Below, one piece after another: positions 1-64,000 of a DNA stretch of 64,000 bases. Within the stretch, counting starts at the first letter, position 1; the number at the start of each line of letters is the position of its first letter. Source of the stretch: Eledone cirrhosa. Lineage: Eukaryota. Where the stretch lies: NCBI GenBank assembly GCA_964016885.1, contig OZ024745.1, positions 83,886,001 through 83,950,000 on the forward strand, given 5' to 3'. A program made the position numbers and the translations under genes. The notes below the pieces were generated by a model. That model did no database searches. It saw nothing but the letters and a program-made list of their open reading frames with translations, and was not told the DNA's origin.

Positions 1-3000
1 CAATCGGGATCACTTTGACTTCATGGCAGTTCCAAATCCTTTTCACCTCCCACTGTAGGTCCTGGTATCGGTTAATTTTCTCCCTCTCCTTCTCTTGCAC
101 TCTCGTGTCGAACGGGCAGGCCACATCCACAATCAGACACGATCTTTTTTCCTTGTCCACAACCACCAGGTCAGGTCTATTGTGTTCCAGTTTTTTGTCC
201 GTCTGTATCCTAAAATCCCACAGCACCTTCACCTGATTGTTCTCCACCACCGCCTCCGGCCTATGCTCATACCATTTCTCAGAATGTGGTAAATTGTTTA
301 CTTTGCACAGGTGCCAGTGGATCACCCTGCCCATCACATCGTGTCTCCAGCCCTTATAGTGGGTCTGGGCTAGGTGTTTACACTCGGACACAATGTGAGC
401 CACAGTCTCCTCTCTCTCTCCACAGATCCTGCACAGTGGGCTAGCCTCCTCCTTGTAAATATGGTGCTTCAACCACTTCGTTTTGAGGGCCTGCTCCTGC
501 GCAGCCATTAGCATTCCTTCTGTAGCCTTTTTGAGGTCTCCTCTTCTCAACCAGTTCCATGTCTGTGGATCTCTAAATTCAGTTTTCTCAAAGAAGGTAC
601 TATGAAGGGATTTTCCCTTAAGGCTGCTCTTCCTCCTTGATGTTATTTCCTCCTTGGACATCCCCTGGCCTACTGTCCCCTCCTTCAGTACAGTTTTGAG
701 CATTGGCTCCTTACTATAGGTCACGTATTTGTATAGGTTGTTTTTCTCCATCTGAACACAGTCCTCTATGCTGATAAGACCTCTTCCACCCTCAGATCTC
801 CTTAGGTAGAGTCTATCGACATTACTCCTCTTGTGGAACATGTTGTAGATAGTCAATAGCTTCCTAGTCTTCCTATCCATTTCTTTTTGTTCAGCAACAT
901 TCCATCTCAGAATTCCCGCACTGTACCTAATAATAGACACAGCTCGGGAATTTACTGCGCTTATGGCATTTCTGCTGTTCAGATGTGACTTCAATACGCT
1001 CCTTACTCTCCGAATGTATTCAGTTCTTAACAATTCCTTCATTTTTTTGTTCTTTATGCCATCAGCCTCCAGAACGCCCAAATACTTGTATCCTTCCTCA
1101 GAGTCAATTTCCTTTATCATCTCACCTGTTGGTATCTGGATCCCGCTACTTCTGCTCAACCTACCCCTCCTCATCACAATGACTCCACATTTACCAATAC
1201 CAAATTGCATACATATATCACTGCTGAAAATACGGACAGTGTCAACAAGCACATCCAACTCCTTCTCACTTTTCCCGAAGAGCTTAAGATCGTCCACGAA
1301 GAGGAGGTGATTGATGGTAAGCTCTCCCTTTCCCAACTTGTATCCTGCTCTCACTTTTCGCAGCATAATGGTCAAGGGCATTAGGGCAATGACAAACAAC
1401 AGAGGGGACAGGCTATCTCCCTGGAAGATACCTCTCTTGATCTTCACGCTTCCCAAGGATACTCCAGTTGATGTCAACTCTGTCTCCCAGGATCCCATAC
1501 TCCTGCCCAGCAACTGTCTGATGTTATCTGCCACCCTGAAGATCTCCAGGCTTTTGGTGATCCAAGAATGAGGCACCATGTCAAATGCCTTTCTGTAGTC
1601 TATCCATCCCATGGCAAGATCAGTGTGTCTCCTCCTGAAATTCCCCATTACCATCTTATCAATAAGTAACTGGTCCTTTGTACCACGTGACTTCTTTCGG
1701 CATCCTTTCTGTTCGTCCGGTAACAAGTTGTTTGTGTGGAGGTGATGGTAGATTTCCTCAGACACAATGCTCGTCAACAGTTTCCACATTACGGACAGAC
1801 ATGTGATAGGTCTATAGTTGGTAACATCATTACCCTTGATTTGGTCTTTCATTATCAGAACTGTGGTACCTTTTGTCAACCACTCTGGCACCTCACCCGA
1901 CACCAAGCAGTCATTGAACATGGCTGTCAGCTTCGGGTGGAGGGATGTTAAATGTTTAATCCAATACCCCTGCACACCATCTGGGCCTGGTGATTTCCAG
2001 TTGGTTAGTTTTTTGGCCTGCCCCTTAAGAGTTTCAACTGTGATACTCAAATCAGTTTGTTGTTGTGCCTGCTCACCGATCTCCCTCTGTACTGTCTCAA
2101 TCCACCCTGCCTGGGCATTATGTCTGACATCCTGCTCCCATATTCCTCTCCAGAATGTTTTAGTTTGTTCCGCCCCAGGGATCAAGTCGTTGCCTCTTTC
2201 TTTCCCCTCAAGCTGTCCAAACAGCATCTTCTGGTTGTTGTCGAACATGCGGTTCTGTTTATACTGACTGACTCTGTTCTCGTATCGCCTGATTTTTGCA
2301 CTCTTTGCTACAATGCGTTGCTTCAATTCCTCTAAGATAATATTTAGCTTTTTACTCCTAGTTTTGTATTTTATTTCCAGTCTATTTTTAGTTCCTATGT
2401 TTTTTAGTGTCCCATTCAGTAGTGACTCAAGCTTTCCTATGTCATTTCTCATTTCCCCGATTTGCCCACTCAGTCGCTTCTTCCACCACGGCTCTGCTCT
2501 TTCTTGTCTGTTGTTTCCTCTCGCTTTTATACCAAGTAGTTTCCTCACCGTATTTGCTGTTGCTTTGAGGATATTGTTGCACTGGTGAAGGCTCCTCGCC
2601 TCAAGGTATGGGTTCACTTTGTTTACCTTAGCTGTTGTTTCTTTTAACTTTTTCCTGTCTACAAATCTTAGGTTCATTGGTCTCCCACTATCATTGTTCA
2701 ATTCATCTACCACTAAATTTAGGATGTCAACCGAATCTTGTCCTAGCCCGTCAGCATTCATCTCCTCAGTGGCCGTATCTCTGTTCCAGGTATTATTTAT
2801 CTCAGTATTCAGATCGTTGTCTGTTTCGGGTGGTTCCTCCGTTCTCAGGACCTCTTCACCTTCATTTCCCACTGGCTCGCTTGTCTGGCATACTACACCC
2901 GCCATCTCCAAGCCATTCTCTCTGCTCAGTTCCTCCAGTTCCAGCTCGCTTATCCACCCATTAGTTCTTATTACCCGAGCCTGCCCGGCCAATTTTTGTT

Positions 3001-3253
3001 CATCTAATTTAAATAAACCAATCTCGTTCCAGATGTTATGCATCCGTCTCCTGTAGCCCCTCTCCTTGGGGTTACTTTTCAGGTAGCATTGCATAACAGT
3101 TCTATTCAATTCTTTAGTCCAGTTGGTTCTGGCCCCTTTCCTTCTTCTTCTTCCTCCAACATCAGCAGTATTTGGTTGACAGTCAGGTTCCTGCTGCTGA
3201 GCCAGGGGGCACCTGTTGGGTGAGAGTCTGTCACATGACGTTCTAGTCTCCAT
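1..3253 (-). CDS. Dong ORF copy 1: Myb-like N-terminus, RT (LFVDD), CCHC, restriction-like endonuclease; apparently open to the window edge
   Basis: ATG at 3253 matches copy 2 ATG at 7880. The differences I checked against copy 2 are substitutions without stops. It reads KINRYQDLQWEVKR in frame. Probably absent from the ORF track because its stop lies outside the window. Confidence 0.75.
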   Translation of the reverse strand, partial: METRTSCDRLSPNRCPLAQQQEPDCQPNTADVGGRRRRKGARTNWTKELNRTVMQCYLKSNPKERGYRRRMHNIWNEIGLFKLDEQKLAGQARVIRTNGWISELELEELSRENGLEMAGVVCQTSEPVGNEGEEVLRTEEPPETDNDLNTEINNTWNRDTATEEMNADGLGQDSVDILNLVVDELNNDSGRPMNLRFVDRKKLKETTAKVNKVNPYLEARSLHQCNNILKATANTVRKLLGIKARGNNRQERAEPWWKKRLSGQIGEMRNDIGKLESLLNGTLKNIGTKNRLEIKYKTRSKKLNIILEELKQRIVAKSAKIRRYENRVSQYKQNRMFDNNQKMLFGQLEGKERGNDLIPGAEQTKTFWRGIWEQDVRHNAQAGWIETVQREIGEQAQQQTDLSITVETLKGQAKKLTNWKSPGPDGVQGYWIKHLTSLHPKLTAMFNDCLVSGEVPEWLTKGTTVLIMKDQIKGNDVTNYRPITCLSVMWKLLTSIVSEEIYHHLHTNNLLPDEQKGCRKKSRGTKDQLLIDKMVMGNFRRRHTDLAMGWIDYRKAFDMVPHSWITKSLEIFRVADNIRQLLGRSMGSWETELTSTGVSLGSVKIKRGIFQGDSLSPLLFVIALMPLTIMLRKVRAGYKLGKGELTINHLLFVDDLKLFGKSEKELDVLVDTVRIFSSDICMQFGIGKCGVIVMRRGRLSRSSGIQIPTGEMIKEIDSEEGYKYLGVLEADGIKNKKMKELLRTEYIRRVRSVLKSHLNSRNAISAVNSRAVSIIRYSAGILRWNVAEQKEMDRKTRKLLTIYNMFHKRSNVDRLYLRRSEGGRGLISIEDCVQMEKNNLYKYVTYSKEPMLKTVLKEGTVGQGMSKEEITSRRKSSLKGKSLHSTFFEKTEFRDPQTWNWLRRGDLKKATEGMLMAAQEQALKTKWLKHHIYKEEASPLCRICGEREETVAHIVSECKHLAQTHYKGWRHDVMGRVIHWHLCKVNNLPHSEKWYEHRPEAVVENNQVKVLWDFRIQTDKKLEHNRPDLVVVDKEKRSCLIVDVACPFDTRVQEKEREKINRYQDLQWEVKRIWNCHEVKVIPI

Positions 3254-4335
3254 TTCACCGTTATTCGAACTGTTTATGTTCGATATTTAAACACTCTTAT
3301 CGAGGATTGGCGAATGTATGGTTACATAGCCATCTGTGGATCCGCCATCCCACTTGGCCCTTGTGTGGCATTATCACCACGCTGTATACGAACACACATA
3401 AACAAACAAACACACAGGCAGAAAGGGCCCCAAAAATGAATAAGCATAAGTTTCATTGTAATGTAGTGTTCGAATGTCTGACTTAGTTTTTGTTTTTTAA
3501 GTTTTAGTTCCCCCCCCCCTCTTCTCTGTCCGCCCGCCTACTTCTCTCTTCATTCTTACTTTCTTTACGTTTTTGGGGTTTCTTTTTTTGTTTTTGTTTT
3601 TCTCTGTTTGTTTTTCTCGTTTTTGCTGTTGTTGCTGTGCTGCTTTGGTTTTGTTGTTTGTTTTTTCTTTTTTCTTTTGAGTCTATCTATATATATATAT
3701 TTTGATGCCTTCCTCTTTGTTAGTAGTAGGAATTCTATAATGTGGAAGTAGCAGCCAGCAGGGAGAAGTGGGAGACTGGCGGCGGTAGCGATACTGAGAC
3801 AGTGGTGGTGGTGATGTCGATACCGTGGAAGCGGTGGCGGTGATGTGACCGTATTACTGTAGTGATGGTGCTGTAGCGGTGGCAGCAGTGAAGGAGTGAA
3901 GGGGTGATGGCGGCGGTGATGGGATAGTGGTGGTAATGATGGCCGTAGTGAGCGGTGGCGGTGAAGGTGAAAATGCCGTTATCTGGCTGTTGTGTTTAGT
4001 GTACACAGATGATGGGGTGGGTGGTGTATCTAGTTTCTGGTGTTGGTGAGTTTGGCTGTCCTATATAGTGTAGGCAGAGGAGAGGAGGGGGGGTTCTTCT
4101 TCCATTTATAGCCATTTTCTTTTTTGGATATACTGTGTACAATACAAAGTTGAATATTTGAATATTTGAGCCTTATAACAATACATTTGGGGTCCGAATT
4201 TTTTGGGGCTCAAGCCGGGTGCTTTACGTATGATTTGTACTAAGAGTTGTTATTTCACAAATGATTTAAATATGTTAAAAATTCAAAAGTCACGGGAGCG
4301 ATTTCAACCTCCGTCACCTCGTGCGTCTTCTTCCC
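1..4335 (-). mobile_element. R4/Dong-clade non-LTR retrotransposon, copy 1 (3' end runs off window)
   Basis: Colinear with copy 2 at offset 4627-4628; 5' end abuts the (TTA)n tract at 4336. Confidence 0.9.
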
Positions 4336-4405
<70 letters not shown>

Positions 4406-4414
4406 GTTGTTATT
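4336..4414. repeat. (TTA)n/(TAA)n microsatellite between Dong copies 1 and 2
   Basis: Directly visible; ends in TTG variants. Confidence 0.98.
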
Positions 4415-7400
4415 CCTTGAATTCCAGTCATTGATGTTGGTTAACTGGAAAGTCCGTTGGAATGAATATCAAGCCACTACCTGCAGCCTCAGATATTCAG
4501 GACGTATCGGAGGGTTCTTGCTGTTCCAAGCAAGCATGCTTTTTGAAGCGTTCCAAAAAGCGTGACGGGGCCGATTTTCTTTAACCATCCCTGGAAACTT
4601 TTGGAGATAGTCCCCAGTGCACCTATGACAATCGGGATCACTTTGACTTCATGGCAGTTCCAAATCCTTTTCACCTCCCACTTTAGGTCCGGTATCGGTT
4701 AATTTTCTCCCTCTCCTTCTCTTGCACTCTCGTGTCGAAAGGGCAGGCCACATCCACAATCAGACACGATCTTTTTTCTTTGTCCACAACCACCAGGTCA
4801 GGTCTATTGTGTTCCAGTTTTTTGTCCGTCTGTATCCTAAAATCCCACAGCACCTTCACCTGATTGTTCTCCATCACCGCCTCTGGCCTATGCTCATACC
4901 ATTTCTCAGAGTGTGGTAAATTGTTTACTTTGCACAGGTGCCAGTGGATCACCCTGCCCATCACATCGTGTCTCCAGCCCTTATAGTGGGTCTGGGCTAG
5001 GTGTTTACACTCGGACACAATGTGAGCCACAGTCTCCTCTCTCTTTCCACAGATCCTGCACAGTGGGCTAGCCTCCTCCTTGTAAATATGGTGCTTCAAC
5101 CACTTCGTTTTGAGGGCCTGCTCCTGCGCAGCCATTAGCATTCCTTCTGTAGCCTTTTTGAGGTCTCCTCTTCTCAACCAGTTCCATGTCTGTGGATCTC
5201 TAAATTCAGTTTTCTCAAAGAAGGTACTATGAAGGGATTTTCCCTTAAGGCTGCTCTTCCTCCTTGATGTTATTTCCTCCTTGGACATCCCCTGGCCTAC
5301 TGTCCCCTCCTTCAGTACAGTTCTGAGCATTGGCTCCTTACTATAGGTCACGTATTTGTATAGGTTGTTTTTCTCCATCTGAACACAGTCCTCTATGCTG
5401 ATAAGACCTCTTCCACCCTCAGAACTCCTTCGGTAGAGTCTATCGACATCACTCCTCTTGTGGAACATGTTGTAGATAGTCAATAGCTTCCTAGTCTTCC
5501 TATCCATTTCTTTTTGTTCAGCAACATTCCATCTCAGAATTCCCGCACTGTACCTAATAATAGACACAGCTCGGGAATTTACTGCGCTTATGGCATTTCT
5601 GCTGTTCAGATGTGACTTCAATACGCTCCTTACTCTCCGAATGTATTCAGTTCTTAACAATTCCTTCATTTTTTTGTCCTTTATGCCATGAGCCTCCAGA
5701 ACGCCCAAATACTTGTATCCTTCCTCAGAGTCAATTTCCTTTATCATCTCACCTGTTGGTATCCGGATCCCGTTACTTCTGCTCAACCTACCCCTCTTCA
5801 TCACAATGACTCCACATTTACTAATACCAAATTGCATACATATATCACTGCTGAAAATACGGACAGTGTCAACAAGCACATCCAACTCCTTCTCACTTTT
5901 CTCGAAGAGCTTAAGATCGTCCATGAAGAGGAGGTGATTGATGGTAAGCCCTCCCTTTCCCAACTTGTATCCTGCTCTCACTTTTCGCAGCATAATGGTC
6001 AAGGGCATCAGGGCAAGGACAAACAACAGAGGGGACAGGCTATCTCCCTGGAAGATACCTCTCTTGATCTTCACGCTTCCCAAGGATACTCCAGTTGATG
6101 TAAACTCTGTCTCCCAGGACCCCATACTCCTGCCCAGCAACTGTCTGATGTTATCTGCCACCCTGAAGATCTCCAGGCTTTTGGTGATCCAAGAATGAGG
6201 CACCATGTCAAATGCCTTTCTGTAGTCTATCCATCCCATGGCAAGATCAGTGTGTCTCCTCCTGCAATTCCCCATTACCATCTTATCAATAAGTAACTGG
6301 TCCTTTGTACCACGTGACTTCTTTCGGCATCCTTTCTGTTCGTCCGGTAACAAGTTGTTTGTGTGGAGGTGATGGTAGATTTCCTCAGACACAATGCTCG
6401 TCAACAGTTTCCACATTACGGACAGACATGTGATAGGTCTATAGTTGGTAACATCATTACCCTTGATTCGGTCTTTCATTATCAGAACTGTGGTACCTTT
6501 TGTCAACCACTCTGGCACCTCACCCGACACCAAGCAGTCATTGAACATGGCCGTCAGCTTCGGGTGGAGGGATGTTAAATTTTTAATCCAATACCCCTGC
6601 ACACCATCTGGGCCTGGTGATTTCCAGTTGGTTAGTTTTTTGGCCTGCCCCTTAAGAGTTTCAACTGTGATACTCAAATCAGTTTGTTGGTGTGCCTGCT
6701 CACCGATCTCCCTCTGTACTGTCTCAATCCACCCTGCCTGGACATTATGTCTAACATCCTGCTCCCATATTCCTCTCCAGAATGTTTTAGTTTGCTCCGC
6801 CCCAGGGATCAAGTCGTTGCCTCTTTCTTTCCCCTCAAGCTGTCCAAACAGCATCTTCTGGTTGTTGTCGAACATGCGGTTCTGTTTATACTGACTGACT
6901 CTGTTCTCGTATCGCCTGATTTTTGCACTCTTTGCTACAATGCGTTGCTTCAATTCCTCTATGATAATATTTAGCTTTTTACTCCTAGTTTTGTATTTTA
7001 TTTCCAGTCTATTTTTAGTGCCTATGTTTTTTAGTGTCCCATTCAGTAGTGACTCAAGCTTTCCTATGTCATTTCTCATTTCCCCGATTTGCCCACTCAG
7101 TCGCTTCTTCCACCACGGCTCTGCTCTTTCTTGTCTGTTGTTTCCTCTCGCTTTTATACCAAGTAGTTTCCTCACCGTATTTGCTGTTGCTTTGAGGATA
7201 TTGTTGCACTGGTGAAGGCTCCTCGCCTCAAGGTATGGGATCACTTTGTTTACCTTAGCTGTTGTTTCTTTTAACTTTTTCCTGTCTACAAATCTTAGGT
7301 TCATAGGTCTCCCACTATCATTGTTCAATTCATCTACCACTAAATTTAGGATGTCAACCGAATCTTGTCCTAGCCCGTCAGCATTCATCTCCTCAGTGGC

Positions 7401-8962
7401 CGTATCTCTGTTCCAGGTATTATTTATCTCAGTATTCAGATCGTTGTCTATTTCGGGTGGTTCCTCCGTTCTCAGGACCTCTTCACCTTCATTTCCCACT
7501 GGCTCGCTTGTCTGGCATACTACACCCGCCATCTCCAAGCCATTCTCTCTGCTCAGTTCCTCCAGTTCCAGCTCGCTTATCCACCCATTAGTTCTTATTA
7601 CCCGAGCCTGCCCGGCCAATTTTTGTTCATCTAATTTAAATAAACCAATCTCGTTCCAGATGTTATGCATCCGTCTCCTGTAGCCCCTCTCCTTGGGGTT
7701 ACTTTTCAGGTAGCATTGCATAACAGTTCTATTCAATTCTTTAGTCCAGTTGGTTCTGGCCCCTTCCCTTCTTCTTCTTCCTCCAGCATCAGCAGTATTT
7801 GGTTGACAGTCAGGTTCCTGCTGCTGAGCCAGGGGGCACCTGTTGGGTGAGAGTCTGTCACATGACGTTCTAGTCTCCATTTCACCGTTATTCGAACTGT
7901 TTATGTTCGATATTTAAACACTCTTATCGAGGATTGGCGAATGTATGGTTACATAGCCATCTGTGGATCCGCCATCCCACTTGGCCCTTGTGTGGCATTA
8001 TCACCACGCTGTATACGAACACACATAAACAAACAAACACACAGGCAGAAAGGGCCCCAAAAATGAATAAGCATAAGTTTCATTGTAATGTAGTGTTCGA
8101 ATGTCTGACTTAGTTTTTGTTTTTTAAGTTTTAGTTCCCCCCCCCCCTCTTCTCTGTCCGCCCGCCTGCTTCTCTCTTCATTCTTATTTTCTTTACGTTT
8201 TTGGGGTTTCTTTTTTTGTTTTTGTTTTTCTCTGTTTGTTTTTCTCGTTTTTGCTGTTGTTGCTGTGCTGCTTTGGTTTTGTTGTTTGTTTTTTCTTTTT
8301 TCTTTTGAGTCTATCTATATATATATTTTGATGCCTTCCTCTTTGTTAGTAGTAGGAATTCTATAATGTGGAAGTAGCAGCCATCAGGGAGAAGTGGGAG
8401 ACTGGCGGCGGTAGCGATACTGAGACAGTGGTGGTGGTGATGTCGATACCGTGGAAGCGGTGGCGGTGATGTGACCGTATTACTGTAGTGATGGTGCTGT
8501 AGCGGTGGCAGCAGTGAAGGAGTGAAGGGGTGATGGCGGCGGTGATGGGATAGTGGTGGTAATGATGGCCGTAGTGAGCGGTGGCGGTGAAGGTGAAAAT
8601 GCCGTTATCTGGCTGTTGTGTTTAGTGTACACAGATGATGGGGTGGGTGGTGTATCTAGTTTCTGGTGTTGGTGAGTTTGGCTGTCCTATATAGTGTAGG
8701 CAGAGGAGAGGAGGGGGGGGTTCTTCTTCCATTTATAGCCATTTTCTTTTTTGGATATACTGTGTACAATACAAAGTTGAATATTTGAATATTTGAACCT
8801 TATAACAATATATTTGGGGTCCGAATTTTTTGGGGCTCAAGCCGGGTGCTTTACGTAGCATTTGTACTAAGAGTTGTTATTTCACAAATGATTTAAATAT
8901 GTTAAAAATTCAAAACTCACGGGAGCGATTTCAACCTCCGTCACCTCGTGCGTCTTCTTCCC
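4415..8962 (-). mobile_element. R4/Dong-clade non-LTR retrotransposon, copy 2 (full length, ~4.55 kb)
   Basis: Single ORF with WKSPGPDG, YRPITCL, DYRKAFD, GIFQGDSLSP, FMDD, CRICGKREETVAHIVSEC, RHD and PDLVVVD motifs; (TAA)n on both sides, the known Dong target. Confidence 0.93.
4489..7880 (-). pseudogene. Dong RT-endonuclease ORF copy 2, frameshifted in the endonuclease C-terminus
   Basis: ORF 4683-7880 plus out-of-frame tail 4489-4674; 1-bp deletion near 4690 (ccggtatc vs cctggtatc in copy 1 and in the 19.3 kb fragment). Confidence 0.88.
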
Positions 8963-9005
<43 letters not shown>

Positions 9006-9017
9006 GTTGTTGTTATT
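8963..9017. repeat. (TTA)n microsatellite between Dong copies 2 and 3
   Basis: Directly visible. Confidence 0.98.
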
Positions 9018-12000
9018 CCTTGAATTCTAGTCATTGATGTTGGTTAACTGGAAAGTCCGTTGGAATGAATATCAAGCCACTACCTGCAGCCTCAGATATT
9101 CAGGACGTATCGGAGGGTTCTTGCTGTTCCAAGCAAGCATGCTTTTTGAAGCGTTCCAAAAAGCGTGACGGGGCCGATTTTCTTTAACCATCCCTGGAAA
9201 CTTTTGGAGATAGTCCCCAGTGCGCCTATGACAATCGGGATCACTTTGACTTCATGGCAGTTCCAAATCCTTTTCACCTCCCACTTTAGGTCCGGTATCG
9301 GTTAATTTTCTCCCTCTCCTTCTCTTGCACTCTCGTGTCGAAAGGGCAGGCCACATCCACAATCAGACACGATCTTTTTTCTTTGTCCACAACCACCAGG
9401 TCAGGTCTATTGTGTTCCAGTTTTTTGTCCGTCTGTATCCTAAAATCCCACAGCACCTTCACCTGATTGTTCTCCATCACCGCCTCTGGCCTATGCTCAT
9501 ACCATTTCTCAGAGTGTGGTAAATTGTTTACTTTGCACAGGTGCCAGTGGATCACCCTGCCCATCACATCGTGTCTCCAGCCCTTATAGTGGGTCTGGGC
9601 TAGGTGTTTACACTCGGACACAATGTGAGCCACAGTCTCCTCTCTCTTTCCACAGATCCTGCACAGTGGGCTAGCCTCCTCCTTGTAAATATGGTGCTTC
9701 AACCACTTCGTTTTGAGGGCCTGCTCCTGCGCAGCCATTAGCATTCCTTCTGTAGCCTTTTTGAGGTCTCCTCTTCTCAACCAGTTCCATGTCTGTGGAT
9801 CTCTAAATTCAGTTTTCTCAAAGAAGGTACTATGAAGGGATTTTCCCTTAAGGCTGCTCTTCCTCCTTGATGTTATTTCCTCCTTGGACATCCCCTGGCC
9901 TACTGTCCCCTCCTTCAGTACAGTTCTGAGCATTGGCTCCTTACTATAGGTCACGTATTTGTATAGGTTGTTTTTCTCCATCTGAACACAGTCCTCTATG
10001 CTGATAAGACCTCTTCCACCCTCAGAACTCCTTCGGTAGAGTCTATCGACATCACTCCTCTTGTGGAACATGTTGTAGATAGTCAATAGCTTCCTAGTCT
10101 TCCTATCCATTTCTTTTTGTTCAGCAACATTCCATCTCAGAATTCCCGCACTGTACCTAATAATAGACACAGCTCGGGAATTTACTGCGCTTATGGCATT
10201 TCTGCTGTTCAGATGTGACTTCAATACGCTCCTTACTCTCCGAATGTATTCAGTTCTTAACAATTCCTTCATTTTTTTGTCCTTTATGCCATGAGCCTCC
10301 AGAACGCCCAAATACTTGTATCCTTCCTCAGAGTCAATTTCCTTTATCATCTCACCTGTTGGTATCCGGATCCCGTTACTTCTGCTCAACCTACCCCTCT
10401 TCATCACAATGACTCCACATTTACTAATACCAAATTGCATACATATATCACTGCTGAAAATACGGACAGTGTCAACAAGCACATCCAACTCCTTCTCACT
10501 TTTCCCGAAGAGCTTAAGATCGTCCATGAAGAGGAGGTGATTGATGGTAAGCCCTCCCTTTCCCAACTTGTATCCTGCTCTCACTTTTCGCAGCATAATG
10601 GTCAAGGGCATCAGGGCAAGGACAAACAACAGAGGGGACAGGCTATCTCCCTGGAAGATACCTCTCTTGATCTTCACGCTTCCCAAGGATACTCCAGTTG
10701 ATGTAAACTCTGTCTCCCAGGACCCCATACTCCTGCCCAGCAACTGTCTGATGTTATCTGCCACCCTGAAGATCTCCAGGCTTTTGGTGATCCAAGAATG
10801 AGGCACCATGTCAAATGCCTTTCTGTAGTCTATCCATCCCATGGCAAGATCAGTGTGTCTCCTCCTGCAATTCCCCATTACCATCTTATCAATAAGTAAC
10901 TGGTCCTTTGTACCACGTGACTTCTTTCGGCATCCTTTCTGTTCGTCCGGTAACAAGTTGTTTGTGTGGAGGTGATGGTAGATTTCCTCAGACACAATGC
11001 TCGTCAACAGTTTCCACATTACGGACAGACATGTGATAGGTCTATAGTTGGTAACATCATTACCCTTGATTCGGTCTTTCATTATCAGAACTGTGGTACC
11101 TTTTGTCAACCACTCTGGCACCTCACCCGACACCAAGCAGTCATTGAACATGGCCGTCAGCTTCGGGTGGAGGGATGTTAAATTTTTAATCCAATACCCC
11201 TGCACACCATCTGGGCCTGGTGATTTCCAGTTGGTTAGTTTTTTGGCCTGCCCCTTAAGAGTTTCAACTGTGATACTCAAATCAGTTTGTTGGTGTGCCT
11301 GCTCACCGATCTCCCTCTGTACTGTCTCAATCCACCCTGCCTGGACATTATGTCTAACATCCTGCTCCCATATTCCTCTCCAGAATGTTTTAGTTTGCTC
11401 CGCCCCAGGGATCAAGTCGTTGCCTCTTTCTTTCCCCTCAAGCTGTCCAAACAGCATCTTCTGGTTGTTGTCGATTTTTGCCTCTTTGCACTCTTTGCAC
11501 TTTTTGCACTTTTTGCACTCGTATCGCCTGATTTTTGCACTCTTTGCTACAATGCGTTGCTTCAGTTCCTCTATGATAATATTTAGCTTTTTCCTCCTAG
11601 TTTTATATTTTATTTCCAGTCTATTTTTAGTGCCTATGTTTTTTAGTGTCCCATTCAGTAGTGACTCAAGCTTTCCTATGTCATTTCTCATTTCCCCGAT
11701 TTGCCCACTCAGTCGCTTCTTCCACCACGGCTCTGCTCTTTCTTGTCTGTTGTTTCCTCTCGCTTTTATACCAAGTAGTTTCCTCACCGTATTTGCTGTT
11801 GCTTTGAGGATATTGTTGCACTGGTGAAGGCTCCTCGCCTCAAGGTATGGGATGACTTTGTTTACCTTAGCTGTTGTTTCTTTTAACTTTTTCCTGTCTA
11901 CAAATCTTAGGTTCATAGGTCTCCCACTATCATTGTTCAATTCATCTACCACTAAATTTAGGATGTCAACCGAATCTTGTCCTAGCCCGTCAGCATTCAT

Positions 12001-12954
12001 CTCCTCAGTGGCCGTATCTCTGTTCCAGGTATTATTTATCTCAGTATTCAGATCATTGTCTGCTTCGGGTTGTTCCTCCGTTCTCAGGACCTCTTCACCT
12101 TCATTTCCCACTGGCTCGCTTGTCTGGCATACTACACCCGCCATCTCCAAGCCATTCTCTCTGCTCAGTTCCTCCAGTTCCAGCTCGCTTATCCACCCAT
12201 TAGTTCTTATTACCCGAGCCTGCCCGGCCAATTTTTGTTCATCTAATTTAAATAGACCAATCTCGTTCCAGATGTTATGCATCCGTCTCCTTTAGCCCCT
12301 CTCCTTGGGGTTACTTTTCAGGTAACATTGCATAACAGTTCTATTCAATTCTTTCGTCCAGTTGGTTCTGGCCCCTTTCCTTCTTCTCCTTCCTCCAACA
12401 TCAGCAGTATTTGGTTGACAGTCAGGTTCCTGCTGCTGAGCCAGGGAGCACCTGTTGGGTGAGAGTCTGTCACATGACGTTCTAGTCTCCATTTCACCGT
12501 TATTCGAACTGTTTATGTTCGATATTTAAACACTCTTATCGAGGATTGGCGAATGTATGGTTACATAGCCATCTGTGGATTCGCCGTTCCACTTGGCCCT
12601 TGTGTGGCATTATCACCACGCTGTATACGAACACACATAAACAAACAAACACACAGGCAGAAAGGGCCCCAAAAATGAATAAGCATAAGTTTCATTGTAA
12701 TGTAGTGTTCGAATGTCTGACTTAGTTTTTGTTTTTTTAGTTTTAGTTTTTCCCCCCTCTTCTCTGTCCGTCCGCCTGCTTCTCTCTTCATTCTTATTTT
12801 CTTTACGTTTTTTGTTTTTGTTTTTCTCTGTTTGTTTTTCTCGTTTTTTGCTGTTGTTGCTGTGCTGCTTTGGTTTTGTTGTTTGTTTTTTCTTTTTTCT
12901 TTTGAGTCTATCTATATATTTATTTTGATGCCTTCCACTTTTTTAGTAGTAGGA

Positions 12955-12957
<3 letters not shown>
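9018..12957 (-). mobile_element. R4/Dong-clade element copy 3, ~600 bp shorter at the 5' end
   Basis: Colinear with copy 2; similarity stops at gtagtaggaatt, which merges into the (ATT)n tract. Confidence 0.92.
9092..12492 (-). pseudogene. Dong ORF copy 3 with nonsense codon, in-frame repeat scar and the copy-2 frameshift
   Basis: TAC>TAA at 12292-12294 splits ORFs 12292-12492 and 9286-12282; ECKKCKKCKECKEAKI replacement; frameshift near 9293. Confidence 0.88.

Positions 12958-12993
<36 letters not shown>
12955..12993. repeat. (ATT)n microsatellite between Dong copy 3 and the Tx1-like element
   Basis: Directly visible. Confidence 0.98.
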
Positions 12994-13207
12994 GAATGCC
13001 ATGGTTGACGGAGGCTCGGCTCTGTAAGGTATAGTAATTTTTAACCGTTAAAACAATTGTAAATTGTTTAAAACTTGAACCAAATTGTTGATAAAGACAC
13101 CCTCCTCCTCGTGAGAGGGGTCTTTCTGTCCGTTATTTGGCCCTTCGGGGTTAAATAACCAGTTATTGGGGTTTTGTACCCAAAATTTCATTTTAAACAA
13201 AAAAAAC

Positions 13208-15304
13208 ATGGCTACGAAAAAGAAATTTCATACGTCACTCCCACTCATTCCGTCTTCTTCTTCCTCAATCATCACTACAGCAGAGAGAAGATTGTCTCTC
13301 TCCCTCCCTTCTTTAAATGTGTCTCTCTCCCTCCCTTCTCTTTCGCAAGCGACGAAAGAAAAGAAAAGTCTCGTGCAAAGCGTGCAAGGTTTCTCCACGA
13401 CGACGACGACAGCGACGAAACAGGTGTGCGGGAAATACGAAAACCCAGTTCATTCGTCTGACGTCAGGAATAATAGCAGTAGCAGCCGTAATAACAACAG
13501 CAACAGTGACAATGAAAACAACAGTAGCAGCCGCAACAGCATCACCAGCAGCATAAACAACAACAGCATTAGCAGCAGCAACACCAACAACAACCACAGC
13601 AACAGCGGCGGAGGCAGTAGTCGTAGTACCTGCTGCAACAACAAAAGTACCAGCAGCTCTGACGACAACAACAACAGCAGAGAAAAACCAATCTCATTTG
13701 CAGGTATTGCGAAAAACTTGGAAACAATCCTCATAACAAATGAGGAATTAGAGGAAGCGAAGAAGATGGTGACAAAGAACGGACACCGAGCAATCTGCAA
13801 GGCAGCGAAAAACTTTTTCGAAACCCAAGAGCACTGTACGGTCACGTACCGTACAGTAAGTACAAAATCCCGTAGGGTGGAAAGAGCCACAGAGGCCCAA
13901 ATACAAAAAGCCTTGGGGTCTGTGTGGCAGAGGAAAACGCACATCACCCGAGGCAAAAAATACGCGACCGTAGACGTACTTTTTGCCACACCCCAGGAGG
14001 CAAAGGCCCAATCAGTAGTGACCCTAAGGAGCGAGGAAATGGTGTTGGTGCCCTCCTACTGCGGGCAAAAAATTGTGAGGGTCAAACTGACCCACGTCCC
14101 CCCCGGAATGACCCCTTCTTGGCTGGCCGCGTCTGTCCTCGTCGGAATCGAGGACAAAACAACTGTACTGCAAGTACAGAAAAAAGTAAGAGAAGATTGG
14201 GTCGGCTCCTCCATTGAGATGCTAATCCAAACCAACCAGGAGTGCATCGAAGCTATCCCGGATGTGATAGACTTCGATAACGGCACTCAACTGCCCATAA
14301 GTGTTGAGGGCAAACGCCCGAAATGCTTTCGCTGTGGATCGAAGACTCACCTCAGGGCCTTCTGCAACGAGAAGACCCTGAGAAAGGAGAAAACCCCCCT
14401 CCTTCCGAATCCGGCTCCACGGCTACCAGCAACAGGACAAGCGGCAACCAGGAACGATAGGTCCGTGGCACCCATACCCACTCCACGGAAATCAAAGACA
14501 GCAGCAGCAGTGGAAATATTAACAACAACAACAGCAATACCAAATGCAGCTGCAACAGAGACTCCAGTGCAAACATCACCAACAACAACAAGTGAAAGAG
14601 TGGAGCTGGTACCCCTCCCCGACCTTACAGAATCAGACATGGAGTGTGAGGTGGGAGAGGGATGGCAAAAGGTCGCAAGAAGGCACAAACGCAGAAGCAG
14701 CGCATCGTCGCCTTTGAAAAGGGAGGAAAGAAATGAGAAAAGGGTAAAGTCTACTGCAAAGAGACCCACAGCAGCAACACCACCAACACCATCACCACCC
14801 ACACCAGCACCACCATCACCACCGGCGACAACCCCACCGCCAACAACACCTTCAACACCACCACCACAAGCACCAACATCGCAAACACAACAACAAAACA
14901 CACACACCCAGCAACAACGACAAGAAAATAGCAGAACCACACCCCAACCCCAGAAAAACAAATGCACGGCAATAAACACACACAACAAGAAACTAATGAC
15001 TTACATAATTGAACACACAGACATTTCACAACAGGACTACATAATACCAGCACCAATCAAAACGCCAACTAACATAAGACTGCTAAAAATAGCACAGAAA
15101 CAATACACAAACATTAAAACGAAATTCCCCAACGCAGTTGGTGATTTCAGGGACCTAGGAGGAACCATTAATCGAAGAGTATATTCAGACATTCTCTTAG
15201 AAGAGCCGACGACCAGCCGAAGGGACGATTCAACGGTCCCTTCACCAGACGATCAAGTGAAAAGGGATGTAAAAACCATCCCTCCCCTACCAAAAGTACG
15301 GTAA
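13208..15304 (+). CDS. LINE ORF1 nucleic-acid-binding protein with one CCHC knuckle and low-complexity S/N and P/T tracts
   Basis: CFRCGSKTHLRAFC knuckle and GWQKVARR motif; first ATG at 13208 (the ORF track starts at TTG 13166). Confidence 0.85.
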   Translation: MATKKKFHTSLPLIPSSSSSIITTAERRLSLSLPSLNVSLSLPSLSQATKEKKSLVQSVQGFSTTTTTATKQVCGKYENPVHSSDVRNNSSSSRNNNSNSDNENNSSSRNSITSSINNNSISSSNTNNNHSNSGGGSSRSTCCNNKSTSSSDDNNNSREKPISFAGIAKNLETILITNEELEEAKKMVTKNGHRAICKAAKNFFETQEHCTVTYRTVSTKSRRVERATEAQIQKALGSVWQRKTHITRGKKYATVDVLFATPQEAKAQSVVTLRSEEMVLVPSYCGQKIVRVKLTHVPPGMTPSWLAASVLVGIEDKTTVLQVQKKVREDWVGSSIEMLIQTNQECIEAIPDVIDFDNGTQLPISVEGKRPKCFRCGSKTHLRAFCNEKTLRKEKTPLLPNPAPRLPATGQAATRNDRSVAPIPTPRKSKTAAAVEILTTTTAIPNAAATETPVQTSPTTTSERVELVPLPDLTESDMECEVGEGWQKVARRHKRRSSASSPLKREERNEKRVKSTAKRPTAATPPTPSPPTPAPPSPPATTPPPTTPSTPPPQAPTSQTQQQNTHTQQQRQENSRTTPQPQKNKCTAINTHNKKLMTYIIEHTDISQQDYIIPAPIKTPTNIRLLKIAQKQYTNIKTKFPNAVGDFRDLGGTINRRVYSDILLEEPTTSRRDDSTVPSPDDQVKRDVKTIPPLPKVR

Positions 15305-15339
15305 GTGGTCTTTCCCATCTTTTCCACTCTATTTTAAAC

Positions 15340-18300
15340 ATGACCTCACTCAGAATAGGCAGCATAAATGCGCGTGGCTTGGGGTCGTCATGGAAGCAGG
15401 GTCACCTGCTCAACGACCTCAGGTCACTAAACATAGATGTAGTGGCCATCAGCGAGACCAGAATCTCCGAAGCACGGGCCTTCGCACCGATCTTCGGCGG
15501 CTACGATGTGTACGCATCTCCCAGCCGTCCTGGATCGGGTGGAGGAGTTGCTGTGCTTTTTCGGAGAGGTTTGGATCTCGCCATACGGGCCATCTTCCTG
15601 GACCCAGAGGGTAAGCTGGTGGTGCTGGACGTGACCAGCGGAGACGGGCAAGCTTTCAGGCTAGTGGCCGTCTATGCCCCGACAGGAGCAGGGCGGCCTG
15701 ATTTCTTCCGGCGTCTGGAGACCTTTCTTGGAACGTCCCGCTCTTTAGTGTTAGTGGGCGACTGGAACGGGATCTTAGATGCACGCTGGGACTGTGTGGG
15801 ATTAGCGGATAGGGGTGGAGGGTGCAAGAGCCTCACCAACCTGCTCAGGCGTTTTGAACTGTCTGACAGGTACCGATTGGATTTCCCGAATGTGCCAATG
15901 TGGACTTGGACAAACCGCATAGGGTCATCCAGATCATATCTAGATAGAGTATTTTGTAGGGAAATAGATAGGTCTAGCATAGGCTGTCCACAATTCAAGA
16001 TAGTCAGCTACACGGACCACAAATTCGTGACCTGTGTGCTTGACTTAGATAGGCTTCATAGACGAGGACCCGGCTACTGGAAGCTAAACGCGTCCTTACC
16101 AGCGCGCAAGGCCTACAGAGACCGGATTAGCGAACTAGTTAAGCGGGCGTTGACGGGGGCCATCGTCAACAACAAGTGGTGGTTTGCTCTGAAAAGAGCG
16201 ATTAGAATAGAATCGATTAGGTTTAGTAAGGCTTTAGCAATAGAGAAAAATAGAGCAGAGGGAGAACTAGTTAGAAAATTAGACGAGGCGCTTAGCAAAG
16301 GCATTGCGACCGACGTGCTTGCGGCGAAATTGGCCCTTGACCAATTCTTCAATGCAAAGCACGAAGGCTGCGTTGTCAGAGCTAGGGTGCGTGCTCTCAG
16401 ACACGAGGGGACGAAAGCCGTTCAATGGGCCCGAGTGGCGGAGGCGCGTCGTGGCAACAAAGCCACGATCCGGTCTTTGGTGGACCACGACGGGCGCATG
16501 CTACTCGATCCCGGGCAAATGTGTGAAGCTTTTCAGCGACACTTCGCTCAGCTGTTCGGGGGCAGCGGGGGGCCGGGTAGAGGGATGGACTTTAGTGTCT
16601 ACCTCGACGGACTGCCGCGGCTCTCGGCCACTGAGGCGAAGTGTTGCGAAAAGCCGATAACAGCCGCTGAAGTACGGGAGGCAATGACTGGCTGCACAAG
16701 GGGTAAATCGCCTGGTTTGGATGGTCTGCCCTATGAACTTTACGTACAGATGCCAGACTTGTTCGGAGGCCTCTTGGCGGACGTCTACTGCAACTGGCAA
16801 CAGAACGGGAGAATTCCCAGTTCTGTGAGCCGAGGAGCGGTGGCACTGCTGAGAAAGGATCCGAACAAGGGGGATAACATAGACAATTTCCGGCCCATAA
16901 CTCTGCTAAACACAGAGTTTAAGATTTTGGCCAAGGTGCTAGCAAAGAGGTTGGCGCTTGTCGTTGGTGGTCTGGTGGGAGAGGCGCAGACATGCGCCAT
17001 TCCCGACAGATCCATCCACGACAACCTCCACCTCATGCGATACATCGTAGAGAGGGTAGCTAGGGAACCTGGCACGGGTGGGTCCTTGATCAATTTAGAT
17101 CAGTCGAAAGCTTTCGATAGGGTCGACCATCGTTACCTAGCGGCAGTCCTGAGGGCGGCTGGCTTTGGGCCCGTCTTCAGAGGCTGGATCGCTGCCATGC
17201 ACAGCGACATCTGCTCTGTGGTGAGAGTGAACGGTCACCTGTCGGAACCGTTCAACATCATGCGCTCGGTCCGCCAAGGATGTCCCCTCTCGTCCCTCTT
17301 GTACGTATTGACTCTCGAGCCATTACTGCACAAACTGGAGACGTTGAGGGGAGTCCCGCGCGAACTAGGATGCGGAAGATCCGTGTCAGCATATGCGGAC
17401 GATGTCACCGTAGTGGTGTCGAACGCCAAACACATCGAGGCGATCGGCACTACACTAAGAGAATACGAAGCGGTGACAGGAGCAATGATCAACCAGGAAA
17501 AGTCAGTGGGCCTGCAGCTCGGCACCTGGAGAGGCAGGTCCATGCCGTCCAACAGCGTCGTCGGGCGCTGGACGGACGGACCGGTTAAATTGCTAGGGGT
17601 CTGGTTCGGTCCGGACCTCCAGACGGACAAAAACTGGGACGAGGTGACGAGCAGGGTGGCTTCTCTCACCCAGAAATGGGCGGAGAGGAAGCTATCCCTG
17701 AAAGGTCGAGCGGAGGTGGCTAACGCGTACATCGCGTCTGTCATCTGCTACCGCCTAACCGTCGTACCTTGTCCTAAGCCTCGCCTGACTGCGCTGGAGC
17801 GTTTGCTCTTTCGCTTTTTGTGGAAGGGACGTGCTCCGATGGTCAGGCGGTGCATCTGTTGTCAACACCCGCTACGTGGAGGGCTGGGCATGCCGTGGCT
17901 GATGATGCGCAGGCACGCGCTCAGGCTACGACATCTCCACCTCTTCCTCGACGGTGATCAGGTGTGGTCGCCGTTTGCTAGACGCGTTTTTCCCCAGCTC
18001 GTTTCCTTGACGGAGCTGCAGTCCTGGGTCAAGCGAAGACCGAGAGGGAGCGCCTGGAGACTGGAATGTCTTCAGGCGCTCACAGCCCTCGACCAATCGG
18101 GCAATGTGATCGGTGGAAACTCCACCTCGGCGTTCTATAGAGGATTAGTGGAGGGGAAGAGCGACGACGTACTTGGGGAAACTCTAGGCGTCGACGAAAA
18201 TCAACTAGCCAATCTCTTCGGGAGAACTTTCGGGCCAGGGCCTATGGACAACTTCCAGAAATCTCTGGCCTGGCAGTGCTACCGAGGAGCCTTGCCAGTT

Positions 18301-18759
18301 CGGGATAAACTCTACAGGCATGGAGGTGCCGTCAGCCGGGCATGTCCGAGATGCGCGCAGGGCGACGAAACCGTCCTGCACGCACTCGTCCAGTGTCCGA
18401 AAATTGCTGACTTGTGGGTTTATGTCGAACACCTGCTGTCGCGTTTAGGACGGATCCAGCTATCATCTGGGTCTATCGTGAGGATTGCCCCGCCCTCCTC
18501 CTTTAGCCGGGAAGGGCAGGCAGTTTTTATCTGTCTGGTGGCCATGGCGAAAGAGATAGTATGGTGGACACGTTTGAAAGGGCTGAAGACGAGCACTTAC
18601 CTCTTCGGTGATGCTCTGATTGACTTTTTCAAATTTCATTTGAAAAGGAAAATCAGAGTAGAGAAGGAAGTGCTCTCTTCCCAGCATTTTGTTGAAAGAT
18701 GGGTGAGAGAAGCAAGAATGGCCCGAGTGAATGGGCCGACTCTGAGTATATATCTGTAA
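15340..18759 (+). CDS. LINE ORF2: APE endonuclease, RT, C-terminal zinc finger
   Basis: SINARGL, ISET, VYAP, GDWN, YLDR, TDH (APE); KSPGLDG, FRPITLLN, DQSKAFDRV, RQGCPLS, YADD (RT); CPRC...ETVLHALVQC; 1139 aa uninterrupted. Confidence 0.95.
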   Translation: MTSLRIGSINARGLGSSWKQGHLLNDLRSLNIDVVAISETRISEARAFAPIFGGYDVYASPSRPGSGGGVAVLFRRGLDLAIRAIFLDPEGKLVVLDVTSGDGQAFRLVAVYAPTGAGRPDFFRRLETFLGTSRSLVLVGDWNGILDARWDCVGLADRGGGCKSLTNLLRRFELSDRYRLDFPNVPMWTWTNRIGSSRSYLDRVFCREIDRSSIGCPQFKIVSYTDHKFVTCVLDLDRLHRRGPGYWKLNASLPARKAYRDRISELVKRALTGAIVNNKWWFALKRAIRIESIRFSKALAIEKNRAEGELVRKLDEALSKGIATDVLAAKLALDQFFNAKHEGCVVRARVRALRHEGTKAVQWARVAEARRGNKATIRSLVDHDGRMLLDPGQMCEAFQRHFAQLFGGSGGPGRGMDFSVYLDGLPRLSATEAKCCEKPITAAEVREAMTGCTRGKSPGLDGLPYELYVQMPDLFGGLLADVYCNWQQNGRIPSSVSRGAVALLRKDPNKGDNIDNFRPITLLNTEFKILAKVLAKRLALVVGGLVGEAQTCAIPDRSIHDNLHLMRYIVERVAREPGTGGSLINLDQSKAFDRVDHRYLAAVLRAAGFGPVFRGWIAAMHSDICSVVRVNGHLSEPFNIMRSVRQGCPLSSLLYVLTLEPLLHKLETLRGVPRELGCGRSVSAYADDVTVVVSNAKHIEAIGTTLREYEAVTGAMINQEKSVGLQLGTWRGRSMPSNSVVGRWTDGPVKLLGVWFGPDLQTDKNWDEVTSRVASLTQKWAERKLSLKGRAEVANAYIASVICYRLTVVPCPKPRLTALERLLFRFLWKGRAPMVRRCICCQHPLRGGLGMPWLMMRRHALRLRHLHLFLDGDQVWSPFARRVFPQLVSLTELQSWVKRRPRGSAWRLECLQALTALDQSGNVIGGNSTSAFYRGLVEGKSDDVLGETLGVDENQLANLFGRTFGPGPMDNFQKSLAWQCYRGALPVRDKLYRHGGAVSRACPRCAQGDETVLHALVQCPKIADLWVYVEHLLSRLGRIQLSSGSIVRIAPPSSFSREGQAVFICLVAMAKEIVWWTRLKGLKTSTYLFGDALIDFFKFHLKRKIRVEKEVLSSQHFVERWVREARMARVNGPTLSIYL

Positions 18760-19009
18760 ACTAAAGGTGGAAAACTGGGAGAGGGCACTTGCCTTGGTGG
18801 TCAGGGTCATTGTGGCTTTTTACTGGGCTTTCTCCACAAATGTCCCTCCGAAGTCTGCCCCCTATTGGGGAATTTTTCATTGTTATTTTTTGTTACATCC
18901 TCTGTTTTTGTTTTTTACACGCAGAAATGCCCATTTGTACCGTCCTGCATTGTCCTGCACTGTCCTTAATGTCTACTTTATGTAAACCCTTGTGGTTAAT
19001 AAAGAAATC

Positions 19010-19022
19010 ATTATTATTATTA

Positions 19023-19072
<50 letters not shown>
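19010..19072. repeat. (TTA)n microsatellite
   Basis: Directly visible. Confidence 0.98.
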
Positions 19073-19073
<1 letters not shown>

Positions 19074-19419
19074 TTTGAGTCTCAGTCATTGATGATATTT
19101 AACTGGAAAGTTTGTTGAAATGAATATCAAGCCACTACCTGCAGCCTCAGATATTCAGGACGTATCGGAGGGTTCTTGCTGTTCCCAGCAAGCATACCTT
19201 TTGAAGTGTTCCAAAAAGCGGGGCTGGACTAATTTTCTTTAACCATCCTTGGAAACTCTTTGAGATATTACCTAGTGCGTCTATGACAATCGGGACCACT
19301 TTGACTTCATGGCAGTTCCAAATCCTTTTTACCTCCCACTTTAAGTCCTGGTATCGGTTAATTTTCTCCCTCTCCTTCTCTTGCACTCTCGTGTCGAATG
19401 GGCAGGCTACATCTACAAT
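19073..19419 (-). mobile_element. Heavily 5'-truncated Dong copy (endonuclease tail and 3' UTR)
   Basis: QEKEREKINRYQDLKWEVKRIW...LRYVLNI; same 3' UTR as copies 2 and 3 but more diverged. Confidence 0.9.
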
Positions 19420-19439
19420 TTTATTATTATTATTATTAT

Positions 19440-19503
<64 letters not shown>
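19420..19503. repeat. Compound (TTA)n-(TAG)n microsatellite
   Basis: Directly visible. Confidence 0.97.
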
Positions 19504-19504
<1 letters not shown>

Positions 19505-19639
19505 TATGTATATGTATGCTGTATATATTTGTTAAGTCCTTGTGGTTTTTGTTATGTATCTGTTTATGTGGGTTTTTTTTTATCATTACCAAAGCACCTA
19601 TTATTATAGCAACTATTTTTATCATCCACATTCGAGTTA

Positions 19640-20726
19640 TTTATATCCCTAGATCTATATATTTGGATAGTTTCTCCATTTCCTAGATATATTGTCGTCT
19701 GTGGGAATTGATCTATCAATTAGAAGACATTTTTTTCTTTGTTGTCTGACTATAATACCTGGTTGGTTGGCTTGATCTCCCTGTCTGTGTGTCTTGGCAT
19801 ATCCTAGAGAATGTTTAGTTTGCCATTCTCTGACACATTTCCTGGTGTGTAACTGTACCATTTCTTTTCCTTCTGGTATTTCATAGTGTTCGCATAATGT
19901 CCAGTGTATTTAAATCCAAACTCATTGTCTGTCCTTTTTCGCAAAAGCTGTGTAACCAGAGATAAAGTAGTTAACTATTCCCCACCGCCACATAGTTTGC
20001 AGTTACAGTGTTCTGCTTCATTATGCATTTCTGATGGTTTCTGGTAGGCAAGCTTTGATTTTGTGCTGCAATTAGAAATCCTTCCATCTCGCCTTTTAGT
20101 CAAGTGCTTCGTAGCCAGTTTTGTGTTTTGCTTATCTACTTCCTCTCTATTCAGCTTTTCGGATATTTGCCATGTACGGGTTTTTCTTGCCATCATTTTA
20201 ATATGGCTTGTTTTCTATTTTGCTCTTTTCACAATTTCTTTTGTTGTTTTGTCTTTGTGTTCATTTTCCCCACAGTTATCTGTTAATTCATTGGCTTCTT
20301 GAAGACAAACAACATTTGTTTCCTTTTATTCGTGTTTTGTGGCTTTTTCTATTAACTTGCCTTTGTTCTTAATTAGATATTTTTGTAGTCACACAGTAGC
20401 TATTTTATAATAGCTTTTTAGTTGTATACGGCCCCTTTTTCGTTGTATTCTACATTTGATTTTGGATAGTGTATTCTAAATGCAATCATTATTTTTCTTG
20501 TTTTTTTTCTGTCTATTACAGCTAGTCCTTTTTTAAGTAATAATCTAATACATTTATAGTATTTTTTTCTTATCTGTTCTTTCATTTGTGTGTCTTGAAC
20601 CCTGTCTAATTCGTTGATTTCTAAGTATTTATTTGTCTGCGTTTGATCTAATTCTCTTATTTCAGTTTCTTTATCTAGCATGATAATAGTGTTTCTCACT
20701 AATTTTCCTCGCATAAGAGTTGCCAA
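19640..20726 (-). pseudogene. Old degenerate R4/Dong-like remnant of a different family
   Basis: Fragments RGKL..EIRELD..KYL, DRKKTRKIM, CKLCGGGE, NQPGIIV..KKCLLID parallel the Dong RT-thumb, CCHC and endonuclease order. Confidence 0.7.
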
Positions 20727-20746
20727 GGCAACTCTTATGCGAGGAA
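20705..20746. repeat. Perfect 20-bp inverted repeat with 2-nt loop
   Basis: ttcctcgcataagagttgcc-aa-ggcaactcttatgcgaggaa. Confidence 0.95.
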
Positions 20747-20857
20747 GTATACAGCGAAACTAGTGTTTATGTTTAATATACATGAACGTTTCTGTACGAG
20801 TTCATATACGCTTTCGAGTCACGCTATGTAGAACTGCGTTATCTCCCATTCCACTTT

Positions 20858-20935
20858 ATATTTCATATTTTATGGTATCTATATAAATAAGTACTTTAGT
20901 ACTTATTTATATAGATACCATAAAATATGAAATAT
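20858..20935. repeat. Perfect 38-bp inverted repeat with 2-nt loop
   Basis: atatttcatattttatggtatctatataaataagtact-tt-reverse complement. Confidence 0.95.
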
Positions 20936-21059
20936 GAAAGAACTGAGATAGATATTATCGATGAAAACCTTTCAAGGTTATATCCTAGTATGGCTGCAGT
21001 ACAAAGACTGGAATTAGTAAAATACAAAAAGCGGCTATGTATATATACATATTGATGTC

Positions 21060-21176
21060 TGCTGTTATCGACTTTGCCTTACAACTTTCGATAAAGTACC
21101 AATAATATATTGAGGACAATTTAATCGAATTTCCTCTCCCACCAAAATCACTGCCCTTTTGCCTATATTAGAAACT
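21060..21176 (-). mobile_element. Degenerate SINE fragment (same family as 25.9 and 45.4 kb)
   Basis: Reverse strand reads gtttctaatataggcaaaagggcag...ggtactttatcga...aggcaaagtcga. Confidence 0.55.
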
Positions 21177-21454
21177 ATTGTCATCACCATTTACATTATC
21201 ACTGTAGCCGACCCATCAACAAATCATCTGTTTGCCTATTCTCTATCTCCCACTGTTAACTATAACTCGCTTCTATTTGTATTAATACCTTATATCGCTA
21301 GACAATAACATTCCTTCTCTCTCCTATGGTTTCGTCAACTTCACCGCCATTTTCTTGTTTCAGCTGTTATCTACATAACCTCCTACTAATATCACTTTGT
21401 CCTCCATCACATTCATACCCATATACCTATATTCACCTCATTCGTCATCAATTG

Positions 21455-21456
<2 letters not shown>

Positions 21457-21521
<65 letters not shown>
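21457..21521. repeat. (CT)n microsatellite
   Basis: Directly visible. Confidence 0.98.
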
Positions 21522-21522
<1 letters not shown>

Positions 21523-22246
21523 GTGCCCATGCCACGATTAAATAGACCATTATATTGTGCAAAATGTTTAGCTTTGAAAGGCCTTCTAAGGACAAATTAC
21601 GCCCAGAGGGATAAAGGTGTCTTTCCAGTCACGCCAGGAACAAGACAAATTCTCTAATGCTGGGGCCAAAATAAAATTACTCACTAGCCTCTATAAATTA
21701 GCGACAGGAAGGGCATCTAATTGAGAAAGTGATGCCAAAATTAAAACACATTTGAAGAAGACATGGGGCTCATCTAGTCCAGCCCATGGCAAATAGAATG
21801 AAGAATGATGATATATATAAAAACAAAAGAAAGTGGGGGAGGAAAATAAAATAAACAAAATTCATCTATTAATGCTGGTATTCCGATGATTTGATCAGCT
21901 ACACACTGTATTTAAGGTCGAGTGACGCAACTTCGTGTAATTAGCGGCCTTTAAACTCTCCTGATCAATGAAACAATTGTTAATACTGTAAATAAAACCA
22001 TTTTTGTACAGCCGACCATGTTATTCTTCACTCTTTCACTACTATTACTCCAAGAATAACCTACATAGGAATTCTCGCAAACTCTCTGCCTAACTAAGGA
22101 AACCTCTTGTTGAGTCAAACAACGCCGCACGTTAAAACTATCCATAGTACAGAGTACTCACAACCTCTAACTGGATTACCTAAAACGATAACTTAGTTAA
22201 GCACTAAATCTCGCCTTTCTTTTCATTATTCAACCTATATATATTG

Positions 22247-22389
<143 letters not shown>

Positions 22390-22415
22390 GTGTGTGTGTG
22401 TGTGTATATATATAT

Positions 22416-22478
<63 letters not shown>

Positions 22479-22481
<3 letters not shown>

Positions 22482-23122
22482 CGCCCCCTCTGCCAGTTAC
22501 ATTTTCTCTCGACTGACCTCTTCCTCGCACTTCCACTCATTCACTCTCTGTTTCTTCCCTTCTCACTTTCTCCCGTTTGGCTAGTAGTGGGGTTTCTACT
22601 TGCTCACATCTCACTCACGACGGACGGTCTGTATCTTGATCGCTCATGAAATCCACCCAGCTTATGCGGACCAGATAACTATGTTGCTTGTTTATTTTCC
22701 TATCTTCGGTTTTCTTTTATCCTTCTATGTTGTTTACTTGTCTCACTCGCTTTACGCGATTTACTTGTCCCAATAGCTTTTTTTAGTTATTGCTCGCACA
22801 AACCTGAGGTATATGATTTTTAATGCGATGAAATATCAATGATGGTTGGCAAATCACTGACGAGGGACTAATTTTATCATATGAAACCCATGTGCAACCA
22901 CGTAGTATACTTCTTTCTTCTCATGTTTTTTTGCGTTTGTGTTTCTCTCTTACTGCTTCCCCGTTCTCTCTGTTGCTCTCACCTTCTATCGCCCCCTCTG
23001 TCACTTACACTTTCTCTCGACTGACCTCTTCCTCGCACTTCCACTCACTCACTCTCTGTTTCTCCCCTTCTCACTTCCTCCCGTTTGGCTATTAGTGGGG
23101 TCTCTTCTTCTTTCTTCTCATG
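22479..23122 (+). mobile_element. Non-coding (TA)n-embedded element with partial tandem repeat (22480-22600 recurs at ~22990-23105)
   Basis: Internal direct repeat; 22785-22910 is homologous to 53690-53815 and to the reverse of 50780-50905. Confidence 0.6.
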
Positions 23123-23190
<68 letters not shown>

Positions 23191-23335
23191 TTAGCGAGAA
23201 TTGCATTTCGGCGAGTAGATAATTAGCGAAACGCAACTTCCGTATTGTGTTGGCGAGCGTTCAATGGATATGAATATACCAGAGCTATAAACATAACTTT
23301 AAAACACCATACAATATATATATATAAATATATAC

Positions 23336-23421
<86 letters not shown>

Positions 23422-23435
23422 GTATATATATATAC

Positions 23436-23489
<54 letters not shown>

Positions 23490-23492
<3 letters not shown>

Positions 23493-23698
23493 AACGAGTA
23501 GGACCCCGACGGTTGAGCTCTAGCCGTTTCGACGGCTAATTCTGGACTAAAAATGATTTTTAGTCCAGAATTAGCCGTCGATACGGCTTGCACTCAGCCG
23601 TCAGGGTCCTACTCGTCCCTATTACCCACTCTACTACCCTAAGTATTGAGTACTTTGGTGCGTTATGGTCCATCTGGTTCCTTACCACATTTCCTTCG

Positions 23699-23700
<2 letters not shown>
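23490..23700 (+). mobile_element. Small fold-back element in (TA)n; second copy at 63002-63200
   Basis: ~130-bp imperfect hairpin followed by attacccactctactaccctaagtattgagtact...ttccttcgtt, shared by both copies. Confidence 0.7.
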
Positions 23701-23760
<60 letters not shown>

Positions 23761-23770
23761 GTATATATGC

Positions 23771-23813
<43 letters not shown>

Positions 23814-25039
23814 TATATATATATATATTAATATATATATATATACACATATATATATGTATACGTATATATATACGTATATATATATATATACGTATAT
23901 ATATATATATACGTATATATATATATATACGTATATATATACGTATATATATATATTACCAGTGAGACCTTGGTTACCCTGTTGAGCTTTGCTGACGAAC
24001 GAAATCCAACCGTGACCATCTCCACTGAAAGTTTTCGTGAAATAGTCTTTTCAAGACTATACAGAGCATTTGAAGTTGTCCCAAATTGAAGGTTGAGTGC
24101 TTTAGACTTTGTTTTATCATGAGTTAAGGCTCTATTGATTTTTCCCTGGATTTCTCTAAGTTCTGTTGGATAAATCTATATCCTGATTCCTTTTGAATTG
24201 AGTCTGAATTATTTTTCCCATATCTTATGTTAACTATTTTCCCATTTTGACGCTATAGTCACATATATTTTATGGAATACTGTTGGCTTCTTGCTACAAC
24301 AATTTCTATACTTTTCATTTATATATATATATAATATATATAGGTTGAAAAATGAAAAGAAAGGCGAGATTTAGTGCTTAACTAATTAATGAACTGATTT
24401 TGCTTTAAACTCGCCTTCTTTGTTTTCATGGTCCAACTTATGACTAGTTCATTTGAATACACAACAAAATCTAATATGATGCTATTCTTCCACAAAACAA
24501 AAACCTTTTTCACCATATTCAGTTGGGATATTCATATTCATGTTACATGGAGTTCTAACGGCATTAGTGGCTCCACTGTAGACAGGTAAAGCCAGTGGTT
24601 ATATAAAGTTATATTAAAGTAAATGCGAGCGTATACGGAGAACGATATACGTTGAACTTGTACAACTAAAAACAGCGTAGCTGCTGGAATTATTTATGCA
24701 AGGGAAATCACTTAGACAGAACAAATTTATAGTTATTTCCCTTACATTATACGTAAAGTTTGCAAACCGAATTTACTTCATTGTAATTTACTTAATTTCG
24801 GCTTTGTCTTTTGATATTAAGCTAATGATTTTTTCTTGCCATTAATGATGTCCTTTTTATAAATTTAAATCTCTTGGTTTACTTCATTAATGTTAACACC
24901 CATTTTACTATTTGCATTGCAGGCAATCATGGCCATCTTTTATCAAGTAATTCTAATAATTGAAAATAGTTGACGTAATACTAAGTATATGAGTTAGGGA
25001 TCTTTAAAGGATACTAATATTATATCTGTTGAGAACATC

Positions 25040-25445
25040 TGTTGAATCAGTGTTGTAGGCATCAGGTACATGGACTCTGACACAATCATTTGAAAAGAAA
25101 CTAGATGGTGCATACACTAATATGCTCAGGGCTGTACAAACTATAAACTGGCGTCAACCTATTACAAATGAATGTTTATACGGAAACTTGCCCACGATAA
25201 CAACAATTTCTCAAATCTCAAAGATTTGCAGGTCATTGCTGGAGAAGTAAGCAGAATGTTATTCACAAGTTACTATTCTTCCCAACCAACTCATGGGAGA
25301 TGCAGTAGAGGAAGACCTGATCAAACCTTTATCGATCAATTCTCAGACGATAGAAACCTCAATAGGGAGCAGTTGCCAGGAGCAATAGAAAATCAGTAAT
25401 TTTGGAGAGATTGTGTCAGAAATCTGCGACTGTGGTTGCAGTGAT
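25040..25445 (+). pseudogene. Degenerate RTE-like LINE 3' fragment
   Basis: VESVL...WTLTQSFEKKLDGAYTNMLRA...RGRP resembles the 49235-49678 peptide. Confidence 0.65.
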
Positions 25446-25896
25446 GGTGAATAGTATATCCTTGCCATCTAATCAGTGTGGCAATCTTTATTTATTTCGT
25501 GAAGGGAGGAGGTGATCTTATTTGATTTGAACGCAAAACTGTTAACGAACAAGAAAAATTACAGTTTTAAATCCGACATTTTTACTCATCTCAGCTGCCA
25601 TGTTCCACAATTAAATTATAGTGAATTTTATTAGGAAAACACAAATAACCACCATTTTAAGTGCCAAATAAAAGAAATGCCATTTAAACTATAATTGAAT
25701 TTTAACATTTCATTGTAAGAATCGTTTTCTTGTATCAAAGAAAACGTTCTATTAATCAAATTGGAATATTTTTTATTCCGTTCTTTTTCAATTATAGTCA
25801 CGCCATTATGTTAGGTAGATTCACATTTGAAGTATATGCTTTTCCGAGAGACGTTAGATTGTGGGTAAAGGGGTTCACATGAACAGATAGATAATT

Positions 25897-26025
25897 GTTT
25901 CTACTTTTGGCACAAGGCCAGCAATTATCCCAGTGTATTACTGGTACTTTATTTTATCGACCCTGGAAGGATGATAGGCAAAGTTAGCCTCGGCGGGATT
26001 TGAACTCAGTCCGTAAAGGGACCAG
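25897..26025 (+). mobile_element. SINE fragment, octopus OK-SINE-like
   Basis: gtttctacttttggcacaaggccagcaatt...actggtactttattttatcgaccc..aggatga.aggcaaagtta.cc.cggcgggatttgaactcag repeats at 45404-45520; family name from memory. Confidence 0.6.
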
Positions 26026-26599
26026 ATAGATAATTGTATATATTTATACCTCTAATTGTTATTTTGGCATAGCTCTGCTAGAGAACGGGCCGCAGGTGGG
26101 ATATAGAGATACAACAACCAGATATGAGGGTTAGTTTCGATATATGCGGGGCCCTGCCGGACGAATAAGCCATGACGGACCAACAGCGCTAAACTACTAG
26201 GGGAGATGGAGCAATGGGTAAATCTTAACTCCCAAGAAACTCTCACCACCCAGTGAAGTAGCTACGACGAGGCGAGTAAAGGCCGACTCTAAAATAGCCT
26301 AGTCTTTGCGGGTTTGGGATAAGTAACAAATTGGTTACTGCAGCAAATAAAACCACCAAAATACTGCAATATAGTTTGATGCAATAAAAGAATTCATACC
26401 GTACCATCCTTCTCACGGAGTAACAAGGAATGCGTTCAGGCTTTAGGAACAGGGTCCTGTTCGAAAGTAATATTGCAATCTCCATCCAACGCTTCAAGAA
26501 CTGCCGATTGACCTGAGACCTGTCCTGGTAGGCAACGGATAGACGCACGTAGGTTGCATATCCAAGGCACCAAAGGAATAGCAGGTATCAAAATCGGTG

Positions 26600-27280
26600 C
26601 TGCGCAGACTGAGGAACTTGTCCTACCAAGGAAGCCTGCAGAATGCACTTTACATATGAATTCCACTGAAGCAGGTGAAGAAGTTTAAGTATCTCGAGAC
26701 GTATTCACCACTCTTGGAAGGCATGGGGCTGAATAAAGTGCAAATGTTGAAGAAGTTAGTGCAGTAATGCGCCAGCTTCAGCATTCGGCTATCAGAAGAA
26801 AGGGAGTAGGTGTAAAAGTCAAACTAGCTATCTTCAATTCGGTATTCGTTCCTAAACTTTACATAAGGTCATGAATTTTGGGTAATGACTGAAAAAATAC
26901 GATCGTGAATACAAGCGACAAAAATGAGGTTCCTCCGAACGGTCTTTGGGGTAACGTTACTCAATAGAGTACGTGGCTCCGTGGTCAGATAGTTTCTCTA
27001 ATTTGAGCAGCTATTTCTCCGAATTCAGAGATTACAGCTCCGATACTATGAACATGTGGTCAGATTGTTTAAGGAAAGAATCGCTGGATAGATTTTACGA
27101 ACGAAACCAACTGACGAGTGACCCAAGGGTAGACCTCCGAGCATGATGGTTGGATTACATCTATGAACTCGGCTGGTTTCGCTTGGGGATCCAGTCGGCT
27201 TCATTGGAGACAGTTGCTTCTGACATGACTTGCTGGAAGGTATGCTTGAGGATTCTCTCCCCATGTCCATCCCAGGAATA
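26600..27280 (+). pseudogene. Degenerate RTE-clade LINE 3' fragment
   Basis: KFKYL, KVKLAIFNSVFVP, WVMTEKIRS*IQATKMRFLR, P(K)GRP with stops and frameshifts. Confidence 0.6.
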
Positions 27281-28488
27281 AATGAACAGAGAAGGAAAAG
27301 TGTATTTCATTTGCTTATAACATTTGGTCTATACCATGTTCGAGGAACTATGTAGACTGTCTAGCATCGATATCAAACAGATCTACTATTGTGTCTAGGA
27401 AAACAAAGCTTTCGAGATAGCAGCCTAATTGAATATTTATAAATATATATTAGATCTGTTTCTCTGAATACCGCAACAGACAATCAAATTGAGCATTTCA
27501 CTACAAGTGTCAGTATTGTGCTTCCTTTATGTGAACGGCGCTGACACCTTCGTATTAAAACTTGTCTTAGCAAGCCAATAAAAGAACCTTCACGTGATCG
27601 ATTGACACGCTCGAAATAGCACCCAACCGTAATTTAAAAGAAAAAGAAATCTGAAACTACATTGAATAAAGTTGTTTTAGAAACACTTACCTGAAAATGA
27701 AATACGGGATGATTATTACTAGAGTAGTTTTAATTATACGTCTGATCTCAATCAGGATGAACCTGGAGCTAAGCAAAATCGAGGTAAGTTTAGAACGTTT
27801 AAGCGATAATGTGACTGCTAAAAATAGAAGCTAAACCTCTTTCAGATCATACCCTAGCAACTTAAAAAGAATATGTACATCGGATAGTGTAACCCTAAAT
27901 ACATTATTTCTAAAGAAAAAGACGGAGTGGTCATGACTGAAAACCTTTAAGACCATACGCATGCTCAATGAACTACTACTACTACTACAAATCGGTGTAT
28001 TTGAAGTAGTATATATATATATAGTATATATATATTTATATATTTGTGTATGTGTGTGCGCGCGTGCGTGTATGTGTGACGTGTGTGTGTATGAATATGT
28101 ATATTCATGTATATAAGGGGCAGATGAACACAGCAGAGTCAACGGCCATCCAAATTCTACTTTTTTTTTTCACCTGGGAGTGAAAGACCCCCCTCCCCAG
28201 TTGTTTTCACAACACCTTTCTAAGAGAGGGAAACCCTGAATAAAAAACATTGCGGCTCGGAAGCATCCAATGATGTTGACCTGTTCTCCTTTTCGGGTAG
28301 TGTTTTCGATGCTCAGAGAGTGGGATTGTCGAGTACAAGGCCGTTCCCTACTTAAAAAAACCTTCAAGGCACAGGCATTGCTTGTTCGGGATCTGTTACA
28401 GGTTCGTGAGGCTGGCCGTAGTCTAAAAGTGCACCATTTTCTGTAATCTGACAAGTGATTGCAAAACTCTCAACACAGCTTGCAGCTG

Positions 28489-28582
<94 letters not shown>

Positions 28583-28622
28583 GATATTAAACAAATGGAA
28601 ACTATATTTATAAAACCATATT

Positions 28623-28688
28623 TATTTCATTATACATATTTCAGGGATACCATATTAAAAATATGGCATGCCTTCTTCAGATAAAATA
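28623..28688 (-). ncRNA. Minimal type I hammerhead ribozyme (3' pLTR)
   Basis: tattttat-CTGAAGA-agg[atgccatat/atatggtat]cct-GAAA-tatgta-TA-atgaaata. Confidence 0.75.
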
Positions 28689-29995
28689 CAATATATAAGC
28701 AGTTTTATAAATAAATTTGACGTACCATAAATATTGATCAACTTCCATTTAAAAAGTTGGTTTGGTAGTGAAATGTTTGTAAATATTTAGTGTTAAGCAC
28801 AGTTAGAAAGAAAGACGGAGAGAAGGAATAAATGTATGTAAAGAAAAACAGAGAGAGATAGAGAGAGATATGGGAGAGAGAAATAGTGAGGGGGTGAAAA
28901 TGAGAGGCAGCTGAGGCAACAGATGAATAATAATAATTCATCATACAAATTGAGAGATTTAGGAGGGGGGGAGTACTGTAATTATTTATTTATTTATTTA
29001 TTTAGTTATAGTGTTAAGGAGACGGAGAGAAATAAAAAATAAATAAAGAGAAAACAGCGATACTTAAATTTCATTATGTATAGAGGGAGGAGAAGAAAGA
29101 GCTATATCTAGAGAGAAGGATGACAGATTTACAACTTTACGTTATGTCCTATCAATTTGAATTATCAATTCATATGAATTTGGTATTATAATGTAAATAT
29201 CAATATTCATGAATGAGACATAGATATATAATGTGTGAAAAATAATGACCATATGTTTAGTTTAAAAATTCTTAGGTCGATATATCAAAAACCTGAGATA
29301 AAACTTCAAAATACATAAGTATATATGTACTTTCCGGAAAAAGAAAGAAAGAGAAAAAGAGAAGGTCATCTCAAGTTCTAGTTGACACTATAGATATACA
29401 CGTGAACTTACGTGATCAGCTCTGTAATTTCTTATTTCACATGAAAAAATTTTCCCTTGCGTTATTAAAAATGTTACTATATATTAATATTCCTGCCCTC
29501 ACATACATGATTATCGTTCATGTATAGAATAGACAACAGACATTAACATATCAAAATGCTAAGAATACTTTCATCACTCCCTAGAGTATCTAGGGCCTTA
29601 AAAAACACAGTATGCCCCCCATATCAACCACAGAAATCAACCCTTCCAATTTATCTGACAATATATTGCCAAGTTCATTAGAAGCAATCAGAATAAAAAA
29701 ACAAACAAAAAACCAAAATTATTCAACAAGACTTATTTAGCAGAAATCATTTAAAAGATTTAGGAGACCCTGTTGTTCTACAGATGCTCTTATATTTAGT
29801 ATAGAAGTTTATCTAGCGTAAAATTTATTCAATAGATTGGGAGCATCAACATTTTAGGGTAGTTTAATTACATCATTAGTATATATTTATGAAGAAGGTT
29901 TAAAAAAGAAAAAGTTGAAGGAATCGAAAGATTTATCGTCATGTTTCATAATTAATTAATTAAATATCTTAACTAAATATACTACTAAATATACT

Positions 29996-32174
29996 ACAGT
30001 TGTCTGCAGCAACTGAATAAATTTCTCCTTAGATTAAGGGAATTTTTAGATTTTAATATAAAGAATATCTCCTCCACGCAGAGGTCACATGTCTCAGATG
30101 AGGAATTAAAAGGAATCCCTCTTGAGACTATATTCCAAAACAACGAATATCCAACGTTATCATTTAAGTTGCCAGAGTAAGCCTGTTAGTGAAGTTGAAG
30201 ATTTTTTGCCTGGATCTGTGAAAGAATTCTTATGATTATTATAGCGAAGTTTAAATTCTGTCGAGGTGGAACCAACATAGTTAAAAGAATTTAGGTCAGT
30301 TTTAACATTACAATTGTATATTATATTTTTAACTAAGCAATTGTTATTTAACGGACATTTAGATTTATTTCTACAGTTACAGTTGTTTAATTGAATATTG
30401 TTTAGGCTATTATCGGTATTTTGGCTAGGTTTTAGATTCCTATTATTTATTCTGTTAATATTTTGTGCTAAATTTTTTGTGGACGAGTAAGTTAATTTTA
30501 TAGTATGTCTATTAAAAATTGAGTGATATTTATGTGTTCTAGGGAAGCGTTTGTCAAGAGCATTAAAAAATAGTTTAGCAATGTGGGTTTTAATATTTAG
30601 TGAGAAAGGGGGGGCAAACCATATTATATTTCTAGTTCTATTTCTTTTCTGGCTTTTGGAATTATTGTAATGCTTTCTATTATAGTTGTTAAAGTTGTTA
30701 CCGTAATTAAAATTGTTGTTATTTTGGTTAGTTTGCCTATTATTATCGATGTACATAATTTTATCACTATATCCTGCTCTAGCTAACGCTTCATTGTAAT
30801 ACTGCGCTTTTTCGTCGAAAAAATTTTTATTAGATGAAATTCTTGTGATACGTTCTTGAACAGAGTTCACTATAGTATTTTTAACAGATCTGGGGTGATT
30901 AGAGTTAAAACTGACATAATTCAAGTTTTCATTTAGTTTGTGAAATGGATAGTGAAGACATGTGTTGAGATTTAGTGTTACATCTAGGAAATTGACTATT
31001 CTATGGTTATTCTCTATTTCTATTTTTAGATTAAGGTAATTAAAAAATTGTATAATTTGTTTTCTTTTTCTATTTAGTTCAGAGTTGTTATTTTCAATAA
31101 GTAAAAGCATGTCATCACGATATAATCCTCCGGTTACACCAGGTATTTTTCTATGCAGCGAATTAATTATAAATAGGCCCACAAGGTCCGTTACCTGAGC
31201 TGAGTCAGATGATCCCATAGTAATGTCGAAATTATTATCTCTATCTGCCCTAGTCCATAGTTGGTTATTAAATTCTATCAATGTTTTCCTTGCCGATAAT
31301 ATAATGTGCATTTCATTGCTAGTTAGGTCTGTATGTTTGAATGCGTAATTTAGTGCCTTATTTAGTAGATTAGGGGTAATAGATGAATAGTAGTTAGCAA
31401 TATCTAGTTGAATAAATTTATTACTATTGTTATATTTAATTTCTTTAAACCACTCAATAACCTCACCAGTTCCCTTCCACAAGTTTAAGTTAGGTAAACC
31501 ATGTAAGTTTTTAATTTGCTGTATCACCCTGTCTAGAATGTTTTTGCTAAGTTTACCCAGGTCAGATTTTGATGGTGCAATCAATCTGACTGGCAAATCA
31601 TTTTCAAAATTTCTTTTGTGATCTTTCATATTGATCTTGGGTTTCCTAGGCAAGAAGGGTTGTGTTTTGTTCTCAATTTCCAACTCATGCATTATACAAG
31701 ATGCCTCAACATTCATTTTCTCCAGTTCGTCCTTATCTGCTACTTTGTACTTTTTCCTTAGTTCTTTCAGTATAAGGCCATTATACATGTCTTTTTGCAC
31801 TCCATAAAGGTTGTTGGTTTTGTCCGATTTCACCAAGATCTTCTCTGTTCTCTCTAAGTTTTCAATATTATCCTTAATGCTTCTTAGATATTCCTGGCCT
31901 TTGAAGTTTCTCTTGAATTTGACTCCTTGTATGATAGAAATGATATCGTTTTCAAAATCCATTAAAAGTTTGTTGGGGGGTGGATTTTTTTTAGATTTGA
32001 AAACTTTATCTAAGTCTGAGACATTTTCATTTAGATTAGATTTATCAAGTGGAAGGCACGCCACCTGATTCTTCTTATAAAAGAGTCTGATTTTTCTATT
32101 AATTGTTTAATAAAGTCTTTGTTCTTAGGTAGAGGTATGTCTTTTAGAGAAGAAGATATCTTAAAGAATTCCAT
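29996..32174 (-). pseudogene. PLE RT plus C-terminal GIY-YIG endonuclease, frameshifted near both ends
   Basis: ATG 32174 MEFFKISSSLKDIP..FIRRIRWRA; DKT, LDIANYYSSI, TMGS, YRDD, FLDV; CNCRNKSKCPLNNNC linker, IIY..YVGST; out-of-frame tail W-NIV..CDLCVEE..LN..CCR below 30160. Confidence 0.87.
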
Positions 32175-32662
32175 TTTTTTTCAGTTATAATATAAAGCGC
32201 TCAACAGTATTGGAGCAAAACATATGCAAAAGTTTTATTTAAAATTGTTGGGTTACAACGAGTAAATATTTTATAACTGATATAAAGCACTCAACAAGTT
32301 TTGGAGTAGATATACGATATTAAACAAATGGAAACTATATTTATAAAACCATATTTATTTCATTATACTTATTCCAGGGATACCATATTAAAAATATGGC
32401 ATGCCTTCTTCAGATAAAATACAATATATAAGCAGTTTTATAAATAAATTTGACGTACCATAAATATTGATAAACTCCCATATCTCTCTCTATCTCTCTC
32501 TGTTTTTCTTTACATACATTTATTCCTTCTCTCCGTCTTTCTTTCTAACTGTGCTTAACACTAAATATTTACAAACATTTCACTACCAAACCAACTTTTT
32601 AAATGGAAGTTGATCAATATTTATGGTACGTCAAATTTATTTATAAAACTGCTTATATATTG

Positions 32663-32728
32663 TATTTTATCTGAAGAAGGCATGCCATATTTTTAATATG
32701 GTATCCCTGAAATATGTATAATGAAATA
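32663..32728 (+). ncRNA. Minimal type I hammerhead ribozyme (inverted pLTR)
   Basis: Same fold: stem I tattttat/atgaaata, CTGAAGA 32671, GAAA 32709. Confidence 0.75.
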
Positions 32729-32874
32729 AATATGGTTTTATAAATATAGTTTCCATTTGTTTAATATCGTATATCTACTCCAAAACTTGTTGAGTGCTTT
32801 ATATCAGTTATAAAATATTTACTCGTTGTAACCCAACAATTTTAAATAAAACTTTTGCATATATATATATATAT

Positions 32875-34043
32875 ATTTGTTTTGCGAGGTTTTTGATATG
32901 AATTCGTGTGTCGAAACAAATATTGTTATACTTGGGGAGGGTCATATTGTTGTAAAAATATTGCCAGAAATAATAACAGAACACACTCACTGATTGGTTG
33001 GTTTTCGCTTCTGTATCTTTTATATCTCCACAGTTAATTCATTCGGTCCTCAATGTTTACCATTGACTGACCAATGGTAAAAAATACAGATATAATATAG
33101 ACATAAACACATATACATAGTCTAACAAAGTTCTTTCGTTGCACATCTGCAACATCACCAGTACTACTATTATGTTCCTCCTGTTGTATTGTATATCTAC
33201 GCCATTTTTATTGTGTCTGTTTAGTTATTTATTTATTTATTTATTTATTTTTGTCTTCTTCTCTGCGCATGTGTTTGCGTGTGTGTATAGTGTTTGGTGT
33301 GTGTTCGCGTTTGGGTGACTGCGTTTCGGTTATTGTATTCTATCTTAGTTTACTAGTGTGTGTTTATATGTGTTTTTTTGTTATTGTGCTTGTGTATATA
33401 TTTATTTATTTATTTATATTTCTCTTAGGTCAGTATTGTTTGTTTGGGTGTTGTTGTTATTCCATTCATTTTTTCTGTTTAGCTTTGGCCATCTAAGCTC
33501 TATTTCGCTTGCCTCTCTGATTTTCCTATCTGCTGGATCATTTCTATGTTTACATATTATTTTAATTTCTATGTTGTCTATGTTACCGTCATGTTGTTGT
33601 CTGGCGTGTCCCTATAGTACTGAGCCGTTTTTTCTACCTTATAGTTCCCCCCAGTATTGGTCTATCCGTTCACCTATGCTAGGAGCTGTCTCGCCTATGT
33701 ATGTTGTTGTCATGTTTCTGCAAGTATTCTCTGTACATCTTATGCTATAGACTACGTTTCTAGTTTTACAGTTTATCTGGGGGTCTACTTTACATATAAC
33801 ACATTTCTTATCAGTACAGTGGGTTTTCTTAAAAGGGTATGTTTTGCTGATCAGGGATTTTATGGTAGTTCCTGACTGTTCTACCACTTTAATCTGTAAG
33901 TGGGTCTTTCTCAGGGTTAGCTAATTTCCCTCCAGGGGTAGCGTCCACGAACATGACACTCTGGTATCTCTGGTTGTCGTACCATGAGGTGGCTTTCCCT
34001 AACTTATGTTTAGTTCTATCTAAGGTATTCCATGATTTGCTCT

Positions 34044-34045
<2 letters not shown>
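32875..34045 (-). mobile_element. 5'-truncated Nematis-like PLE (endonuclease remnant and pLTR)
   Basis: CTDKKCVIC..CKTRNVVYSIRC..YIGETA is homologous to the 59781-61823 ORF; terminus 32880-32950 matches 59335-59405. Confidence 0.8.
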
Positions 34046-34114
<69 letters not shown>

Positions 34115-34118
<4 letters not shown>

Positions 34119-34304
34119 TAAGTTAATCAGGGTTGAATCGGAAGTAACCACAGTAAGTAAGGTACTCAATACATAGCAGAGTATAACAGTTTTAATATAG
34201 ATGAGATTCTACAGGACTAGAACTGTTTCATTCTTTAGAAATCCTGATGATTTCTAAAGAATGAAACAGTTCTAGTCCTGTAGAATCTCATCTATATTAA
34301 AACT
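34115..34304. mobile_element. pLTR-like mini-element with 56-bp perfect fold-back containing a hammerhead core
   Basis: Arms 34188-34243 and 34249-34304; CTGATGA-tttc-taaa-gaat-GAAAC-agttcta-GTC; same family at 63270-63386 and 63400-63540. Confidence 0.7.
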
Positions 34305-34708
34305 ATATATATATATTTATTAAAATAACAGATTAAAGTTTAAGCAAAGAATCGCTGCTTTCACGCTTAACGGATCTTCTGAAACTAGCAAAGTCAATCT
34401 GTAAACAGATTTCTGCTATTAGAGATAAATATATTTCATATATAAATCAAATAAGGTAATTAATTCAAAATCCTAAATATATATCATATATGAATATATA
34501 TATACACACACACATGTTATATATATATATATGTGTGTATACATACACACACGTACACACAAACACACATAAACACACACAAACACACACACATATATAT
34601 GTGTGAGTGTGAATATATATATATAAGCGTGAAACTAATATTAACATTTGTACTGCCTCTTCGCTTTTTTTTTTTTTTGTTTTTTGTTTTTTTGTTTACT
34701 GTCTCAAC

Positions 34709-34739
<31 letters not shown>

Positions 34740-34744
<5 letters not shown>

Positions 34745-35003
34745 GAAAGGGATGTTTCTCTTTGTCGAATAAATAAATGAACAATCAAGGCTAACAATCA
34801 TTTTATTTAATGCGATAATTTAGTAAATTTCCTACAACGTCAATATTTTGAGGAGCGGATCTTTCCACGTCTGTTCATGTCCGTGGTCCAAAAAGAGTGA
34901 GTGAACCTGTGGCTGTGTCCGGGTGTATTTTTGCCTCCGCTCTCTGAAGGGTTGTTAAGGGGAGGCAACTGCTAGTTGCCAAGCGACCATCTCAGCCACT
35001 ACA
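34740..35003 (-). repeat. 3' LTR
   Basis: Matches 39942-40205 with one mismatch seen (tgcgataa/tgccataa). Confidence 0.95.
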
Positions 35004-35484
35004 TTCACCTCGGAGCAGATTTTTTGTCGAAAAATCGTTAACAATGAAGCGAAGGTAGTTTACAAAATGTAGAAGAATGTATCAACAAATTTAAAAAAAA
35101 AATAATAAATAGGTTCATGTCTGCAAGCATTAACACAGAAGAAAAAAAAACAAAACAAAAAAAAAAAACGTACAGTAAAAGATGCAAAATGCATGAAAAG
35201 ATAACACTCTTCGCAATAAAGGGGCCCTAGATGCGATAAACAAGAAAAAAAATGTTTTGCTAGGCAATTAAAATGCCATATGTAGCATAGTTATAAAAAT
35301 GCACTAAAAAAAAATGGACTGTGTCAGAATTGACAACAGTCGTAATGTTACGCAAAATATAATATATTGACACTGCCGTAGGCAGTCAAGAATCAAAAAG
35401 TAACAAAATGCAATGTACAACAAAAACAATTGGAAGGAAAAAAACAAAAAAAAAAATACAATTCAGTTTATATTACTGCATAGC

Positions 35485-38400
35485 TTACGGGGCCAATGCA
35501 CCCTTCGCCCAGAACGGGTCGTAGTTCTGTGTGTTGATGGTGGGGGGGGGGGGAGAAATAGGCCTGAGTGGCAAAGAAAAAGAAGGGGGCATTTGAGTTT
35601 CAAGTGTCATTGTGTCATTGTCCAGGTTTGCTCGTTTGAGATGATCAACGGAAACCGTTTCCCTGGAACCCCGAATGTCCAGTGTGAAATGTTTGTCTGT
35701 GCGAGCAAGCACACGATAGGGTCCAGAGTACGGCCGTTGAAGAGGGGGTCTCACGGCGTCGTCTCTAACGAACACATGGGTCCACAAGGCAATATCCCTT
35801 GGGACGGCAGTTTTTACAGTCTCCTTCCTAGTGCCCATCGGTGGTAGATCCTTGAAATAAGAGTGAAGCCGGGACACGTAGGAAGCGGGGTCCTGCGAAG
35901 TCAGGTCAAAAGGGGCCAGCATTTGCCCCGGTAACGCCAGAGGCGTACCATAAACCAATTCGGCAGAGGAGAACCCAAGGTCCACCTTTACCGTCGACCG
36001 AATACCCAACAATACAATGGGTAGGTACTCGCTCCAACGTGAAGAGTCCATGGAAGCCCTTAAGGAGGCTTTGAGCTGCCTGTGGAATCTTTCCACCATT
36101 CCGTTTGAGGCTTTGTGGTAAGCCGTGGTTCTTATTCGAGTAGCCCCCAGGATTTGGGTTAGTTCTCGGAAGAGGTTAGACTCAAATTGACGACCACGAT
36201 CCGTTGTTATGGTGGTTGGTACACCGAAACGAGCGATCCACGAAGATACGAGAGTACGGGCTGTGGTTTCGGCGGTGATATCTGTTATAGGGACGGCTTC
36301 AGGCCAACGCGAAAAACGGTAAACAATCGTCAAAAGATACGAAAAACCACGACTAACCGGCCACGGGCCGACGATGTCCACATAAATGTGACGAAATCTT
36401 GCATCGGGGCAGGTGAAGGTTCCGAGAGGAGCCTTAACATGTCTATGAACTTTCGCTTGTTGGCAAGCGACACAGGAACGACACCAAGCAGCAGTGTCAC
36501 GTCTCATACCAGGCCAGAAAAATCTGGCTGTTATGAGTTTTACTGAGGCTGATACTCCTGGGTGAGAAATGCCATGTAAAGCGAGAAACGCAGTTCGTCG
36601 ATGTTCTACTGGGACTAGAGGTCGTGGTGAGTCCAACGAAACATCATACAGTATCTGTCCGTCAGCAGTTGAGATCGGAATGTATTTCAGTTTGCAATGT
36701 ACAAACTCTGGCGATGTAACATCCAACGATTCGAGAGTGGGTTGGGCAGCTGCCATTCGATGTAAATCTATCTCCTCGGAAGACGAAATCGATGCGATCG
36801 GCAGGCGAGACAGCGCATCGGCCGCTGTATTCAAAGAACCCGGAATATGTTGAATGTCGTTCGTGAACTGTGAGATGAAGTCCAGATGTCTCGTTTCTCT
36901 GGGCGAGTATTTGTCTGCCTTAGTTCGAAGAGCAAACGTCAAGGGTTTATGATCAGTGGAAATGGTGAATGTTCTACCTTCAAGTACATGAGTAAAATGT
37001 TTCACTGATAAATAAATTGCTAATAGCTCCCTTCCAAAGGTGCTATAGCGAGTTTCGGCAGGCTTTAACTTCCTCGAAAAGAACTCGAGTGGTTGCTGTA
37101 CCCCATCACACTTCTGCTGTAAGACTGCGCCCACGGCGCTATCCGAAGCATCAACACAGAGCGATAGCTCGGCGTTGGGTACTGGGTGAGGGAGCAAAGA
37201 CGCGTTCGCTAACGCCTTTTTCACTTTTTTAAAATCATCAAGCTGCGTTTTATTTAAGGAAATGTCCATATTCTTACGCCGGCAACCCTTAAAAATCTCT
37301 GTCAACGAGAACAGCAATTTGGAACAACCAGGTACGAATCGCCTATAAAAATTTACAAGGCCCAGGAATTGACGCAATTGTCGCAGTGAACTTGGCGGGG
37401 GCAAACCCGATACTGCCTTAACCTTCTCAGGAAGAGGTCGAATACCATCGGCGTCAATCAGATGGCCTAAAAATGTTAGTGAAGTCGAGCCGAAAACACA
37501 CTTGGAAGCATTAATACGAACATTATATCTCTGTAAACGACGAAATACGAGATCCAGATGCTTTGAATGCTGCTGAGGGGAAGAACTAGCAATCAACACA
37601 TCATCGATATACGTGTACACAAAATCCAGGCCCCGAGTAATATCATCCATAAATCGTTGGAAGGTACTTGCAGCATTTCTAAGGCCGAAAGGCATAGTGA
37701 GGAATTCGAATGATCCGAAAGGAGTGGCAATAGCAGTCTTTGGGATATCCTCCTTGTTAACCGGAATTTGATTATAAGCGCTGATCAAATCAAGCTTAGA
37801 AAAGATTCTGCAACCCTGCAATGACGATGCAAAATCCTGCAAATGCGGGATTGGATAACGGTCAGGCACGGTAATCGCGTTTAAGCGTCGGTAGTCACCC
37901 GTCGGTCTCCAATCCCCAGAAGATCTAGGTACCATATGTAGAGGCGATGCCCAAGGACTTGTGGAGCGCCGAATTATTCCCAATTCCAGCATGTGGTCGA
38001 ATTCAAGACGTGCAGCTTTCAACTTCTCTGTATATAATCTTCGAGGACGTGAGAAAACAGGTGGACCTGTAGTGGATATGAAGTGTTCAATCGCATGATC
38101 TGGGCTAGTTATTCGTAACTTTCCCTGCGTCAACTGAGGGAATGAATGTAACAGGCTTTGATACTGGTTGCCCACTTCAGCCAAGAAAAAGGAAGGGATG
38201 ACAGTGGCGACGTCCGGCTCTGAACCCTCGAAAGAAAGGCCTGTTTCAGCATCAACAAGGCGTTGTCTGCGAATGTCCACCAACAAGGAAAAATGGTGGA
38301 GAAAATCCGCTCCCAAAATGGCGTATGGCAAGTCGGCGATAGTAAACTTCCACTTCAAATCACGCCGCAAATTTTTTAATCGAAGAGGAAGCGAAATTTG

Positions 38401-38600
38401 CCCATACGTTCGAATGGCCGTGTGGTTGACTGCTCGTAGATTTAGATTTGATTCGGCTGGGCTTTTTTTGAGATAACTGACTGGCCAAATACTCAGCGAC
38501 GCGCCAGTATCGACAAGGAAAAATTTTTTTGACCGCAGGTCGTATACGAAAAGATGGCGGTTCGGTCGGTTTTCCCAGAGTTCACTAGCCGTTCCTAGTG
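35485..38600 (-). pseudogene. pol: Gypsy pol: protease (FLVDTGA, frameshifted from the rest), RT, RNase H, integrase
   Basis: [46 protein letters not shown]; ORF 35485-38370 with protease N-half out of frame. Confidence 0.9.
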
Positions 38601-39380
38601 GCTCTGCTTTGCGTTTCCCGATCTCTTGTAATCACAGGGCGTGCGACAACGTTGCGCCCTACTGCCGAAGTTAGCATGATACCAACACAACGAAGAATTA
38701 TTGTTGCCTGCGTTGTAGTGCTGGCGATGAATAGAGGACGGCGGCGAACGATACCTCAAACGTTGAGAAGGCTCTCTGTGATGTACCGACAAATCTTCTA
38801 CCTTTTTGGTGAGAGCTTCAATCAACTCCAACAGTTTGCCGTCGGCCACAGAAGAACTGCGTGGAGGGACGCAAGCTGAAGCCACATAAGGATTATGCTG
38901 ATTGCTGTTCGAGTCCACCCAAGTATCTTATCCGCGGACGCGGCAAGTTGCTCTAATGAATCCTTCTCTAAACTATTGACCAATATCCTTTGCGCACTTG
39001 GTGGTAGACGTGAGAAAAAAAAGTTGCTTTATGAAGGGGGTGTCAATCCCCTGGGAGTCGCTCAACTACCGCAAATGTCGCAAATAGGAGCTCGGCTTCC
39101 TGTCACCCATTTGAGCATCGTCCAACAACTCCCGAAAACGGCTCTCTACCGACTTGGTATTTCTGCGAAGAATTTCTTTTTTTAATGAGCCGTAGGTAAC
39201 GTCGGCGTCTAAATCCGTCACAACGTCCTTCACCGAGAATGCCAAGGAAACAGGTAGGCCATTGATCAGGACCTTCAGCTTAAGCTGTTCCTTTGTCTTT
39301 GTCAATTCAAAGAAAGATTCCAGCTGCGCAAACCACAACTTGATGTCGCCTGCGAAGGACGGCAAATGATGTTGACTCAT
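38595..39380 (-). pseudogene. gag: Gypsy gag with one internal TAG and two frameshifts
   Basis: LPSF..LWFAQLESFF, MGDRKPS, stop at 39066, SRLP in a shifted frame, CHCC knuckle. Confidence 0.85.
38613..38619 (-). promoter_or_regulatory. Putative -1 ribosomal frameshift site G_GGA_AAC at the gag/pol junction
   Basis: X_XXY_YYZ heptamer in gag frame shortly before the gag stop; the protease frame is -1 relative to gag. Confidence 0.7.
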
Positions 39381-39925
39381 GGTGCCACGTATTTGATGAC
39401 TCTTTGGTGTTGGTCAATAGTTAGCCAGGTGTTGCTGCTGATAGCTGGTAATCGGTGGTAGCCGTTTTGAAATACTGCTAATTTTTTTTCTTTAAAAAAA
39501 TATTCTAAAGAAAATTTTAATAATAAAAAAAAATCATTTTCTATGAAAATTAATGGTAAGAAAAATCCAAGATGGCTGATTTAAAAATGTGTCCGTGATG
39601 AAGAAGCCGTCATGTGGCACGATGCAGCCAATCAGATGGCTGGGATTGGAGAAGACAAGCTGAACGCGGGAAAACGAAATATCTCCATTTGTAATTTCCA
39701 CAGAATGTTGGAAGCAAAATTCTATATCCAGAGAAATCCTTTATTTTTTTTTTTTTTTTTTTTGTGTTGTATTTTTGTGTTTGTCTGTATGCGTGGTACA
39801 ACAAATGGAATATAATGAATTTTATGGACTTACGCTAAGTGATTCGGACATTCCAAATGTTAAGCCATTCCACATTGCCGTTAAAAAGAATTTCGGACTC
39901 AAATAGGCTGCGTTTTCATTCTTTA

Positions 39926-39940
39926 TCGTCAGGGTCGCCA
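39926..39940 (-). promoter_or_regulatory. Primer-binding site TGGCGACCCTGACGA
   Basis: TGG-starting motif 1 nt inside the 5' LTR; primer tRNA not identified with certainty. Confidence 0.75.
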
Positions 39941-39941
39941 A

Positions 39942-40205
39942 TAAAGGAAAGGGATGTTTCTCTTTGTCGAATAAATAAATGAACAATCAAGGCTAACAAT
40001 CATTTTATTTAATGCCATAATTTAGTAAATTTCCTACAACGTCAATATTTTGAGGAGCGGATCTTTCCACGTCTGTTCATGTCCGTGGTCCAAAAAGAGT
40101 GAGTGAACCTGTGGCTGTGTCCGGGTGTATTTTTGCCTCCGCTCTCTGAAGGGTTGTTAAGGGGAGGCAACTGCTAGTTGCCAAGCGACCATCTCAGCCA
40201 CTACA
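39942..40205 (-). repeat. 5' LTR
   Basis: Begins TGTAGTGG and ends CCTTTA on the minus strand. Confidence 0.95.
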
Positions 40206-40230
40206 TATATATAAATATTTGTTTTTTAAC

Positions 40231-40304
40231 TATTTCATCTGATGAACGAGCTTTACGTTTCTGTAAGGATCGTCTAGTTTCCTGAAACCCTTGATTATGG
40301 AATA
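40231..40304 (+). ncRNA. Degenerate hammerhead-like motif
   Basis: Stem I tatttcat/atggaata, CTGATGA, extended stem II (acga/tcgt, tttac/gtaag), cctGAAA; stem II base and stem III imperfect. Confidence 0.45.
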
Positions 40305-42161
40305 ATTATATTGTAGTGTTTATTATGTAATTACATAGCTCTGTACTATACATAGAGCACTTTTCTTTCCTTTACCTTTTCTACGGAAATATATATTATA
40401 TATTATATACATACACAGTATATTATATGTGTGTGTGTTACACGTTGGAGTGTCGAAGGGATACTTTTTGAGAAATTTTCCAAACCGTCTCTAAATTATG
40501 CAGGAAAATTACAAAACAAAATAAATGTTTACAATTGCATATGTCTCCCAGTTGAAGGTGGCAATTATCTTTCCCTGGTGTTTTGAAAATCGTCCAAAAT
40601 GACTGGTATTATACATTTATACATAATGGAAGGGCGACTCGTGGGGATTTCTTTAGAATTGCTGCCATTTCACTTTGGAAGTGATAATTACGTTTTCGTA
40701 TGGATTTGAATATTATTTAAACGAAAATGTTCGTTTATTTTAGATAAATCTACCTCACGATATCAGTCGGATGAGTGGGGAGGGTTCGGATGGTGGAACA
40801 ACTGAAAACGACTACTTTACGGCTGTTTTAACGAAATATAACTTTTCCTGCAATACAACATATTGTGTTCTATTCGATAGATACATTGTGTAATGAAATG
40901 TAGACTGCTGACTTGTTGGCAAAATATTACGAAAACGCAGAAAATTCAATACTTTTCTCGTTATTCTAAAAGAAAATTAACTATACAGTGATAATAATCA
41001 AAAGCTCACTTTTAATACGAACAAGAAAATTGCGGCCCGCTAAAATCTTTCCATATGCATGCGCTTTATGTCGATAGGGTAATCCGCATGCCTCGATGTT
41101 CATTCAAATGCATATCAAACCTGAATTGTATCAATAAGATTCTTGAGTTGCCTTTCATAGATAATGGTCATATTTCTCCGTGGGCTACAGACTTAAGAAA
41201 TTTAGGTTATAAACAGTTAACTATTAACCTTTCAGAAAATTGTGTAGACCAAAATGTTAATTATACCCACACACAGAAGATAGAAATATTTTGGTGGGAT
41301 TTGAAGGAGTGGTTTAAAAGGCCATGTATTGCGTCAAATTATTTATATTAGTACCTGGCAAGATATTTATTTCTTCAAGATAAGTAAAATCTTGTCCAGC
41401 AATTGTTTCTATTGGGGCAGCCAATTTATATCAACTTCTCTTGGATTACCAGAAAAGCATTGCCCATGAAGGATTGTTTTTTGATAGGTTTCGTAAAAAC
41501 CGTCGTAAATTTGTTCCTTCTGATTTTCCCCCACCTCTCAATCCCATTGATTAAGTTCGTGATGTAGGGTTAATTAAAAAACAAATAATGTCGACGGTTG
41601 TGAAAGTGAGATTCGTTCAAAACATTAAAAACCACAAGATAAAACTAACTTTTCCATCTAGAACGGGACGGGTGTAATTGTAAAGGAAAACTGTGGTGTG
41701 TCACCTCCCTGCTTAGTTCCCCCATTCGTTATATAAATAAGGATGTTTTTCAATCTCAGATTCATTCAAATCATATAAAAAAAGCATAGGAAAAAACTTC
41801 AACTGCAATGTGGGACGGATGTAATTGTAAAAATCTCCCAAACAAGACTTTCAAACATCAAATATTCTTATTGTAGAGTGTCAGGGACGAAAATATATTA
41901 TAATAAATATGAACAATACAAAATTGTTGGCTATAGAAAGTGTAGTATCAATGGTGGTGTCCCAGCGTGGCCTCAGTTTGTCGGCTAGTACACGTAATGC
42001 TGTAATAAAGTAACTTATGCCAACCACAACTTGTGTTCGGGAAATATACAAGCTTTTATATATCTTTTCTGAAAGGCTAGATCATACGTTGTGCTGAATT
42101 TCATATTACGCTGTGTAGAGGTTTATAGGTGAAGCAGTTTATGTGCATATACATATAGTTA

Positions 42162-43885
42162 TTTAGGAAATTAGTATCAGTGTATATGAATATTATCAAG
42201 AATGACAATAAATGCAGGTGAGAGTTGTGACATGGTTTTACTTCACAGAAGTCAAATAAATTATTATAAATAATTGTTACCACATGTTGATGTTCAGGTG
42301 ATCACAACTCCCCATACTGGAGTGTGTGGAGAAGAACAGAAAATCTTCTCTTGGTAAGGTTCAAGTGTTTCTTTAGGCTGCCGGTGTTCTTCTTCTTGGG
42401 TGCGAAGGAAGTAAAACAGGAGTCATCTGTTGACAAGGTCTCAGGTGTTCTTGTCCCTTCGAAGTTCAGGAGTAGAGTGTGTCTTATGCCTTGATTTTCC
42501 TCGACTATATAGTCCCCAGGGGGACGCAACTCCGTTTAGTACATGAATCTGCCGCTGGGACTCGCGCCCGTCGCAAAGGAACGTAACTCATATACGTGCT
42601 GAGTCACAGCCGTAAAGGTGCCGCTACAGTACCTTCCTCCAGACGCTAGGCTAAAAGCCCGAAGGTAACTGTAGCGAACCCACAAGCATGGGCTCCCAGT
42701 ACAGGCATGAAATATCAACGCAAGGGGTACATGTATGAAATCAGGCATGAAATGGTAAAGAAAAGGTACATATAAAGAGAAAAACAAAAAGAAATAAGGC
42801 TCCAGTGGCCAGTTCACATGAAAACAGTTTGGCAGAGTTTTTGGTCCAGTGGACTCTTCGACCGGAACGGGTCGTGGTCTTGTATTTAGCTGAAGGTGGG
42901 GTAGAAGGAGCAGGTGTATGCACAAGAGAGAAAGATTGGGGTATTTGTGGATCGGGTGTATGAGCGTCATGGTATGCGCTTTTTAGTCTCTCTGGACCCC
43001 TTAATGTCTACAGTTAAATGTTTGTCAGTACGTGCTAACACACGGTAGGGTTCAGAGTACGGTTGTGTGAGGGGATAGACTAAAAAGGGCATACAATGAC
43101 GCTCATACAATTATTATCATACAATTATAATAGCGACACTGGGTTGTATGTACAATATTTATTTACGAAGATTGAGCTGAGTAGAGCTGAATAGCTGACA
43201 TGCCAAGAGAGATGAAACAATGAATTAAGGATTTCAGAAGACACGGTCCACTGGCTGAAGTGTTGCCAGGCCGTGGTTAAGTTGTTGTGTTACATGTTGG
43301 CTAGTGATTTCACGAGGAAAGAAAGTTAGGTGTTTACCTTTTCAGAGACAGCAAGCGAGAATTTTGATACACAACTCACACAACACCAATCCTATTATTT
43401 TTTTCTCGGGGTCACCAATTTAGGAATTTAGTTTCAGTGTCTATAAATATTATCAAGAATGACAATAAATGCAGGTGAGAGTTGTGACATGGTTTTACTT
43501 CACAGAAGTCAAATAAATTGTTATAAATAATTGTTACCACATGTTGATGTTCAGGTGGTCACAACTCCCCAGACTGGAGTGTGTGGAGAAGAACAGAAAA
43601 TCTTCTCTTGGTAAGGTTCAAGTGTTTCTTTAGGCTGCCGGTGTTCTTCTTCTTGGGTGCGAAGGAAGTAAAACAGGAGTCATCTCTTGACAAGGTCTCA
43701 GGTGTTCTTGTCCCATCGAAGTTCAGGAGTAGAGTGTGTCTTATGCCTTGATTGTCCTCGACTATATAGTCCCCAGGGGGACGCAACTCCGTTTGGTACA
43801 TCAATCTGCCACTGGGAGTCGCGCCCGTCGCAAAGGCACGTAACTCCTATACGTGCTGAGTCACAGCCGTAAAGGGGCCGCTACA
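42162..43885 (-). mobile_element. Internally deleted non-autonomous Gypsy-type LTR element
   Basis: 467-bp LTRs 42162-42628 and 43419-43885, 4-bp TSD GTTA, PBS TGGTGACCCCGA ending at 43417, PPT ggaggaagg, integrase tail remnant [27 protein letters not shown]. Confidence 0.9.
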
Positions 43886-45403
43886 GTTATATACATTTCT
43901 GCCTGTTCATAATATATTAACAACAGTTATTGTGTTCGTTGTTACATAACCGAACGTACACAACCGACAAACTGAGTAGCAACGAAGTCAATAATTGGCT
44001 TCAGACGAATAAATATGCCTTTTTCAATTCATTTTCGTTCTTCCTTTTTATTTGTACACTCATATATATGTGATTGATTATATATTATATATTTACACAG
44101 TCGAATTTATATACATTTAGATGAATAGCTAAAAGCAGCTGTAGAAAATGTATTTCAAAAAGTAATATACAATATATATTTTACATTTTTCCGCTTTCCA
44201 CTTAAAATATGCATTGGACTATTCCACGTCAACCTAAAAAATAGTCTATTTTTGTCGAATTTCTTTTGATAAATTTCAGCATTGCATTTGCTGTCTCAAG
44301 CTTTACTGCTAACATTGTTGTAATAGGTAGCACTGTGGAATGGATGATTGTTTCTTTAGTTTGTAGAGGAGCTGAGATTATGTTAGTATTTTTGCACATA
44401 GAAAACAGAGGAAAATTACTCATAGATCCCATTAATCACGATTTGGCAATTGTATCATCAGTAGTCCCCAAAACATTCAATGATGTTCAGAGGCCAACCA
44501 CCTCCACATATATTTATGTGGTATAATAAGGTGTGAGAGGAGCAGTGGTCATTATCCTTTTCGGGGCCTCCGAGACTGGTAGAGTGTAAGGGAAAGATAC
44601 GCTGAAGATGAAGGTCTAGCTTGAGTGCATGCAATTGTAGAATCCACTAATGACACCTAATTCTTAGTTGCTGTTGTTAAATCCGGTGACGGATTAAGTA
44701 TATCATCTAAGTATGCTATCACACGATATGAACTCGGAATGCAAACAGTCGGAATAAATAACAGAAGACATTGTATCCGATGCCCTAACCTTTCTTCTAA
44801 TGCATCGCTATAGAGTGTTACTTTATCGATCCTGGAATTATGAAAGACAAAATTGACCTCACTGGAATTTTGACTCTGAATGCAAATGAGCTGGAATAGA
44901 TACTGCAAGATATATCTTCCATCGCTTTAATGACTCTGTCAATTCACCGCCTACACGTTCTTACTCCAACCAATAGACCATGATATACTCATGGAACACA
45001 CATCGATCTTCTAAAATGTATACGCGTAAAGAACATTCACAAATGCAACAGATATACTGTGATATTGATATGACTGAATGTTTTTCAAATCAATGTTATC
45101 TTCTGGATTACTTGAATTGATAAAAGCTCTGTGAAACATGATCTGCATAATTTCTGGACAGCATCGCTGGTTTTTGGCAATGGGGATGAGAAGGTAGAGG
45201 GTTGGATGACGGTGATAATGAAAATGAAGAGGAGATGATGTTGGTCGAGGATTAAATCATAATAATGTTGATGATGATGACGGCCACGAATATGCTAGAA
45301 ATGCGAAGAAGTAGGGTAATGAAAGAGAATGTAGATGATAGTGATAATAGCTATTTTGGTAATCATCAACACAATAACAATAATGACAATAATAATAATA
45401 ATT

Positions 45404-45575
45404 GTTTCTACTTTTGGCACGAGGTCAGCAATTACCCAGTACATTACTGGTACTTTATTTTATCGACCCCGTAAGGATGAAAGGCAAAGTTAACCACGGC
45501 GGGATTTGAACTCAGACTGTAAAGGGACGTAACTATGCTAGAAAAGATGGCGTCCAACCCTCTACTGAAACTGCC
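45404..45575 (+). mobile_element. SINE fragment, same family as 25.9 kb
   Basis: Near-identical core to 25897-26025; weaker piece also at 47045-47160. Confidence 0.6.
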
Positions 45576-46389
45576 AATTCACCGTAGTAATAATAATGAT
45601 GATTACTTTAATGAAAAGACGTGCGTAACGAAAGATGGATAAAACGTCAAAACAATCGCAAACAACAAACACTAATAATATAACGAACACCGAATTTTTT
45701 AGTGAAAGAGAATAAAAATACTTGGAATTAAAGAAAAACGTACGAAAGCCTATGCGTGCAAAAACATACAAACGGGGAAGTAAAAAACCCGGTACCCGAT
45801 AAAAATGACACTCTAAATGAAAGGCTAATCATTAACTCACAAGTGCCACAAATATAATTGAAAAAAAAAAATGGAAACGGGAAGAATGTGTTTCGATTTT
45901 ATATGGATATTTGGCGGCAACAATTTAAAAAAACGAAAATATGGGAGAAAATGTGGGAGAAAAATAACCCACATGGAAAAATATCAGAAACTAAAATAAA
46001 ACATCTAATAGAGTGAATTCACTACGAAAACAATAACAATGAAAATAAAACAACTAACGAACATAAGAATATTGAGAATTTACAACATAAAGAATCCCAA
46101 ACATATGAAGTAAACAAAACACACAAAATAAAAGCAAAAATCCTAAACGTTCGACAAGTTTAATGGGATGCTGACGAGGCCAGAAATAACGATAAAGTGA
46201 AAAAGTAACCATGATCCCCCCAAAGTAATGGCACAGCAACCCCAAAGCTATAGGCCTACAACATGCCTTCCTACTACCTACAAGACCGTAATTGCAATAA
46301 TATCGCAGAAACTGACCAAGCACCTGAAAAGATCTTTCTTTCTCTCTTTTTTCAAATATATATATATTATCACAGATCAGATCGGATAG

Positions 46390-46685
46390 ATTAGATAGAT
46401 AACTTACAAAGTATTGGGAACATTTAGAAAATATAATGGCCGCATTTTATATAACTATAATACAATTTGATAACTATGAATCAAGTAAAGTATCGTCGGA
46501 GAAGGGAAAAGTGAACAGAGACGCCTGTGGAGAAAAGAAACATACTTAAGATATCCATTTAAAAGAAATAAAAATGTCTTGTTGACTTCTTCACCACAGT
46601 TTTATTCTAGCAATGTTTCCAAATAGCTTTTCTCTAAACCAAACGAAACAAAGCGTTCAGTCGCGACACCGAGTTTAAATAATTA
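46390..46685 (+). repeat. ~300-bp dispersed repeat, second copy 51350-51655
   Basis: gattagatagataa.ttacaaagtattgggaacat...gtcgcgacaccg in both copies. Confidence 0.8.
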
Positions 46686-48114
46686 TTAGAAAAATTAACC
46701 TATTTCTTGGAGAGGAGAAAAGGAGAACGATGCTAAAGGCTCATATATCTGTACAGAACGAATCAACAAAGCCATACCGAAACCTGTAGAAAAAGAAAAC
46801 AAAATGTCAGCATGGCATGGTTTAACATGTGCTACATATGTGCTACATATATGGGGCTGTCGTGACATACGACACGACCTACGTATTTAAACCTGCAGAG
46901 AACCCCTCTCTCATGTTCTGAACGTAGCTGATTTCTTCCAGAGAGACAGAGAGCGAAATGAAGTATGAGATATAAAAGAAGACTCGATCACAATAATGGG
47001 CTCGTACTGTAGCTATCAACCTCGAAATGATGAGAATCACACTTAACCTCAGCGGGATTTGAACTCAGAACGACTACCGTTAAGCATTCTATCAGACGTG
47101 CTAATGGCTGTGACACATAGTATAATCTCTACAGCGGATTACTGGTACTTATTTTATAGATTACAGAGAAAAAAGTAAACATCACTGCATGTCTTTTGGA
47201 ATTTATGGCTATTGAAACTAGATACAATAAGTTTAACTTAATCTTTCCACTCACTGAATTGGTTTTATCTACGTGAGCATTTCTTATAATTCATTAATGC
47301 TAAATATGGAAAATAATCATCAAGACTACGTTATATTATAACTTATAAAAGTAAACGAAAACGTATGAAATTACATTCAATAGATATTTATGAAACCATA
47401 CATATCTTTATATATAGCGGATATGATAGAAGATATATATGAAATTACATTCGATAGGAGATGGCTGATTAAATTATTAAATTATCCTTTCAAGTATACA
47501 AAGGACATTTCTAGTGAAGTTGTATGAAACATAATACAAATTTCCATGCAGCATTGTTTGGAGTAACTTGCTAAGGTTTCTAATCAATATTTCATGTATG
47601 TGAAAAGGTTATATGTAATATGTCATGGTCTGTTTCCAAAATACCCAACGTCATTGAAATTCTCATTCATGGTCAGATACAAGCAATATTAAGAAACAAA
47701 TTACAACGTGAGACTAATGATGTGAGTTCCATACGCTATTGGATCACATTGTCACCATTTGAAGAATATGTCAAGGAAATCACTAAATGCCGTAAATATT
47801 TTTCTCTAAATAAAACGAAATTCAGGATGTCAACTCAGCACTGAAGCTTTAAGAACATCTGTGAACAGTTTATGCTACAACTAAGATATAATTCTGTGTA
47901 AAACAAGAGTCACAATTCTTTTTAAAGATTTCAATTTAATTCCTGTTCCCTTTCATCATTCCAGTGTCAATAAAATCACTACTGAAGTTGATTAAATCAA
48001 CTAAAGTTTACCGTCAAATATGCAACCATGTAAAGAAAAACTTAGAACAAATATATAGGTGTATCTGTTAGTGCCGGTTTCCAATTCGTGATATTTGAAG
48101 GGCATTTGCGAACT

Positions 48115-48202
<88 letters not shown>

Positions 48203-48305
48203 CGTTGACAAATATATCAATATGCCCAGACATGTAGATATATTGCCCTTGGTATGACAGTGTGGTTGTAGCTCACTGTAGGATATCTAGTATACTACAG
48301 AGCCG

Positions 48306-49039
48306 TTATAGTTATAGTAATAACCAAAGGGTGCTTAGAAATACATTGTTTTATTAGCTAACAGTGTTTCATCCATACACCATAGCAAGGAATCTTCAGA
48401 GCCTATAAACATGAGTATATCAGCAGTTGCATGCTCCATCGAGCTGCGTCACCAGAACAAGGTTAAATGACCAGCAGGGGGGGGGGGGGGGGCAGCGCTA
48501 TAGGGAAAAAGACAGAAAACATGATGCACATAATGTCATAAAATGACTTAAAGATTTAAAAATTTAAAATTACACCAAACATTTATCACTTAAATGGTGC
48601 AATAGATGATAAAGAGGTTGGGAGAGGGTAGCAAGGGATGAGTGAGGGTATTACTCAGCCTGATCAGAAACAATAAGAAAATAATAAAAATAATAATAAT
48701 AATAAAGTACAAAAATACAGGGATAAGAAGAGAGATAAATATAAAAATACAAAACAATAAAGGAACATTTGTGGTGTAATTATAAATTTTTAAATGTTTA
48801 AGACATTTGATGACATTATGTGCATCATGTATTCTGTCTTTTTCCATATAGCGCTGGCCTCGGGACCCCCTGCTGGTCATTTAACCTTGTTCTGGTGACG
48901 CAGCTTGATGGAGCATGCAACTACTGATATACTCTTGTTTATAGGCTCTGAAGATTCCTGCCATGGTGTATGGATGACACACTGTTAGCTAATAAAACAA
49001 TGTATTTCTAAGCACTCTTTGGTTATTCCTATAACTATA

Positions 49040-49040
<1 letters not shown>
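48306..49040. mobile_element. Fold-back pLTR-type element, ~270-bp inverted arms each with a hammerhead motif
   Basis: Arms 48306-48584 and 48770-49040; minus 48357-48402 reads gct-CTGAAGA-ttcc..ggat-GAAA-cactg-TT-agc; the plus copy has GACA for GAAA. Confidence 0.7.
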
Positions 49041-49120
<80 letters not shown>

Positions 49121-49122
<2 letters not shown>

Positions 49123-50250
49123 AAGGCGGGTAAAATTCCCGAGATCCATGGACGAGTTCTCTCCAGCGGTCTCTGTCTCTCATTATCGCTGCCATATCCT
49201 GCATCTCCAACAGACCAGTGTCTGTCCTAGGGCATCAACATATGTTAACCTTGGTCTTCCACCTTCTAGTGTGTCCATGTAGGGGCTCCCAAAGGAGCAC
49301 TGAGTGCAATGTCAACTCTGGATGTCGGTGAGCATGTCCAGCCAACCTCAGTCTCCTCTGTGTCACTTTTGAGCTGACTTTTGGGATGCTCCCATACAGC
49401 TCTGAGTTCTTCATCCTCAGTGTATACTGATTAATGTTCAGAGCCATCCTCAGCATTCTCGTGTAGCACCCATCCACCATCTGAGTGAGTTTCTTGGTCA
49501 GTGTCCAAGTCTCAGACCCATACAGCAGCACAGACTCCACTACAGCAATGAAGAGGCGGATTTTCAGGTCTCTACGAAGGTCCGACTTCCACACCGATCT
49601 CAAGCTGTGGCACGCCGCCCAGGCCTTGCTCTTCCTCTCAACCACATCATCTTCCGTATTCCCAATCTTTGCTCCCAATCTTTGCTAGAGCAAAGTGCCT
49701 TCCTGCGGTCATGGTTTTCATTGACTTTAGGAAGGCCTTTGATTCTGTGGACCGTTACTGCCTGATGAAGATCTTACAGGCTTATGGAATCCCCAAGAAG
49801 ATAGTAGACCTGATATCACTGCTCTAAACCAACACCAAAGTCATTACACCTGATGGGATGACAGAGTTCTTTGAGATATTGGCTGGAGTGCTCCAGGGAG
49901 ATACATTGGCTCCCTACCTTTTTATCATTGTAGTGGACTATTGCATGCGCCTTGCACTGAAGAAACACCAGGATTCTGGCTTTACTGTAGCACCGGCTCA
50001 GAGCAGGAGAGTTAGGGCGAAAAAGGTATCGGATGCTGAATTTGCCGACGACATAGTTTTGGTGACAAATACAGTGAAGGAGGCAGAGGATTTGATGCGG
50101 GAGGTTGAGACTGTGTCGATGAGTGTGGGGCTGAGAATGAATGAGACTAAAACAAAATATCTGGTAGAGAATGTTGAGAAGCCAGAGGGGATCACTAATG
50201 TAGGCGGGAAGCCGCTGGAATTGGTTGAGGACTTCCTGTATTTGGGAGCA
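49121..50250 (-). mobile_element. 5'-truncated RTE-like LINE with 5' inversion, in (TA)n
   Basis: Plus 49690-50250 encodes IDFRKAFDSV..GVLQGDTLAP..FADD..FLYLGA; minus from 49678 continues LGAKIG..ESVLLYGSETWTLT. Confidence 0.85.
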
Positions 50251-50731
50251 AATATATATATATATATATATACCAGTAATGAGATACATGATATCATTTG
50301 TGAGCCTGATTTATATATATTTATACTGGTGATGAAATACATGATATCATTTATGAGCCTGATATATGTCTATACCAATGATGAGATGCATACGTTTGAC
50401 ATTTCGATTGGTAATCTACCTGAAAATCAACTTGGTTATCCATAGCTCTTCTAACGTAGATTTAACGTTATAACATACAGGCAAAATAAATTATGTATAT
50501 ATAATATAGTAGCAAATGAAGGGGATTCCTTGGTACAGTAAGATAAATTTGAAAAATGGGAGGAAGAATAACTTCACTGGTAGTTGATGTTGTTTAATAA
50601 TTCAAATCTTTACAATAAGTCGTTATTGATATTGGGTCTATTCAGAAATAATATCAATAACGACATGTTGTATAGTTTTGTATTGTTACAGAACATCAAC
50701 CACCATCGAAGTCATTCTTCCTCCCTTTTTT

Positions 50732-50764
<33 letters not shown>

Positions 50765-50770
<6 letters not shown>

Positions 50771-51318
50771 ATAAACGTGCTGCGGGGTTGCTAATGGGTT
50801 ACATATGAATAAAGTTAGTCCTTCATCAGTGATCTTCCAACTATCATTGGTATTTCATCGCTTTAAAGACCATATACCTCCGGTTGGTGCGAGCAACGGC
50901 TAAAAAAAGTTGTTGGGACACGTAAATAAAGGGGACACGAGTGTAAACAAACAAAAATGGTGAAGCAACGAAAAGTGAGGAAGAAAGAGTCAAGTCCCAA
51001 ATTTCTATGAATTTAAATTCGGTGAAATCGTGAACGAGAGCGAATAAAGACCATCAAACCTGGTTGAAATGTGAGCAAGGAAGGAATTTCGCACAGGTCT
51101 AACGGGAGGAAGAAGGGGTCTAGTCTGTGAATTCGGTAAACATAAGTTCTGTGAAATCGTAGACGAGAGAGAGAAAAAATGCCAACCGGCCTGGCCAAGC
51201 GTGCGAAAGAAAAGAATTACGCACAGGTCAAACGGGAAGAAGGAGGAGGAGGAGAGGTAGTAACAGAGAATGAGTGAGTGAAGTGTGAGGAAGAGGCAAA
51301 CAGAGAGAGTGACTGCTA
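50765..51318 (-). mobile_element. Non-coding (TA)n-embedded element, same family as 53230-53830
   Basis: Reverse complement aligns to 53278-53830. Confidence 0.75.
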
Positions 51319-51889
51319 TATATATATATATGTATATATATAAAATCATAGATTAGATAGATAATTTACAAAGTATTGGGAACATAAAAAAAATATAGTG
51401 GCCGCAATATATATAACTATAATAAAATTTGATAACTAGAAATAGTTCACTGAATCGAGTAAAGTATCGTCGGAGACGGGTAAGGTGAACGGAGACTCCT
51501 GCGAAGAAAAGAAATACACTTAAGATATCCATTTCAAATAAATTAAAATGTTTTGTTGACTTCTTCACTACATTTTTATTCTAGCAATGTTTCCAAATAG
51601 CTTTCTTAAAACCAAACGAAATAAATCACTACGTCGCGACACCGGGTTGAAATAATGATTTAATTTCATATGATGTCATAACAGCGAGGCAAAGAAATAA
51701 TCACCAATGAAGAAATGATTTATACTGAGTGGCGGTTACTTCTGATTAATTTATATGACATATAATGGGGTGGGGACTTTATAATTCCCAATGCGTTTCG
51801 GTTTTGGTGTAACGTGTCTGGTGCAAGTTTGTGAGGATGCTAAGGAATCAATTAGACATTATTCTAAATACATTTCATCGCGATCGTTA

Positions 51890-51962
<73 letters not shown>

Positions 51963-53034
51963 GAGGTATCGACTGTAAGTTGTGGGGTCTATTCTGTATG
52001 AAGAACTCAATGTAATCCATATGTTCAAAATGTTGTAGGTTAAGATAAATCTCAGAAAACAATAAAACATTAAAAGGAAAACCGAGTCATGATATAAGTT
52101 AACACAATGAAATAAAAAATCAAGTCATTAGAGATATACTTCACTGCTTTACGATCGTTTCTAGATGATGAAAATACATTGTATCTATACTCAGCTATTG
52201 ATCTATGTAAGTTTACAAACTATCAGATAGAGAGAATATTTACTTACATGCATATCACCAGCTGTTTTCAAAAGTAATAATTATTTTATTCAATAATAAT
52301 TTTACTCAGAATTAGTATCATGTCCATATTTGGAGGTAGTTGAAGAACTAACGAATCAAATTGTTTTTTTCATATGGTGTTAAGATGAAAAGTAATACAC
52401 TTTAGTTGACGTCATTACCCTTTGAAAGGAATGGTTGAAAGGTGTTAGTAGAAATGGCATAAAAATCTATTAGGAAGGAAGGGGCTTGTCAAACTGATAG
52501 TTGAATGTATCTTGTATAGTGAATATTTAAAAGGAATGTCAAAATAAATGGTGATTAATGTTGTATTGAGTTTTAAGGTGAATATAAATGTTATGGCTCG
52601 GAAAGATAGTATATTAAAAGATGAAAATTATAATAAGATAATGAGATATAGTAATGCGATAATATACAACTTAACCAACAGAATATAGTACGGTGTGGTA
52701 AATTGCACTCAGTATGATATAACATATTATACGCTCTAAAATAGTACTAAGTATGTTTATGCATAAACAATCAAACTCAGATAACTACATGTTGGCATAG
52801 TTAAAACACATACATTTCATAGTCTACAAAGTTCATATATTCACACCTCATATATAGAGAGGTACAGTTATATTGATATCTAACCAAAAATATATATACG
52901 TGCAAATAGATGCAAACCTAAATACACATCCACACGCATGCATATAATCATATATATACATATCCATACATATCTATATCCACACATACACATCTATACC
53001 CCCATATATACATATACATATAGACATACACACA

Positions 53035-53068
<34 letters not shown>

Positions 53069-53069
<1 letters not shown>

Positions 53070-53830
53070 GAATAAAGTTGGTCATTCATCAGTGATCTTC
53101 CATCCATCCTCGGTATATCTTCGCTTTAAAGACCATATACCTCCGGTTGGTGCGAGCAACGGCTAAAGAAAGTCGTTGGGACGTAAATAAACGGAACAGC
53201 GGGAGTGTAAACAACGCTGTGACCCGTCTATTTCGTTCTTACTGCTTCACTTTCTCTGTATATTTACCCTCTCTAACAGTCACTCTCTCTGTTAGCCTCT
53301 TCCTCACCCTTCACTCACTCACTCTCTGTTACTACCTCTCCTCCTCCTCCTTCTTCCCGTTTGACCTGTGCGTCATTCTTTTCTTTCGCACGCTTGGCCA
53401 GGCCGGTTCCCCTTTTTTCTCTCTCTTGTCTACGATTTCACAGTTCTTATGTTCACCGAATTCACGGACTAGACTCCTTCTCCTCCCGTTTCACTTGTGC
53501 GGAATTCCTTCCTTGCTCACATTTCAACCAGGTTTGATGGTCTTTATTCTCTCTCGTTAACGATTTCACCAAACTTATATTCATGGAAATTTGGGACTTG
53601 ACTCGTTCTTCCTCATTTTTCGTTGCTTCACCATCTTTGTTTCTTTACACTCTCACTGTTCCCTTTATTTACGTGTCCCAACGACTTTCTTTAGCCGTTG
53701 CTCGCACCAACCGGAGGTATATGGTCTTTAAGGCGAAGAAATACCGAGGATGGTTGGAAGATCACTGATGAAGGACCAACTTTATTCATATGTAACCCAT
53801 TTGCAACCACGCAGCACGTTTATTCTCATA
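53069..53830 (+). mobile_element. (TA)n-embedded element with 5' inverted copy of its 3' end
   Basis: 53069-53212 is the reverse complement of ~53645-53788, a PLE-like architecture. Confidence 0.75.
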
Positions 53831-53832
53831 TT

Positions 53833-53871
<39 letters not shown>

Positions 53872-53955
53872 TCATACATACATACATATATACATGTACA
53901 TACATATACACACACACACATATATACATACATATATACATACACATATACACAC

Positions 53956-53986
<31 letters not shown>

Positions 53987-54252
53987 CATGTATATATACA
54001 TATATACATATATATACATGTACAACACACACACATACACATATATATACACACACTTGTGTGAGTATATGTACACACCTCTTACATGTGCACATACTCA
54101 TATATAAACGTTCATACACCTATACTCACATATACACACACACAAACACACATGTACATATATATATATACATATATATTTATATATATATACATACACA
54201 TACACACACACATATATATATACACATATATATACACACCCATATATACATA

Positions 54253-54284
<32 letters not shown>

Positions 54285-54375
54285 CATATACATACATATA
54301 CACATACATACACATACACACATACATATACGAGCCAATACATATATACACATATATACATATATAAACATATAT

Positions 54376-54491
<116 letters not shown>

Positions 54492-55037
54492 TAGTTGACT
54501 CTATTGACTGATGAATAGCTTATGTTAATTTTAACCCTTCTGTTGAGAACTCTATTTGATTTGTGATGTTTTTGCATTCTTGCAATAACATACACAACTC
54601 AATTCATTCGCCTGATATAGGGGTTGCCTCCCTTGCCGATCCCAACGTGGGGTCAGTAATAGTCAGTCCTTGTATTAACATTGAGCTAAAACCTGTTGAG
54701 AAAGTGGCTCCCTTGTTCAATCATCTTACCAGAAGCCTAACATTATTTATCTAAGCGGACAGTATTTGATTTAGGAGCCGCAGAAACCCAAATGCTGGAT
54801 TTTACCAACCTGCCAGGGGTCCGGGTAAATTTTCAATCACAGATATTTTTTATTTGTTTGACCCGAATTAATTGATCGTTTTTTTTTGGCTATGCGAATT
54901 ATTGTTTAACCATCGTCTCAGTGTGATTGGCCTTTAACGTTTGTTATAGCTCTGGTTCATCTGAATCATTGAGCATTTGCCACACATCTCGGAGGTTGTT
55001 TTTCGTTATTTCGTGGGCCGAAATGCGATTCTCGATA

Positions 55038-55134
<97 letters not shown>

Positions 55135-55199
55135 CACACAAATATATACACACATAAAAATATTTCCATATCATACATAGATGTTTATTTTTACTCATG

Positions 55200-55975
55200 C
55201 AATTACGGGTGCCTGTGTATCTTGTTGCCTTTATTCATTGACGCATAAACTAAGGAAGCTAAAACATTAAAAGACAAAAATAAGCATGAAAGTATATAAT
55301 TAGGGGAAAGAGGTACTAATAAATGTTATTCTATACGGAATTATAGTGAGTTACAATTTAGAATATTTAATTAGGCTTATAGTATTTAATTAGGTTTATA
55401 GTATTTAAATGGTTTTCGGATACGGTGATTGCAGAATATGATCAATTCCTGTCTTTTATTTAATAAATCGTCCTTAGATTTAGTAATTTACAAGATCTCT
55501 TCTGAACATAATCTGCATTCCCTCCTGTTTCCAATATACGGAGCTTTTTGTAGAATGGTGTTCCACGAGAACTTAAAATGTATTTTTTTCTTTTAATAAT
55601 TATTTACCGCTTCACCTAAAGATGTGTTGTTTGCTAGTTTAGTATTGTTGAAACTACTAGAGTGTGCGTAAAATCTTTTCTTAAATGTGTTTGATGTAGA
55701 TCCTATATATGTTTTGTTGGAGTCTGTAGTAGACACAGTGCATTTATATATTACATTATTAATCAAACAATTTCCATTTAAAGGGCAAATGCTTCTATTT
55801 CTGCAATTACAGCCATACGTAAGATGGTTTTGGGGGGTGCCTATACTATTCTCATTTATCCTTGAGCTATTCTTATTGTAATTAGTGATAGCAGGAGAAT
55901 GAAGGTTTCATTGTGGGTGGTTTGGTGCAAGAGTTGTATTGTAATTTTGTGTTCTGTTGTTTTTGTGTTGGTGAT
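55200..55975 (-). pseudogene. Degenerate Hydra-like PLE endonuclease fragment (second family)
   Basis: GCNCRNRSICPLNG..NVIYKC..TYIGSTSNTFKKRF..H..F-SW..CRLCSEE. Confidence 0.75.
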
Positions 55976-56065
55976 TATATACACACCCATATATATGTAT
56001 ATATGGGTGTGTATATATATGTGTATATATATATGTGTGTGTGTATGTGTATGTATATATATATA

Positions 56066-56526
56066 TACAATATTAAATAAATGGAAAACTATATTTATAA
56101 AACCATATTTATTTCATTATATATATTTCGGGGATATCATATTAACAATATGCTATGCCTTCATCAGACAAAATACAATATAAACAGTTTTATAGATAAA
56201 TATATTCGACATACCGTAGTAAACATCAACTTCATTTGAAGAGGTTCACTCTGCTAGAGTGAACCTCTTCAAATGAAGTTGATGTTTATTACGGTATGTC
56301 GAATATATTTATCTATAAAACTGTTTATATTGTATTTTGTCTGATGAAGGCATAGCATATTGTTAATATGATATCCCCGAAATATATATAATGAAATAAA
56401 TATGGTTTTATAAATATAGTTTTCCATTTATTTAATATTGTAAATATACTCCAAGTATTTGTCGAGTGCTTTTATATCAGTTATAAATATTTACTAGTTG
56501 TAACCCAACAATTTTAAATATAACTT

Positions 56527-56531
<5 letters not shown>
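56066..56531. mobile_element. Solo Hydra-type pLTR forming a 187-bp-arm palindrome with a hammerhead on each strand
   Basis: Arms 56066-56252 and 56256-56442 with one mismatch; CTGATGA 56341, GAAA 56379; homologous to 32610-32861. Confidence 0.85.
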
Positions 56532-56605
<74 letters not shown>

Positions 56606-56742
56606 GTGTGTTTGTGTATATGTGAGTATAGGTGTATGAATGTTTATATATGAGTATGTGCACATGTAAGAGGAGTGTACATATACTCACACAAGTGAGT
56701 ATATTTATATATATGTGCATGTGTGTGTTTTGTATATGTATA

Positions 56743-56835
<93 letters not shown>

Positions 56836-56947
56836 ATATATATATGTATATATATATATATATATATGTGTATATGTGCATGTATATATGTATGTATTGT
56901 GTGTGTATATGTATGTATGTATGAGTATGTGTGTATATATATATATA

Positions 56948-57000
<53 letters not shown>

Positions 57001-57984
57001 ATGTCTATATGTATATGTATATATGGGGGTATAGATGTGTATGTGTGGATATAGATATGTATGGATATGTATATATATGATTATATGCATGCGTGTGGAT
57101 GTGTATTTAGGTTTGCATCTATTTGCACGTATATATATTTTTGGTTAGATATCAATATAACTGTACCTCTCTATATATGAGGTGTGAATATATGAACTTT
57201 GTAGACTATGAAATGTATGTGTTTTAACTATGCCAACATGTAGTTATCTGAGTTTGATTGTTTATGCATAAACATACTTAGTACTATTTTAGAGCGTATA
57301 ATATGTTATATCATACTGAGTGCAATTTACCACACCGAACTATATTCTGTTGGTTAAGTTGTATATTATCGCATTACTATATCTCATTATCTTATTATAA
57401 TTTTCATCTTTTAATATACTATCTTTCCGAGCCATAACATTTATATTCACCTTAAAACTCAATACAACATTAATCACCATTTATTTTGACATTCCTTTTA
57501 AATATTCACTATACAAGGTACATTCAACTATCAGTTTGACAAGCCCCTTCCTTCCTAATAGATTTTTATGCCATTTCTACTAACACCTTTCAACCATTCC
57601 TTTCAAAGGGTAATGACCTCAACTAAAGTGTATTACTTTTCATCTTAACACCATATGAAAAAAACAATTTGATTCGTTAGTTCTTCAACTACCTCCAAAT
57701 ATGGACATGATACTAATTCTGAGTAAAATTATTATTGAATAAAATAATTATTACTTTTGAAAACAGCTGGTGATATGCATGTAAGTAAATATTCTCTCTA
57801 TCTGATAGTTTGTAAACTTACATAGATCAATAGCTGAGTATAGATACAATGTATTTTCATCATCTAGAAACGATCGTAAAGCAGTGAAGTATATCTCTAA
57901 TGACTTGATTTTTTATTTCATTGTTTAACTTATATATAAATATATATAGATATATATATATATATATCTATATAGATATATATA

Positions 57985-58505
57985 TCGTTTCTGAATTTGT
58001 TTAGCAAGATTCTTTATCTGAAAACGTGTGTTGAAACCGATATTGTTATGCTTTGGGAGGGTCATGTTGCCAATACGAAACACACGCACCAGTTGCTTTC
58101 ACTCCAATTTATTATAAATTAAATTTATAAATTTAAGAATTTATAAATTTCCGGTCGGTTGGTTGGTTCCACAAGCAGACGGTTGTTCATATACTGTCAA
58201 AGTTCTTTCGTCACACATTCTGTGACTTCTTTAGTGACTCGGGATTATTTTCTTTGTTTTTGTGCCTCTTTGTGACAGAACAAAGGAGAGACACAAAAAC
58301 AAAGAAAAGAATCCCCAGTCACTGAAGAGGTCACAGAATGTGTGACGAAAGAACTTTGACAATATATGAACAACCGTCTGGTTGTGGAACCAAGCAACCG
58401 GAAATTTTTAAATTCTTAAATTTACAAATTTAATTTATAAGAAATTGGAGTGAAAGCAACTGGTGCGTGTGTTTCTTATTGGCAGCATGGCCCTCCCAAA
58501 GCATG
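57985..58505. mobile_element. Solo inverted pair of Nematis-like pLTRs
   Basis: 57985-58270 matches 59320-59608; 58290-58505 is its inverted copy, with hammerhead gtca-CTGAAGAG-gtcaca/tgtgac-GAAA-gaac-TT-tgac (58318-58360). Confidence 0.8.
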
Positions 58506-58513
58506 CATAACTA

Positions 58514-58608
<95 letters not shown>

Positions 58609-58612
<4 letters not shown>

Positions 58613-59223
58613 ATTTGATTCTGGGGTTTTACAAAGCGAAACTGATCAGTAAGGGCCATTAGAAGAGGTAAATATTTATATTATATTTTTTAATTTATTT
58701 TTAAAAATTTGTTGAATTTTACTTGTTCTGCTTATCTTAATATTAAAGTTCTGGTATATCAAATTAATACCATCGAACAACCTTGAATCATAGACAACCT
58801 ATGTATTTCTAGGGGTACTTAGTATCTTTGGACATATTAACTTCATTCATTATACTCCGTTATGTAGAGAACAAATCTGTTGTTCTATTTAGCTGCTATT
58901 TGTTTAGTAGTAATTATAGACAGCAAGTATATGGTTTTCCCGCTTTTACTTCGGTCCGATTTACATACGGGTCACTTTTACGATCTTCCAGACCTGTATT
59001 AGCTGCCAGGAGGTCATATATTTTATCGTTCTTGGGTCGTTTAGCCCTAGGAAAGGAAAATGTTTCTCTGATGAGCTTTGGTTTTCCATCAGATATCCAT
59101 TGGATTCTGGGGTTTTACAAAGCGAAACTGATCAGTAAGGGCCATTAGAAGAGGTAAATATTTATATTATATTTTTTTAATTTATTTTGAAAAATTGGTT
59201 GAATTTTACTTGTTCTGCTTATC

Positions 59224-59230
<7 letters not shown>
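58609..59230 (+). mobile_element. Non-coding 486-nt-period element with terminal direct repeat and hammerhead (retrozyme-like)
   Basis: 58611-58744 recurs at 59097-59230; (TA)n on both sides. Confidence 0.7.
59064..59142 (+). ncRNA. Type I hammerhead ribozyme
   Basis: CTGATGA (59068), stem II gctttg/caaagc, GAAA (59124), palindromic stem III actg-at-cagt, GUA site, weak stem I ttct/aggg. Confidence 0.8.
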
Positions 59231-59317
<87 letters not shown>

Positions 59318-59320
<3 letters not shown>

Positions 59321-62300
59321 CGTTTCTGAATTTGTTTAGCAAGATTCTTTATCTGAAATCGTGTGTTGAAACCGATATTGTTATACTTTGGGAGGGTCAT
59401 GTTGCCAATAAGAAACACACGCACCAGTTGCTTTCACTTCAATTTATTATATATTTATAAATTTATAAATTTACAAATCTAGAAATTTATAAATTTCTGG
59501 TTGGTTGGTTGGTTCCACAATCAGATAGTTGTTTCATAGTCCTTTCGTCACACACTCTGTGACCTCTTCAGTGACTGGGGATTCCTTTCTTTGTTTCTGT
59601 GCCTTTCCTTTCTTCTGTCCTACGCCATTTTGTTTCTGTGTGTGTGTTGTGTGCTCAGTTTGCGCATGCGCCACATCCGGGTGTCTGTGTGTGTTTGTGT
59701 TCATTTATCTATTTGTTTATTTATTTACATGTTGTTGGTTGGTTGGTTGTTCTATGTGTGTGTGTGTTTTCATTTTGTCCTTAATTGTAAGTTGTGATGT
59801 TGCTGTTCCACTCATATTTTCTATTTAATTTTGGTTGTAATTCTTTTCTGTTTACTGCCTCTGTAATTTGTCTAAACATTGCATCTTTTCTGTGTGTAGA
59901 TTCTATTTTTATTTCTATGTTCTCTAATTTACCCTTGTGTTCTATCTTAGCATGTTGGTAGAGTACAGATGATTCTTTATTATCTTGAAGGTCTCGCCAG
60001 TGTTCATTTATCCGTTCCCCTATACTACGAGCTGTCTTACCTATGTACACTATATTTTTGTTTCTACATTGTCCTTCAGTACATCTTATGCTATACACTA
60101 CATTTCTAGTTTTACAGTTAATATGGGGGCTTATTTTACAGGTTATACATTTCTTATCTATACATGAAGGTCTTTGGAACGGGTATGTCTTGCTAATAAG
60201 TGTTTTTACGGAGGTACCTGGTCTTTCTACTATCTTAATATTGAGTTTATGTTTATTTAGGGCCCTTCTAAATTTGTAGGCTAGTTCGCCTCTAGGGGTT
60301 GTATTGATGAACATTACACTCTGGTATTTATTGCTATCATACCATGAGTTTATTCTATTGGCCTTGTTCCTAGTTCTTTCTATTCTATTCCAAAATTTGC
60401 TCCTATACAAGGGGCAGGTCCCATTTATGTCATTATTTACCATTTTTTCCCATTTGGTTCTGGCTCCTCTATACACTCTGATTCTATCTCTCTGATTGTA
60501 GCCAGAGAACTGCATACCGTGGATGAAGTGTTGTATGTGTCTCTCTAGTTCTTCGGGGTTACACGTGCGGGACACATTTCTCATCACCCGTACCAAATCC
60601 GCAATCAGTATGTTGATTTTGGTATGGTCCGAAATGGCCGAGTTTCGGTGGATCAGATGTTTGGAAGTCATGGGTTTGGCATAATGGGAATGGAGGATTT
60701 GTTTTTGGTTGTTAATGGTATCTAACCAGAGCTCTGTGTCTAGTACAGGTAATCTATGGTTGGGGTGTCTACTTGGGTAGTCTATAGTAACTCTAATGCT
60801 CTGGCGGATGGAGTTTGCTATTTGCTGGATGCTTTCCATTGTGTTTTTCTCTAGTTCCTGACTGTTCTCTAGTGGGGGTGTCTTAACTACGATGTTTATA
60901 TCATCTACGTAGCGGGAGTACATTATCAGGGTTAAGCTGTCTTCTAATTGTTCTTTAAGTTTAAGTTTAAGTCTACTGTCCCACCATACCATGAATAAGT
61001 TAGCTATGTCGCCTGCAATGCTAACACCAATGGCTGCTCCTTCCTCTTGGGCATATGTTTTTCCATTAAATTTGAACATATGTTCCTTAAGGGTTAATTT
61101 TATGTTGGCCCCTACCGCATGTGCAATCATTTTCTTCAGTTCATCGTGGTTTTCGGGTGTCCGTATAGCTCTGGTCCACCCGTTCCATCTGTCTGTGTGG
61201 GTTTTCTTGGCCATTGAGGTAATGGTAGGTGGTCTGCCTCTTGCTGGTCTTGTAGGGCACAGGTTGCTAAGGTCATAAGTGTCTAGGTAACTATTTCTAT
61301 GGGTAAGCTTAAGTAGAAGTCCCAGCTGACTGGTATCAATCCCACGGAACTCAACCTTGCTCTCGCTGATCATTTCTACGCATTTCTCCACAGCAAAATC
61401 CACGTCAATAGATGGATACAGGGACACAACATCCATACTGCCTATTATGCAGTTTGTTAGGTCCCCAAATCGGTTACTCACGCCGATTCTGCTGAGGAGG
61501 TGCTCCGTGCTGTCACATACATCTGGGTACATCTCAATGATGGGGCGTATGATCAGGGAGAGGAAGTAGGACAGTCTGTAGTTACTAGCAATGTTAGATC
61601 CACAGACTGGCCGTGTTGGTGGTCCCGCGACCACCGTTTTATGGTCTTTTCGAAGCCCATACAACACCGGCACGTCATTGTTCCAGGCCTGGAAGTTGTT
61701 GGCAGTCCTTTTGTTGGGCTGCATTATATTTGTCCACATCACCATATGGGCATTGAGGGCTTTTTCTCTATCCTCATGCTCCTGTGGTGTTACCTCTCTT
61801 GTGTTAGTGATGTGGGGTTGCATTGCCTGGATCTAGTTTGGCAGGCTGTCAACCGACATTCTGCCAGACTTGTCTGTTGGAAAGCATGCTATCTCTCCAT
61901 TACGTGAGCGCTGCATGAGCTTACGCAAGCCATTTGCAGATTTTTCTCCCAGTTGCTGGGCCTCTATTCTATTATGCTTCTTGCTATACTGTTCTATAAT
62001 ATTTGTAAGTTCGGATCTAGCTATACTAAATTGTGCTTCTGTTTGTTCATCGACCTGCGAACTAGCCTACAAATTTAGAAGGGCCCTAAATAAACATAAA
62101 CTCAATATTAAGATAGTAGAAAGACCAGGTACCTCCGTAAAAACACTTATTAGCAAGACATACCCGTTCCAAAGACCCTCATGTATAGATAAGAAATGTA
62201 TAACCTGTAAAATAAGCCCCCATATTAACTGTAAAACTAGAAATGTAGTGTATAGCATAAGATGTACTGAAGGACAATGTAGAAACAAAAATATAGTGTA

Positions 62301-62967
62301 CATAGGTGAGACAGCTCGTAGTATAGGGGAACGGATAAATGAACACTGGCGAGACCTTCAAGATAATAAAGAATCATCTGTACTCTACCAACATGCTAAG
62401 ATAGAACACAAGGGTAAATTAGAGAACATAGAAATAAAAATAGAATCTACACACAGAAAAGATGCAATGTTTAGACAAATTACAGAGGCAGTAAACATAA
62501 AAGAATTACAACCAAAATTAAATAGAAAATATGAGTGGAACAGCAACATCACAACTTACAATTAAGGACAAAATGAAAACACACACACACATAGAACAAA
62601 CAACCAACCAACAACATGTAAATAAATAAACAAATAGATAAATGAACACAAACACACACAGACACCCGGATGTGGCGCATGCGCAAACTCAGTACACAAC
62701 ACACACACAGAAACAAAATGGCGTAGGACAGAAGAAAGGAAAGGCACAGAAACAAAGAAAGGAATCCCCAGTCACTGAAGAGGTCACAGAGTGTGTGACG
62801 AAAGGACTATGAAACAACTATCTGGTTGTGGAACCAACCAACCAACCAGAAATTTATAAATTTCTAGATTTGTAAATTTATAAATTTATAAATATATAAT
62901 AAATTGAAGTGAAAGCAACTGGTGCGTGTGTTTCTTATTGGCAACATGACCCTCCCAAAGTATAACA

Positions 62968-62970
<3 letters not shown>
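59318..62970 (-). mobile_element. Penelope-like element, Nematis-like, 5'-truncated, with ~0.9 kb inverted copy of its 3' end
   Basis: 62058-62970 is the reverse complement of 59377-60289; hammerheads at 59534-59575 (-) and 62772-62812 (+); (TA)n flanks. Confidence 0.88.
59781..62052 (-). pseudogene. PLE RT plus GIY-YIG endonuclease; open 59781-61823, upstream part separated by a TAG near 61834
   Basis: PTDKSG upstream; TRPV, MDVVSLYPSI, GAAIG, RYVDD, LPVLD; CIDKKCITC linker; VVY..YIG; H..H; LN. Confidence 0.88.
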
Positions 62971-63001
<31 letters not shown>

Positions 63002-63002
<1 letters not shown>

Positions 63003-63197
63003 GGCAAATGTTTGACCCCGACGGCAGAGCTCAAACCGTTTCGACGGCTATTTCTGGACAGAGTCCATAAATCGCCATCGAAACGACTTGAGCTCTGCCC
63101 TCGGGGTCAAACATTTTTCTATTACCCACTCTACTACCCTAAGTATTGAGTACTCTGGTGCGTTATGGTCCATCTGGTTCCTTACCACACTTCCTTC

Positions 63198-63200
<3 letters not shown>
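63002..63200 (+). mobile_element. Small fold-back element, same family as 23490-23700
   Basis: Shared 80-bp tail and homologous hairpin. Confidence 0.7.
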
Positions 63201-63234
<34 letters not shown>

Positions 63235-63236
<2 letters not shown>

Positions 63237-64000
63237 GGCACAGAGAGTGCTAAAATGTACGTTATTCCGGGTTGATCGGAGGTAACCACAGTAAGTAAGG
63301 TACTCAATACATAGCAGAGTATAACAGTTTTAATATAGATGAGATTCTACAGGACTAGAACTGTTTCATTCATTAGAAATCATCATATATATATATATAT
63401 GTAGGTCCCGCGTTGAGTCGGGGATAACCACAGTAAGTAAGGTACTCAATACATGGCAGAGTAAAATTTTTTTATTTTATAGAAGGAGCTTCTACAGGAC
63501 TAGTACTGTTTCATTCAGATGAAATCTTCAGGAAGCTGGGTGTCATATTAAGTTCTGGTATTTATACATTTAGGTAGTGGCAAGGGAGGGTGGTGGATGG
63601 GGGGGGGGGCGTATTTAGATACAGAGGACCACTACATGGCACAGGCCGTTTTTTCTATGGGGAGTGGTCAATTAGCCAGAGTGCTTTTTTGAAATAAATA
63701 AATAAGTAAATAAATAAATAAATGAATAAATAAATAGATAAATGAATAAATAAATAAAATAAATAAAGAAATAAATAAAAAATAAATAAATAAAGACTCC
63801 AAGAATAGTAATTCAACAGATATATAGTAGGGAAATTTTTTAGGTGGGTTGGTAATAGAAATAAGCATTTAACAAGACCGAATCATGGCACAGACTGGGG
63901 TGAGTGGTCAAGTTAACATAGAAGCACAGGTGGCCAGAGTGTTTTAGTAGGATGGAAAGAATAAAATATATTTACATACTCACAACCACATACAAAAACA
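63235..64000 (-). mobile_element. Two adjacent pLTR-like fragments of the 34.1 kb family; the second runs off the window
   Basis: taaccacagtaagtaaggtactcaatacat shared; hammerhead-like 63487-63537 (-): agcttc-CTGAAGA-tttc/gaat-GAAAC-agtacta-GTC-ctgta-gaagct. Confidence 0.65.

Follow-up and report, generated by a model that had tools for sequence, protein, structure and literature searches.

Dong elements, which are of the RLE type, carry a leader akin to the 5′ region of Tx1, an element of the APE type. This likeness, originally pointed out between one Dong copy and the Tx1 element lying next to it, is confirmed here; the interpretation placed on it in an earlier note, that this Dong family had captured a Tx1-type promoter and leader, is partly supported. 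On balance, we favour a reading in which the first ~220 nt of the Dong leader are Tx1-homologous, were likely captured long ago, likely serve as an internal promoter that includes a short intron-like stretch, and at a later time probably moved between unrelated Dong lineages.

The locus and its elements

The window, by which we mean the whole 64-kb stretch of DNA analysed, comes from a 3.0-Gb genome. Its first 19.4 kb are made up of RLE elements, an APE element and a Dong 3′ fragment, separated by (TAA)n or (ATT)n. Three RLE-type elements lie in tandem on the minus strand (window 1–12957), with a period of 4628 nt and 98% identity. The features of this block are:

1–3253, minus strand: Dong ORF of copy 1, with RT, CCHC, RHD and PD-D-type endonuclease; continues past the window edge
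3254–3734, minus strand: remainder of the 1082-nt Dong 5′ UTR of copy 1, an A-rich tract and then a TG-rich tract with a TACAG end at 3382
3735–4112, minus strand: C/A-rich low-complexity spacer of Dong copy 1, without a stable ORF; the part up to about +407 (~3929) is 81% common to a second Dong lineage
4113–4335, minus strand: Tx1-type 5′ module of Dong copy 1, from +1 through a vestigial ATG at 4115–4113
4222–4293, minus strand: putative intron-like segment of Dong copy 1 (sequence signature), 72 nt, GT...TAAAG
4336–4414, no strand: (TAA)n target, separating Dong copies 2 and 1
4415–8962, minus strand: Dong copy 2, full length, with the module at 8962–8740, the ORF ATG at 7880 and a frameshift close to the C terminus
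9018–12957, minus strand: Dong copy 3, 5′-truncated ~600 nt into the leader
12955–12993, no strand: (ATT)n separating the head-to-head Dong copy 3 and Tx1
12994–13207, plus strand: Tx1 (family A) 5′ UTR, with an intron-like segment at 13024–13096 (73 nt) and a hairpin-rich 3′ half
13208–15304, plus strand: Tx1 ORF1, with low-complexity ends and a CCHC knuckle, without a Pfam match
15343–18759, plus strand: Tx1 ORF2, with APE, RT and zf-RVT
19073–19419, minus strand: short 3′ fragment of an older Dong, past the (ATT)n tail of Tx1

The truncation of copy 3 accounts for its lack of the module. Copies 2 and 3 have the same C-terminal frameshift, which is absent from copy 1.

The single Dong ORF contains RT (matched as RVT_1 in Pfam), followed towards the C terminus by motifs that are visible in the sequences of Dong families A and C and that we take to be the CCHC, RHD and PD-(D/E)xK endonuclease motifs. 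A Myb/SANT-like domain at the N terminus gave no match in a Pfam search. The neighbouring element (12994–19009, plus strand; Tx1 family A) is a full two-ORF APE element, with a zinc knuckle in ORF1 and Pfam matches to APE, RT and zf-RVT in ORF2. TAA-type repeats stand before 30 of 30 Dong 5′ ends, and (ATT)n before all 30 Tx1 copies. The labels Dong and Tx1 are drawn from this architecture and target rather than from placement among named references, the 120 listed homologues being unnamed or ‘hypothetical’. Insertion into (TAA)n has been reported for the Dong/R4 clade (PMC7998251; PMC3812793), and in Octopus vulgaris Dong-R4 and L1-Tx1 are both given as recently active (PMC13282606).

Other repeats are present further along the window. 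These include a Gypsy-type pol ORF with RT, RNase H and integrase (35485–38631, minus strand) and two Penelope-like ORFs on the minus strand, one with weak RT and GIY-YIG matches (59781–61832) and one without a Pfam match (30160–32106). Numerous short inverted-repeat elements and (TA)n arrays occur between 20700 and 63500, e.g. at 48306–49040 and 52092–57935.

Probable homology between Dong leaders and Tx1 5′ ends

The matching blocks named in the earlier note were all found, in the same order, between the minus strand of Dong and the plus strand of Tx1. In Dong copy 1 (minus strand, +1 = 4335) TGACGGAGG lies at +20, AATTTTTAAC at +53, TAAAGCACCC at +110 and the ATG at +221 (4115); in Tx1 (+1 = 12994) the equivalents are at +13, +43 and +99, with the ATG at +215 (13208). 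The spacing from motif to ATG, 201 nt in Dong and 202 nt in Tx1, was as claimed, and Dong copy 2, read from 8962, agrees with the blocks of copy 1. The different repeats said to precede the leader also held among cluster members, with (TAA)n in 53 of 53 for Dong and (ATT)n in 47 of 47 for Tx1.

When the Dong leader was compared with the adjoining Tx1 in shuffle tests, significance was modest to borderline for this pair alone; the profile test at the level of families, given below, is clear. Of 500 dinucleotide shuffles, 12 reached the pair's local score of 33.5, and several unrelated AT-rich windows within the 64 kb surpassed it. None of 1000 shuffles reached the global score, for which the end points had been chosen. 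Removal of the ATG block left a z of 3.0–3.4 (reached by 0–3 of 200–300 shuffles).

The leader is not peculiar to this locus. A leader search gave 1570 candidates, of which 40 were scored and 30 fetched (two being the window's own), and every one of the 30 read into the Dong ORF: the leader is joined to this ORF genome-wide and forms the true 5′ end of the family. All 30 also start at the identical base, directly after TAA-type repeats. The leader–Dong junction was present at 28 of 28 other loci, which rules out a Tx1 fragment inserted at this locus alone. The refuting condition set in the earlier note for its own reading was therefore tried and did not refute it. The module is the fixed 5′ end in three Dong families (A, B and C) and starts at least eight families of Tx1 5′ ends. 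It is older than DongA, the family of the window. DongB is an older subfamily with a diverged leader, in which 23 of 25 fetched loci run on towards the ORF. An early pattern search for a third family had returned four matches, all of them variants of the two window families.

Taken as a family, the Dong leaders are very probably homologous to Tx1 5′ UTRs, judging by a Dong-only profile, family searches and a leader tree. The Dong-only profile, built from four Dong leader rows and run over 648 kb, had its best non-Dong match at locus L084 (E 4.6e-6); next in rank came seven Tx1 UTRs of family A, with E between 1.4 and 9.8. The L084 sequence belongs to a different Tx1 family, TxD. Each of 12 TxD loci scored with the profile, at E values from 5e-8 to 2e-3, and in 10 of the 12 the sequence runs on into a Tx1 ORF1. 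Two further Tx1 5′ ends, TxB and TxC, were collected for comparison. Between DongB and TxB a colinear alignment extends for ~180 nt (z 8.5 for the local score, which none of 200 shuffles reached); TxC is an exception, with little similarity to any Dong. A search for (ATT)n followed by CGCTCCYGTRAGT, the Dong core in Tx1 orientation, found 281 matches, counted with overlaps, whereas the reversed control had 0. Same-strand Tx1 ORF1 or ORF2 sequence lies downstream in 15 of the 16 loci fetched from this search, and these loci define Tx1 families F, G and H; the Dong core TCGCTCCCGTAAGT stands letter for letter in further Tx1 families, TxF among them.

A Tx1-only profile (20 rows, searched in 976 kb) matched 30 DongB leaders (best E 8e-5) and 35 DongA/C leaders (best E 0.019), a result with some circularity, since Dong-derived queries had supplied four of the families in the profile. 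At E ≤ 1 the profile missed both Dong leaders of the window, and reversed DNA gave zero matches. The closest Dong–Tx1 pairs are ~60–70% alike over aligned columns, where shuffles reach 62%, and in the segment ahead of the donor-like site most Dong–Tx1 pairs are not significant.

Convergence, in which the same host layout of core promoter and short first intron evolved separately and AT-richness gave the remaining similarity, seems unlikely. It would suit the borderline score of the pair first noticed and the fact that the strongest common word is a splice-donor consensus. The same layout is described in Drosophila Penelope (PMC2377424), and short L1 5′ UTRs are reported to retain motifs across divergent families within one host (PMC5381506). 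However, the similarity goes on past the AG: in the region after the intron-like segment each Dong family is similar to TxD (z 3.9–5.2, 0 of 500 shuffles each), which argues that descent plays a part as well. The colinearity over ~180 nt also argues against convergence, as do the 8 nt common to both ahead of the donor (TCGCTCCC) and the fact that the similarity stops at an ATG left unused in Dong. In addition, 44 control loci of other endonuclease-bearing LINEs (179 kb) gave zero module matches; these came from an APE-domain search and demonstrably cover the 5′ end in one CR1-like family, coverage being uncertain in many others.

A GGGCC...GGCCC hairpin-like word is a mark of Tx1 families B, D, E and F and is degenerate in Dong. 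The 3′ half of the window's Tx1 UTR (13085–13215) folds better than its shuffles (z −3.0), and Dong 5′ ends showed no stable fold relative to shuffles (z −0.3 to +0.15).

Probable direction of transfer, and exchange between Dong lineages

Tx1 was probably the donor of the module and Dong the recipient. In the leader tree (26 rows) Dong grouped with TxB/D/E/F against TxA/C/G/H (support 98/97), and it is nested inside Tx1 diversity only under a midpoint root. This grouping does not support the neighbouring Tx1, a member of family A, as donor; its 5′ end is a distant cousin of the Dong leader. No Tx1 family among those collected was close enough to be a near donor, and no Tx1–Dong chimera intermediates were found among 128 Tx1 modules, seven same-strand matches being due to a SINE inside the reference. 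The ATG that ends the module is the start of ORF1 in Tx1 and opens no stable frame in Dong. In all 30 Dong copies the frame that follows it is 16–39 aa long and varies with the length of a poly-C run, the ATG itself is altered in one DongC copy, and 11–12 ATGs stand ahead of the true ORF start at +1083. Together, the use of the ATG in Tx1 only, the tree, and the fact that no ribozyme was detected in Dong (see below) favour transfer from Tx1 to Dong. The diversity of the module is also far deeper in Tx1.

It is rather improbable that the homologous module travelled the other way, from Dong to Tx1, or that both received it from elsewhere, for instance from a host gene, a SINE or a lost element. 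In favour of this, the tree has no independent root, no near donor was found, and Tx1 families also shuffle 5′ modules against ORFs: in L101 an ORF2 with 95% identity to that of the window is combined with a divergent UTR and a divergent ORF1 (50% aa), and in L231 and L234 an F-type UTR is joined to an A-like ORF1. A SINE-mediated precedent is offered by the RTE-like pieces described in R4-1_ADi and Ingi-3_AC (PMC5786205). Against this, the length of the module and its ATG suit ORF1 in Tx1 and nothing in Dong, the depth of module diversity lies on the Tx1 side, and the module matched no RNA family in Rfam at gathering score.

The sequence downstream of the ATG in Dong had been thought to resemble a decayed ORF1. 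The P/T/S-rich and K/Q-rich translations on which this was based do exist; kinship with Tx1 ORF1 is not supported, the resemblance being compositional only. At the protein level, translations of the Dong leader were not similar to Tx1 ORF1 (lowest tblastn E 0.39), and a search for ORF1 homologues gave none at E ≤ 0.001. At the DNA level, the starts of Tx1 ORF1 were used in 18 comparisons; in 16 of them 2 or more of 100 local shuffles did equally well, and the remaining two were low-complexity matches.

For capture from Tx1, the Dong reverse transcriptase may have switched template onto a Tx1 RNA; alternatively, a 5′-truncated Dong could have landed immediately downstream of a Tx1 5′ end. Residence in the same microsatellite arrays would raise the odds of such joins. 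Such a chimera could then be transcribed wherever it had landed in (TAA)n, bypassing the read-through-plus-ribozyme route of Bombyx Dong.

The leader moves between Dong lineages, judging by a comparison of leaders with ORFs. DongC is a third RLE family, whose protein is 40.6% identical to the window's Dong over 662 aa, and the two ORFs have no match at the DNA level. Relatives in other samples are up to 68% identical to the window Dong protein among the matches listed, and path lengths in the protein tree are 1.84 for DongC versus 0.61 for these relatives. The DongA and DongC leaders are 81% identical over 426 columns (the first ~407 nt), with patchy similarity as far as ~+770. In DongC the leader is kept from position 247 or earlier in 9 of 20 fetched loci, the others being 5′-shorter or interrupted. 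DongA and DongB ORFs are 88–92% identical, while their modules align only locally, over ~110 nt at 76%, and in the leader tree the DongB leader is farther from DongA than the DongC leader is. Leader and ORF histories thus disagree in a pattern that vertical descent cannot yield, and at least one transfer between RLE lineages must have taken place. An AU test (37 rows, with 34 of the 120 homologues used) did not reject a clade of Dong A and C (p 0.158). One 1710-aa Dong-like protein (P0001) was excluded from the tree because a long internal part of it is exactly duplicated, which is probably an artefact of assembly.

A TAA-associated SINE-like repeat occurs in the window at ~45402. The same repeat is inserted in one DongC leader (L128), at an internal (TAA)n at ~+405, where the high A–C identity stops.

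Putative promoter and splice signals, and their meaning

The module resembles an internal promoter with an intron-like segment of 66–73 nt, and the balance of the sequence signatures inclines us to regard it as such a promoter. Its best-kept word, at +31 to +46, is a splice-donor consensus. An AG follows 66–73 nt past this word in DongA, DongB and TxA, B, D and E, is less regular in DongC, and is absent in TxC. GTRAG is kept in 18 of 19 DongA, 22 of 24 TxA and 12 of 12 TxD sequences and in 0 of 3 for TxC; the donor of Dong copy 1 reads GTGACT, versus GTRAGT in 18 of 19 copies of its family. Upstream of the donor-like word, a GACG block is present in most families. In contigs of unknown kind, no joint across the intron-like segment was seen on the Dong side.

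A TG/pyrimidine tract (window 3440–3382, minus strand) ends in TACAG, is similar to a 3′ splice site, and lies near the point where DongA/B identity jumps to 88%. A long intron running from the donor to this TACAG at 3382 was considered and rejected, there being no joined genomic copy and four ATGs still to follow.

The captured module could instead act mainly on the RNA, with U1 binding or splicing protecting or exporting an A-rich transcript and transcription coming from the flanks. This is consistent with GTRAG being the best-kept word, with an AG 66–73 nt on in most families, and with the Penelope intron, which is described as working post-transcriptionally (PMC2377424). We nevertheless regard such a role as very improbable. 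No spliced genomic copy was found at either junction tested. The acceptor is an AAG without a pyrimidine tract and is lost in some DongC copies, and TxC has no donor. A single exact start base in 30 of 30 full-length copies also needs a defined start or cleavage.

The RLE elements R2, R4 and Bombyx Dong are thought to rely on host read-through and a 5′ ribozyme, and L1/Tx1 elements carry their own promoter. Ascaris R4 also has a 5′ HDV-like ribozyme; such a ribozyme is not known to be universal in the R4/Dong clade. Bombyx Dong is reported to self-cleave at its 5′ junction by means of an HDV-like ribozyme (PMC3774820). In the Dong leaders studied here, no HDV-like ribozyme was matched in Rfam, and an HDV-like descriptor gave 0 matches in four leaders versus 50 of 50 positives found, all of these positives being machine-made. 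Preferring capture of an internal promoter from Tx1, we tentatively put forward a further possibility, at somewhat less than even odds: that a portable APE-LINE cassette of promoter and mini-intron replaced the ancestral ribozyme/read-through expression of an RLE LINE and afterwards spread through another Dong lineage, separate since ancient times.

Recruitment of 5′ UTRs is established in mammalian L1 (PMC5381506). There, as here, a LINE swaps its 5′ regulatory region and keeps its ORFs, and leader and ORF histories conflict; the new UTRs described in that work, however, are non-homologous and the change is within L1 (PMC5381506), whereas the present module is recognisably common across the RLE/APE divide and to Dong lineages 41% identical in protein. 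An R4 element with a 45-nt RTE-like piece is also known (PMC5786205). R4-1_ADi and Ingi-3_AC are similar to our case in that an R4-clade RLE element has 5′ UTR sequence similar to an APE clade, but the RTE-like pieces reported are 45–68 nt long and internal (PMC5786205); here it is the entire end of the element, ~220 nt reaching from +1 as far as the start codon of ORF1, that is fixed in three families.

With Bombyx Dong and the R4 clade the elements share a single RT-RLE ORF and the (TAA)n target (PMC3774820; PMC7998251; PMC3812793). They differ in that a self-cleaving HDV-like ribozyme opens Bombyx Dong (PMC3774820), whereas the elements studied here have a Tx1-like 5′ end in which no such ribozyme was detected. 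In Drosophila virilis, Penelope likewise has an internal promoter region with a GACG-type downstream element, given as RGACGTGY, and a 75-bp intron 46 bp past the start (PMC2377424). Penelope, however, is of an unrelated element class, and its splicing and promoter activity are proven (PMC2377424), whereas those of the Dong module are read from sequence signatures. In the open-licence literature that was searched, and in passages of PMC9115989, PMC13282606 and PMC8967140, no description of Dong with a complete 5′ end of Tx1 type was found.

A Tx1-type front fixed on three Dong families would show that expression strategy can be swapped across the deepest split among non-LTR elements. In the alignment of about eleven diverged 5′ ends, candidates can be picked out for the splice and core-promoter signals of a cephalopod-like genome. 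If the cassette did replace the ribozyme route and spread in this way, co-residence would turn (TAA)n arrays into places where regulatory modules are traded among non-LTR clades, and this could account for the expansion of Dong in these genomes.
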